Source: Clostridia bacterium
GTDB lineage: Bacteria; Bacillota; Clostridia; Christensenellales; UBA1242
Assembly: GCA_017478185.1 (NCBI GenBank)
Contig: JAFVEA010000009.1
Coordinates: forward strand, 370,527 to 434,526
DNA: 64,000 bases
Reading direction: 5' to 3'
Part shown: one piece after another, positions 1 to 64,000 of the stretch
Numbering within the stretch: position 1 is the stretch's first letter
Layout of the letters: each line of letters begins with the position of its first letter
The notes under the pieces: generated by a model
The model's input: only the letters and a program-made list of their open reading frames with translations
The model's database searches: none
Told to the model about the DNA's origin: nothing
Position numbers and translations under genes: made by a program

Positions 1-3000
1 ATTGACTCAGACAAAACCGAATTTTCCTATACATGGTTTTCTGGGACAGGTGAAAATGAAATAACAGATTTTTCAATAACTCCAACAAAGCTTGTTAACG
101 AATATGATGTTTTTAATACAATAAAAGATTATTATTATTATAATTTATCAGCAACAATTTCAGTTCCAAAAGCTTATAGTGTTTTAAGTACTGTTTATAA
201 TTCTAATGGTGAAATTGGTTATGCAAATAATATTTATGGCTTTAGAATTGATGCAAATGAATTAGAAAAATATAAATACATAATTTTATCACTAGAAAGT
301 GAAAAAACTGGTGATAACGCTTCTGACATAACCACTTATTATGTTGTTTGGTTTAACACAACAACAGGTGAAACAAAAGCAAAACAAATTGTTTTGGAGA
401 CGAGTGATATTAATCTTTATCAATCAGGAACCTCGCAACCTAGCTATAATTTTGTTAAATCAGTTTCAGCTGAAATAGGATTAGGAGAAGTTTATAAAAA
501 CACAACACTAACAAACATTAATTTGCCTTTGAAATTAAACCAAGTTGTGACTGATGGCAATTTCAAAACCCCATCCGAAATAAAGTTTACATTAAGCATT
601 TTAAATAGTTCAGCCAAAGACGAAAAAGCAATAAAACATAATGTTAAGCTTCAAACTCCACAAATAACTGGCGCTAAGTTTGGTTTGCCTGATAAATCAG
701 AAATAACAACATTAACTCCAGAAAATGAAGGCAGCGTTTCATTAACTTTAACAATAGGAAATGTTCAAAACGCCACAAAGTTTAAAGTTGTTTACAGCAT
801 TTCAAGAAAAAATGAAAAAAATGAAAAAGGAGTGGTTCACGCTTTTGGTGTTTTTGAGTTGGATTGCTCAAATTCTAATGATGATTACACATGCGAAGAA
901 ATCATGATAGATGATGAACCAGCATACAAAATAGAAATCCTAAATGATTATTTAAAAACATTAATTGCAAATCTCCCAGGTGAGGTTAGTTTCGCTGTGC
1001 AAGCAATTAGATATAGCGAATATGATAATAGCAGTTATTATGATGATGAAAATTCAGGTATTTACACAAACTTTAAGTTAGGAACAGCACTAAATTCTTC
1101 AATATACACAAACTCTGATTTGTCTTTATACACAAAACAACAAACAATACAAAGAAAGCTTCCAGAAATTCAAATTGCACAGGGTTCTAGCAATGGATTA
1201 TCAATTAGATATGGAACTAACAATGCCGAAATGTTGAAATATGACAAAACTAACAACAGCTTTATGAACATAACAGAAAATAGCGATATTATAACACAGT
1301 TTATGATGTATTTAAATGGTTACAAACCAACTGGTTCTCAAAATGATGAATATTTCTTTGTTGATTTTGATGCAGTTAATGTATATAACACTAATGTATT
1401 AAATTTAACTTATGTTGTTGGAAACAATAATTATTCAGGAACAGAGACTAAATATGCAATTGATAATTCATACTACACAAAGGAAACTGACACCATTAAT
1501 AAAAACATTGATTTATATGACAAGCTTTTTTCAAAAGTTTCAGGAAATTCTCAAACCTTAAACTTTAGCTTGGTTGTAAGTGGTGGTAATGATTATTGGA
1601 TTTCAAGTGAAGCTTTAACATTTAACTTCACATTCTGCAAAAATGTTGAAATATCTGAAGTTTCAATTGCTTCTTTAAAATTTGTTGAAACAGATCCAGA
1701 TACAGATGATCATACAAAGAAAGAAATAGAAGTAACTCCAGCTGATGGCGGACAAAAATATTATAACGGTCGGTTAAAGCCAGATAGCTTAATTATGAGT
1801 ATAACAAACAATACAGATTCTACTAACTATGGAAGCATAACTGGTTATGATGTAACCATAGCAGTTAAAAATGTTAACAATATTACAACAGAAACACCAA
1901 TCATTGATGTTCAAAGCACTACAGTTGATTGGGTAAAAAATAACGCAATTAGTGGTTATATCAACAACTGGACGGCTGGGCAAGAATTAACATTCACTCT
2001 AAGGCCATATTATAAAGTTGGTGGAGAAGGTGGAGAAAAAGTTTATGGGCAAGTATATACAGCAGACACCATAACACTAACATCAAAACTAACAAACTTA
2101 AGAGATTTAGGCAATATTACCATAACACAAACAAACTTCACAGATGATTCAACATGGGGAGTTACTTTTGCAAATGGTGCTTTTGCTGGAATTGATAAAT
2201 ATTCAAACAGCGGTTGGGTATTAACTCTTTATGATATAAATGAAAATCAACTGCGTGATAAGATTGGACATAATTCATCATATAATATTTTTGACGCCGT
2301 TTATGAGCAAAATTTAAGCGAAAATCTCTTAGCAGGTTTGCAAAGTTTGTTAAGTAATGCTAATATATCAAGAGAAGAGGGAACATACACTTATAAAATA
2401 AAATATCGACTTAAAGGTATTGAATCAAAAATCGCCGGTGGTGGTGAATCTAAGTTTTTTACAGTAACTTACAAAATTGATAACAGCAACAATTATTATG
2501 TAGAAAGTGCCAAATTAAACATTCAAAACAATGATAACACAAATGTGATTTCAGACAGTTCAAGTGCTGAGTTAAGTTTTAAAGTAAATCAAAACAACGC
2601 ATTGAGCGAAAGCAAGAAAATTACATCAATAGAAGTTAAAGTGAATGACAGTCTTATAAAAACAATCACAAACATTAGTGGCACTATTTCAGTTGATTTA
2701 ACAAACATTTTGCGGGCAGATAAAAATTTAAGTCGCAATAAAATAGAAATTTATGCAGTATTAAGAGGTGGTGCGCAAGTTTTATGTGCAACATTAAATA
2801 GCACTTCAGAAGCAAATAATGGAGCCAAAAGCGGAGCCATAACAGTTGTTCAACAAAGCGGAAACGCTGGTTGGACTCCAAACATTGCAAGAGAACCTGC
2901 TTCAAAACCAGATTATAACTCTAAGAGTGGCAAATTTAGCTTTAAACTTAACAATTATTATAATAATGACAGTGGTTTAACTGCCGAATTTGGACTTGAG

Positions 3001-6000
3001 GTTATTTGGGTGGATTATGAAACTTATCAATCATCATCAAAACCAACAGACTTTGATGAAGTTCAACAAACTTTTGGAAGAGGAGATTCAAGCACTTATA
3101 AATATATAAAAGATGATAATTGGAAAGAATATAACAAAAATGGCACTGGAACTTATACACTTTCAACAACAACAATTAAAAGCAATAACGATTTGTTGCC
3201 ATATGGTCAATCTTATGGAGTATATTTCTTTAGAGTTAATATTCATGAAACCAGCAATTTAGGATATTTAAGTCATAATTTGTTTACTATTTCAGAGACT
3301 AATGACATCTCAGCTCAAATAGAAAACATAAAATTAGACGTAGTGGGAAATAGCGATGTTAACACATCAGCAATCCTTAGCTTTGATTTCTTGGGCGGAA
3401 CCAGAAAAACAAATAGTATTGTCTACACTTATAAAACAATTCGTGTAAGTGTTACAAATTCAGATTCAAGCAATAAGTTTATTTATGACATCACTCCTGA
3501 GCGAGTTGTTCAAAAATCATATAGTGTTGATTTAACAAATGTTTTGTTTGCGGATAACCTTTTGGATAGTAACTTAGCCTCCATAACAATTTCCGTATTA
3601 AATAAAGACAATAACAATAGTTCTATAAGAATTAAAAAAATAACCAACGGAAGTGAAGTTACAACATTCGTTACAAATGTAACAAAAGACTACATCCCAG
3701 TTTATATAAATGGTTCAGACACAGCAAGCTTTATGTTAAACAATGGTAATTTTGTTTGGAAGCCATACATAACACAAGGCTCAGACATAACGCAAAACAC
3801 AGATAACTTTATATTAAACTTTAACCAATATTATGCGTCAGACTCAAGATTAACAACCACAATTCCTCAATTTAAGCTTTATGTTGTTAGATTTGATCAC
3901 AACACATACCAAGAATTAAGCAACAAGCCTACAAGTTATAATGCAGCATTTAGGTCTTCTAAGGCTTATAAAGGGGATTACGAGCAATCAGAATTTGGGA
4001 CATCATCAGTTTTAATATTTAACAAGACAAAAACAGACGCTTATAATTTGAGTTTAGAAAACTTAACAACTTTGTTTAAAAACATTGATGCAAGCAATCT
4101 TTTGTTAAATGGAAAGCTCAGTGGGCAATATTTCATAAAAATAACTTTGGTTGACAAAAGCGGTTCTGGCTATGTTGAAAACACCGTTTATGAAACACAA
4201 ACTTCAGGCAAAGCTCAGTGGCAAATTTCTGAGTTAAAATTTGTTAATGAAGGCAACATAAACATTGCTTCAAATTTAAGTAGCGTTTCAGCATCCACTG
4301 TTAACAACAGCGCAAACAAATCAGCTTGGGCAAACAATAATGGCAACAACAATATTGTTAAACTTCAGTTTAAAGTTACAAACATAACAGACGTTGATCT
4401 TAGTAAGAGAACAATTTGGCTAAAACATTATTATGGAACATCAAAATCAACAAGTGAGGAAAACAGCTATGTTACACCTGATAAAATAGCTATTGACTCA
4501 ACTAATGTTAATTACAGCATAGTAACTTTGGATTTAACAAATTATTTTGCAGGTTATAAAAACTATTATGGTTTCCACCAATTTGCCGTTGTTATTGATG
4601 GCGATGGTGAAAATGTTGACAAAACCCAAAGCTCAAAACAAAGTGATGTACTCATAAATTATGTGAAACTTAACAATTTGGATGCCTTTTCTTGCCAAAA
4701 AAATGGAAGCACTTTAAAGATTAATTATAGTTGGAAGTTCACAAAAACTAGCAATGACACTTTAAAAGCAGCTTTCACAGTAACAGGAAGTGCAAACAAA
4801 ATAGCAGATATTTCATTAAGTTATGGAACTCAAACATATTCAAGCAGTGTTTCAATCGCTTTAAGTGACAACACCACTTATGATTTTGAGGGATATATTG
4901 ATGCAAGCAATATGACCATAAATGGCTTTAACTTCTTTATTAACTCAAACAAAAGCTCTTGCAGTTATATGAACTCAACTGGCTATAATGCCCCAGCAAG
5001 CTTTTCAATCGCAGCTAAAAATCTTGTTGTTGAGGATTCAGGTGTGCAAGATTCTGATGACACATATTATAACTTGAATTTAAGCATAAACACATCAACT
5101 TGCGCTAAAAAGGTTACAGAAAATGTTGTTGACAGCTCTAGCTCTACTAAAACGGCTTGGAAATACTACAACATGACAGGCGTGAACAGCACAAACGAAA
5201 ATGATTTCCGCTACGTTATTCTACAATTTACAAACACCACATTACAAAAAACAAGATATTTCCTTATTTGGTATAATTCATCAACAAAAGTTTGTTATTA
5301 TAGAATGATTAATTCAGCTCCAACCGAATTTACAAACAATAGTGTAAAATATTATGAGTTCTCAAACTCAAAACCTAGCGGAGAAACCACAACAGACAAA
5401 ATAACTTATCAAGATTCAACATTAACATTTACAAACTTTGGCTTGCCTTTAAATCAAGTTGTATCAAACCCAAAAACCCCACAAACAGTTGAATTTACGG
5501 TGAAATGTTTTAGTGAACAAAAAGATATTGCCGATAAATCAACACCAAAAACATACACAGTTTATCATCACGTTCAACTTAAAACTCCAGAAATAAGCGC
5601 TAAGTTTGGTGAGCTTTCATATGCTGGAGCACAGCCATACATAACATACAACAGCACAAGTGGCATTACATTAACTTTAACAATAGGAAATGTTTTAAAC
5701 GCAACAAAGTTTAAAGTTGTTTATAATGTTGACAGAAATAGTTCTGTTTATAGTGGTGTTTTTGAGTTGGATTGTTCAAGTCTTTCAAAATCAGGAACAC
5801 AATACACAGTTGCAGTTGATAAGTCATATTTAAAAGCATTAATTGACAATCTCCCAGGTGAGGTTAGTTTTGCTGTGCAAGCAGTTGGAAGCTTGGATAA
5901 TGAAATTTATTATAACACCAAAACAAGTGGCATTTACACAGACTTTAAGTTAAATTCAAATTTAAAACAAGCACATTATGTTAACTCTGCTTTATCTGAA

Positions 6001-9000
6001 ACCACAGACCCTCAAACAATTAAGATGAAGTTAAAAACTCCAGAAAATGATCAAATTTTGTTTAGAGCTAATGGCACTAATTTAAGTGGAGCAAATATAA
6101 TAGGAGGAACTGTGCAAGAATCATTCTATCTATTCCTAAAAGAGTATGCTGGAAATGGATTTAAAGATGGGCCATATAAAGTTGATGTAACAATAAAAAA
6201 TGGAAATAGCACCATAGAAACAATAACTTATTATTCTGGAAATACAACAGAAACAAACAGAATAGATCAAGATTTAAGTCCAACCTATAACACCAATTTG
6301 TATAGTTTGTTAGAGTCAAAAATTTCATCAAACTCTCAAGAATTAAAATTTACGTTAACTATAAGCTTTGATGATAATTATTATATTCAAAGTGAATCAG
6401 CTTCTGTTGACTTCACTTTCTACAAAAAAGTCACAAATAGTTTTGATTTTAAACTTGGTAATATGGAATTTGGGGAGGATGAAGTAGAGACAGGAACTGG
6501 TTTACTAAGTGTTAGCAAGTTAAATCTTTCTCTAACGGGTGAAATCAGTTCATTAACGCAATATGATGTAAAAATAGAAAATGAAACAGACGATAAAACC
6601 ATAACAGTTGAAAAGGACTTGAGGGGCAGCCTACCAACAGACATAAATTTAATAGGTATTTTGAGATTTAAATCTTCAGAGTTTAACTATTGGGCTCCTG
6701 GGCAAACACTAAAAGTTACTGTAACTCCTTATTTTAACGGCAAAAAAGCTGAAGATAAAGCTGTTACAAAAACCTATACAACCAAATCAAAACTCACAAA
6801 TACACGTGATCTCACCGCAACCTATGATGGTTCATCAACATTAGAAATGGCTAATGGGTTTGATGATATTAAAGAAGATTATTGTAACGAATGGTTATTA
6901 GAGATAGATGGTGTAGGTAAAATAACAATAGAAAAAGCGTTTACTTTAACAAATTTAACAGAGGCTATAAAAACCAAAATAGGTAGAAACATATATGCTA
7001 AATCATATAATATAAGATATCAGCTATTCAGTTCAAATGAGAATATTGCAGATAGTGAATGGAGCGCTTTGTATCAATTAACAAGAGCATCCAACACATC
7101 AGGCGGCGGTTCAGGCTCAAGCACAGGCAGCGGTTCAGGCACCACAACAGGTGATGAAGGCTTTACAGTTGTTTATAATAAATCCAATGCAAGGGTTGAC
7201 ATACAGCCAAACGATGAAAACAATTTTGTAGGCGAAAATGGTTGGACATATAATGTTTATTTATTGCAGAAAAAGGTTTCAAGCGTTTCTGAAAGCAATG
7301 TAGAGTATGAAACTGGAAGCTATAATGATGGAAATGTTTATTATCAACAAAGCAAATCAAAAGCATCAAATCTCCTTCAAGAAGGTGAAGTATATACTCA
7401 TGAGGCTTATACTTGTATTAATGTTGACTTTAAATACGTTGAAGCACTAAATTTAACTTTATCAAACAGCACTTTTGCAAAATTGGTTTGCGAGGAGGAA
7501 TATGATTATGATATTGGTGATTTGGGCCTAGTTTTAAACAACACCAAATTATCCACTCTTGGCAATGCAATGGCAAATGGCTATGCTTATGTTGGTTTGG
7601 GTGCGGGCAATTTGCAACTTGGAAAGAATAAAATTTTGATTTATGTTGACACAGGTGACAAAGACACAAGTTATGAAAAAATTTATGATGTTGATGTAAC
7701 TTTGCCAAGTTCATATTTGCCAAGTGTAACAAACTTAAAATACGAAACAAAAGCAGATTATTACCAAACCTCAGCGCATCAGTATGGGGAATATGATTAT
7801 ATGGATGATGATAATCTAACAAAACTTACTTATATTCATAATAGTATAACTGATACTCAGTTATCTACAAATAGTGAGGATATGGCAAATTATAATAATT
7901 TATATCCTGATAATAAAGCACAATATGATAACATAAAAGCATATGCAGATAAATATTCTAACCCAATTGGTATGAATTTAACATATCGTGTAAAAGTAAA
8001 TTTTGATGTTACTTATAAATTCTCTTTAGAAAAAATAACATTTGATATAAACTATAACAACACGGTTTCATTAAATTCATTATTTAATCGAACCCAATCA
8101 GGGAGCACTATAACGCTCACGCCATATGCAATATATGATAAAGACAATCCTCTACAAGCAACCCAAATAACAATAAAACCTCTTTTTGGCGATGCTTTTG
8201 AGGGTTATGGATTACAAGAAAAACCCATAGAGGTATCATACACAACAGACAGTATGTATTTAACAGGCGTTACAAAAGCTCCAACTTATGACGACAACAA
8301 CATTCCAAGTTTTGTATATAAAGCGCCAACTTCACCTTGTAAGGTTGAAGAGGACACATGGTATACGGTTTCTAACCAAACCATAAAAGAAATGAAAATA
8401 ACAGTTACCACTAACTCATATCATGTTTATCATCAATATGAGATTTGGGGTGATGGTTTGCGAACTGAAAGCTTACCAACATTTGACCCAAGCAGTAAAA
8501 TGTGCCAGACAATTTTTAACGATGCATGGAGCGGTAATATAAATGAAGCTGCAGAAATAGCAAACAACTGGCAATCTGTTTATTCAACTTGGGGAGAAAT
8601 ATTGGGTAAACCAGCTGGTTTAAAAATAGCAAAATATAAAGAATATGCACATTACTGGACTTTTTATAACATAACAGTTCAAGAAGAAAATTACACACTT
8701 AAGGATGTTAATGGAAAAACCACAAATGGTAATTTTACAACAGACATAAATTACATACTCACAGGAGATATGGCTGTTACGTATTTAGACAAATATCCAT
8801 TGTCAGTCGTAAATCCTGATAAAAATGTAAAATATATTCAAGGTAATTTAGAGTCTGGTAATATTAATTTTGAAACCATAACAGGTTCTGATGGAAAAGA
8901 ATATAAAGTTGCTTGTTTATATCTACCTCATTATCGTGAAAGTGGTGATCAAGATGCTTATAACATTTCTCATGGTGGCAGATGTGTGCCAACAAGTGTG

Positions 9001-9084
9001 ACATGTACAAATAAAAACAAAGATGGTGGAGATGAAACCTTAAAAAAGAGAAACGAAAACTTGTTAACATGGTATTTTGGTTAA
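1..9084 (+). CDS. giant N/T/S/Y-rich putative secreted/surface protein, 5'-truncated by the window edge (at least 3027 aa in window)
   Basis: Frame 1 has no stop from nt 1, so the track's start at 394 (a TTG) is internal. Stop codon at 9082-9084. It contains a large internal duplication, a GGGSGSSTGSGSGTTTG linker near nt 7100, and no C-terminal TM or sorting motif. A terminator follows at 9123-9151. Confidence 0.85.
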   Translation: MDSDKTEFSYTWFSGTGENEITDFSITPTKLVNEYDVFNTIKDYYYYNLSATISVPKAYSVLSTVYNSNGEIGYANNIYGFRIDANELEKYKYIILSLESEKTGDNASDITTYYVVWFNTTTGETKAKQIVLETSDINLYQSGTSQPSYNFVKSVSAEIGLGEVYKNTTLTNINLPLKLNQVVTDGNFKTPSEIKFTLSILNSSAKDEKAIKHNVKLQTPQITGAKFGLPDKSEITTLTPENEGSVSLTLTIGNVQNATKFKVVYSISRKNEKNEKGVVHAFGVFELDCSNSNDDYTCEEIMIDDEPAYKIEILNDYLKTLIANLPGEVSFAVQAIRYSEYDNSSYYDDENSGIYTNFKLGTALNSSIYTNSDLSLYTKQQTIQRKLPEIQIAQGSSNGLSIRYGTNNAEMLKYDKTNNSFMNITENSDIITQFMMYLNGYKPTGSQNDEYFFVDFDAVNVYNTNVLNLTYVVGNNNYSGTETKYAIDNSYYTKETDTINKNIDLYDKLFSKVSGNSQTLNFSLVVSGGNDYWISSEALTFNFTFCKNVEISEVSIASLKFVETDPDTDDHTKKEIEVTPADGGQKYYNGRLKPDSLIMSITNNTDSTNYGSITGYDVTIAVKNVNNITTETPIIDVQSTTVDWVKNNAISGYINNWTAGQELTFTLRPYYKVGGEGGEKVYGQVYTADTITLTSKLTNLRDLGNITITQTNFTDDSTWGVTFANGAFAGIDKYSNSGWVLTLYDINENQLRDKIGHNSSYNIFDAVYEQNLSENLLAGLQSLLSNANISREEGTYTYKIKYRLKGIESKIAGGGESKFFTVTYKIDNSNNYYVESAKLNIQNNDNTNVISDSSSAELSFKVNQNNALSESKKITSIEVKVNDSLIKTITNISGTISVDLTNILRADKNLSRNKIEIYAVLRGGAQVLCATLNSTSEANNGAKSGAITVVQQSGNAGWTPNIAREPASKPDYNSKSGKFSFKLNNYYNNDSGLTAEFGLEVIWVDYETYQSSSKPTDFDEVQQTFGRGDSSTYKYIKDDNWKEYNKNGTGTYTLSTTTIKSNNDLLPYGQSYGVYFFRVNIHETSNLGYLSHNLFTISETNDISAQIENIKLDVVGNSDVNTSAILSFDFLGGTRKTNSIVYTYKTIRVSVTNSDSSNKFIYDITPERVVQKSYSVDLTNVLFADNLLDSNLASITISVLNKDNNNSSIRIKKITNGSEVTTFVTNVTKDYIPVYINGSDTASFMLNNGNFVWKPYITQGSDITQNTDNFILNFNQYYASDSRLTTTIPQFKLYVVRFDHNTYQELSNKPTSYNAAFRSSKAYKGDYEQSEFGTSSVLIFNKTKTDAYNLSLENLTTLFKNIDASNLLLNGKLSGQYFIKITLVDKSGSGYVENTVYETQTSGKAQWQISELKFVNEGNINIASNLSSVSASTVNNSANKSAWANNNGNNNIVKLQFKVTNITDVDLSKRTIWLKHYYGTSKSTSEENSYVTPDKIAIDSTNVNYSIVTLDLTNYFAGYKNYYGFHQFAVVIDGDGENVDKTQSSKQSDVLINYVKLNNLDAFSCQKNGSTLKINYSWKFTKTSNDTLKAAFTVTGSANKIADISLSYGTQTYSSSVSIALSDNTTYDFEGYIDASNMTINGFNFFINSNKSSCSYMNSTGYNAPASFSIAAKNLVVEDSGVQDSDDTYYNLNLSINTSTCAKKVTENVVDSSSSTKTAWKYYNMTGVNSTNENDFRYVILQFTNTTLQKTRYFLIWYNSSTKVCYYRMINSAPTEFTNNSVKYYEFSNSKPSGETTTDKITYQDSTLTFTNFGLPLNQVVSNPKTPQTVEFTVKCFSEQKDIADKSTPKTYTVYHHVQLKTPEISAKFGELSYAGAQPYITYNSTSGITLTLTIGNVLNATKFKVVYNVDRNSSVYSGVFELDCSSLSKSGTQYTVAVDKSYLKALIDNLPGEVSFAVQAVGSLDNEIYYNTKTSGIYTDFKLNSNLKQAHYVNSALSETTDPQTIKMKLKTPENDQILFRANGTNLSGANIIGGTVQESFYLFLKEYAGNGFKDGPYKVDVTIKNGNSTIETITYYSGNTTETNRIDQDLSPTYNTNLYSLLESKISSNSQELKFTLTISFDDNYYIQSESASVDFTFYKKVTNSFDFKLGNMEFGEDEVETGTGLLSVSKLNLSLTGEISSLTQYDVKIENETDDKTITVEKDLRGSLPTDINLIGILRFKSSEFNYWAPGQTLKVTVTPYFNGKKAEDKAVTKTYTTKSKLTNTRDLTATYDGSSTLEMANGFDDIKEDYCNEWLLEIDGVGKITIEKAFTLTNLTEAIKTKIGRNIYAKSYNIRYQLFSSNENIADSEWSALYQLTRASNTSGGGSGSSTGSGSGTTTGDEGFTVVYNKSNARVDIQPNDENNFVGENGWTYNVYLLQKKVSSVSESNVEYETGSYNDGNVYYQQSKSKASNLLQEGEVYTHEAYTCINVDFKYVEALNLTLSNSTFAKLVCEEEYDYDIGDLGLVLNNTKLSTLGNAMANGYAYVGLGAGNLQLGKNKILIYVDTGDKDTSYEKIYDVDVTLPSSYLPSVTNLKYETKADYYQTSAHQYGEYDYMDDDNLTKLTYIHNSITDTQLSTNSEDMANYNNLYPDNKAQYDNIKAYADKYSNPIGMNLTYRVKVNFDVTYKFSLEKITFDINYNNTVSLNSLFNRTQSGSTITLTPYAIYDKDNPLQATQITIKPLFGDAFEGYGLQEKPIEVSYTTDSMYLTGVTKAPTYDDNNIPSFVYKAPTSPCKVEEDTWYTVSNQTIKEMKITVTTNSYHVYHQYEIWGDGLRTESLPTFDPSSKMCQTIFNDAWSGNINEAAEIANNWQSVYSTWGEILGKPAGLKIAKYKEYAHYWTFYNITVQEENYTLKDVNGKTTNGNFTTDINYILTGDMAVTYLDKYPLSVVNPDKNVKYIQGNLESGNINFETITGSDGKEYKVACLYLPHYRESGDQDAYNISHGGRCVPTSVTCTNKNKDGGDETLKKRNENLLTWYFG
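331..2130 (+). repeat. internal protein module, copy 1, of the giant ORF (approximate bounds)
   Basis: The protein stretch YYVVWFNTTTGE...LTLTIGNVQNATKFKVVY...GVFELDCS...LPGEVSFAVQA...SKLTNLRDL is collinear with the copy at about 5250-6830. Short nucleotide islands are near-identical: 742-795 vs 5671-5724, 847-871 vs 5765-5789, and 971-1005 vs 5849-5883. Confidence 0.75.
5250..6830 (+). repeat. internal protein module, copy 2, of the giant ORF (approximate bounds)
   Basis: RYFLIWYNSSTK...LTLTIGNVLNATKFKVVY...GVFELDCS...LPGEVSFAVQA...SKLTNTRDL is collinear with copy 1, about 4.9 kb downstream. Confidence 0.75.
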
Positions 9085-9122
9085 AATATTTTGATTACAT
9101 TTGTTTAATCTATTTAAAAAAC

Positions 9123-9151
9123 AAAAAATCAAGGGATTCCCTTGATTTTTT
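9123..9151. terminator. bidirectional intrinsic terminator between convergent genes
   Basis: AAAAAA-TCAAGGGA/TCCCTTGA-TTTTTT hairpin flanked by an A-run and a T-run. Confidence 0.7.
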
Positions 9152-9165
9152 ATATTAAAATAATT

Positions 9166-10881
9166 TTAAAGGCTATGAATCAAATCATCAGTTAAATTTT
9201 GTGCAACTTCTTTAACACTTTCTGAAGCGTTTAGGGCACTATCAACAAAGCTTTGAATCAAACTTAGCTTATCTGTTTTAACGCTATCAGCCGCTTGAAC
9301 GCCGAGTGCGATTAAATCATTGTCTAACCCCAAAGTGTTTGATTGCAAATTTAAAATTTCTTTTGTGGCATCACTGTTAATTTGTTCCACTTGTTTTAGA
9401 TAATCTTCTTGCAAAACGTCTATATCATTTTTAATTTCTTTTATTTGGCTTGCATAAGGCTCTCCTAAATCATCACAATAAGAATCAAAGATATATTGCT
9501 CTGAATAAACTGGATTTTTTTCATAATAAGAAGATTTCATATAATCACCACTCAAATCACGCACCGTTATATCATTATATAATGTTAGGTGTTCACCATC
9601 ATGTATTAGGTATTCTTGAATAAAATCTAAATCAACTTTTTCTGGCATTTTTTCTTCATCATAAGATATAACAACATATTCATAAGGTTTTCCGCTTATC
9701 ATGTGATAGAATTTGCCTTCTTCAGGATTGGTAATCTTACGAAGTTCTAAATACATATCGTTATCTATAAAATCTTGAACGCTTTTAAAATGCTTAAATG
9801 TTAAATCAATGCCATATTTTTCATAAAGGTTTTTTGTGTAGTCTTCAACATGTTCATTAAAATAATCTTCAATTTTTTGAGTGTTTGCCATTAGCTCATT
9901 TTCTACAGCATTTAGGCGTCTTATATGAAATGCCCCAGTGCTTTCATTGGGCAACTTATCAAACCCCATCCAAGATTTAACATTTGCATATGCTGTATAG
10001 CCAGAAGCTTCTTCTATTGCATCAACTGATTGAATTTTTGTTGCAACTTCAGCGTTAAGCTGAGCGCTTAACTCATCAATTTGTTGTTGAGCTTTTGTTG
10101 TTATTTCTAAAGCTTGTGTTTGATAGTCTTTTGAAGCAATTAAGTTTTTGAATGCCTCACTGTTTTCATCAACCCCTTCAACATAACATTTTTGGGTGTC
10201 AACCTCATTTGTTGGTGGAACAGAAGCTGTGGTATAATTTGAAAAACTAGGCCCTTTTCCGCCGCCGAGATCTGGCAAATTTATGTTTGGCAAACCAAAT
10301 TTATCGCCAAGTGTTGTGTATGCCCCAAAAGCGCCAGCGCCAATTGCGCAAACTATAGCTGCGGCAAGTAGTTTTTTGTTTGTGCCTTTTTTTGCAGCAG
10401 TTTGGTAATCAGTTGCTGTGGTTGGAGTTTTTGCGTTAGCTTTAGGTGGAGTTGGTATGCCTGCTAAAGACATTGCAATAAACGCATTTGGTGTTGTTGG
10501 TGTTTTTAATGTTTTTGGCATTTCCATTCCAAGGTTTGTCGAAAGCTTTGAAAATTCGTTTAAATTTTGCTTATTAGGGCTGTCTAAAAATTTTTGTAAG
10601 TTTTGGATATAATTATTATAAGTTTTTTGGTCTTTTGCTTCCAGCCTTTCCAAACGATTTATGGTTTTTTCTAATTGTTCTTTTGTTATTTTTAAACCTT
10701 TAAAAGTTTTTAATGCTTCATCAATTTCAGAATTTCTTTGGTTTTCTGCTTCTTCAACAATTTGGTGTATTTTTTTCATTTTTTTGTTGTTTTGATGTTG
10801 TTTTAGCCCAACCATAACAACGCCAGCTGGGTGAACTAAAGGTGATTTTTCAAGAATTTCACTTATTTTGTTGGTATTCAT
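9166..10881 (-). CDS. hypothetical single-pass membrane protein with coiled-coil regions (571 aa)
   Basis: AAGGAG sits 7 nt upstream of the ATG. One TM segment (LLAAAIVCAIGAGAFGAYTTL) lies near aa 180, with a K/E/Q-rich heptad-like N-terminus and C-terminus. No family recognised. Confidence 0.75.
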   Translation of the reverse strand: MNTNKISEILEKSPLVHPAGVVMVGLKQHQNNKKMKKIHQIVEEAENQRNSEIDEALKTFKGLKITKEQLEKTINRLERLEAKDQKTYNNYIQNLQKFLDSPNKQNLNEFSKLSTNLGMEMPKTLKTPTTPNAFIAMSLAGIPTPPKANAKTPTTATDYQTAAKKGTNKKLLAAAIVCAIGAGAFGAYTTLGDKFGLPNINLPDLGGGKGPSFSNYTTASVPPTNEVDTQKCYVEGVDENSEAFKNLIASKDYQTQALEITTKAQQQIDELSAQLNAEVATKIQSVDAIEEASGYTAYANVKSWMGFDKLPNESTGAFHIRRLNAVENELMANTQKIEDYFNEHVEDYTKNLYEKYGIDLTFKHFKSVQDFIDNDMYLELRKITNPEEGKFYHMISGKPYEYVVISYDEEKMPEKVDLDFIQEYLIHDGEHLTLYNDITVRDLSGDYMKSSYYEKNPVYSEQYIFDSYCDDLGEPYASQIKEIKNDIDVLQEDYLKQVEQINSDATKEILNLQSNTLGLDNDLIALGVQAADSVKTDKLSLIQSFVDSALNASESVKEVAQNLTDDLIHSL

Positions 10882-10974
10882 TTTTTTCTCCTTAAATTTT
10901 TTATATTTTTTGTATTTTATTATCTTTTGCTTTAAAAGTGTGGAAATCTCACTTGTTTGGCGCTTTTATTCTAT

Positions 10975-11006
10975 GCCATTGTGAGGGCTCTGCCCGTGGC
11001 AATCTC
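10975..11006 (+). repeat. solitary copy of the nested-hairpin repeat family
   Basis: GCCATTGTGAG-GGCTCTGCCC-GTGGCAATCTC matches the GTCATTGCGAG...GTGGCAATCTC variant seen at 41.5-42.2 kb and 45.8-46.1 kb. Confidence 0.7.
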
Positions 11007-11048
11007 GTGGTAATCTTAAAATCCATAAAAACAGAAAAACAGCCACAA

Positions 11049-11282
11049 TTAGTGACTGTTTTTGGTGAAAAAAGGAGCGAAAGACCCGCAAAAAAGGGCA
11101 AAAGCGCCGCAAAAAGCGAACAAAACAAAGCTGTCGCCTTGTGATGAACCGATTTTTGCACAAAATGCGTTTTGAGGGGCTGAAAAACCGTTGCTGAATT
11201 TTAAATTTTCAGAAACAATGTTTTTTGTTTTAAAAAAAGAAGAACCAGCTCTGTTTAAAACCAATTTTTTTTGTTTAGCCAC
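11049..11282 (-). CDS. possible small tail-anchored membrane protein (77 aa, GTG start)
   Basis: A minus-strand promoter-like TTGACT-17-TAAAAT (11316-11344) is followed by AAGGAG 9 nt before a GTG. The ORF ends inside a hairpin plus T-run (about 11037-11066). The C-terminal half (FVLFAFCGAFALFCGSFAPFF) is hydrophobic. No homology recognised. Confidence 0.35.
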   Translation of the reverse strand: MAKQKKLVLNRAGSSFFKTKNIVSENLKFSNGFSAPQNAFCAKIGSSQGDSFVLFAFCGAFALFCGSFAPFFTKNSH

Positions 11283-11315
11283 TCCAAAACACTCCTTATT
11301 TGGATTTCTAATAAA

Positions 11316-11344
11316 ATTTTAGCATAAATTTTAAAAAAAGTCAA
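11316..11344 (-). promoter_or_regulatory. sigma70-like promoter for the small ORF or transcript
   Basis: On the minus strand: TTGACT (11339-11344), a 17-nt spacer, then TAAAAT (11316-11321). Confidence 0.4.
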
Positions 11345-11417
11345 TATCAAATCTTTAAAATCTTTTTAAATAGTTGCGACGAAATTTGTCTAAATATGGC
11401 AAAATGGCAGAAATCAC

Positions 11418-11446
11418 TTGAAAAATTTGGGTTTTTGTTTTATAAT
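11418..11446 (+). promoter_or_regulatory. sigma70-like promoter of aspS
   Basis: TTGAAA (11418-11423), a 17-nt spacer, then TATAAT (11441-11446), about 35 nt upstream of the aspS ATG. Confidence 0.5.
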
Positions 11447-11480
11447 GATGTTTAGACTATATTATAGGGAGAACAAAAAA

Positions 11481-13229
11481 ATGACAAATAGTTATCGCAC
11501 AAACACATGTGGCGAAATAACAAAAGATTTTTTAAACAAAAAAATCAAAGTTGCTGGTTGGGTTCACAGCATTCGTGACCACGGCGGAATAACATTTATT
11601 GACCTAAGAGAACAAGACGGAATTGTTCAAATTGTTGTTAATGATGACAAAATGCTTAAAAGAGTTTCAAAAGAGGCGGTTATAAGCGTTGAAGGGCTTG
11701 TTAGGCTTAGGGGAGAAGACAACATCAACCTAAAGCTTAAAACAGGAGAGGTTGAAATTGTTGCTGAAAAACTTGAGGTTTTGGGGGCAGTTTTGGCACC
11801 TCTTCCTTTTGAGGTTGGCGACAGCAAAAATGTTAGAGAAGATGTTAGACTAAAATATAGATATCTAGACTTAAGAGACCCACAGCTTTTTTCTAACATA
11901 ATTTTTAGAACGCAAGTTATAGACTTTATGCGAAATGAAATGAAAAAGATGGGCTTTTTAGAGCTTCAAACTCCAATAATCACGGCAAGTAGCCCAGAAG
12001 GAGCAAGAGACTTTATTATTCCAGCAAGGCAACACCCTGGAAAGTTTTATGCACTTCCTCAATCACCTCAAGTTTTTAAACAACTTTTAATGTGTTCGGG
12101 CTTTGAAAAATATTTTCAGATAGCACCTTGTTTTAGAGATGAAGATGCCAGAGCAGACCGCACAGCAGGGGAGTTTTATCAACTTGATATGGAAATGGCT
12201 TTTTCAACCCAAGAAGATTGGTTTGAGGTTGGAGAAACACTTTATCAAAACATATTCAGCCACTTTTCTAGCCGTGAGTTTTCAAAACCACCATTTAGAA
12301 GAATTCCTTATTTTGAGAGTATGGAAAAATATGGAACAGATAAGCCAGATTTAAGAAACCCACTTTTGATTTGTGACTGCACACAAGTTTTTGAAAAAAC
12401 AAACTTTAACGCATTTAAAAACAGCACAGTTAAAGCAATTTGTGTTGATGATATGGCTGGCCAGCCAAGGTCTTTTTATGACAATCTAACCACATTTATG
12501 GTTAACAGTGGCAGCAAAGGCCTAGCGTGGATAAAAGTTGAAGAAGGGCTTAAGTTTAACAGCCCTATAGCAAAGTTTTTAAGTGAAGAAGAAATTAATG
12601 GACTTATAAAAACTCTTGATGCAAAGGTTGGTTCAAGCATATTCCTCTTAGCAGGCAAAAAGGCACTCACAACAAAACTTGCTGGAATTTTAAGAAAAGA
12701 ACTTGGAGAAAGATTAAACTTAATAGACAAAAACAGATATGAATTCTGCTGGATAACAGAATTTCCACTATATGAGTTAACTGATGAAGGCACACTTGAC
12801 TTTGCGCACAACCCATTTTCACAACCAAAAGGTGGAATGAAAGCATTAACAGAGCTTGACCCTCTTGAAATAAAAGCTGACCAATGGGATTTGGTTTGCA
12901 ATGGCTATGAACTAGCTAGTGGAGCAGTTAGAAATCACGACTGCGAAGTTATGGAAAAAATGTTTGAAATTGTTGGTTATGGCGCTGATGTTGTTAGAGC
13001 AAAGTTTGGAGCGCTTTATGATGCGTTTAAGTATGGAGCTCCTCCACACTCAGGAATGGCACCAGGAATAGACCGAACACTTATGCTTCTTTTAGACCAA
13101 AACGCCATTCGTGATGTTATTGCATTCCCTCTAAACAAATCTGCTTATGACCCACTTATGAACGCACCAAGCACAGTTACCAAAAAACAACTTGATGATG
13201 TTCACATAAAAATTGATATAAAAGAATAA
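11481..13229 (+). CDS. aspS: aspartate--tRNA ligase
   Basis: Class II motifs ALPQSPQ, CFRDEDARADR and GAPPHSGMAPGIDR, with bacterial-type length (582 aa). Start moved to the ATG at 11481 (MTNSYRTN), downstream of GGGAG. The track's 11418 start lies in the promoter. Confidence 0.95.
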   Translation: MTNSYRTNTCGEITKDFLNKKIKVAGWVHSIRDHGGITFIDLREQDGIVQIVVNDDKMLKRVSKEAVISVEGLVRLRGEDNINLKLKTGEVEIVAEKLEVLGAVLAPLPFEVGDSKNVREDVRLKYRYLDLRDPQLFSNIIFRTQVIDFMRNEMKKMGFLELQTPIITASSPEGARDFIIPARQHPGKFYALPQSPQVFKQLLMCSGFEKYFQIAPCFRDEDARADRTAGEFYQLDMEMAFSTQEDWFEVGETLYQNIFSHFSSREFSKPPFRRIPYFESMEKYGTDKPDLRNPLLICDCTQVFEKTNFNAFKNSTVKAICVDDMAGQPRSFYDNLTTFMVNSGSKGLAWIKVEEGLKFNSPIAKFLSEEEINGLIKTLDAKVGSSIFLLAGKKALTTKLAGILRKELGERLNLIDKNRYEFCWITEFPLYELTDEGTLDFAHNPFSQPKGGMKALTELDPLEIKADQWDLVCNGYELASGAVRNHDCEVMEKMFEIVGYGADVVRAKFGALYDAFKYGAPPHSGMAPGIDRTLMLLLDQNAIRDVIAFPLNKSAYDPLMNAPSTVTKKQLDDVHIKIDIKE

Positions 13230-13244
13230 TAAAGGAGAAAAGTT

Positions 13245-14828
13245 ATGATAACCGTCACTGATTTGGAGTTATCTTTTGGAGGAGACCCTCTTTTTAAAGA
13301 TGTTAACCTAAAGTTTACTCCGGGGAATTGTTATGGAGTTATAGGCGCAAATGGTGCGGGAAAATCTACTTTTTTAAGGCTCCTTTCAGGAGACCTTGAA
13401 GCCAGCAAGGGAAGCATTGAAATTCCAGAAAAAGAAAGGATGTCTGTTTTAAAGCAAGACCACTTTCAGTTTGACCAATTTTCAGTTTTAGACACTGTTA
13501 TTATGGGCAACAAAAAGCTTTATGACATCATGAAGCAAAAAGAAGCATTATATTTAAAGCCAGATTTTTCTGAAGAAGATGGAATTTTGGCAGCTGAACT
13601 TGAAACTGAATTTGCTGAAATGGGCGGTTGGGATGCTGAAAGTGATGCTGGAAAGCTTTTAAATGGTTTGGGCATACAAGACAAATATCACAACGAAATT
13701 ATGGGAACACTTAATGGTTCCATAAAAGTTAAAGTTTTGCTTGCTCAAGCGCTTTTTGGCAATCCTGATATTTTGCTTTTAGATGAGCCAACCAACCACA
13801 TGGATGAAAAATCAATTGCTTGGCTAGAAGATTTTTTGCTTGATTATCTGGGAACAGTTATAGTGGTGTCTCACGACAGACACTTTTTAAACACCGTTTG
13901 CACTCACACTGTTGATGTGGATTATGGAAAAATAACTATGTGGGTTGGAAACTATGACTTTTGGTATGAAAGTAGCCAATTAATGTTAAAGCTCACAAAA
14001 CAACAAAATATGCAAAAAGAAAAAAAGATAGAAGAATTAAAAGCTTTTATTAGGCGTTTTGGAGCAAACAAAAGTATGGCAAAACAAGCAACCAGCCGAA
14101 AAAAGATGCTTGAAAAAATTCAAATAGAAGAAATGCCAGCTTCAAACAGAAAATATCCATACATAAATTTTAAGTTTGAAAAAGAACTTGGAAAAGATAT
14201 TTTAGAGTTTGATAGAGTAAGTTTTTCGTTTGACGGTAAAAAACTTTTAGACAATGTTTCTTTTAGAGTTTCAAAAGATGATAAAATTGCTATTTTGGGT
14301 GACAATGAAAATGCAATAACTTCGCTTTTTCAGTTGATGACAGGAGAAATTTTGCCCGATGAAGGAAAAATAAATTGGGGAAAAAGTGTGAACCTTTCTT
14401 ATCTTCCAAAAGATCAAGCAAAATATTTTTCTAACGATATGAAGATTGTTGATTGGCTTTCACAATTTTCAAAAGAAAAAGACGGAACTTTTTTGCGAGG
14501 CTTTTTGGGGCGTATGCTCTTTAGTGGAGATGATGCAAACAAGTCTGTGAGAGTTTTGAGTGGTGGAGAAAAAGTTAGGTGTATGATGTCTAAAATGATG
14601 GTTGAGGGCGGAAATGTTTTGCTTTTTGACGAGCCAACAAACCATTTAGACCTAGAAAGCATAACAGCATTAAACAATGGAATGCAAGATTTTAAGGGGG
14701 TTATATTGTTTTCTTCTCACGACCACCAACTTTTGCAAACCATTGCAAACAGAATTTTTGAAATAAAAGATGGAAAGTTAATAGACCGAATGTGTGATTA
14801 TGAAACATTTTTAGAAAAATATAGATAG
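13245..14828 (+). CDS. ABC-F family ATPase (two ABC domains, no TM domain)
   Basis: Two Walker A/B plus signature sets (GANGAGKST...LLLDEPTNHMD; LSGGEKVRC...LLFDEPTNHLD) with an inter-domain K/E-rich linker. Confidence 0.9.
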   Translation: MITVTDLELSFGGDPLFKDVNLKFTPGNCYGVIGANGAGKSTFLRLLSGDLEASKGSIEIPEKERMSVLKQDHFQFDQFSVLDTVIMGNKKLYDIMKQKEALYLKPDFSEEDGILAAELETEFAEMGGWDAESDAGKLLNGLGIQDKYHNEIMGTLNGSIKVKVLLAQALFGNPDILLLDEPTNHMDEKSIAWLEDFLLDYLGTVIVVSHDRHFLNTVCTHTVDVDYGKITMWVGNYDFWYESSQLMLKLTKQQNMQKEKKIEELKAFIRRFGANKSMAKQATSRKKMLEKIQIEEMPASNRKYPYINFKFEKELGKDILEFDRVSFSFDGKKLLDNVSFRVSKDDKIAILGDNENAITSLFQLMTGEILPDEGKINWGKSVNLSYLPKDQAKYFSNDMKIVDWLSQFSKEKDGTFLRGFLGRMLFSGDDANKSVRVLSGGEKVRCMMSKMMVEGGNVLLFDEPTNHLDLESITALNNGMQDFKGVILFSSHDHQLLQTIANRIFEIKDGKLIDRMCDYETFLEKYR

Positions 14829-14874
14829 TAACACAAAAAATTAAGCAAAAATATAACTAATAAGAGGTAAAATT

Positions 14875-16314
14875 ATGAAAATTTATAACACTTTAACAAA
14901 CCAAAAAGAAGATTTTGTTCCAATAAACAAAAATGAAGTGAAGATGTATGTTTGTGGTGTTACTGTTTATTCTCCTATTCATTTAGGGCACATAAGGTCA
15001 TATATTGCTTATGATGTTATGGCTGAATATTTCACTCATTTTAAAAATTTAAAGACATTTTATGTTAGGAACATAACTGATGTTGGCTCTGTTGTGGGTG
15101 ATGCTGATGAGGGTGAAGACAAAATTGAACTTAAGGCAAAAGAAGAAAAAGTTCATCCACTTGAGCTTGTTGATATGAACATTCAAGGGATGTGGCAAGG
15201 ATTAGATGAAGTTAGATGTAGGCGCCCAAACATATCACCAAGGGCAACTGGGCATATTGTTGAAATCATAGAAGCTGTTCAAAAGATGATTGATTTTGGG
15301 TATGCTTATGAATTAGACGGAAATGTTTATTTGGATGTTTCAAAAATAAGTGATTATGGGGTTCTTAGTGGAAACACCATACAAAAACTTTCAGCTGGAG
15401 CCAGAATTGAGTGTGACACAAGAAAGCACACTCCTTATGATTTTGCAGTTTGGAAAAAAGCACAAAAAACCAGCGTTTTAAAGTGGAATAGCCCTTGGGG
15501 AGTTGGGTATCCTGGCTGGCATATTGAATGTTCTGTTATGAGCCAAAAATATTTAGGGAACAATTTTGATATCCACGGTGGTGGAAGAGATTTGCAATTT
15601 CCTCATCACGAAAATGAGATTGCTCAAAGTAAGGCCTTAGGGCTTGGAATGCCAGCAAAATATTGGGTTCACGCAGGTATGCTTAATGCTGAAGACGGAA
15701 CAAAAATGAGCAAATCCAAAGGAAATTATGTAACAGTTGAAGATGCTCTAAAAAAATATGGGGCAAAAAATCTTAGGTGGCTTTGCGCTTTTTCACACTA
15801 CAGAAGTCCAATAGCATTTTCAGAAAAAGCATTTTCTTTGATTGAAAATGAATATCAAAAAATAGAAAATTTCTTTTATAGCTTAAATAACAAAACAAAA
15901 ACAACACATAATGAACAAATAGAAAGTTATTTAAAAGTCTTAAAAACAAATTTCGAAAAAGAAATGGATGATGATTTTAACAGTCCAAATGCGTTAACTG
16001 AAATTTTTAACTTCATAAAACTTGCAAATATTGAGCTAAACAACAATGGATTTGATGAGAAAAATCAACAAGATATCACAAATTATTTTGAAAAAATTAA
16101 CAAAGTGTTTAAAGTTTTTGATTTTTTGGGGCAAAAACAGCCCAAAATCGTTGAAAACAATGAAGATAAGATAAAATCTTTGATTGATGAAAGAAATGCG
16201 TTTAGAGCACAAAAAAACTACCAAAAAGCAGATGAAATAAAAAGTATTTTAATAAATATGGGTGTTGAGCTAACAGATAACAAAGACGGAACAACTTCTT
16301 TTAGAGTTAAATAA
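14875..16314 (+). CDS. cysS: cysteine--tRNA ligase
   Basis: HLGH (HIGH) and KMSKS motifs and GWHIECS. 479 aa. Confidence 0.95.
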
Positions 16315-16317
16315 AAA

Positions 16318-16354
16318 AGATAATTAAAATTGTTTGATTTAATTATCTTTTTTT
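16318..16354 (+). terminator. intrinsic terminator after cysS
   Basis: AGATAATTAAA/TTTAATTATCT stem followed by T6. Confidence 0.7.
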
Positions 16355-16391
16355 GTTAACATATTTAATATATAATTATTAGGGAGAAAAA

Positions 16392-17051
16392 ATGGAAAGA
16401 AGAATGATTGTGGCAGTTGTTGGGAATGCTGCTTGTTGGTATGAAAATTGTGACAAAGATGACAAACAAAAATGGAAACTTGCTTATGAGCTTGGAAAAA
16501 CTTTGGTGGATAATGGCTATCGCGTGTTAACAGGTGGTGGCAGAGGTGTTATGAGGGCTGCTTGTGCTGGGGCGCATGCCAGCAAAAATTATCGTGAAGG
16601 CGACACAATTGCAATTGCTCCTAGTTATGATGAAAATGAAGTTAACGATTTTGCTGATATTGTTATTCCAACTGGGCTTCAAGAATATCGTGATGGCATT
16701 GTTGCAAACTGTCCAGTTGTTGTTGCAGTTGGTGGAGGAAGTGGAACGCTAAATGAAATTAGCCTTGCATGGAAGCACTGCAGGCTTTTGATTGCATACA
16801 GCAATGCAAAAGGTTGGAGTTCAACTGTTGCTGGAGTTCCGCTTGATGAAAATCACAGATATGATTTTAAGGAAGATAAAGTTTGGGCCGTTCAAAACGC
16901 TGATGAAGTGATTGAAATAATAAAAAAATGGGGTAAAAAATATAATAGAGTTTTAGGGCGACTAGAGGTTGGCAAAGCAACTTTTGTTGAAAAGAAAAAA
17001 TCAAATTGGGTTGGCCCAAAAATAACAACAAAAATTCAAAAATTAGATTAA
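16392..17051 (+). CDS. LOG/SLOG (TIGR00725-like) Rossmann-fold protein
   Basis: LTGGGRGVMRAA and VAVGGGSGTLNEISLAW motifs typical of the LOG / lysine-decarboxylase-like family. GGGAG RBS. Confidence 0.7.
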   Translation: MERRMIVAVVGNAACWYENCDKDDKQKWKLAYELGKTLVDNGYRVLTGGGRGVMRAACAGAHASKNYREGDTIAIAPSYDENEVNDFADIVIPTGLQEYRDGIVANCPVVVAVGGGSGTLNEISLAWKHCRLLIAYSNAKGWSSTVAGVPLDENHRYDFKEDKVWAVQNADEVIEIIKKWGKKYNRVLGRLEVGKATFVEKKKSNWVGPKITTKIQKLD

Positions 17052-17071
17052 AATTTAATGCTAAAAAACAA

Positions 17072-17100
17072 AAAAGAGGGTTTAAAAAACTCTCTTTTTT
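17072..17100. terminator. bidirectional terminator
   Basis: AAAAGAGGGTTT/AAACTCTCTTTT hairpin between convergent genes. Confidence 0.6.
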
Positions 17101-17135
17101 GCATATTTTTGTTTTAAAAGTTTGTTATTAAAAAT

Positions 17136-17363
17136 TTATCGTCTGTCATCACCAGCAAAGTTTATTGCTCCTTTTATTATTGCAGAAACAATAAGCCAAA
17201 TTGTTGACAACAAAACCAAGATATAGATTATAATTGAGCCAATATTAAATCCGCCAAAAATCCATTCAACCAAATTAAATCTAAATATTCCAACAAGTCC
17301 CCAATTTAAGCCGGCAATGGATAAAATTATAAAAGCAATCCAGTTTAATATGTTGTAACTCAT
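17136..17363 (-). CDS. DUF378-family small membrane protein
   Basis: 75 aa with two TM segments and the GLNWGLVG signature typical of DUF378 (YuzA-like). Confidence 0.8.
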   Translation of the reverse strand: MSYNILNWIAFIILSIAGLNWGLVGIFRFNLVEWIFGGFNIGSIIIYILVLLSTIWLIVSAIIKGAINFAGDDRR

Positions 17364-17458
17364 AAAACACCTCCTTATGTTTATGATGCCTAAAAATTAA
17401 AAAAATATTTATAGGATTAAGCTTTTTTAAATTTTTTTAAAAATTTTGCTTGTTTGTT

Positions 17459-17486
17459 TTGAAATTATTTTTAATTATGTTATACT
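17459..17486 (+). promoter_or_regulatory. sigma70-like promoter (extended -10)
   Basis: TTGAAA, a 16-nt spacer ending in TGT, then TATACT, 30 nt upstream of the ATG at 17517. Confidence 0.45.
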
Positions 17487-17516
17487 TAAAAATAAGCTAT
17501 AAGAGGAATTTAAAAG

Positions 17517-18236
17517 ATGATATTTAAACAAAAGCAAACTGTTTTAGGATTTATGTGTTGGAAAGACACAAAGCTAACACCTATTGGAGTTTTTGAACTT
17601 GTTGAAGATGCAACAATAAACTTATTTTCAAAATATAATCTTGATGGCGTCACTTTAAGGCAAAATTATGATGCTATGTGGGTTATTGTTAAAAATAGAA
17701 TCAAGTTTTTTAAAGAACCAAAATGGGGTGAAGAAATCACTATAAAAAGTTTTGTAACTGAAAAATCATTGGTTAAGATTTGCGTGGATGTTTGCATAGA
17801 AAACAATAAAAAAGAAGTTTTATATTATTCAAAAGTTGAATTTTGTGTGTTAGACATAAAAAGTGCAAAAATAAAAAAATTAAGTAGTGTTGGAGCAGAT
17901 GTCTTAAAAGTTGAAAAACCTAAATATTTAATGAATTTTGAAAGATTTGATGAGAAAAAATCAGAATTATTTGAAAAAATCAAAGTTAAATCAACAAATT
18001 TAGATTTTTCAAATCACACAAACAATGTTGAATATGTTAGATTTTTGATAAATAGTTATAGCTTGGAAGAAATTTTTGATAGAAAAATTAATGAAATTGA
18101 GATAAATTATATTTCACAATCATTTGAAAAAGATGAACTTTTGCTATATAAAACAAAAGAAGAAAACAAAGATTATATTTTTATAAAAAAAGGTGAACAA
18201 TTGGTTGTGAAAAGTGAAATTACTTTTGAAAAATAA
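17517..18236 (+). CDS. acyl-ACP thioesterase family protein
   Basis: Length of about 240 aa, double hot-dog layout, and the D-x-N-x-H-x-NN-x-x-Y motif (LDFSNHTNNVEY). Confidence 0.7.
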   Translation: MIFKQKQTVLGFMCWKDTKLTPIGVFELVEDATINLFSKYNLDGVTLRQNYDAMWVIVKNRIKFFKEPKWGEEITIKSFVTEKSLVKICVDVCIENNKKEVLYYSKVEFCVLDIKSAKIKKLSSVGADVLKVEKPKYLMNFERFDEKKSELFEKIKVKSTNLDFSNHTNNVEYVRFLINSYSLEEIFDRKINEIEINYISQSFEKDELLLYKTKEENKDYIFIKKGEQLVVKSEITFEK

Positions 18237-18250
18237 AAGGAAAAACAAGT

Positions 18251-19009
18251 ATGTTTAATTTAAAAAATAGAGTTGCAGTGATAACAGGAGCATCATCAGG
18301 GCTTGGAAAGCAAATGGCTTTTGCCTTTGCTGAATGTGGAGCAAGCGTTGTTTTAATGGCAAGAAGAATTGAAAAACTGGAAGAAGTGAAAAAAGAACTA
18401 GAGAAAAAAGGTGCAAAATGCTTGGCGCTAAAATGCGATGTAACAAAAACTGATGAAATAAATTTTTGCGTTAAAGAAGCTATAAAAACTTTTAAAAAAG
18501 TTGATATTTTGGTTAATTGTGCGGGAGCATCAAAAGATAATGGCATTTTAGAGATGAGTGATGAAGAATGGGATTTCACCATTCAAACAGATTTAACAAG
18601 TGTGTTTAAAGTTACAAGAGCATTTGCCTCTGTTATGAAAAAACATAAGTATGGCAGAATTATAAATATTTCTTCTATGTATGGGCTTGTTGGAAACACC
18701 GCAATTCCAACAGTTGCTTATCACGCATCAAAAGGTGGAGTTATAAATTTAACAAGAGCAGTTGCAGCAGAGCTAGCGCAATACAACATAACTTGCAACG
18801 CAATTTGCCCAGGATATTTTGAAACAGAGTTAACTGAAAAAGTTTTAAAAACAAAGTTTTTTAAAGATTTTGCAAAAACTCATGTTCCACTAAAAAGATA
18901 TGGAAAGCCGGGTGAGCTTAATGCAGGAGTTATATTTTTGGCCAGTGATGAAGCAAGTTATGTGACTGGAACAATTTTAACAATTGATGGTGGATACACA
19001 GCTATATAG
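18251..19009 (+). CDS. SDR-family oxidoreductase (FabG-like)
   Basis: TGASSGLG cofactor motif, NCAG, and the catalytic S...YHASK. Confidence 0.85.
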   Translation: MFNLKNRVAVITGASSGLGKQMAFAFAECGASVVLMARRIEKLEEVKKELEKKGAKCLALKCDVTKTDEINFCVKEAIKTFKKVDILVNCAGASKDNGILEMSDEEWDFTIQTDLTSVFKVTRAFASVMKKHKYGRIINISSMYGLVGNTAIPTVAYHASKGGVINLTRAVAAELAQYNITCNAICPGYFETELTEKVLKTKFFKDFAKTHVPLKRYGKPGELNAGVIFLASDEASYVTGTILTIDGGYTAI

Positions 19010-19014
19010 AAAGC

Positions 19015-19047
19015 AAAAAACTTAGGAATTTTTCCTAAGTTTTTTTT
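19015..19047. terminator. bidirectional terminator
   Basis: A6-CTTAGGA/TCCTAAG-T8 between convergent genes. Confidence 0.65.
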
Positions 19048-19705
19048 AAAGGCAAGGTTCTTTTTTTGCGCTTTCAGCTCCACCAGATAATTTATCGCTT
19101 GGTGTAACATTTTCTGTTTTGCACAAAGAAGCACCTTTTTCAATCACTTGAATTTTTTGAATTTGTTCTTTTTTATCTTCAAGCGAAATTATCTTAACTT
19201 TTGGTGGTTCAATAATTTTAGAGCTCACTCTTTCTATTATTTCTTGTTTTCTGTTAGTTATTCTACCAGTTTTTTCATCAACTATTTTTTTATCCAAATT
19301 TTTTAAAATTGCATAATGCCCCCAATCATCAATATCAACAATATCATAATTGTTTCTTAAATAAAATTTTTCGACTTTTTCATACCAGTCTTTGTTTGGA
19401 GCAAATTTTCCTTCAATTCTGTCAATAGAAAGCTGTGTTAATGCAAAATATTCAGTGACGTCAATTAAAGCTTTGCCATAAGCTTTTCCTCGATTTTCTT
19501 TATCGTTTACTTCAATCTTATAAATCCAAACAACATCGCGTTTGTTCCCCCAAACATCTTTATTATATTTAACAAAATTACAATATCCAATTTCTTCGTT
19601 TTTGTCATTAACAAGTTGTAAGTTATAAAAAAGTTTGCCTGCATTGAGTTCCTCGGCAGTGATATTTAAACGCAATAGTTCATTTTTTTCACTTAGCATT
19701 AACAT
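19046..19705 (-). CDS. GNAT-like acetyltransferase domain protein with a C-terminal extension
   Basis: Motif-A-like NRGKAYGKALI within an N-terminal domain of about 140 aa. The C-terminal ~70 aa are unassigned. Confidence 0.5.
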   Translation of the reverse strand: MLMLSEKNELLRLNITAEELNAGKLFYNLQLVNDKNEEIGYCNFVKYNKDVWGNKRDVVWIYKIEVNDKENRGKAYGKALIDVTEYFALTQLSIDRIEGKFAPNKDWYEKVEKFYLRNNYDIVDIDDWGHYAILKNLDKKIVDEKTGRITNRKQEIIERVSSKIIEPPKVKIISLEDKKEQIQKIQVIEKGASLCKTENVTPSDKLSGGAESAKKEPCL

Positions 19706-19869
19706 TTTTTGTGTTTCCTTTTATTTTAAAAAATATATATTCTATTAAATTTATGCAAATCATAATCAAAACAGAATTACACTTATATTTTAGCTATTTT
19801 TTTTAAGTTGTCAATAGGCTTTTTTAAATTGGCTTATAAAAAAATTTGGCATTTTCATAAATGTTTTTT

Positions 19870-19900
19870 ATAAGAAAACCACCAGATAATCTGGTGGTTT
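19870..19900 (-). terminator. intrinsic terminator after the MFS gene
   Basis: 10-bp stem AAACCACCAG/CTGGTGGTTT, followed by a T-rich run on the minus strand. Confidence 0.7.
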
Positions 19901-19903
19901 AAT

Positions 19904-21763
19904 TTAATTTTTTTCTTTTTTAAGGCAAGAAGCAAAAACATATTTTGTTATTTCACTTCGGTTTATAACCCCAACCATTTTTCCGTTTTCAAGAACAGGA
20001 ACTTTCTTTTTATGGCTGTTTGCAAGTTTTTTGCACACTTCACCAAAATCATCATTTATGTCAACAAAGAATGGGCCAGTTGTTGCCACATCAGAAACTT
20101 TTAATGAAGATAATTCTTCAACTTTTGTGTTAAATTCATTTTCATTTCCATTTGTAACAGCAAAAGCATAAGCAAATTTTATGTTTGTTTGATTTTTTGA
20201 AAGATATCTCATTATGTCGCCATCACTTAAATAAGCAACCAAATTGTCATTGTCATCAACAACGGGCATACCACTTATTTTCTTTTCAACCATCATTTGC
20301 ATAGCATCTAAAATGCTTGCGTTTATATTGATTTTATAAACATTTGTTTTCATAACGCTTGAAAGGGTTGGGGCGGCTGAATCCTCTTTTTTCAGAACTT
20401 GTTCTTGAGCTTTTTTTGATGTTAAAACAACAGAAATAATTAAGCCAACACAAAGAATAAAAGCAACAATAAGGCCAACAATCAAAAATGATGTGCTAGG
20501 CAAAGTTGTTTGTGCCAATTTTTCATAAATTCCTAAAAATAATGATGCTCCAATGCAACCAGCAATTTGGAATCCAGTGCTAAATATTGTAACTCCATGT
20601 GGGTTTTGTTCGGGCTTTAATGATGAAAGTCCATAGCTTTGAATAGGCCCAATAATTAGAGCAGAACCAACAATTAATGGAACATATAACAAAGCAATCA
20701 AATAGATGCTAGGAGTGGAAATAAATATAGCCAAAAGCACGCTAAACAAGAACATCATCAAAAATCCAATAATTAAAAGTAGTTTTGGTCCGTGTTTGTC
20801 AAATATCTTTCCGGCAATAGGGGCAATAACGCAAGATAAAAATATGGCAGGGAACAAAGCAAGAGATGCCGTGAGTGGATTATAACCAGCAATGTTTTGA
20901 AGATACATAGGAAGCAAAACATTAAAAGCAAAAACAACAATTAAACTAATCATATTTAATATAACAGATAGTGAAAATTGTTTAACTTTTAGTGGTTCTA
21001 AATTTATTAATGGAGTTTCAAGCTTTTTCTGCCTTAAAACAAACAAAATCATAAAAATAACACCAACAACAAAAGCAATTAATGCAATCCACCAAACTTT
21101 AAACACAAACGAGATTGAAAACATAATTCCAATCAAAGCAAAAGAGATATAAACAACTGAAATTATATCAAGTTTTGGCTTTGTTAATTTTGCGACATTT
21201 GAAATAAAGAAAATTGCCAAAACAAAACAAACAAAAGTTAAAGCTCCAAAAACCCAAAAAAGGATGTGAAAATCACCATTTGTTAGGTTTAACAAAGCTC
21301 CAGCAAGAATAACACTAATTGATGGGCCAAGCGTTGTCATAGCTCCCATTGTGCCCATATAAAAACCAAGTTTTTCTCTTGGAGCAATGTCTAAAACAAT
21401 ATTCATTGCAACAGGGATAAGCATTCCTGAACCAATTGCTTGTAAAATTCTTGACAAAAGCACCAAAATAAATGAATTTTTAGATAATCCACCCAAAAGG
21501 CTACCAATTATAAAAAAGCCAATTGTTATTAGAAAAAGAATTTTTGTTGGAACCTTTCTATACAAAAATGCAGAAATAGGAACCATAATTGCAGCTCCAA
21601 GCAAATAAGCAGTTACAACCCATTGAATTGCTAAGCCATCAACCCCCAAAGATTGTGCCATAGGAGCTAACGCAACATTCATAAAAGTTTCATTAAAGGT
21701 TGCCAAAAAAACTGCAAAAGCCGCAACAATAAATGTCATAACAGTTTTTGATTTTGATATCAT
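19904..21763 (-). CDS. MFS transporter (DHA2/EmrB-like, about 14 TM) fused to a C-terminal CBS-domain pair
   Basis: The N-terminus MISKSKTVMTFIVAAFAVFLATFNETFMNVALAPMA and many TM segments fit an MFS fold. The last ~150 aa carry GMPVVDDNDNLVAYLSDGDI and KKVPVLENGKMVGVINRSEI, which are CBS-like. Start moved to the ATG at 21763, 8 nt after AAAGGAG. Confidence 0.8.
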   Translation of the reverse strand: MISKSKTVMTFIVAAFAVFLATFNETFMNVALAPMAQSLGVDGLAIQWVVTAYLLGAAIMVPISAFLYRKVPTKILFLITIGFFIIGSLLGGLSKNSFILVLLSRILQAIGSGMLIPVAMNIVLDIAPREKLGFYMGTMGAMTTLGPSISVILAGALLNLTNGDFHILFWVFGALTFVCFVLAIFFISNVAKLTKPKLDIISVVYISFALIGIMFSISFVFKVWWIALIAFVVGVIFMILFVLRQKKLETPLINLEPLKVKQFSLSVILNMISLIVVFAFNVLLPMYLQNIAGYNPLTASLALFPAIFLSCVIAPIAGKIFDKHGPKLLLIIGFLMMFLFSVLLAIFISTPSIYLIALLYVPLIVGSALIIGPIQSYGLSSLKPEQNPHGVTIFSTGFQIAGCIGASLFLGIYEKLAQTTLPSTSFLIVGLIVAFILCVGLIISVVLTSKKAQEQVLKKEDSAAPTLSSVMKTNVYKININASILDAMQMMVEKKISGMPVVDDNDNLVAYLSDGDIMRYLSKNQTNIKFAYAFAVTNGNENEFNTKVEELSSLKVSDVATTGPFFVDINDDFGEVCKKLANSHKKKVPVLENGKMVGVINRSEITKYVFASCLKKEKN

Positions 21764-21795
21764 TATATTTTCTCCTTTTATTTTCTGTGCCAAAA

Positions 21796-21830
21796 ACGAG
21801 AAAAACAAAAACAGAGCAAAGTTTGCCCTG
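21796..21830 (-). terminator. terminator-like hairpin inside the 5' leader of the MFS gene (possible attenuator)
   Basis: On the minus strand, CAGGGCAA-act-TTGCTCTG is followed by TTTTTGTTTTT, about 35-65 nt upstream of the MFS ATG. No upstream minus-strand gene exists for it to terminate. Confidence 0.45.
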
Positions 21831-21913
21831 CCGTTTCATAAAAATAGATTTTTGCTATTTATATAAGAGATAATTATAAAAAATTTCTCAATGTGTCGTT
21901 TAAAAGCATTATT

Positions 21914-21942
21914 ATTTTATGATTTAAAAATAAAAAAGTCAA
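21914..21942 (-). promoter_or_regulatory. sigma70-like promoter of the MFS leader
   Basis: On the minus strand: TTGACT (21937-21942), a 17-nt spacer, then TAAAAT (21914-21919). Confidence 0.45.
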
Positions 21943-22078
21943 GGAAAAAACAAAAATTTTTATAAATTTTTATAATTTTTCATTTTATAAAGCCTTTTAA
22001 TCATAAGCTTTTATATTGATTTTATAAACTTTCACCCAAGTTTATTTACAAAATAATTTTTAATTTATGTTTAAGTTA

Positions 22079-22107
22079 TTGACATATTCAAAAAAAAAGA
22101 TTATACT
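22079..22107 (+). promoter_or_regulatory. sigma70-like promoter of rplM-rpsI
   Basis: TTGACA, a 17-nt spacer, then TATACT. Confidence 0.5.
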
Positions 22108-22191
22108 TATTAAAGTCTATTAAAAGTTTTGTAAACTAGCCCCTTACAAAATTGTGAATTAGGCGAAATATTTTTATTCAAGGAGAAAAAG

Positions 22192-22635
22192 ATGAAAACA
22201 TTTATGCCAAAAAAAGCAGATGTTGAGAGCAAATGGTGGATTGTTGACGCAAGTGGCATCCCTCTTGGAAGACTTGCAAGCCAAGTTGCTGCAGTTATTA
22301 GAGGCAAAAACAAACCAACTTACACTCCAAGCACTGATATGGGCGATTATGTTATTGTTATAAATTGCGATAACGTTGTTTTAACAGGTAACAAAATAAA
22401 CCAAAAGGTTTATAAATATCACACACTATATCCTGGTGGAGATAAAGAAATCAAGTATGATAAACTTATGAGAGAGAAAAGTGATTTTGTTGTTGCAAAA
22501 GCAATAAAGGGAATGCTTCCTAAAAACAAACTTGGAAGACATATGCAAAAGAAGATTAGAACATATAAGGGAGCAGAACACCCACACGAAGCACAAAATC
22601 CACAAGTATTAGAAGTTAAGGGAGGAAGAAGATAA
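22192..22635 (+). CDS. rplM: 50S ribosomal protein L13
   Basis: The N-terminus [20 protein letters not shown] is characteristic. GGAG RBS. The stop overlaps the rpsI ATG (TAATG). Confidence 0.97.
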
Positions 22636-23045
22636 TGGCAACAAAAAAGACAGCAAATGTTGTTCAAACTCCAGCAACTGGCCGTAGAAAAAGTTCAGTT
22701 GCACGCGTTAGACTTGTTGATGGAAATGGTAAAATAACAATTAACAAGCGTGATATTGATGAATATTTTGGTTTAGAAACATTAAAACAAATTGTTCGTC
22801 AACCACTTGAAATAACTGAAACTTTAAACAAATATGATGTTTTTGTTAATGTTAAAGGTGGTGGAATTTCAGGGCAAGCTGGTTCAATCCGTCACGGAAT
22901 TGCAAGAGCACTCGTAAAAATTTCAGATGAGTTTAAAAACCCACTTAAAACAGCAGGACTTTTAACAAGAGACCCACGTATGAAAGAGCGTAAGAAATAT
23001 GGGTTACACAAAGCAAGAAAAGCAGTTCAATTTAGCAAGAGATAA
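22635..23045 (+). CDS. rpsI: 30S ribosomal protein S9
   Basis: [12 protein letters not shown]...[19 protein letters not shown]...ending in FSKR. Confidence 0.97.
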
Positions 23046-23049
23046 TATA

Positions 23050-23077
23050 AAAACGCACCTTTATGGTGTGTTTTTTT
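23050..23077 (+). terminator. intrinsic terminator after rpsI
   Basis: ACGCACC/GGTGTGT stem followed by T7. Confidence 0.65.
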
Positions 23078-23220
23078 ATGTTTAAATTTAAAAAAACATA
23101 AAAAAGTTTTAACTTTTGAAGTTAACATAAAAAAGTTTAACATATAATGATTAGATTTTTGTTTTAAAAATAAGCTTATTAAAAACATAAAAAATAATGA
23201 AATATTATAAAAAACGGATA

Positions 23221-23249
23221 TTTACAAAAGTGAAAAAATATGATATAAT
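23221..23249 (+). promoter_or_regulatory. sigma70-like promoter (extended -10)
   Basis: TTTACA, a 17-nt spacer ending in TGA, then TATAAT, upstream of the 23278 gene. Confidence 0.45.
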
Positions 23250-23277
23250 CTTTATGCTTTTAAAGGAGTGAAAAAAT

Positions 23278-23823
23278 ATGATAAATTTAGTTGTTTCATA
23301 TAATCAAGATTTAAAAACACTTAGTTCAAATTTTCATATTGAAGATAAAATATTCTGTATTGAAAATTTTGAAGAAGTTTCTAGACGTGATAGGATTGCT
23401 TTTTTTGAAGAATTAAAAAGAATTGAAAATAAGTTAAGCAAGGATTGTTTTAATTATTATAATGATATTGGGCATATCTTTAAAGATAGTCGTTTTCTGC
23501 CACAACAATATTATGGAGAGTTTTTCCCAAAATTTCAGTTTGAATTTATAACAGAACCAGAAATGATTTTGTTTGATGCACAAAGAGCATTTAAAGGCAA
23601 AAAACCTTTAGAGATGTTTTTGGTTTCTGAGTTTGGGCATTGGGATGCAACCTCAGTTCCACCAATAAAAAGAGATGTTGAAAATGTTATATATGAAGTT
23701 GTTGGTGGAAACATAGACGATGCCATTCAAAAAGATATCAAAGAACACACGGCAAAAAACATACCAAAAAGTTTTAATGAGTGGATGGGGGAACAAAAGA
23801 AAGCTCAAAACCTAGAAAAATAG
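23278..23823 (+). CDS. hypothetical protein (181 aa)
   Basis: AAAGGAG RBS, its own promoter and a terminator. No recognisable motif. Confidence 0.7.
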   Translation: MINLVVSYNQDLKTLSSNFHIEDKIFCIENFEEVSRRDRIAFFEELKRIENKLSKDCFNYYNDIGHIFKDSRFLPQQYYGEFFPKFQFEFITEPEMILFDAQRAFKGKKPLEMFLVSEFGHWDATSVPPIKRDVENVIYEVVGGNIDDAIQKDIKEHTAKNIPKSFNEWMGEQKKAQNLEK

Positions 23824-23883
23824 GTTATTTTGATTCTGTTTATAAAAAATAAAAATAGGTTTATCCTATATTTTAAATTAAAA

Positions 23884-23923
23884 CAAAAAAGAAGCTAACA
23901 TTTTTTTGGGTTAGCTTCTTTTT
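23884..23923. terminator. bidirectional terminator
   Basis: AAAAAGAAGCTAAC/GTTAGCTTCTTTTT hairpin between convergent genes. Confidence 0.7.
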
Positions 23924-23977
23924 TGTTTTGCTGTTTTAAAAACGGCAAAACTTTTGGTTAAAATATTTTTATGATTT

Positions 23978-26900
23978 TTATTTAACCTTCATTTTTGTTC
24001 TAAACATCACAAACAAAACAATAACGGCAATAACAACCAAAACACCAACAACAATAAGTATGATTGCAGCTGTGTTTAATGGTTTTGTTATCGTTATTCT
24101 CTGGCTGGAGATGAGAGAACCACTTTTTGAATAGATTTGAACAATATGTGTTCCAACTTCAGAAACTCTGAAAGAAACTTTTTCATTTTGTGAATTTTCT
24201 TCATCAATTGTTGCAACAATGTTGTCATTAACCTTTATATAACAATTTCCAACTTGTTCAAAAATGTTTGATGGGTTATATTCAACACTAAACGATTTTG
24301 TTGAAGAACTTCCCCAGCTCCTTGATGGAGAAATCAAGTTTGAAATCTCATCATTTAGCCAAATATCAAATGAATATTGTTCTTCAACCATTAAAGATGA
24401 GTTAACAGTAACAGTTATTTTATAGCGTCCAGCTCCAACATCTTGAGGCGATAACTTAAAGCTTTCAAGTTTGTTAACACCAAAAAGGCTTTTTAAACTG
24501 CTTGTTATATCTTCATCATTGTTTTCAATGCCTTGTTCAGATTCTTCATCTTTTGTGTAGGTGATTCTTTGAACGGTTGAAACATAATAACCATAAGTTT
24601 TTGCAAAATCATAAACAGTTTTTGCTTCATTTTTGTCAAGAATTGTAAATTGTGCTGTTGCAGATAAAACAACTGTTTGTGATGAATTGGTGTTTAATGG
24701 AGCGCTAATGTCAACCTTATAATATCCAGCCTCCACAAACGTCCAAGAGGTGTTATCGTTTTTAATGAAATCATTATATGGAGCATTGTTTCTTAAAATG
24801 CTGATTTGCACGCGACTTAAGTCATAATTGTTAGCATCATCAAGAGATAATTTTATTCCCTCATCAGTTTTGTTGTAGGTTGCATTTTGAATAGGGTTTT
24901 TGTTGTTTATAAAATAATTTACTTCATTTAATATGAGTAGGGTAAATGTGTCTGTTTTTGTATTACCATCACCAAAATATTGAACTTGACCCACAGCATC
25001 ATAAATTTTTATTTCATATTTTCCACTTTTTGTTAAAATGATGTCATCATAAACTTTTCCCGTCTCAACACTATTATTATATTTTATTTCTAAATATACA
25101 AAATTTGGCGCTATTTCTTCAGTTTTGCCCCAAGTAAGTTTAACATAGGTTGGATTTCCGCTACTTGTTGGATAAATCGTTGTTGTTGTTTTTGTACCTA
25201 TTCCTGAAAATTGTGAATCTAAAAAGTTATTTGTTGTTGATGTGGAATATTGTAGCGTTGTTAAGTTACTAGCTGGAGAAACTTTTGTTATTGCACAATA
25301 AGTTGTTAGATTTTCATTAGAAATTTTATATATTTTTGTGTTTGTATCTGTTGTTTCCGTTGTTACATCCGTTATATCAAAGTCTTGCGCTTCGTTTGGC
25401 AATATTCTTAAATCATTCCACGCATTTTCTAAATTAGACAAGAAGAAATAGTGATAAATATATTTTGTGGAGTCTTCCACTTCATAAGGATATCTATAGT
25501 TGTTCACTGTGTGAGGGGAGAGCTTTTCACCAGCAAAATAAACGCTATAAAGGTCAGAAGTTGCTTCTTTTTTGCTAAAGTTTATTGTGCGAACATTTAT
25601 AACGCCCAAGTCACTTTTAATAATAACGCTATAATCTCCTAATTTATATACTTTATAACCGCTTACTATTGGAATTGTATTATTATCATTAACAACATAA
25701 ACTCTTGGGTTAAACAAAAAGCTATTATTTGGTGTAAATGTTATAATAGTGGTTTTTGAAGTGAATTTTTGTTTGTCGTTTGACGTTAAATCTTCATTTG
25801 CCCACAAAGCTCTGCCAGAGTCATCGGTTAACATTATTTCTTGGGCATATGTATAAATTCCAAAATTATATGTTGTTTTGTTGTTGTCAATGTCAATTAA
25901 AACAATTTCATATGTTAAATGCCTATTTTTTATTGCATTAAAGCTTATTGTAACAACAGAAGTTTGAGAATCTAAGCTTTGTGAAATATATTGTGAATTC
26001 ATATTACAAACATTAACCAAGCTGTTTTCAACTCCATAAGTTGTGTAGGGCAAATCTTTTACGTCAAGAATAACTTCGTCAGCATTAACATCATAAATTT
26101 TTATACTTATTCTGTCATCTTTGCCAGTTACATAATTAAATAGAGTGGTGTTTGGTGTGTAAGGTATGTTGTCATAAACATATGGGGAGCTTTCTTCAAA
26201 AACAAGACCTTTTACCATTTCAGTTGTTGGATAAGTGAATTTATAAATTCTTCCAAAGTTATCTATAAAGCTAAAATTGTATTTATAATAAGATTCAAAC
26301 AAATCAAAAGATAATTTTGTTTGTGAGCTTCTTGATGTGTTTAAATTCAACAAATTGATTTGCGGTGAGCTGTTGTCATATTGAAGTTGAGAATCATTTC
26401 GCCTTATTTCAAAATTCGAATATTTTGTTGAATAAGTGTCTGCTGGCATTGTTATTCTAAATTTTCTATTGTCAATGCGCTCTGGATATAATTCAGAAAT
26501 GCCTATTTCTCTTCCTGGAGTTAACAAATAAAAATCAATATCTTTTCCGCTTCGGTTGTTAAAGATTAATCTTATTTGAGCTCCGTTAGAAGAAGAATTT
26601 AATGCAATCACTTGTCTTAGCCAATCATTTAAAAATTCTATGATTTCATTTTTGTTTTTATATTTGTTTAAAATACTGTCTTTTTTATCCTGACTTAGGT
26701 TTTGATTGTTTCTTATTGAAAGCAAATAATTTTGAGGAGCAACATTAAAAACATATTCACGCAAAAAGTCTTGACCCACATTTCCGTTTTCTAGGCTGAA
26801 TGAAACTTTATACCAAGAATCATTAATTTTAAAATTGTTTGAGTTTAAAACAAATGATGTAACGCTAAGTGATGGGGTGGTGGTTGTGTTATAAGTTGTG

Positions 26901-29900
26901 TTTGAAGTTGTTTCTTGAATCATAAAAGTTTTTTCACCATTTTCATCTGTTTTTGATGAAAATTTAAAGTTAAGTTCATCAGTTGTGAAGTTTGAACCAG
27001 TTGTGGTTAACAAAACTTCATCGTCTGTTTTTGCTATAAAAATTGTATAAACTCTGTGATTTCCAGCTTCATCAACCTCAACAATATCAAAATATCCACT
27101 CACGCTTAGTTGAGTTGTATATTCGTTTGAAGAAAAGCTGTCTTTACTAAATCTTAAGTTTGTGTAGGTGTTATAATCATCACTTTCAGGAATAACTGTT
27201 TGTTTTGGATAAATTGTTCCATCATATTTGTCATCAACTTGTTTATAATAATAAAATTTTCCGTTATCACTTAAATCCAAAGTGCTAAAACTTGAAACAT
27301 CAAAGCTTGAACCAACATTAAAAGCATAATATTTTAAAAACTCATAATCGTGATTGTTTAAATTTCTTTTCATGTCAGCTTTTTGCGAATCTGTTAAATA
27401 AGTGTCATTTTCTATCAAGTTTAACAAACCTTTATAAGGTGAAATATTGTCAATATAAACGCTGTTTGTTGCTGAATAGTAATCTCCATAGATGTTTTCA
27501 TTTCCTATATAATTTATTGTTAATGAATAGAAGTAGTCAGTGTTTTTGCTGTTTTTAGGCAAAATGATATAATAATCATATCTATCTTCGCCAGGAATTT
27601 TAACTCTATAAAACAAAACTCCGCTATTTAAAACAAAATCAGTTAAATCCTCGCCAGAGTAGGTGCCATTTATTCTTTGAATTTCAGGTTCACTAAAACC
27701 GTTTGGATTGCTTGCATCATATTCTCGAACTTTATAATCGTTTTCTTGTGAAGGAGAAATTGATTCCTCTTGCGTTGTCATAACTCCGTCATCGTTTAAG
27801 GTGAAAGAGGTTCTTTTTAAAGTCCAACTTTTGTAGGCAATTTTTGCACGGTAAGGGTCAATCGTGTCACTAAATTTAAACACAACATAATTGTCATTGT
27901 TTGTGTAGGCATAAGTTCCATCAACATTTGCTTTTAATTCTGCTTTTTTTAATTGTGAGTGTGTTGAGCTGTTTTGTATTTCAATTTGTGGAGTGGTTTT
28001 AAGTATTTTAAAAGATAAGCTAACAACATTTGGCACAAAATTTTCGCTATTCCAAAGATCTAAATGACTCCAATCTGTTACTTTTGATGATGCTAAATTT
28101 GCATAGTCACAAACAATAATTCTATAAATTCCAATTTCATTAAATTTGTAAGTTAGCAAGCTACTGAATGGTTCTACGCCATTTGATGAAGAATTAACAT
28201 CTGGTGAATACAAAGTTTGTGACTTAAAAGTGGAATTTTCATTAAAACATTGAACAATTGCCAAAAGCTTTTGATTACTATATTTAGTTCCACTTAAATT
28301 TGAAATAACAATAGGCAACATATTTGTGTTTATGTTTGCAACAGCAGGAGCTTTTATATCAGTGTTAATGTTAAATTCATTTTTAGCGTTTGATTGATTT
28401 CCAAAAGAGTTGAAATAAAATATTTTTGTTGATTCGGCTTCTGTGTAACCCCTAATTGTTTCACCCAATGTTAATTTTGCATTACGCATAGGGTCTATGC
28501 TTCGGTCAACATAGGCTGTGTAAGTTCTTGTAAAAACATCTCCTCTTGAATTTGCTTCATCAAATGCAGTTTTATTAACATAATATCTTGTGAAAACATA
28601 TTTTCCTTGAAGTGTTAGTCCGTTTGGCCCAACGTTTAATGCTGAAGATTGATAATAAGTTCCTGTTGTGTCACCGTCATCGTCATCAGAAGTTGTTGGT
28701 GTCCAGAACACGTTTGATTCCATTCCAGTTCTGGTGTTGGTGAAAATAACATATTCTATTGGAGTGGAGCTGTATGGATTGTTATTGTCTTGATAGGTTA
28801 GTTCATAAAAAGAAAGTGTTATTTTTTCAACTTCAAAAGCGCTTCCGCTATTTGCTTGCTTAAAACTAAATGTCAAGAAATCTCTGTTTGAAATCATATT
28901 TTCAGAAAGTCTTTGTCTGTTTTTGTTTTCGCCTTCATTTGTTGTGTCTGAAATTCCTGTTATATCAATTTGCTCGCTGTGGCTAAAAATTCTTCCGTCC
29001 GATTTATCTAATGAAACATTTTTAGACAAAGTTTTTCTGTTGTTTAAGATGTCGTAGGCAGAAACGCTTAAATTGATATTTTTTGTTAAGTCATAAGCTT
29101 TTCCTTCTTGATTTTCAGTTGATGAAATATAAGCATAAAACTTCTTATTATTTTCTGTTATAACAACATAAGCTGACTGACCAGAAAAAGTTCTTTCATT
29201 CATTTCTGCTTTAGATATTTTTTGAGTGTAATAGAAGTTATTGTTTGAATCCGTTCTAAAGTAGTTTTCAAGTGCATTTGAAATTGTTTCATTTAAAGAG
29301 TAGGTGTTGCCACCCATTTCTATTGAGGTTGTTAAGTTCTTTAAAACATCTTTAACTTGAGATGCGTCAAGCGCTTTATAAGCTCCCCAAGTGAATTTTG
29401 TTGTGGTGTTAACAAGGTCAGTTGTTGTTTGTGTGGATTCTCCAATTCGCTCTTGAATAATTTCTGGAGTTATAGAGTCATAAATGGTTGCAAAACTTGC
29501 GGTGTTTCCGGCCTCATCTTCCAAAAGAAGAATTGCAAAGCAGTTTGAAGAAATGATTTGCTCTGAATTAAAAGGTTCGGTTATGTTTGTGTGTGCATAA
29601 TTTGGGCCTCTCTTAAAATCAGAGAACATTCCATTTGCTGTAACCCAAACTTCATTATTGCCAGACAGTTTTGTTAATTCAAAATCTGGTTTTGAAGTTA
29701 AGTTTGAATAATAATAACTTGCTGTGATTTTTGCTCCACTTGCTTTTTCGTCCCAACTCCAAACAAATGGGGTGTTAACAGTTAAGTCAAAATCGCTTGG
29801 GTTAGTAGTTAGGCTAGACAAAACATTATTAGCTTTGTTGCTAGAGTCAACAGAGTAGGCGCGTATTCCAGAAATAGCGTTTGTGTCAATTGTAAAAGTT

Positions 29901-32521
29901 CGAATAATTGATGAATTTTTGTTGTATTTTATGCGAACAACATATTTTCCATCTCCACTAAAAAGAGTTGGATTTACTTCCAAAATTTCTCCATTTTTGT
30001 CATAAACAAGCCCTTTTAGCGTTGCGTCTGAAATTTCTTTTGTTCCGTCAAAGTTAAATTTGTCATAAGTTGCTGTGATTGGTGTGTCAAATTCATTGTT
30101 TTTAAGCCATTCCACAAACACACGCTTGTTTGTGAATGAGTTTGAAGAAAGTTCGTTTCCACTTCTTGAGATTATGTTTTTTGAATCTGTTTCATCTGTT
30201 GATTTAACAGACACTGTTGGCTGAGAATTTGTTATTCTAAAAGCCAAAACTTGTTGAACATACTTAGCACTATCAACACTATCATCACTGGCATTGTTTT
30301 TAAATGACAAAAACACAAAATAAAGTCCAGCGGCAGAAAATGAAACAGAATTTGTGTAATCATCAACTTCTTCAATTTTACCACTATCACTCACATAAAC
30401 ATACCACATAGAGTTTGCCGAATTGTTTTTTGTTGCGTTATATCTAAGAGAAACTGGAGTTTGGTTTGTTGAAACAAGCCTATTTTTGTTTATGTATATT
30501 TGTTTTGTGCCAAGGTTTAACACGCCTTCACTATAATTTGATGGAGTTGTCTTTTCAAAAACAGCAGAACTTCCTGATGCCGCAGTTAACAAATATGAAA
30601 AATCACTATAAAAATTTTCATTATTTAAAAATTTAACATAAGTTTCATTATCTCTATTATCTCTATAAATTGCTTGATAACCATTGATGTGGATTGTGTT
30701 TGAAATGTTTTGAATGCTTCCTGTTGTTGCGTTTATGCCGTCAGTTTTATAATAAGTTCCGTCAGCAATCTTAAGCTTATATTGCTGGCTTATGGCATAA
30801 TCTCCAATTTCTTTAAATGTGTGATAAGCAATAAATGGCGCATCCAAGTTATATTCACAAACAGTTTTTAAAACTTTGTTATAATAATATGTTTTGTTAT
30901 TTAATGAAATTTTGCCATCAACAGCATTATCATATGTTGTGTTATTATAATCAAAACTAACCAAAGTATCACTTGAAATGTTTAGGTTTTCATAACCTGT
31001 GAGTTTTTCAGTTTTTCTATAAATTGTTTTTTGTTCAATTTGAGTTTTTGAGCCTGTGTTATCTATTTTTGACAAAGTTAATGTTCCATATAAATCATCA
31101 TCAGCAACAAAATCAAAAGTATAATTTTCTATATAACTATAAAGTGTTTTTTCAAAGCTTATCGAATATTTTTCTGGGTTATAAGAAATGGTTGGGTATA
31201 AAAGTTTATCCGTCCACATCCACTTGTCTGTTTTGCTGTCTTTATAAGCAAGCCCTCTAACGCCACCAACTTCAACTTGATAATAAACATCTGTGGTTAT
31301 TTCGATTGCTTCCACATTTTCTTCTTCACCATTGTTATAACTTAAAGTTCCATTCGAAAGCTCTGCACCATCCAAAACTTTTGCATCAAGGTCAAGCAAG
31401 TTGTTTGTTAAAATGTTGTTAAAACCAAAGTAGTGGTCTTTTTGAGTTGTTGTTGTTAAAACAGAGTTAACATTATAAAAATTTAAAAGTTCATTTGTGT
31501 TGGAGTAGGTGTTTGATGTTGTTAAATAAAAAATAAATTGTGCAGTTAACGTTTCTTCAAATCCTGATCCTGGATTAATTCTATAGGTTGTGTTAAAATC
31601 ATACTTACCTTCCAAGCTTTCAAGGTTTTTTGGGCTTGAACTGCTATTTTCTTTTGTGTAAGCAGAACTTGAAATGCCACAGTCATTAATAATTGATGCT
31701 GGAAGTCCGTGATATTCTTTATAGTAGTAAGAATGAACGGTGTCACTGTCTAGCTTTGTTCCAGCAGAATCAATTAAGCTTCCATTATAATTTGTTGAGG
31801 CTTGGTCAATATAATAATTTCCGCCTGGGCCACTAATTTTTATTTGAACTGCCTCGTGGGAAGCAAAAGTTGTGTCTGAAGTCCAAACTGCTGTTTTGGC
31901 GCTACTGTCATAGTTTGAAATTGTTCCATTATTAGAATTTGTTTCAAAAAGATTTCCAAAATTTGTTTGAGTTGTTGTCAAGGTGCTTCCATTTGCTAAG
32001 GTGTCGTAGTCTTCAGTGTAACTTACGCCATTATATGTATAAGAAAAAGTGTTGTTTGTTTCATTTATTGTTAAGTTTAAAACAAGTGGTTTTGTTTTGA
32101 ACCAAAAAAATTTTTTCAAAGTTTCACTATAATAAGCAACACCATTTGTTCCACCAACTTGAACTTTATAGCCTGTTTTTACATCTATTGTTGTGACCTC
32201 GTTTGATGTTGTTAATTCTGTTCCATTAAAATATGTTAAAGTGTTTCCGCTAACTGTTGCATTAGTAAGCTCTGTGTAACTGTCAAGATACACAAAAGGG
32301 TTGCCATTTTCATCAACATCATCCAAAATTATTTCTCGTTCACTTAATATATTATTTGTTTTGTTGTCAACCGTTATTATAGTGGCTTCTATTGCCCCTA
32401 TATTAGCTGCAGCGTTAACTTGTTTTTGCTGAAACAAAAAAGCTCCCAAAAATGATAGTATAGCCAAAACAATTAGTGCCATACTGCCTAAAATTGAATA
32501 TCTTAAAGTGTTTTTTTGCAT
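23978..32521 (-). CDS. giant cell-surface protein (2847 aa) with an N-terminal signal/TM segment and a C-terminal TM anchor; putative adhesin
   Basis: AAGGAG lies 6 nt before the ATG at 32521 (MQKNTLRYSILGSMALIVLAILSFLGAFL). The C-terminus is AAIILIVVGVLVVIAVIVLFVMFRTKMKVK. The composition is N/T/S/Y-rich and beta-like, with an internally repeated ~65-aa module (..VQVGGTNGVAYY.. / ..VEVGGVRGLAYK..). Confidence 0.85.
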   Translation of the reverse strand: MQKNTLRYSILGSMALIVLAILSFLGAFLFQQKQVNAAANIGAIEATIITVDNKTNNILSEREIILDDVDENGNPFVYLDSYTELTNATVSGNTLTYFNGTELTTSNEVTTIDVKTGYKVQVGGTNGVAYYSETLKKFFWFKTKPLVLNLTINETNNTFSYTYNGVSYTEDYDTLANGSTLTTTQTNFGNLFETNSNNGTISNYDSSAKTAVWTSDTTFASHEAVQIKISGPGGNYYIDQASTNYNGSLIDSAGTKLDSDTVHSYYYKEYHGLPASIINDCGISSSAYTKENSSSSPKNLESLEGKYDFNTTYRINPGSGFEETLTAQFIFYLTTSNTYSNTNELLNFYNVNSVLTTTTQKDHYFGFNNILTNNLLDLDAKVLDGAELSNGTLSYNNGEEENVEAIEITTDVYYQVEVGGVRGLAYKDSKTDKWMWTDKLLYPTISYNPEKYSISFEKTLYSYIENYTFDFVADDDLYGTLTLSKIDNTGSKTQIEQKTIYRKTEKLTGYENLNISSDTLVSFDYNNTTYDNAVDGKISLNNKTYYYNKVLKTVCEYNLDAPFIAYHTFKEIGDYAISQQYKLKIADGTYYKTDGINATTGSIQNISNTIHINGYQAIYRDNRDNETYVKFLNNENFYSDFSYLLTAASGSSAVFEKTTPSNYSEGVLNLGTKQIYINKNRLVSTNQTPVSLRYNATKNNSANSMWYVYVSDSGKIEEVDDYTNSVSFSAAGLYFVFLSFKNNASDDSVDSAKYVQQVLAFRITNSQPTVSVKSTDETDSKNIISRSGNELSSNSFTNKRVFVEWLKNNEFDTPITATYDKFNFDGTKEISDATLKGLVYDKNGEILEVNPTLFSGDGKYVVRIKYNKNSSIIRTFTIDTNAISGIRAYSVDSSNKANNVLSSLTTNPSDFDLTVNTPFVWSWDEKASGAKITASYYYSNLTSKPDFELTKLSGNNEVWVTANGMFSDFKRGPNYAHTNITEPFNSEQIISSNCFAILLLEDEAGNTASFATIYDSITPEIIQERIGESTQTTTDLVNTTTKFTWGAYKALDASQVKDVLKNLTTSIEMGGNTYSLNETISNALENYFRTDSNNNFYYTQKISKAEMNERTFSGQSAYVVITENNKKFYAYISSTENQEGKAYDLTKNINLSVSAYDILNNRKTLSKNVSLDKSDGRIFSHSEQIDITGISDTTNEGENKNRQRLSENMISNRDFLTFSFKQANSGSAFEVEKITLSFYELTYQDNNNPYSSTPIEYVIFTNTRTGMESNVFWTPTTSDDDDGDTTGTYYQSSALNVGPNGLTLQGKYVFTRYYVNKTAFDEANSRGDVFTRTYTAYVDRSIDPMRNAKLTLGETIRGYTEAESTKIFYFNSFGNQSNAKNEFNINTDIKAPAVANINTNMLPIVISNLSGTKYSNQKLLAIVQCFNENSTFKSQTLYSPDVNSSSNGVEPFSSLLTYKFNEIGIYRIIVCDYANLASSKVTDWSHLDLWNSENFVPNVVSLSFKILKTTPQIEIQNSSTHSQLKKAELKANVDGTYAYTNNDNYVVFKFSDTIDPYRAKIAYKSWTLKRTSFTLNDDGVMTTQEESISPSQENDYKVREYDASNPNGFSEPEIQRINGTYSGEDLTDFVLNSGVLFYRVKIPGEDRYDYYIILPKNSKNTDYFYSLTINYIGNENIYGDYYSATNSVYIDNISPYKGLLNLIENDTYLTDSQKADMKRNLNNHDYEFLKYYAFNVGSSFDVSSFSTLDLSDNGKFYYYKQVDDKYDGTIYPKQTVIPESDDYNTYTNLRFSKDSFSSNEYTTQLSVSGYFDIVEVDEAGNHRVYTIFIAKTDDEVLLTTTGSNFTTDELNFKFSSKTDENGEKTFMIQETTSNTTYNTTTTPSLSVTSFVLNSNNFKINDSWYKVSFSLENGNVGQDFLREYVFNVAPQNYLLSIRNNQNLSQDKKDSILNKYKNKNEIIEFLNDWLRQVIALNSSSNGAQIRLIFNNRSGKDIDFYLLTPGREIGISELYPERIDNRKFRITMPADTYSTKYSNFEIRRNDSQLQYDNSSPQINLLNLNTSRSSQTKLSFDLFESYYKYNFSFIDNFGRIYKFTYPTTEMVKGLVFEESSPYVYDNIPYTPNTTLFNYVTGKDDRISIKIYDVNADEVILDVKDLPYTTYGVENSLVNVCNMNSQYISQSLDSQTSVVTISFNAIKNRHLTYEIVLIDIDNNKTTYNFGIYTYAQEIMLTDDSGRALWANEDLTSNDKQKFTSKTTIITFTPNNSFLFNPRVYVVNDNNTIPIVSGYKVYKLGDYSVIIKSDLGVINVRTINFSKKEATSDLYSVYFAGEKLSPHTVNNYRYPYEVEDSTKYIYHYFFLSNLENAWNDLRILPNEAQDFDITDVTTETTDTNTKIYKISNENLTTYCAITKVSPASNLTTLQYSTSTTNNFLDSQFSGIGTKTTTTIYPTSSGNPTYVKLTWGKTEEIAPNFVYLEIKYNNSVETGKVYDDIILTKSGKYEIKIYDAVGQVQYFGDGNTKTDTFTLLILNEVNYFINNKNPIQNATYNKTDEGIKLSLDDANNYDLSRVQISILRNNAPYNDFIKNDNTSWTFVEAGYYKVDISAPLNTNSSQTVVLSATAQFTILDKNEAKTVYDFAKTYGYYVSTVQRITYTKDEESEQGIENNDEDITSSLKSLFGVNKLESFKLSPQDVGAGRYKITVTVNSSLMVEEQYSFDIWLNDEISNLISPSRSWGSSSTKSFSVEYNPSNIFEQVGNCYIKVNDNIVATIDEENSQNEKVSFRVSEVGTHIVQIYSKSGSLISSQRITITKPLNTAAIILIVVGVLVVIAVIVLFVMFRTKMKVK

Positions 32522-32720
32522 ATTAAACTCCTTTGACTTTTGTTTTCCCGACCAAATTGCAAAGAATAATTTTGTCATTTACTTACAAAATTTTAACATA
32601 TTATGCCTTTTTTTACAACTAAAAACAAAGAAAATTGAAAAATTTATCACAAATATTTTTAGTTTTTTTAAAAATTTATATACACAAAATTTTAATTTTT
32701 TATATTTTATAAATATAACA

Positions 32721-32751
32721 CAAAAAAATCGCAACAATTTTTGTTGCGATT
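32721..32751 (-). terminator. intrinsic terminator after the coupling-protein gene
   Basis: 10-bp stem ATCGCAACAA/TTGTTGCGAT, with T7 on the minus strand. Confidence 0.7.
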
Positions 32752-32761
32752 TTTAAAAATT

Positions 32762-34726
32762 TTAATTTTCTTTAAGAACCATTTTGTTTCTTCTTCGAAT
32801 GTCATAATAAACTTTTTCTGTATCCAAATATCTTGCAGGCTTATAAACTTGTGGGGCAGGGCTCATATCATAGATGTTTGGAGCACGCCAAGCAAATGTA
32901 AAGGTGCTTCGAATTGCACTTTCTTTAAACATAGAAACAATGATTTCACCTTCTTTTAAAAGGCCTAATTCATCAACAGTTATAAGTCTAACGCTTGTTT
33001 TGTTTGTTGAAACAGAAGTTGTGTCTTGTTTTGAATCCTTTCCTTTGTTTTTGGTTGTTGATGTTGTGTCAACTGAAGTGCTTCCACATCGGAGTGAAAA
33101 GTCTTCTTTTGTTTTGGCATCAGTGGTTCCCAAGAAGTAGTGGATGTTACAGTTTGATTTAATTGTGTCGGCAACGGCATCGCCATATTTCATATTTAGC
33201 TGTGTGTAACTTTGAACAACCAAGAACACACTAATCCTACGGCTACGCCCAACTGTTATGATGGAATCAAATTTTGGGATTTTTGGCAAGTTTCCAAACT
33301 CATCCAAAATGAAGAACACTTTTCTAGGCAATTGAAGTTTTGGTGTTTTGCTGGCTGTTTCAACAAGCGTTTTATAAAGCTGAATGATGCACATAACAGC
33401 AATTGAGTGACGAGTGTCTTTTTCATCAGGGGCTTGAACAAATAGGGCGGTTGGCTGGTCGGTGAAGTGTTCAAAATCCATTTCGTTTCCACTTGTTGCA
33501 AAACAAATTCCTTCATCGGCAAAAGAACTTAGGTTACTTGAAACAATTCCCATATATCCTCTAATTGTTGTTCCAGCGTTGTTTATAATAGGGCTTGCAA
33601 GTTGCATTGCGTTAGAAAGCTTGCTTCTGCCTTGAAAATATTCTTGAAGTGATGCAAATTGGTTGTCTGGGTCATCATCTCTAAGGTTGCAAATCTTATA
33701 TAAATTAAAAAGATTAAACCTATCTTTTGTCATGCCAAGCTCTGGAATGGCGCTATCCTCAAGCATTGCAAGCATAACTCCCAAAACAAAGTCTTTTGCT
33801 CCTCTCTCCCAAGTTGCTCCATCTCCAGTTGATTGTTGAGGGCAAAGGGTGGTTGCAATGTCGTTTAAATCTTCATAAGCATCATCTTGCAAGCGCTTTT
33901 TTAAAGCAATCAAGTCATTGTCAAGCATAGTTTTGGTTGGGTAGGCCCTCCCTTCAAATTCATACCATTCAGTGTTATAAACATCCCCAATCTTTTGTAG
34001 CTTATATGCCTCAGGGGTGCCACCAGTGTGAACTTTAACCTCATTATATAAGTGCAAGCTTCGCTGAAACGCCAAAAATGGTTTTTCCATAGGGTTCCAA
34101 CGGCTGGATGAAAAGGTGTCACGCAAATTTAGGGCAACAACTTTGTAACCCATTTTTTTGAGGTGTTCACTGTGGTCACGATAAAGTTCACCTTTCATAT
34201 CATTTATAACAAGCCCAGGCTTATCTTGGCAAGAACTCAAAATTTGAATGGTTGGGTTAACAAATCCGGCAGATTTACCAACACCAGTGGTACCTATTAC
34301 CAGCGCATGCCAGTCTTCATACTTAAAGTTTATGTGAATATCTCCGCCTTTAAGCTCAGCCCTTAGTGGAATCCCCGCCTTAACGCTTCCAAGGTGTTTA
34401 AATGTTACGGCAGTATATTTTTTGTTCATTTCTTGTTCAGTTAGCCATTTTGAATCAAAAAATTGTTTGGTTTCTGGTTTTTTCTCTTTTTTGCTACTTT
34501 TAAACAAAGCGCCTTTTTTTTCGTCAGTTACTCTAAGCAAAAAGAACAGCAAAAACACAAGTGCCAAAACAAAACCAAAAATGTTAGCGTATGTGCTTTC
34601 AAACATTGTGTCAAAGTCAATTTCAGTGAAGCCTGAGTCCATTGCGCTTCCCAAAATTGCTCCAGCAAAATAACATATTGCAATCATAACAACTGCAAAA
34701 ATAATGTATTTAAAAATTGCTCTCAT
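32762..34726 (-). CDS. VirD4/TraG-type type IV coupling protein (T4CP)
   Basis: Two N-terminal TM segments. Walker A is LVIGTTGVGKSAG, Walker B is VFFILDEFGNLPKIP, followed by GRSRRISVFLVVQSYTQLNMKYG, the characteristic TraG/VirD4 pattern. GGAGG lies 6 nt before the ATG at 34726. Confidence 0.85.
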   Translation of the reverse strand: MRAIFKYIIFAVVMIAICYFAGAILGSAMDSGFTEIDFDTMFESTYANIFGFVLALVFLLFFLLRVTDEKKGALFKSSKKEKKPETKQFFDSKWLTEQEMNKKYTAVTFKHLGSVKAGIPLRAELKGGDIHINFKYEDWHALVIGTTGVGKSAGFVNPTIQILSSCQDKPGLVINDMKGELYRDHSEHLKKMGYKVVALNLRDTFSSSRWNPMEKPFLAFQRSLHLYNEVKVHTGGTPEAYKLQKIGDVYNTEWYEFEGRAYPTKTMLDNDLIALKKRLQDDAYEDLNDIATTLCPQQSTGDGATWERGAKDFVLGVMLAMLEDSAIPELGMTKDRFNLFNLYKICNLRDDDPDNQFASLQEYFQGRSKLSNAMQLASPIINNAGTTIRGYMGIVSSNLSSFADEGICFATSGNEMDFEHFTDQPTALFVQAPDEKDTRHSIAVMCIIQLYKTLVETASKTPKLQLPRKVFFILDEFGNLPKIPKFDSIITVGRSRRISVFLVVQSYTQLNMKYGDAVADTIKSNCNIHYFLGTTDAKTKEDFSLRCGSTSVDTTSTTKNKGKDSKQDTTSVSTNKTSVRLITVDELGLLKEGEIIVSMFKESAIRSTFTFAWRAPNIYDMSPAPQVYKPARYLDTEKVYYDIRRRNKMVLKEN

Positions 34727-34755
34727 TTTTTCCTCCAACAAGTTTTTATGTTTTC

Positions 34756-34784
34756 ATTATAATATATAATAAGGAAAAAAGCAA
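34756..34784 (-). promoter_or_regulatory. sigma70-like promoter of the T4CP gene
   Basis: On the minus strand: TTGCTT (34779-34784), a 17-nt spacer, then TATAAT (34756-34761). Confidence 0.45.
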
Positions 34785-34993
34785 AAATTTTGCCATAATT
34801 TTATCTAAAAATTTTAAAAAAACAAAAAAAATAAAAAAATTTTAAAAATGTGCTAAAAATTATTTGCTTTTATAATTTTTTTTTGCTAAGATAAGAGCAT
34901 ACAAAACAAAATTGTTTGCAAATTTTGAATAAAACCGAAAAAAGCAGACAACATAGTTTTAAAAAGAAAGTGAAAAAATAAGGGAGGGTTTTT

Positions 34994-35347
34994 ATGGACT
35001 TTTTTAGTTTGGCAATGGGTATGATGAATTTGCTTGCTTCTAATTCTGGATTAAGTTCAGTGGCAAAAAACATTTTTGATATCTCAAAAACTGTTTTAGT
35101 GCCTATTATGGTTCTTGTGGGTGTTGGTGGAGTTTTCTATTCAATTTATTTGGGAGTTAACATGGCAAGGGCAGACAGCTCAGACAAAAGAGAAGAAGCC
35201 AAAAAGAGAATGGTAAATGCAATAATTGGATTTGTTGTTATCTTTGTTTTAGTCACACTTATGTATTTGTTTGCAGCAAACGCAGATTCTATATTTGGAG
35301 GTATTGGACCAGATACGCCAAATATAAGCGAAGAAAAAACAGCATAA
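34994..35347 (+). CDS. small two-TM protein, putative T4SS pilin (VirB2/TrbC or T4SS_pilin-like)
   Basis: 117 aa with a GGGAGGG RBS. It has a hydrophobic leader and TM1 (VLVPIMVLVGVGGVFYSIYLGV), then a short charged loop (ARADSSDKREEAKKRM) and TM2 (VNAIIGFVVIFVLVTLMYLF). This topology and the loop-AK-x-x-h-x-x-hIG pattern are typical of T4SS pilins. It is the first gene of the plus-strand T4SS-like set. Confidence 0.5.
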   Translation: MDFFSLAMGMMNLLASNSGLSSVAKNIFDISKTVLVPIMVLVGVGGVFYSIYLGVNMARADSSDKREEAKKRMVNAIIGFVVIFVLVTLMYLFAANADSIFGGIGPDTPNISEEKTA

Positions 35348-35405
35348 GTTCAAAAAAATAAGTTTATTTTAAAAGGGGAAGTATTGTCCCGAGAGGGAGG
35401 GTTAA

Positions 35406-38243
35406 ATGAAAAAAGTTATGACAAGGTTTTTTAGTCTGCTTTTTGCGTTTGCCTTCTCTTTTTTTTGTTGCGGTTGCACTTTCACTTATAACAAAGAAGA
35501 TGTAACACCGAGGTCAGATTATTATGTGCCATCACCAACCCCTTCAACCGATTCATCCAGCAGTGATGATGATTCATCAGACGAAGAAGAAAGTGGAGGC
35601 TACACTGGTTCTGGAGAATTTTTGCGTAATGGCAAAGGTGAATATGTTGGCTATAGTGGATATTGGAAGAAATTTTCTGGCATCCGGCTTTCAACAAACC
35701 CACAAGTTTATGATGTTCCAAATGATGTTTATGAAGACACAAAATCAGAGCGTGAAAGATTTTTTAGAAATGTTTATGAACAATTTGATGTTTTATCGCA
35801 AGTTATAGAAAATTATATGAACGGAGTTTTTGGCTTGGGTGTGGATGAAAACACTTTTTCTAGTGGGGATTATCATATAAAAACTGCTGCATTAAACCCA
35901 ATTGTTAAATTAGATTATGATCAAGATGAAGAATATAACAAAATGATTGGCAACACAACCGAAAACATAATGAACACCTATTTAACTGGTTGGACTTATG
36001 AAAAAAAAGGGGATGTTTATGAGTTAACGCAAAACAAAGCTTCTTCTGATGATTCAAAAAAATTTAAAATTAATTTTTCGGATTCAGAAAAGAGCACTCA
36101 GAACAAAAATTTTGTTATAGCAAGGCTTATGGAAATTGTTTTGAAAAAAGAAGAAAAAACAACTTATTCTTTTGCGGAAAATGAAACAAACATAAATGAC
36201 AGAATAAATGGCTATCAAAAAGAATTTAATCAGCTTGGTTTTGACTATAGCAAAATTGAACAGGCTGTTGTTGATTTTATAAAAACAGAACTTATTGGTG
36301 AAGATGTTATAAATTATTATAAAAGTTCAAAAAGCTTTTCAGAACCATATATTGATGAAAACAACAATGGGCAGTTTGATGAGCCTGAACCTTTTGTTGA
36401 AGATGATTTAGATTTTATAAAACAAACATTTATAGAAGGAACTTATCAATATTTTGTTGATGTAAACAAAAATGGCATAAAAAACAGCAATGAGCCACTT
36501 TTAAGAGATATCATACGAGAAGGGGACTCCGAAAGCGGAATTTATTATTATGATAGTTCTAATTTTGAAGGCTTGTTTTTAGACGGCATAATGTGTGATG
36601 ATAATTATGGAATTTATTATATAAATGAAGACGATAATGGGGAGTTTAATGAGGGAGAAGAAATAATGCTTACAACAAAAATTGTTAGTATGCATTATTA
36701 TGATGTAAATGAAAACAGCACATTTGACGGTGATGATCAAAAATTGTTAAAAGATGAAACTGGGAATTTTTATTATATAGATAACGATGCTGACGGCGTG
36801 TTTACACAAGACACAGACCAAAAAATCACAGAACATATTGTTAATATGTATTATTTTGATGCAAACAGCAATAAAGTGTTTGATTCTGGTGACAAAGTTT
36901 TAAAGTATGATGCAAGTGGGCAGTTTTATTATTGTGATAAAGATGAAAATGGAGAATACACATCAGGCGAACCAATGTTTAGATTTGCTCCAACAATAGA
37001 GCGTTATTTTCAAGATTTGATTAACAACACAAAATGGGATAATGAATTATATTTTGATATAAACAACAATAAGCAATATGATTCAAGCTTTAGCGTGAGC
37101 GAAAATGAACCATTTTGTTTTGATTTAGATTCTTATATAAATGATTTTAGTGATTACCTAAAAACATATATAAACGGTGAGCCTTTTGATGATGAAGATG
37201 AAGACGGCAAATATAAATATGGCGAGCCTGGTGACCCAGGTGAATCATTTGTTGATGCCAACAAAAATGGAATATATGATGAAGGACTTTTTAAGATTGT
37301 GTCAGTTGAAGTTTTGGATATTGAATCAAAAACATATTTTCATCCAGGCATAAAAGCTGTGTATGAAAAAACAACAAATGAAGATGACGAAGAAGAGTGG
37401 GTTTTAAAGCAAAAACGAACTTTAACAAATATGCCATATGACAGTTACACAAGTTGTGTGTTTGTTGCAAACGATAGCATTCCATTTTCAAATATTAACA
37501 TCTATGTTGATTCTGAAGAAGATTTTTTGCTTGACATTTATTTGAAATTTTATGTCAATTCTGAAAATTATTTTATCACAAAGCTTTGCGCTTTAAATTT
37601 GGATCACACACAAAGTTGTGATTTTATTGGGGATTATGAAGAAAGGCTCCGAAAATCAACTGGTGAGGTTGAAAACGGCGAAACCGCGTGGGAAACTCAA
37701 AGAGATTTTTGTTATGATTCTGAAATCAAACGAAATGCAATTAGTTATTTGTCTGTTGGAAAATATTTTAAAAATTTAACAAAAGATGATTACATTTTAA
37801 ATTATAATTTGCCAGAAGATCTTGAGCAAGAGTTTGATGAACTAGGGGATGAAAAAGAATTAGGAATAATGGCGATTCTTGTTCGTGCTGGAGTTATTGA
37901 AAAATTAAATGAAGAAATAAAATATAACCAAAGAGTTGATGAAAATGAAAAAACTTGGGGTTATCACACAAGCAAGGTTAACAACCATGAAGTTGGTTAT
38001 AACTATAGCTATCAAACAATAAAAAAATCTTTCACTGATGAAAATAAAAACGGAGAGTATGATGAGGGCGAACAGTTTGTTGACAGCAATGGAAACGGCA
38101 TATATGATGAAGGAGATGAACTCAAAGCTCTTTGTTATGACAACCCAGATGAAACCTATTTTGAATTTGTTTTTGTTCCTCATCAAAATGAAAGTGCACA
38201 AAATTATAATTTTAAGTTTTTAATAACAACACCAAACTTATAA
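35406..38243 (+). CDS. large probable lipoprotein (945 aa) with an array of EF-hand-like Ca-binding loops
   Basis: GGGAGGG RBS. The signal peptide ends in FFCCGC (a non-canonical lipobox), followed by an S/D/E-rich linker. About 12 D-x-[DN]-x-[DN]-G-x-[FY]-x-x-x-[DE] loops lie between nt 36354 and 38117. Terminator at 38253-38285. Confidence 0.7.
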   Translation: MKKVMTRFFSLLFAFAFSFFCCGCTFTYNKEDVTPRSDYYVPSPTPSTDSSSSDDDSSDEEESGGYTGSGEFLRNGKGEYVGYSGYWKKFSGIRLSTNPQVYDVPNDVYEDTKSERERFFRNVYEQFDVLSQVIENYMNGVFGLGVDENTFSSGDYHIKTAALNPIVKLDYDQDEEYNKMIGNTTENIMNTYLTGWTYEKKGDVYELTQNKASSDDSKKFKINFSDSEKSTQNKNFVIARLMEIVLKKEEKTTYSFAENETNINDRINGYQKEFNQLGFDYSKIEQAVVDFIKTELIGEDVINYYKSSKSFSEPYIDENNNGQFDEPEPFVEDDLDFIKQTFIEGTYQYFVDVNKNGIKNSNEPLLRDIIREGDSESGIYYYDSSNFEGLFLDGIMCDDNYGIYYINEDDNGEFNEGEEIMLTTKIVSMHYYDVNENSTFDGDDQKLLKDETGNFYYIDNDADGVFTQDTDQKITEHIVNMYYFDANSNKVFDSGDKVLKYDASGQFYYCDKDENGEYTSGEPMFRFAPTIERYFQDLINNTKWDNELYFDINNNKQYDSSFSVSENEPFCFDLDSYINDFSDYLKTYINGEPFDDEDEDGKYKYGEPGDPGESFVDANKNGIYDEGLFKIVSVEVLDIESKTYFHPGIKAVYEKTTNEDDEEEWVLKQKRTLTNMPYDSYTSCVFVANDSIPFSNINIYVDSEEDFLLDIYLKFYVNSENYFITKLCALNLDHTQSCDFIGDYEERLRKSTGEVENGETAWETQRDFCYDSEIKRNAISYLSVGKYFKNLTKDDYILNYNLPEDLEQEFDELGDEKELGIMAILVRAGVIEKLNEEIKYNQRVDENEKTWGYHTSKVNNHEVGYNYSYQTIKKSFTDENKNGEYDEGEQFVDSNGNGIYDEGDELKALCYDNPDETYFEFVFVPHQNESAQNYNFKFLITTPNL
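36354..38117 (+). repeat. region of dispersed EF-hand-like loop repeats (protein level)
   Basis: Loops read from the translation:
- DENNNGQFDEPE
- DVNKNGIKNSNE
- NEDDNGEFNEGE
- DVNENSTFDGDD
- DNDADGVFTQDT
- DANSNKVFDSGD
- DKDENGEYTSGE
- DINNNKQYDSS
- DEDEDGKYKYGE
- DANKNGIYDEG
- DENKNGEYDEGE
- DSNGNGIYDEGD
They are often preceded by an aromatic YY/YF. Confidence 0.7.
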
Positions 38244-38252
38244 CACAAAAAC

Positions 38253-38285
38253 AAAAAACTTAAGGCTTTTTGCCTTAAGTTTTTT
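38253..38285 (+). terminator. intrinsic terminator after the lipoprotein gene
   Basis: ACTTAAGGC/GCCTTAAGT stem followed by T5. Confidence 0.7.
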
Positions 38286-38396
38286 CATAAAAATTGGTTT
38301 TTTTGGCAAAATAAAAATATATTTGTATTTTTTTGTTAAATTTGTTGGACTTTAATTTTTATATTTGTTAAAATTTATAAAAAAGGAGGTTGCTTG

Positions 38397-41348
38397 ATGG
38401 ATTTTTTCATGATAGGTAATTGCTTGATGACTTTTTTCATGCTTGGTGCTGATGATACGTTGCACAAAGCTCTTGATGTTTTGAGGAAAAACAACCCTAT
38501 TTTTGAAGGAATTGGTGTTATTTGGGATACTGTAACTGGTGACCCTATAGGAAATATAGCATCAGAAATATCAACATTTTTTACAGGAACAATAATGCCA
38601 ATCATAACTGCTCCTATCGCGTTTTTATTGTATTCTTTTCAAGTGGGCTTCTTTTATTTAATTGATTGTGTTCAAGCAATTTTTAAATCCATGGCAGGGC
38701 TTTCTGTTCATTATAAAGATGGAGAGGTTAAGGGCGCCATAGATGACAGCGCTTTACCTGAAGATATTGTTGTTTCGATGATCCAAAGCAATGTTATAAT
38801 GGATGTTTTTTGGTCTGTTTTGGTGGCCTCAGTTATGCTTGTTTTTATTATGTCCATAATAGCCATTGTCCGGCAAGAATTCACCGAGCAAGGTGCGGGC
38901 AATTCAAAAACAAAGATTATAGGAAAAGCCATAAAAGCAATAGCCTATTTTGCAATTGTTCCTATTGTTTGTATTGGCGGAATTTATATTTCAAACATCT
39001 TTTTAAGAACTTTTGACAAAGTCACATCAAACGGCTCTTATTCGCTTAGCCGAACAGTGTTTTACGCAGCGGCGCAAGGAGCAAACAGATTGGCTAATTC
39101 TGAAGAAAGATATAACAAATTGATGCATGGTGATGATCAGTGGAAGAAAGATGTTCGACAAGTTTTAGGAATTAGTAGTTATGCTGGCACAGATTTTGAG
39201 GTTGGTGATAATGCCAATAATGTGGCCCATGCTATTGATAATGCGTTTTTACGAGATTTAGATAATAATATAAAATATGTCAATTATGTTGCGATTAATT
39301 TAAACTTATCTGATAAAAGCGTAACTTATTATGCTCGTCCCACACCACAAAATCCAGTTGTTTATTTGATGAATGTAAAAACTGACACTATAGATAATAA
39401 GACATATATGGTGAGTGAGGAGTTGGCCGTCATTAATGATAAGTATGTTAGTATGGATTTTAGTAAATTTATAACATTCACCGTAGATGAGAATGGTTTT
39501 TACACATATAAATGGAATGGCGATCAACTTGAAGCAACGCGTACAATAGTGGAAAGCGTTGGTTGTAATCCATCAGATGTTAAAGAGCCTACCTTCCCTA
39601 CTTTCGACAAGAAAAGACTTTATATTAAGACTGGAGGCCTTGATGATATTCCTATGCTTGGTTTATTCTTAATAAATGGTGTTGATATAAACTTCACCAC
39701 CTTTTCAATCACGAACATACAGCTTGTTTTCTATTTTTATGATTTGTTTATGGGGTATAACTATATTCTAGGCTATGTTGGTGGCTTTACGGCTGCAATG
39801 TTGTTGCTTTCAACCTGCCTTGGGCTAATTCAAAGAATTTATGAGCTTGTCATATTGTTTGTGATTTCGCCAGCATTTATTTCATTCATGCCACTTGATG
39901 ACGGCAAAAAATATGAAGGTTGGCGAGCTCAGTTTGTTAGCCGTGTTGGAATGGCATATGGGCCAGTTATTGGAATAAACCTTATGTTCATTGTTTTGGC
40001 AGAACTTCAACACATAACAATCTTCCCAACTGGAGGCATAAACACATTGTTTAACGCAATTGTGAACCTAATCTTCATGATTGTTGGGCTTTTGGCTGTT
40101 AAAGAGTTTTCATCAATGATTTCAGGCCTTTTGGGGCAAAGCGATGCCCTAAAAACTGGTGAAGGCTTAAAAGAAGGCACTCAAAAAATGGCTGGCAGAA
40201 TTGCTGGTGGAACCATTTCCGCCGCAAGAACTGGACAGGCGATTACAAAGGCAGCATATGCAAGCACTTTTGGGAGAAGTGGAAAACAGACGGGTGCTAG
40301 AGGCTGGGTAAATAGAAGGATGGGAATAAACAGTAAAAAAGATTCAGATGAAAAGAAGTTAGGAAATCAAATGAAAGCAATGCTTAATGGAGATAAAAGT
40401 GAAATTGGTGGTGCTTGGCAACAATTTACAAAATCAGCAGGAAAAGGTTTTGAACGTTATTTAACCCAAAAAGGAATTGCCGGAGCAACTGAAAATGGGG
40501 AATCTTTTGTTGGAGCGTTGCCATTTTGGAAGACAAAAAAAGGAAGAGGCACTATTACAGAAAGAGATAAAGATAAAAAAGAGGATAAAGAGGCAGCTGA
40601 TGCTAAGAAAACTAAAAGAACTGAACTTGATACAGAAAAAGAGTGGAAAGAAGAACAAGCTGCCAAAAAACACAACATTCTTCCTGTGGGAGAAGTTGAT
40701 AAAGCAACTGGGAAAAAGAAGGAAGCATATACTGAAGATGAGCAAAAAGTTATTGATGAAGAACTAAAATCAGGTGGCGCAGGAGGTGGCGCAACTGGAG
40801 AAGGCAGTGCAGGCTCTGGTGGAAATGTTGAAACCTTTAATGCTCAAGTGTTAAATGTTGGTGGTGTTAATGGGAAAGGCGAAGCTGCAGATAACAATAT
40901 TAATGTTGAAAACCCAGATGAAGTTACTGTTGAAGCACCGCCAGAAGGCATGGATGATGAAACCTTGAATGCGATGTCTGCCGCTATGGGTAACCCAGTT
41001 ACAGTTGAGACAAATGAAACCAATGTTAATAGTGATGAAACAGAAGATGACGTTAATAGTGCTGAGATTAACAATGAACAAGCAGAAACCCAAAAAGATG
41101 GCGAGAAAAGTGAGGAGAAGACTCAAGATGTCAATGTTAAGAATCAAGTTGGTGTTAAAGCAAACGACGGACAAAAGGTTTCAATAATAACTGAATCATT
41201 AGGCCCATTGGTAACAAAACTAGAGAGAGTTGTGGACGGACTTATTGATTTGAAACAAGGCATAAAAGATCAAACAGAGATAATAAAAACCTTAAGTGTT
41301 TCTAAAAAAGCCTCAGGATCTTTCTTTGGACGCCTTAGAGGAAAATGA
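38397..41348 (+). CDS. polytopic membrane protein, VirB6/TrbL-like T4SS channel candidate, with a ~400-aa charged C-terminal tail
   Basis: GGAGG lies 7 nt before the ATG at 38397. About 7-8 TM segments surround a ~200-aa loop. The core LIQRIYELVILFVISPAFISFMPLDDGKKYEGWRAQFVSRV resembles the conserved VirB6/TrbL-type core. From about nt 40140 the sequence is K/E/D/G-rich and low-complexity. Confidence 0.6.
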   Translation: MDFFMIGNCLMTFFMLGADDTLHKALDVLRKNNPIFEGIGVIWDTVTGDPIGNIASEISTFFTGTIMPIITAPIAFLLYSFQVGFFYLIDCVQAIFKSMAGLSVHYKDGEVKGAIDDSALPEDIVVSMIQSNVIMDVFWSVLVASVMLVFIMSIIAIVRQEFTEQGAGNSKTKIIGKAIKAIAYFAIVPIVCIGGIYISNIFLRTFDKVTSNGSYSLSRTVFYAAAQGANRLANSEERYNKLMHGDDQWKKDVRQVLGISSYAGTDFEVGDNANNVAHAIDNAFLRDLDNNIKYVNYVAINLNLSDKSVTYYARPTPQNPVVYLMNVKTDTIDNKTYMVSEELAVINDKYVSMDFSKFITFTVDENGFYTYKWNGDQLEATRTIVESVGCNPSDVKEPTFPTFDKKRLYIKTGGLDDIPMLGLFLINGVDINFTTFSITNIQLVFYFYDLFMGYNYILGYVGGFTAAMLLLSTCLGLIQRIYELVILFVISPAFISFMPLDDGKKYEGWRAQFVSRVGMAYGPVIGINLMFIVLAELQHITIFPTGGINTLFNAIVNLIFMIVGLLAVKEFSSMISGLLGQSDALKTGEGLKEGTQKMAGRIAGGTISAARTGQAITKAAYASTFGRSGKQTGARGWVNRRMGINSKKDSDEKKLGNQMKAMLNGDKSEIGGAWQQFTKSAGKGFERYLTQKGIAGATENGESFVGALPFWKTKKGRGTITERDKDKKEDKEAADAKKTKRTELDTEKEWKEEQAAKKHNILPVGEVDKATGKKKEAYTEDEQKVIDEELKSGGAGGGATGEGSAGSGGNVETFNAQVLNVGGVNGKGEAADNNINVENPDEVTVEAPPEGMDDETLNAMSAAMGNPVTVETNETNVNSDETEDDVNSAEINNEQAETQKDGEKSEEKTQDVNVKNQVGVKANDGQKVSIITESLGPLVTKLERVVDGLIDLKQGIKDQTEIIKTLSVSKKASGSFFGRLRGK

Positions 41349-41480
41349 AATTAAATTATTGAGATAAAACACTTCAAAACACCCAAGATAAACCACGGGA
41401 CAAAAAAGCTTAAAAAAGATAACGGGGCAAATAAAAAGCCTTAAACAAAAAGCTTTGTTTAACACAAAGGTTAAGAACAA

Positions 41481-41508
41481 AAAAAGCACAAAATTTGTGC
41501 TTTTTTTG
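41481..41508 (+). terminator. intrinsic terminator after the VirB6-like gene
   Basis: AGCACAAA/TTTGTGCT hairpin followed by T7. Confidence 0.65.
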
Positions 41509-41536
41509 TTGTTTTTAGAGATGAGGTTTATTTTTT

Positions 41537-41742
41537 GTCATTCTGAGGAGGCACGAAGTGCCGACGTGAGAATCTCAGAGATTGCCACAGCCCTAAAGGG
41601 CTTCGCAATGACATAAAGGAGTTGAGATTGCCACGCAAGATAAATCCTGCTCGCAATGACAGAGGAGGAGTGTCATTCTGAGAAACGAAGTCTCTATTCT
41701 CTGTCATTCTGAGGAGGCACGAAGTGCCGACGTGAGAATCTC
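41537..41742. repeat. cluster of nested-hairpin repeats (5 units, both orientations)
   Basis: Two identical 40-mers, GTCATTCTGAGGAGGCACGAAGTGCCGACGTGAGAATCTC, lie at 41537-41576 and 41703-41742. Reverse-orientation units GAGATTGCCAC...CGCAATGACA lie at 41578-41613 and 41624-41661. A degenerate unit lies at 41672-41701. Confidence 0.9.
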
Positions 41743-41778
41743 CTTGACAAAGTTTTTTTATTGTTATAGACTTATTCT

Positions 41779-42057
41779 ATGGAATATTATGTTTACATTT
41801 TAAGCAATAAAACAAATAGTGTTTTATATGTTGGAGTTACAAATAATTTAGTAAAGCGTGTTTTTGAACATAAAAGCAAAGTCATTGAAGGCTTTACAAA
41901 AAAATATAACATTAATAAATTGATTTATTATGAAATAACAACAGATATTTATAGTGCGATAACACGAGAAAAACAAATTAAAAGTTGGAATAGAAAAAGA
42001 AAAATTGATTTAATTGCAACAACTAACCCTGATTTTAAAGAGCTTGATATAGTATGA
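41779..42057 (+). CDS. small GIY-YIG nuclease family protein (COG2827/UPF0213-like, 92 aa)
   Basis: YVYILSNKTNSVLYVGVTNNLVKRVFEHK and REKQIKSWNRKRKIDLI are hallmark motifs. There is no SD. TTGACA at 41744-41749 abuts the upstream repeat. Confidence 0.85.
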   Translation: MEYYVYILSNKTNSVLYVGVTNNLVKRVFEHKSKVIEGFTKKYNINKLIYYEITTDIYSAITREKQIKSWNRKRKIDLIATTNPDFKELDIV

Positions 42058-42064
42058 TAATTCA

Positions 42065-42249
42065 GAGATTGCCACAGCCCTAAAGGGCTTCGCAATGACA
42101 TAAAATATAAGTAAAGTCCCATGCAATAAAATGACATAAAATATAAGTAAAGCCCCGTGCAATAACAAGAAGAAAAATTATTCTGAAATAAAAAAGCTAT
42201 TTCAACCCACCTGTCATTCTGAGCAAAACTTGTTTTGCGTGAGAATCTC
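42065..42249. repeat. repeat cluster downstream of the GIY-YIG gene
   Basis: 42065-42100 is identical to 41578-41613 (36 nt). A tandem 36-bp direct repeat lies at 42095-42130 and 42131-42166. The unit GTCATTCTGAGCAAAACTTGTTTTGCGTGAGAATCTC lies at 42213-42249. Confidence 0.9.
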
Positions 42250-42325
42250 TTGTAATTAAAAGTAAATGAACAAGATTTTTTTTGCTTCTATCCGCGAAAA
42301 AATCTTCTAAGAACTTTTGTGGGTT

Positions 42326-42390
42326 AACATACAAAGCTGTTGTTTTTTGTATGTTTTTTTGCAAAAAGGCCAAAAATGTTTGGCTTTTTT
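42326..42390 (+). terminator. two consecutive terminator-like hairpins
   Basis: AACATACAAA/TTTGTATGTT followed by T6 (42326-42360), and GCCAAA/TTTGGC followed by T6 (42363-42390). Confidence 0.55.
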
Positions 42391-42408
42391 AAAATATTAT
42401 ATTATAAT
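42380..42408 (+). promoter_or_regulatory. sigma70-like promoter of the VirB4-like gene
   Basis: TTGGCT, a 17-nt spacer, then TATAAT, 30 nt upstream of the ATG at 42438. Confidence 0.4.
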
Positions 42409-42437
42409 TTAGTTAAAATAAAAATAGGGGAACAAAA

Positions 42438-64000: not shown

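Follow-up and report, generated by a model that had tools for sequence, protein, structure and literature searches.

The closest described counterparts of the elements that we report here, in a 64-kb stretch of Clostridia DNA (hereafter the window) and beyond it, are the REP/REPIN repeats and their RAYT enzymes (REP-associated tyrosine transposases; PMC3116915, PMC3337134, PMC3479197, PMC3733652). The likeness covers the form of the repeats, which in both cases are intergenic palindromes of 25-45 nt that form a hairpin, with an invariant tag beside a variable stem whose pairing is conserved; their arrangement, either single or as inverted doublets around a short spacer; their numbers, with many repeats per genome versus one or a few enzyme genes; and the enzyme gene itself, which lies between two inverted repeats and whose clade is followed by the repeat subtype. 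REP tags are GTAG or CGTC, whereas the units described here are bounded by GTCAT…ATC(T/C), and the string GTCAT is absent from PMC3733652. Unlike REPs, these units are hairpins of nested form whose internal loop usually contains tandem G·A, and they are found in hosts that include Clostridia, CPR, Cyanobacteria, Omnitrophota and Chloroflexi. RAYTs are HUH/Y1 transposases, whereas the gene flanked by units here encodes a 92-aa GIY-YIG hydrolase, so that covalent strand transfer is unavailable to it. Sites made of a folded hairpin and a few fixed bases, with stems free to covary, are also known from the ends of IS200/IS605 elements and from integron attC sites, but the respective enzymes are a Y1 transposase and a tyrosine recombinase rather than a GIY-YIG protein, and those sites occur as single defined ends or in cassette arrays, whereas the present units are dispersed singlets and doublets.

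As for the enzyme, structure prediction indicates that the window protein has the minimal GIY-YIG fold in common with Slx1/HIGLE (6seh, 7wme) and with UPF0213 (1zg2, 1ywl). Slx1 also has a RING/PHD domain and the partner Slx4, both of which the window protein lacks; for UPF0213 proteins a role in repair has so far only been guessed. Slx1 cleaves branched DNA, and a unit extruded as a hairpin or cruciform would by analogy be a substrate of the same kind. The free-standing GIY-YIG homing endonucleases (T4 Seg, I-TevI) belong to the same catalytic superfamily and are selfish genes located between host genes; break-induced repair is the only mode of mobility that we know of for GIY-YIG chemistry. 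However, these enzymes have long C-terminal DNA-binding modules and long asymmetric targets, whereas the window protein consists of the catalytic domain only and, judging from its model, is structurally nearer to Slx1 than to I-TevI; furthermore, we know of no repeat families in the biology of Seg or I-TevI.

Nested-hairpin units of the form "GTCAT…ATCT" lie on both strands of three intergenic loci of the window, A (10940-11006), B (41537-42249) and C (45695-46115). Of these units 11 are full and about 6 partial; covariance model R1, run over the entire 64 kb, recovers the 11 full units and no further elements. The termini by which an earlier note on this DNA had defined the family, GTCATT(CT/GC)GAG and GTG(AG/GC)AATCTC, are far above expectation: GTCATTSYGAG occurs at 14 sites versus 1.75 expected, with 0 of 100 shuffles as high, and GTGRSAATCTC at 16 sites versus 1.95 expected, and the sites are grouped at the three loci. 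The consensus of a unit is T-GTCAT-(5-bp outer stem)-GAG…variable inner hairpin…-(outer stem)-ATC(T/C), which folds into an outer stem of 5 bp, an internal loop in which tandem G·A is usual, and an inner stem of 5-7 bp. Among 501 distinct units the 5' tag T-GTCAT and the 3' tag ATC(T/C) are invariant, while the stems are of at least six types. The alternation of CT/AG with GC/GC in the outer stem, which the same note had recognized as covariation, is confirmed in the window units; at loci B and C all plus-strand units are of the CT/AG type and all minus-strand units of the GC/GC type.

The remaining features that had been read from the window can be recognized as well, with two qualifications. 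The units do form GC-rich patches (GC 0.38-0.62 versus about 0.31 for the window), and they do occur in both orientations and as identical copies: 41529-41576 and 41695-41742 are 96% identical over 48 nt, with 100% identity of the 40-nt unit within (u1 = u1'), and 41575-41617 is 100% identical to 42062-42104 over 43 nt (u2 = u2'). The inner segment had been called self-complementary in every copy; all five palindromes listed in support were found (GGCAC/GTGCC, GCAAAAC/GTTTTGC, AGCCC/GGGCT, GCAAG/CTTGC, GGGGC/GCCCC), but the copy at 45778-45817 is degenerate. Likewise the full units are real, but several copies are only partial, consisting of heads, tails or blocks (Table 1). The full unit of locus A is situated between two divergent ORFs, 9166-10881(-) and 11418-13229(+), in their intergenic region, and locus C starts directly past a host terminator at about 45655-45683. 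At locus B, u1 and u2 are separated by 1 nt, and each of the two tandem blocks before u2' may be interpreted, on the minus strand, as an orphan head (TGTCATT+13 nt) followed by the T-rich linker CTTTACTTATATTTTA.

Table 1. Features of loci A, B and C, in window coordinates.
Locus	Feature	Position	Strand	Evidence
A	Orphan 3' tail of unit (GTGTGGAAATCTC)	10938..10950	+	Pattern match, 1 mismatch
A	Degenerate full unit (GCCATTGTGAGGGCTCTGCCCGTGGCAATCTC)	10975..11006	+	R1 35.4 bits, E 6.5e-5; fold
	Host intrinsic terminator of 984-aa gene; array begins just past	41476..41510	+	Terminator scan; inverted repeat
B	u1, CT/AG outer stem, inner GGCAC-gaa-GTGCC; left half of gene-less doublet	41537..41576	+	R1 44.7 bits
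B	u2, GC/GC outer stem, inner AGCCC-ttta-GGGCT; right half of gene-less doublet	41578..41613	-	R1 44.4 bits
B	u3, GC/GC outer stem, inner GCAGGAT/ATCTTGC	41624..41660	-	Fold; R1 51.5 bits
B	Orphan 5' head (GTCATTCTGAG...) and pyrimidine-rich linker, directly 5' of u1'	41672..41702	+	No unit fold; polar head duplication quantified
B	u1' (= u1), left flank of GIY-YIG cassette	41703..41742	+	Repeat family; R1
B	Promoter-like TTGACA-17-TAGACT, end 6 nt 5' of ATG	41744..41772	+	10/12 consensus positions, consensus match only
B	92-aa stand-alone GIY-YIG nuclease gene (UPF0213/Slx1-like)	41779..42057	+	Pfam PF01541, E 9e-17
B	u2' (= u2), right flank of GIY-YIG cassette	42065..42100	-	Repeat family, 100% over 43 nt; R1
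B	Two 36-bp tandem blocks before u2' (minus-strand sense)	42094..42165	-	Repeat family, 94%
B	u4, CT/AG outer stem, inner GCAAAAC-tt-GTTTTGC	42213..42249	+	Fold; R1 49.9 bits
C	Two 20-bp tandem copies (TTTTATAATAACAACCGTGA), end is orphan 3' tail CGTGAGAAT; start of locus C	45695..45740	+	Sequence read
C	Decayed partial unit (GTGGCAATTTC tail)	45740..45767	-	1-mismatch pattern; R1 10.7 bits, E 3.5
C	Degenerate unit (GTTATTCTGAG...GTGAGAATCTC), inner stem decayed	45778..45817	+	Fold z +0.93; R1 39.3 bits
C	Unit (GGCATTGCGAG..., inner GCAAG/CTTGC)	45889..45925	-	Fold; R1 46.2 bits
C	Unit, GC/GC outer stem, inner GGGGC-tttt-GCCCC	46004..46038	-	Fold z -3.9; R1 48.8 bits
C	Orphan 5' head and T-rich linker ahead of next unit	46049..46078	+	Pattern; polar head duplication quantified
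C	Near-copy of u4, GTT for GTG before 3' stem half	46079..46115	+	Fold; R1 45.6 bits

The proposal that it is the folded structure of the units, and not their sequence, which is under selection was evaluated in several data sets. In a set of 21 units of the Clostridia type, to which the window contributes 9, 90% of the cells are paired versus 69.7±2.0 in shuffles (0/500), compensatory changes are in excess (53 double-change cells versus 17.7±3.3), and the covariation score is 0.508 versus 0.162, with slid controls not exceeding 0.156. The proposal holds also in sets blind to pairing: the outer stem is Watson-Crick in 168 of 169 metagenome matches chosen without regard to pairing (chance, 25%), and across genomes the count of complementary outer stems is 399 versus 42±6 in shuffles. 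In viral contigs 185 of 202 units have a complementary outer stem. Self-complementarity of the inner stem is moderate family-wide, with 27% of the units above 95% of shuffles. Of 356 units, 15 show a single mismatch (G·T in 5, A·C in 3) and the other 341 pair entirely by Watson-Crick rules, with no excess of wobble pairs. Rfam yields no match in the window at gathering thresholds; with the limit relaxed to E <= 10 no unit has a match at gathering score, and the overlaps are at chance level (E 6-9, for example mir-1270 at 46028-46091). In a terminator scan the units, which have no T-tract, were not flagged, whereas the host terminators at 41476-41510 and about 42369-42384 were; this excludes the units as intrinsic terminators. 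It is more likely that the structure is read at the level of DNA, because orientations are interleaved, pairing is strictly Watson-Crick without wobble excess, and T-tracts and Rfam matches are missing.

Other arrangements were considered for the array as a whole. Pairing between neighbouring units can be discarded in view of the intra-unit complementarity (168/169) and of the differing stems within doublets, and a CRISPR array in view of the alternating orientation and irregular gaps of the units. The stems of the two units in a doublet differ in about half of the cases, and in every doublet of the window; a rule by which left and right units always differ in stem type fails, with 64 doublets of the same type and 68 of different type (random expectation, 51%).

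The gene enclosed by u1' and u2' is present as a single copy in the window. The only Pfam match of its product is PF01541, which covers a catalytic domain alone, without auxiliary domains; a search of NCBIfam gave nothing above cut-off. All the family-invariant residues (Y6, Y17, G19, R27, H31, E64) are present. Sequence matches in the PDB are limited to 1zg2 and 1ywl; with the AF2 model (pLDDT 94.8) Foldseek places 1zg2 (UPF0213) first, then Slx1 and HIGLE, which are nucleases of branched DNA, and after these UvrC and I-TevI. The family has been classed as bacterial Slx1-like in a superfamily survey that makes no mention of an association with hairpins (PMC1564403). Stand-alone UPF0213/Slx1-like proteins have more than 1,400 close homologues, with more than 594 genome loci among the matches listed. 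A search of the plasmid database matched only the GIY-YIG ORF, in Planktothrix, and revealed no related element. The promoter-like site upstream of the gene suggests that the cassette may be transcribed without a leader. The 'SSLRSE'-type C-terminal tails of some predicted proteins are an annotation artefact, produced by an ORF running into a unit.

The GIY-YIG gene lies between u1'(+) and u2'(-), and an identical gene-less u1/u2 doublet is found 166 bp upstream. The earlier note had placed similar hairpins beside small GIY-YIG genes in other phyla, and this is confirmed. We have studied 80 loci from more than 15 phyla, with 77 homologous genes: a unit is found within 200 bp of the gene in 74 of the 77, versus 42 of 1065 control intervals (3.9%), and units are present on both sides in 54 of the 77, versus none of the 1065. 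Only 3 of the 77 genes have no strict unit nearby, and in one locus (L010) the gene lies between two doublets rather than within one. The motif TGTCATT is enriched 17-fold within 300 bp of homologous genes, at a density of 3-9 per kb near the gene versus about 0.2 per kb further off, and it is oriented + upstream and - downstream of the gene. Gene and flanking units keep the same architecture across the more than 15 phyla at 53-70% identity; the family is thus far from being confined to the three loci of the window. The nearest neighbour of a protein has the same unit subtype with a frequency of 0.78 and 0.81 versus 0.59±0.06, values that are confounded by host relatedness; no signal was obtained when the internal-loop subtype (GTG versus other) was compared with protein clade.

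Units far outnumber the genes, and most of them are solitary or in gene-less doublets: among loci with units the gene is also carried by 6 of 120 in the metagenome and by 0 of 120 in the viral set. This is a point against a family driven by the nuclease, since units lie mostly far from genes, and their dependence on the nuclease in trans is accordingly only putative. The inverted doublet often appears to be the entity that is copied. Gene-less (+)(-) neighbours form 156 pairs, in 110 of which the gap does not exceed 30 nt, versus only 31 and 48 pairs of the same orientation; the units flanking the gene recur as a gene-less doublet in 5 of 54 loci; and the spacer is repeated without change in L059 (2 copies) and in L083 (4 copies). 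Doublets have both ends in common with the gene-bearing copy, and no consistent target-site duplication was seen, only an ambiguous 'TC' at the junction of the window cassette.

Comparison with relatives shows that the arrays are lineage-specific insertions just past host terminators. Both arrays are absent at the orthologous sites of relatives with an 82%-identical VirB4-like protein, a 79% relative has other units and no gene at the site of locus B, and gene order is unchanged in relatives without arrays. Strain indels start and stop at TGTCAT or within a unit, and strain rearrangements break at unit ends or unit centres. Insertion sites thus differ, and the suggested REP/MITE-type behaviour is seen in the inverted doublets, in the many units per gene and in these differences between relatives. 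Within the species, the window could be compared only with L226, an identical strain without polymorphism, so that there is no sign of recent activity in the window genome. In one species the GIY-YIG cassette lies within what is left of a different selfish cassette, DUF559. Cassettes of 23S_rRNA_IVP and of DUF559, found in L086 and L087, have hairpin tags of their own.

We interpret these observations as a REPIN/RAYT-like selfish repeat system that operates at the level of DNA and whose cognate enzyme is a structure-specific GIY-YIG nuclease, and we estimate the probability of this reading at about 0.6. As to the chemistry of mobility, we infer that the nuclease would recognize the unit in its folded form, as a hairpin or as an extruded cruciform, along with the invariant GTCAT/ATCY tags, and cut there; the breaks would be repaired by recombination with, or synthesis from, another copy, and repair would in this way multiply single units, doublets and also the doublet that bears the gene, in a manner akin to homing rather than to strand transfer by a transposase. 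The same process may leave behind the recurrent orphan 5' heads. A GIY-YIG hydrolase is incapable of strand transfer, and for this reason the copying mechanism requires host repair and is conjecture.

According to a different explanation, which we regard as unlikely, the GIY-YIG gene is a free-standing homing gene that targets the junction of a (+)(-) doublet already in place, while the hairpins arise and spread by other means, through a host process or another enzyme, and are a mere landing site. The gene does sit exactly at the short-spacer position of a gene-less doublet, its insertion parts two half-sites as the logic of homing needs, an empty doublet identical to the flanks of the gene is found in the window as well as at 4 further loci, and units are abundant without genes. 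The empty doublets beside the gene, however, stay uncut and unconverted, even at a distance of 166 bp in the window; the protein lacks a DNA-binding domain with which to read a long asymmetric target; doublets that have the same spacer multiply in the absence of the gene; and no further candidate enzyme is tied to the units, whose tags and subtypes follow the protein across phyla.

A role of vertically inherited residents has been proposed for some REPIN-RAYT pairs. The present repeats could likewise persist as residents, in a domesticated or host-beneficial partnership in which the nuclease is a structure-specific housekeeping enzyme that processes palindrome hairpins or cruciforms, like SbcCD or Slx1, and might resolve replication problems or trim palindromes. 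We find this improbable, in spite of the Slx1-like fold of the nuclease, its invariant catalytic residues, its single gene copy in the window and an earlier literature of repair enzymes and vertical descent (PMC1564403): the gene moves with its flanking units in the same architecture among more than 15 phyla, it is absent together with the arrays from the orthologous sites of close relatives, and in one species its cassette lies inside the DUF559 remnant. Finally, it is very improbable that the units are regulatory hairpins or hairpins acting as RNA (terminators, mRNA stabilisers, insulators or small RNAs), maintained for the expression of host genes, with an incidental proximity to GIY-YIG genes: they are stable stem-loops, intergenic and beside gene ends, and such secondary roles are known for REPs, but besides the Rfam, T-tract and wobble results above, the host genes' own canonical terminators precede the arrays, units of opposite orientation alternate inside a single intergenic region between co-directional genes, relatives without arrays keep their gene order, and an association of 96% with one nuclease family is not incidental.

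The searchable literature contains neither the unit consensus nor any link between GIY-YIG proteins and REP, REPIN, MITE or hairpin repeats, while earlier partial descriptions in subscription journals are possible. We suggest tentatively, at somewhat below even odds, that GTCAT hairpins and stand-alone Slx1-like GIY-YIG proteins represent an unrecognized pan-bacterial class of nuclease-driven mobile repeats, based on structure-specific cleavage and repair-mediated copying, and maybe one of several systems of a tiny gene and tagged hairpins that compete for intergenic slots. If so, this class would be the hydrolase-based counterpart of REPIN/RAYT, a second and mechanistically different partnership of repeat and enzyme, and the persistence of intragenomic replicators could be compared directly between the two; a very widespread protein family would also gain a concrete substrate and role. 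The minimal 92-aa nuclease and a defined candidate DNA structure are at hand for testing, and the units mark hypervariable intergenic sites that are useful for strain typing in gut Clostridia.

The terminal motifs described in the earlier note are strongly over-represented in the window (GC content ~31%): a pattern search returned 14 matches to GTCATTSYGAG, with 1.75 expected, and 16 matches to GTGRSAATCTC, with 1.95 expected, in three intergenic loci (A, B and C in the table below). A covariance model built from the units recognizes 11 full copies and no other match in the 64 kb; about 6 more partial copies can be recognized by eye. Each full unit folds as a nested hairpin, in which a 5-bp outer stem (ATTCT/AGAAT or ATTGC/GCAAT in the window) is followed by a small internal loop, with GAG opposite GTG, and by an inner stem of 5-7 bp whose sequence is free. 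Given the motif excess, the nested-hairpin fold, the support from the alignment and the identical copy pairs, which are real, the observation of a hairpin family is confirmed overall, with two caveats: the inner stem at 45778-45817 has decayed, and several copies are truncated. In locus C the sequence TTTAAAGCGCC(C/A)AACA is found at 45873-45888 and 45985-46000, each time equally far ahead of a minus-strand unit, and therefore the local repeat may be longer than the hairpin unit alone.

Positions of the hairpin loci, the GIY-YIG gene and its flanking units, and the orphan heads (copies of the 5' part of a unit without the rest)
Feature	Position	Setting or strand	Remark
Locus A	10938-11006	intergenic	terminal-motif matches
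Locus B	41537-42249	intergenic	terminal-motif matches
Locus C	45695-46115	intergenic	terminal-motif matches
GIY-YIG ORF, 92 aa	41779-42057	locus B	domain match E 9e-17
u1 + u2 doublet	41537-41613		gap 1 nt; identical to u1', u2'
u1'	41703-41742	+	left flank of gene
u2'	42065-42100	−	right flank of gene
Orphan head	41672-41702		outer end of gene-bearing doublet
Orphan head	42094-42165		other outer end of gene-bearing doublet
Orphan head	46049-46078		before full unit

Compensatory change in the stem was evaluated with 21 aligned units of the Clostridia type, of which the window contributes 9; the alignment gives the nested-hairpin structure good support: paired cells amount to 90% versus 69.7±2.0 in shuffles, double-change cells to 53 versus 17.7±3.3, and the covariation score is 0.508 versus 0.162, with all slid controls at or below 0.156. 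Three further structure tests extend beyond the genome of the window; none was selected on pairing, and all agree. Among 1140 anchors defined only by TGTCAT and a downstream ATC[TC], 399 have three complementary stem positions (42±6 in shuffles), and at least 6 stem types are represented. With a pattern that leaves the two variable stem positions unconstrained on either side, Watson-Crick complementarity is found in 168 of 169 metagenome hits, where 25% is expected by chance, and for viral contigs the count is 185 of 202. From 501 distinct units the consensus T-GTCAT-[T/c][S/t][Y]-GAG-…-(S)GA-[R][S][A]-ATC-[T/C] was derived; their internal loop is usually formed by tandem G·A/A·G, which the window lineage replaces with its GAG/GTG pair. 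The inner segments fold with a mean of −3.1 kcal/mol versus −1.8 kcal/mol in shuffles, and their self-complementarity is moderate, with 27% of units better than 95% of shuffles.

The 92-aa ORF of locus B has the GIY-YIG catalytic domain as its sole domain match, and its product keeps all the residues that are invariant in 30 homologues (Y6, Y17, G19, R27, H31, E64 and others). By sequence it has just two relatives in the PDB, 1zg2 and 1ywl, both uncharacterised UPF0213 proteins; in structure, a confident AlphaFold model (pLDDT 94.8) is nearest to 1zg2, and then to Slx1 and At-HIGLE, which are nucleases of branched DNA, with UvrC and I-TevI ranking lower. The protein is a member of the Slx1/UPF0213 branch of the GIY-YIG superfamily. 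In a survey of the superfamily, 1zg2 and 1ywl are assigned to a bacterial branch of stand-alone Slx1 proteins, which are assumed there to act in repair and to be inherited vertically (PMC1564403). Since the units u1 and u2 are identical to the flanks of the gene, locus B contains a gene-less and a gene-bearing doublet (inverted unit pair) of the same two units. The two doublets differ by a 322-bp cassette, at the start of which a promoter-like TTGACA-17-TAGACT stops 6 nt short of the ATG. The setting of the hairpin loci (35406-45077) resembles a region for conjugation or type IV secretion. It encodes a VirB4/TraG-like ATPase (42438-45077; PF19044, DUF87) and large unannotated proteins, of 945 and 984 aa, of the membrane or surface; a T4SS_pilin gene lies upstream in a relative (L227:1-99). 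Two further ORFs of the window are giant, one with 2896 aa (394-9084) and one with 2866 aa (23978-32578).

The occurrence of similar hairpins beside small GIY-YIG genes in other phyla, stated in the earlier note, was borne out. Close homologues of the 92-aa protein number more than 1,400, at 60-70% identity, and their hosts include Christensenellales, Ignavibacteriales, Actinomycetota and Uhrbacteria. We surveyed 80 loci from more than 15 phyla, of at least 594 existing, with one genome per species. Around the homologous genes TGTCATT is 17-fold enriched, and TGTCAT[TC] occurs 3-9 times per kb within 100 bp of the gene versus ~0.2 per kb beyond 1 kb, mostly in + orientation upstream and − downstream. 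When units are defined strictly, they lie within 200 bp of 74 of 77 genes, versus 42 of 1065 control intervals, and on both sides of 54 of 77, versus 0 of 1065. Nearly everywhere a (+) unit comes first, the ORF follows after 30-80 bp, and a (−) unit stands 10-60 bp behind the ORF, also in Uhrbacteria, Ignavibacteria and Actinomycetota. In some homologues (P0039, P0046 and P0059; columns 113-119 of the protein alignment A1) the C-terminus '…SSLRSE' is a (−) unit translated by ORF read-through; thus, unit-derived peptide tails contaminate protein predictions.

Whereas genes are nearly always accompanied by units, units rarely have a gene, so that the relationship is asymmetric: the gene is present in 6 of 120 unit-carrying metagenome loci, lies within 500 bp of 1 of 68 well-flanked metagenome hits, and is found in 0 of 120 unit-carrying viral loci. 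REPs and the RAYT gene have a like asymmetry, the repeats being mostly without the enzyme gene nearby. Two predicted viral contigs from IMG/VR, L295 with 15 pattern hits over 13 kb and L299 with 8 over 6.6 kb, are very rich in units with the GIY-YIG gene absent; such contigs may be prophage or host DNA, or their units may act in trans. Neighbouring units mostly alternate in orientation, with 156 gene-less (+)(−) pairs (110 separated by at most 30 nt), 111 (−)(+) pairs, 31 (+)(+) and 48 (−)(−). At 5 of 54 loci the gene-flanking pair is also present nearby as a gene-less doublet, and at two loci (L059 and L083) whole doublets are repeated with identical spacers of 45 and 42 bp. From this recurrence of doublets, spacers included, the copied entity often seems to be the doublet.

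Site differences between strains, a check proposed in the earlier note, were found in two species as indels or divergence at unit ends or within a unit; L226, the only genome compared from the window's own species, has the same sequence and thus shows no polymorphism. In a gut Clostridia species (L086-L093) a block of unit head and linker is present in 1, 2 or 3 tandem copies depending on the strain. In the second species a ~450-bp presence/absence segment starts exactly at TGTCATTGCGAGG, a 155-bp insertion divides a unit after the head, and the flank of one strain diverges right after …CAATGACA. At a larger distance, two relatives with an 82% identical VirB4-like protein (L227 and L228) have a terminator or promoter alone in the two orthologous intergenic regions, of 180 bp and 64 bp, with neither units nor gene in either one. 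In a 79% relative (L229) the locus-B site carries different GTCATTCTGAG…CGAAGAATCTC units with the gene absent, and the locus-C site carries no units and no gene. The window arrays begin just beyond host terminators. An orphan copy of the unit's own head, with a short T-rich linker, lies upstream of 55 of 682 full units, as compared with 3, 10 and 18 in mirror controls; this pattern may be the footprint of a cleavage and repair mechanism. Orphan heads with such linkers also precede full units in L004, L007, L015, L019, L021, L030, L059 and L124, and their copy number differs between strains.

In the same gut Clostridia species the GIY-YIG cassette lies within the remnant of a DUF559 cassette: the 3' end of the DUF559 gene and a DUF559 terminal inverted repeat are found ~80-200 bp past the GIY-YIG stop codon, and therefore one selfish cassette has either gone into the other or truncated it. 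An intergenic slot ~1.3 kb ahead of the GIY-YIG gene (L086:600-1360, L087:680-1370) differs in content by sample: in some it carries a gene for a 23S_rRNA_IVP (four-helix-bundle) protein of 119 aa, in others one for a DUF559 endonuclease of 118 aa. Each gene is bracketed, in inverted orientation, by its own tagged-hairpin family (for 23S_rRNA_IVP, CTCGATA+hairpin and, on the opposite side, hairpin+TATCGAG; for DUF559, ATGATTTG+hairpin and hairpin+AAATCAT in addition to a long inner inverted repeat), which suggests several parallel systems of a tiny gene with its own hairpin family. In a fourth family (hairpin+ATAAATTG; L086:2217-2330 versus L087-L093), which closely precedes the GTCAT units on the upstream side, two units spanning 52 bp are present or absent depending on the strain. 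Another co-occurrence of the 23S_rRNA_IVP and GIY-YIG small-gene families is seen in Uhrbacteria (CPR), with the former 1.2 kb downstream of the latter (L001:4523-4879).

We favor the interpretation that the unit structure is read on DNA, as a hairpin or cruciform; transcription is compatible with the same observations. The preference is based on four features. The (+) and (−) units are interleaved between co-directional genes. Their pairing is nearly always of the Watson-Crick type, with 341 units fully paired and 15 with one mismatch, and wobble pairs are not in excess (G·T 5, A·C 3 among the mismatches). A terminator scan of the window revealed no T-tract on the units. Finally, no unit matches Rfam at the gathering score, and the only overlaps in a permissive search are at chance level (E 6-9).

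Altogether, the observations fit a REPIN/RAYT-like system with a structure-specific GIY-YIG nuclease as the enzyme. The protein would recognize the folded unit with its invariant GTCAT and ATCY tags and would cut there, and host recombination or repair synthesis from another copy would then duplicate units, doublets and the gene-bearing doublet. This mechanism is supported indirectly by the Slx1-like fold, by the polar orphan-head footprint, and by a match between protein and unit subtypes: nearest-neighbour proteins share the unit subtype at 0.78 versus 0.59±0.06 for GAG-loop or simple-stem units, and at 0.81 versus 0.59±0.06 for ATCT or ATCC tails, values reached by 0 of 1000 shuffles. The REP/MITE-type behaviour proposed in the earlier note holds as regards a REP/REPIN-RAYT-like working, although the system is not a member of that class: the tag is GTCAT…ATCY instead of GTAG or CGTC, and the gene encodes a GIY-YIG protein instead of a Y1 transposase. 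In full-text literature, with most subscription journals outside its scope, we found no paper linking GIY-YIG proteins with REP, REPIN, MITE or hairpin repeats and no unit consensus in print; given that scope, an earlier partial description is possible. There is a fair chance that the hairpin units and their GIY-YIG genes represent a distinct class of nuclease-driven repeats.

Follow-up and report, generated by a model that had tools for sequence, protein, structure and literature searches.

The ssn gene and its setting

A short gene of the Ssn type (ssn) was found at 41779-42057 (+) of the window, the whole stretch of 64,000 nucleotides that was analysed. It lies between a VirB6-like gene (Mbov_0396-family) and a VirB4-like gene (Mbov_0397-family) of a conjugation-type T4SS set, where an earlier note on this DNA had placed the insertion. 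The open reading frame is intact, starts with ATG and encodes, as that note had read it, a 92-aa GIY-YIG protein, residues 3-76 of which matched PF01541 with E=9e-17. No domain besides GIY-YIG was detected in the product, the length of which is within the size range of the Ssn nucleases (<150 aa, about 94 aa).

The Ssn family and the repeats called NTS/SRM were defined by Chenal et al. 2025 (Nat Commun 16:2388; PMC11893778). The SsnA protein of Neisseria meningitidis, which has 94 aa and is assigned to cd10448 (GIY-YIG_unchar_3), cleaves ssDNA alone, leaving RNA and the reverse strand uncut and RNA unbound (PMC11893778). The characterised members have no dsDNA activity; their target is their own flanking repeat in single-stranded DNA, an oriented hairpin to which the protein binds; the strand is hydrolysed on the 5' side of this hairpin, a few nucleotides away (PMC11893778). 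Cleavage of ssDNA only and in a strand-specific manner was reported for four homologues, and DNA bearing the repeats transforms less (PMC11893778). The described homologues are mostly Gram-negative, and both the role of Ssn outside Neisseria and the mobility of the repeat-gene-repeat module were left open in 2025 (PMC11893778).

The authors of the family count as Ssn those proteins whose BLAST match to Neisseria SsnA has E<1e-10 and covers at least 75%. When the 94-aa N. gonorrhoeae orthologue of SsnA, which sits amid canonical NTS repeats, was used as the reference, the 92-aa product showed 46% identity over 100% coverage without internal gaps (E=8e-23 by tblastn in 7.3 Gb; E=4e-33 pairwise). 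Residues Y6, Y17, R27, H31 and E64 were invariant across 28 homologues, and Y6, Y17 and E64 aligned with the same positions of the Neisseria protein, in which the changes Y6A, Y17A and E64A abolished cleavage (PMC11893778). Because of the full-length identity and the conserved catalytic residues, it is highly probable that the product is a member of the Ssn family, by homology a site-specific ssDNA endonuclease. The repeats on either side of the gene would then be the NTS-like 'Ssn-related motifs' that it recognises. Only a single genome had a 100%-identical protein, the closest homologue after it being 70% identical. Exact-sequence look-up of the 92-aa product returned no record, the gene as called in ENA having 93 aa, and the PDB sequence search gave no relative of solved structure at E<=0.01. 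Nothing relevant came from a literature search on GIY-YIG with REP or MITE, and also on COG2827/YhbQ. The sole match in the PADLOC defence assignment, to UzuA, was at chance level (15 bits) and was rejected.

The TTGACA abutting the end of a repeat unit (41744-41749) and the TATAGA at 41765-41770, which had been put forward as the promoter of the gene, were both present. As the second element, however, the promoter scan favoured TAGACT over TATAGA, giving a promoter-like site, TTGACA-17-TAGACT (41744-41772, +), which is a consensus match only (10/12) and ends 6 nt before the ATG. The absence of a Shine-Dalgarno sequence was likewise confirmed, no purine-rich one being found within 20 nt upstream of the ATG; neighbouring genes have one. 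The expression of ssn is thus uncertain. A leaderless ssn mRNA would plausibly fit this geometry, and it would not be a feature of the family, as most of the Firmicutes homologues carry a Shine-Dalgarno sequence.

Relatives with a VirB4 74-82% identical to that of the window share the terminator and promoter anchors of the spacer. The comparison proposed earlier as a search for an empty site found neither ssn nor repeat units in the terminator-promoter spacer of 5/6 related lineages, and only solo units in the sixth. The same relatives set the bounds of the inserted block at about 41515-42380, instead of the 41537-42249 first proposed. The spacer between the two T4SS genes has thus acquired the whole block of ~0.87 kb. 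A second ENA assembly, made independently from this strain and differing by 6 mismatches over 11 kb, has the identical island, which is therefore no assembly artefact.

A presence/absence polymorphism among relatives, a GIY-YIG domain, and weak matches both to a model of group I intron endonucleases and to a family of homing endonucleases from phages would all agree with a free-standing GIY-YIG homing endonuclease of the phage Seg or I-TevI type, which cuts the empty dsDNA allele and is copied in by repair. We consider this explanation very improbable, because the product has 92 aa without a DNA-binding domain, its score for that intron endonuclease model (TIGR01453) was 19.3 bits, where the cut-off is 56, no homologue was found among 50,697 phage genomes, the characterised Ssn members recognise their own flanking repeat and not dsDNA, and the repeats were found also without the gene. 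I-TevI and SegA-G do have the GIY-YIG catalytic domain, but theirs are proteins of 200-250 aa with C-terminal DNA-binding modules, which cut dsDNA of the empty allele and are typical of phages and introns. The proposal of a 'homing or REP-associated type' was consequently retained in its second half, as an analogy with REP/RAYT, and abandoned in its first.

The repeat units

Two separate pairs of direct repeats had been described in this region. The identical 36-bp pair, GAGATTGCCACAGCCCTAAAGGGCTTCGCAATGACA, occurred as two exact copies in the window (41578-41613 and 42065-42100), where shuffles expect none, and its exact identity reached 43 nt (41575-41617 and 42062-42104), the 92-aa open reading frame lying in the region between. 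The further pair, given as 40 identical bp, was also found, but it comprises 48 nt at 96% identity (41529-41576 and 41695-41742) with an exact 41-nt core (41536-41576 and 41702-41742). They are not separate pairs: all these copies, like the other repeats in the window, belong to one family of oriented hairpins, present on both strands in units of 36-41 nt.

The consensus of the unit was TGTC-ATTSY-GAG-(variable inner hairpin)-GTG-RSAAT-CTC, with the head TGTC and the tail C(TC) kept in 8/8 intact units. The 5-bp outer stem is of two types, ATTCT/AGAAT (A) or ATTGC/GCAAT (B), and a GAG/GTG internal loop separates it from an inner hairpin that covaries freely; compensatory double changes were seen in 7/11 stem pairs. 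The units fold as ssDNA with -5 to -9 kcal/mol. A-type units were on the + strand and B-type units on the - strand in both of the clusters described below, the exception being a degenerate B-type unit with a TGCC head on the + strand at 10974-11006, in the spacer upstream of aspS.

In the first cluster, unit A1 (41536-41576, +; TGTC-ATTCT-GAG..GTG-AGAAT-CTC, -6.5 kcal/mol) and unit B1 (41578-41613, -; TGTC-ATTGC-GAA..GTG-GCAAT-CTC on the - strand) form the left and right halves of a doublet that lacks the gene. They are followed by unit B2 (41624-41661, -; -5.1 kcal/mol), the inner hairpin of which differs, and by a truncated or degenerate A-type unit (41671-41701, +) with an intact head, TGTCATTCTGAG, and a decayed tail. 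Unit A2 (41702-41742, +), identical to A1 over 41 nt, ends 36 nt before the ATG of ssn, and unit B3 (42065-42100, -), identical to B1, starts 7 nt past its stop codon. Two tandem 36-nt copies, 94% identical (42094-42165), correspond to partial B-unit tails (..GCAATAAAATGACA), and unit A3 (42212-42249, +) stands alone. The second cluster, which has no nuclease gene, extends over 45740-46115. It consists of a partial B-type unit reduced to its tail (45740-45770, -; GAAATTGCCAC..), a degenerate A-type unit (45777-45817, +) with TGTT for TGTC and a weakened inner stem, whose fold was no better than that of shuffles, a degenerate B-type unit with the head GGC for GTC (45889-45925, -), an intact B-type unit (46004-46039, -; -9.0 kcal/mol), a partial A-type unit (46048-46077, +; GGTTATTCTGAG..) and an intact A-type unit (46078-46115, +). 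The last one adjoins the 3' end of mnmA and is identical to A3 in 37/38 nt, with unrelated flanks.

The published SRM search string (HGTCWYN(0-2)YYVSBRHN(0-5)WNVSBRGN(0-2)RNCYNB, with an SRM on both sides within 500 bp) had 0 matches anywhere in the window, and allowing loops of up to 25 nt did not change this; in the gonococcal locus it recognised 9 sites, and it recognises the NTS consensus as well. As the units of the window are longer and bipartite, their membership in the repeat family rests on the architecture and on the GTC and C determinants, of which GTC 5' of the palindrome controls cutting and C 3' of it binding (PMC11893778). The gene was indeed flanked by oriented hairpins (41702-41742, +, and 42065-42100, -) having GTC 5' and C 3' of the palindrome, which is what the repeat criterion for Ssn describes, for hairpins of 20-50 nt. 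Among the 80 closest-homologue loci, the string matched 17 on any side and missed 63. The bipartite variant is widespread among the closest homologues and is missed by the published string, so surveys using this string may undercount the association of gene and repeat.

Two outer-stem types and one ssn gene were present in the window. Since an altered palindrome sequence abolished the activity of the Neisseria enzyme (PMC11893778), one of the two types may be orphaned, or it may be served by a paralogue outside the window.

The loose pattern 'GTC + 5-nt arm .. arm + C' was unspecific alone (15 matches in the window versus 10.8 in shuffles) and served solely for positional enrichment, against an internal background. 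When the flanks of the best hairpins were tabulated without bias, TGTC was the top 5' flank; this tabulation was noisy, the best hairpins being mostly inner stems.

Arrangement and dispersal of the units

The architecture was surveyed at the 80 closest-homologue loci, which belong to many phyla. A (+) unit was located at most 120 nt upstream of the gene in 54/80 loci and a (-) unit at most 120 nt downstream in 51/80, bearing out the proposed tie between the nuclease gene and hairpin repeats. Both together were found in 36/80 loci, the background being 0.03 per window. Adjacent units at the homologous loci mostly alternated (120 inverted vs 37 direct pairs), and about a fifth of these loci were at contig ends. 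The conserved bracket of ssn is an inverted pair, (+) upstream and (-) downstream, formed here by 41702-41742 and 42065-42100, and not the direct repeats by which the gene had been thought to be bracketed.

The units are intergenic and close to terminators, and their hairpins could work at the RNA level only, as terminators, mRNA stabilisers or regulators, with the proximity of the nuclease being incidental. The stabilisation of mRNA by REP-like hairpins is established. We nevertheless give this interpretation hardly any weight, because the TGTC/CTC flanks are invariant and non-palindromic, the orientation relative to the gene is conserved across the survey on both sides of it, the units lie on either strand, Rfam contained no matching family and RNA is not bound by SsnA (PMC11893778). 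The Rfam search gave nothing at gathering thresholds in the whole window, and the sub-threshold matches in the island were all on the upstream terminator (41476-41510), none on the units. A hammerhead ribozyme (CTGAGGA..GAC) was discarded by eye, its core motifs varying among copies.

With A2 as its left end (LE) and B3 as its right end (RE), the gene-bearing module LE(+)-ssn-RE(-) covers ~400 nt (41702-42100). The gene-less LE.RE doublet that adjoins it has 89 nt (41529-41617) and corresponds to 41695-41742 plus 42062-42104, with a 2-nt TC junction and 2 mismatches; it is an exact internal-deletion derivative of the gene-bearing module. The direct-repeat identity around the gene exists because this gene-less copy of both module ends adjoins the full module. 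Units identical in 37/38 and 45/48 nt occupied different spacers, their identity ending exactly at TGTC and CTC. No duplicated flank was found around the doublet or around the units compared between unrelated sites. The module and its units are putatively mobile.

According to the mechanism that we propose, the protein would cut 5' of the TGTCATT.. units, whichever strand displays them. The LE being on the top strand and the RE on the bottom strand, it would produce nicks just outside both module ends. It may thus trim ssDNA near the T4SS genes as this DNA enters or is replicated, may spread its own repeats in a REP/RAYT-like manner, or both.

There is a real, though not prevailing, chance that the module is now, or was recently, an autonomous mobile element, a GIY-YIG analogue of REP/RAYT or IS200/IS605 with propagation, not host function, as its primary role. 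The LE.RE doublets and solo units would then be non-autonomous REPIN/MITE-like derivatives, spread by the nuclease on ssDNA. This explanation overlaps with the Ssn explanation and differs from it on the primary role. The block is absent in relatives, another relative carries solo units at that spacer, the doublet is an exact deletion derivative, near-identical units with sharp boundaries occur at unrelated sites, the arrays alternate in orientation as in BIMEs, the predicted nicks fall just outside both module ends and about a fifth of the homologue loci are at contig ends, all of which speak for such an element. The Ssn authors themselves likened REP-associated systems to Ssn and raised the same hypothesis of repeat mobility (PMC11893778). 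However, GIY-YIG enzymes hydrolyse DNA without passing through a covalent intermediate, and host functions would be needed to rejoin the strands; a second copy of the exact gene was not seen, the identical protein being restricted to one genome; neither a target-site duplication nor a conserved target was evident at the units compared; no Ssn is known to transpose; and gene conversion between units could imitate dispersal.

Comparison with known systems

The assignment to the Ssn family is in agreement with the likeness of the locus to SsnA/NTS, which extends from the proteins (~92-94 aa, a single GIY-YIG domain, 46% identity, Y6, Y17 and E64) to the oriented hairpin repeats, whose stem is preceded by GTC (5') and followed by C (3'), and to the placement of these repeats, since the repeats both flank the gene and form gene-less clusters beside membrane- or surface-protein genes. 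In contrast with SsnA/NTS, the units here are 36-41 nt long, bipartite and outside the published SRM string, and one of their two outer-stem types forms the left end, the other the right. The host is an uncultured low-GC Clostridia MAG and the locus is in a conjugation-type T4SS set; moreover, the locus shows a polymorphic insertion and a deletion derivative that lacks the gene.

The REP/BIME/REPIN repeats and their RAYT are comparable in having a small nuclease gene between inverted copies of a short extragenic hairpin, and in forming alternating doublets and arrays across intergenic spacers, the units here being dispersed repeats by the criterion used for such systems. The hairpin is recognised there in ssDNA, as is predicted here from the homology with Ssn. 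In contrast, no HUH/Y1 tyrosine transposase is encoded here, a hydrolytic GIY-YIG enzyme being found instead, which would provide no covalent 5'-phosphotyrosine intermediate for strand rejoining.

IS200/IS605 elements (TnpA, 'peel and paste') also have distinct subterminal hairpins at their left and right ends, and no classical terminal inverted repeats, and act in an ssDNA-dependent manner, as predicted for the present module. A target-site duplication is not evident in them, and no duplicated flank was seen around the doublet and the units compared here. They differ in the catalytic fold and in having ends on the same strand, whereas the ends of the module are inverted (opposite strands) and its transposition is putative.

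It seems rather unlikely that the LE-ssn-RE modules and LE.RE doublets are bacterial mobile elements of a new class, one that depends on ssDNA and has a hydrolytic GIY-YIG nuclease as its driving enzyme. If they did, the class would parallel REP/RAYT and IS200/IS605 functionally with a distinct mechanism, and the locus would be a recent insertion beside its own non-autonomous derivative, within a conjugative, ssDNA-transferring T4SS set. The locus is a compact case, in which a full module stands beside its exact gene-less derivative, with empty sites in close relatives and sharp-ended units across spacers. Each new pair of Ssn and repeat is, in addition, a candidate sequence-specific ssDNA-cutting reagent.

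Hairpin repeat units of the island

The sequence GAGATTGCCACAGCCCTAAAGGGCTTCGCAATGACA was found in two exact copies (41578-41613 and 42065-42100), one on each side of ssn, the 92-aa GIY-YIG gene at 41779-42057 (+); the exact identity around this pair reached 43 nt, and shuffled sequences gave no match like it. Upstream of ssn, the segments 41529-41576 and 41695-41742 were 96% identical with an exact core of 41 nt, which corresponds to the further 40-bp pair reported in an earlier note on this DNA. Since an identical island was present in an ENA assembly obtained independently from the same strain (6 mismatches over 11 kb), the repeats cannot be put down to faulty assembly.

When read on the proper strand, every repeat copy was one kind of 36-41-nt unit, made up in order of a TGTC head, one arm of 5 nt (ATTCT or ATTGC), the triplet GAG, a short inner hairpin that varies, the triplet GTG, the arm that pairs with the first (AGAAT or GCAAT) and a CTC tail. 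Units with ATTCT arms were named A-type and those with ATTGC arms B-type; compensatory changes separated the two. When nine units were aligned, 7 of the 11 predicted pairs were seen to be maintained by changes on both sides, and the TGTC head, the ATT/AAT stem base and the CTC tail never varied. For the intact units, ssDNA folding gave values from -5 to -9 kcal/mol. All eight intact units of the window retained GTC 5' and C 3' of the outer stem, and the three decayed ones were altered exactly at the head (GTT, GGC and GCC).

Only three sites of the 64-kb window, all intergenic, held units: a cluster on both strands containing ssn (41536-42249), a second one on both strands without the gene, between an 82-aa ORF and mnmA (45740-46115), and a single decayed unit (10974-11006, +). 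All A-type units of both clusters were on the (+) strand and all B-type units on the (-) strand, and the decayed unit, with an ATTGT arm, was the sole exception to this rule. By analogy with IS200/IS605, distinct ends may lie behind the asymmetry. A 36-nt tandem duplication (42094-42165, 94% identity) made of partial unit tails (..GCAATAAAATGACA) directly followed the right-end unit. Spurious ORFs crossed the units (41455-41616, +; 41528-41707, -; 41949-42137, -), giving peptides such as CHSEEARSADVRISEIATALKGFAMT; on some homologues in the databases, peptide strings derived from repeats likewise made up the C-terminal tail (..SSLRSE).

The ssn product and the Ssn family

The protein of ssn matched the Pfam GIY-YIG family (PF01541, E=9e-17, residues 3-76), and a full-text search with the repeat sequence led to the Ssn literature. 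SsnA of N. meningitidis is a 94-aa single-domain GIY-YIG protein (CDD cd10448). It binds NTS (CGTCATTCCCGCGMAVGCGGGAATCYRG), an oriented hairpin repeat, solely as ssDNA and cleaves a few nucleotides to the 5' side of this repeat; neither dsDNA nor RNA nor the reverse strand serves as substrate (Chenal et al. 2025, Nat Commun 16:2388, PMC11893778). Cutting is set by GTC, the trinucleotide on the 5' side of the palindrome, and binding by the C just 3' of it; cutting is lost in the Y6A, Y17A and E64A mutants, and knockout of ssnA raised transformation by NTS-bearing DNA about five-fold (PMC11893778). Ssn-related motifs (SRM) flank Ssn homologues across bacteria, and the NTS-ssnA-NTS arrangement was likened by the authors to an insertion sequence and to REP/RAYT, its mobility being only hypothesised (PMC11893778).

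The Neisseria orthologue used for comparison came from two N. gonorrhoeae chromosomes in PLSDB (NZ_CP119140.1 and NZ_CP119142.1; complete, 2.17 Mb, entered there as plasmids through a database error), where it is a 94-aa ORF amid canonical NTS copies. The window protein matched it over 100% of its length (tblastn, E=8e-23), and in the pairwise alignment (46% identity, 0 internal gaps, E=4e-33) Y6, Y17 and E64 coincided. These three residues, together with R27 and H31, were invariant in 28 homologues, and more than 1,400 database relatives from many phyla shared 55-70% identity with the window protein. The published SRM search string gave 0 matches in the window, whose units are longer and bipartite; as it also missed 63 of the 80 closest-homologue loci, we attribute this to a limitation of the string and not to failed kinship, but it counts as a family feature that the window lacks. 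Judged by its sequence, the window feature is a new member of the Ssn/SRM system, itself of recent description, with a variant repeat form.

The earlier note had interpreted the island as a selfish module of a homing or REP-associated type. Its observation was confirmed and its interpretation was partly right, the homing type being unsupported: the protein has 92 aa and no DNA-binding domain, it scored below the threshold of the intron-endonuclease model, no ssn homologue was found in 50,697 phage genomes, and the enzymes of this family recognise their own repeat in ssDNA.

As the same note had pointed out, no Shine-Dalgarno sequence precedes the ssn ATG, while neighbouring genes carry AGGGGA or AAGGAG. 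The TTGACA that it proposed was retained by the promoter scan, paired with a different -10 (TTGACA-17-TAGACT) that ends 6 nt 5' of the ATG, making a leaderless ssn transcript geometrically plausible. Most ssn homologues of Firmicutes have a clear Shine-Dalgarno, so its absence here is local and not a family trait.

Inverted bracket and gene-less doublet

For the flanks of 80 genomic loci of ssn homologues, a unit was defined simply as GTC, an arm of 5 nt, a loop, the arm complementary to the first and C. On the upstream side of the gene, 54 of the 80 loci had a (+) unit that ended within 120 nt, and on the downstream side 51 had a (-) unit that started within 120 nt, both occurring together in 36; the opposite orientations were found in 19 and 27 loci, respectively, and the background at more than 1 kb from the gene was ~0.03 per scanned interval. 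The bracket conserved around the gene is therefore an inverted pair, represented here by A2(+) (41702-41742) and B3(-) (42065-42100). Arms varied with lineage (ATTCCCGC, ATTGC, ATCCT, ATTTC and others) and differed between the upstream and the downstream unit in 14 of 34 genuine cases. Pairs of neighbouring units were inverted in 120 cases vs 37 direct, mostly alternating, as also happens in BIMEs.

Near-B-type units (GAGATTGCCAC..CTCGCAATGACA) flanked ssn homologues of a Dehalococcoidia (L061) and two Christensenellales (L002 and L032), distant phyla; head, arms and tail were almost those of the window B-type and the inner hairpin was different. L060 and L061 are two ssn paralogues of one MAG, each accompanied by a unit type of its own. 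About one fifth of the 80 loci were within ~1 kb of a contig end, which suggests that repeat arrays break short-read assemblies.

The 89 nt at 41529-41617 consisted of unit A1, one base and unit B1, and were equivalent to the two module ends, left (41695-41742) and right (42062-42104), fused through a TC overlap of 2 nt. The match had no more than two mismatches, each of them in the outer flank. The island thus holds the module with its gene and, 80 nt upstream of it, a copy of both module ends that lacks the gene. Autonomous elements and their internally deleted derivatives are related in this way, as are, in REP/RAYT, a RAYT-flanking REP pair and a REPIN. Bracketing direct repeats, as first described, do exist as exact copies on both sides of ssn; their direct identity is traced to the gene-less copy, the conserved bracket being the inverted pair.

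Gain of the block in the T4SS locus and possible mobility

The island was indeed located in a conjugation-type T4SS set, comprising genes for a VirD4-like coupling protein (32762-34741, -), a T4SS pilin (34994-35347), a 984-aa Mbov_0396/MMCAP2_0566-family membrane protein (38394-41348) and an Mbov_0397-family VirB4 ATPase (42438-45077; 588.7 bits vs a cut-off of 590), the last two flanking the island; the housekeeping genes mnmA, gap and fba come after the set. From the terminators previously placed after the island, the scan recovered one terminator-like hairpin (42369-42384), the AT-rich ones (42326-42360) being seen by eye only.

The search for an empty site, suggested in the earlier note, was carried out in six related lineages with VirB4 proteins 74-82% identical. 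All six had the same gene order down to mnmA and kept the VirB4 promoter/ribosome-binding site anchor, with spacers of 175-619 nt vs 1,089 nt in the window. In the two compactest (L082 and L086; 175-180 nt), two elements were recognisably kept: the terminator that follows the membrane-protein gene, and the VirB4 promoter with its ribosome-binding site (..ttatattataatttagttaaa..agggga..ATG). Neither units nor ssn left any trace across ~12 kb in five of the six lineages (tblastn, E<=10); in the sixth, L084, the corresponding spacer contained three intact units plus one that was truncated, another spacer contained two further units, and there was no ssn within 12.6 kb. The block ~41515-42380 is thus a gain between terminator and promoter. 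The second window cluster (45740-46115) was also absent in the related lineages. The five intact L084 units, in two spacers of the T4SS locus (1083-1445 and 4451-4834), were of the same family (TGTCATTCTGAGCC..CGAAGAATCTC).

The solo unit A3 (42212-42249) and the unit at 46078-46115 were identical in 37 of 38 nt, variable inner hairpin included; identity ended exactly at TGTC and CTC, and the flanks, with 3 and 4 matches in 25 positions, were unrelated. In L084, two units separated by 3.4 kb were identical in 45 of 48 nt, with flanks matching at 12 and 8 of 25 positions, the left one less cleanly unrelated. The 38-nt unit as such has either been copied or been homogenised by conversion. Three features speak for mobility, at least in the past: the insertion polymorphism, the deletion derivative and the unit copies with sharp edges. 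Autonomous transposition is opposed by the hydrolytic chemistry, the single gene copy seen and the lack of an evident target duplication. The locus offers a clean natural case to test whether Ssn modules move.

By homology, the protein would bind the units once these are exposed as ssDNA, in the lagging-strand template, incoming transforming DNA or conjugative DNA, and would nick a few nucleotides 5' of TGTC. With the left end on the top strand and the right end on the bottom one, the nicks would fall just outside both module ends. Trimming of incoming ssDNA, lessening recombination around repeat-flanked genes as shown in Neisseria, and propagation of the repeats are two possible roles, both compatible with the data.

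Elsewhere in the window, two giant ORFs (394-9084, +, 2,896 aa; 23978-32578, -, 2,866 aa), the second adjoining the VirD4-like gene, had no Pfam match at E<=1e-5. In the relatives, a highly variable gene of 723-1,514 aa that gave no Pfam hit separated the VirB4-like gene from the conserved 82-aa ORF (L082, 7718-12262; L084, 7717-10602; L086, 7715-11092; L089, 7714-10107; L091, 7734-9905); it was missing from L090 and from the window, where the site is 45077-45396.
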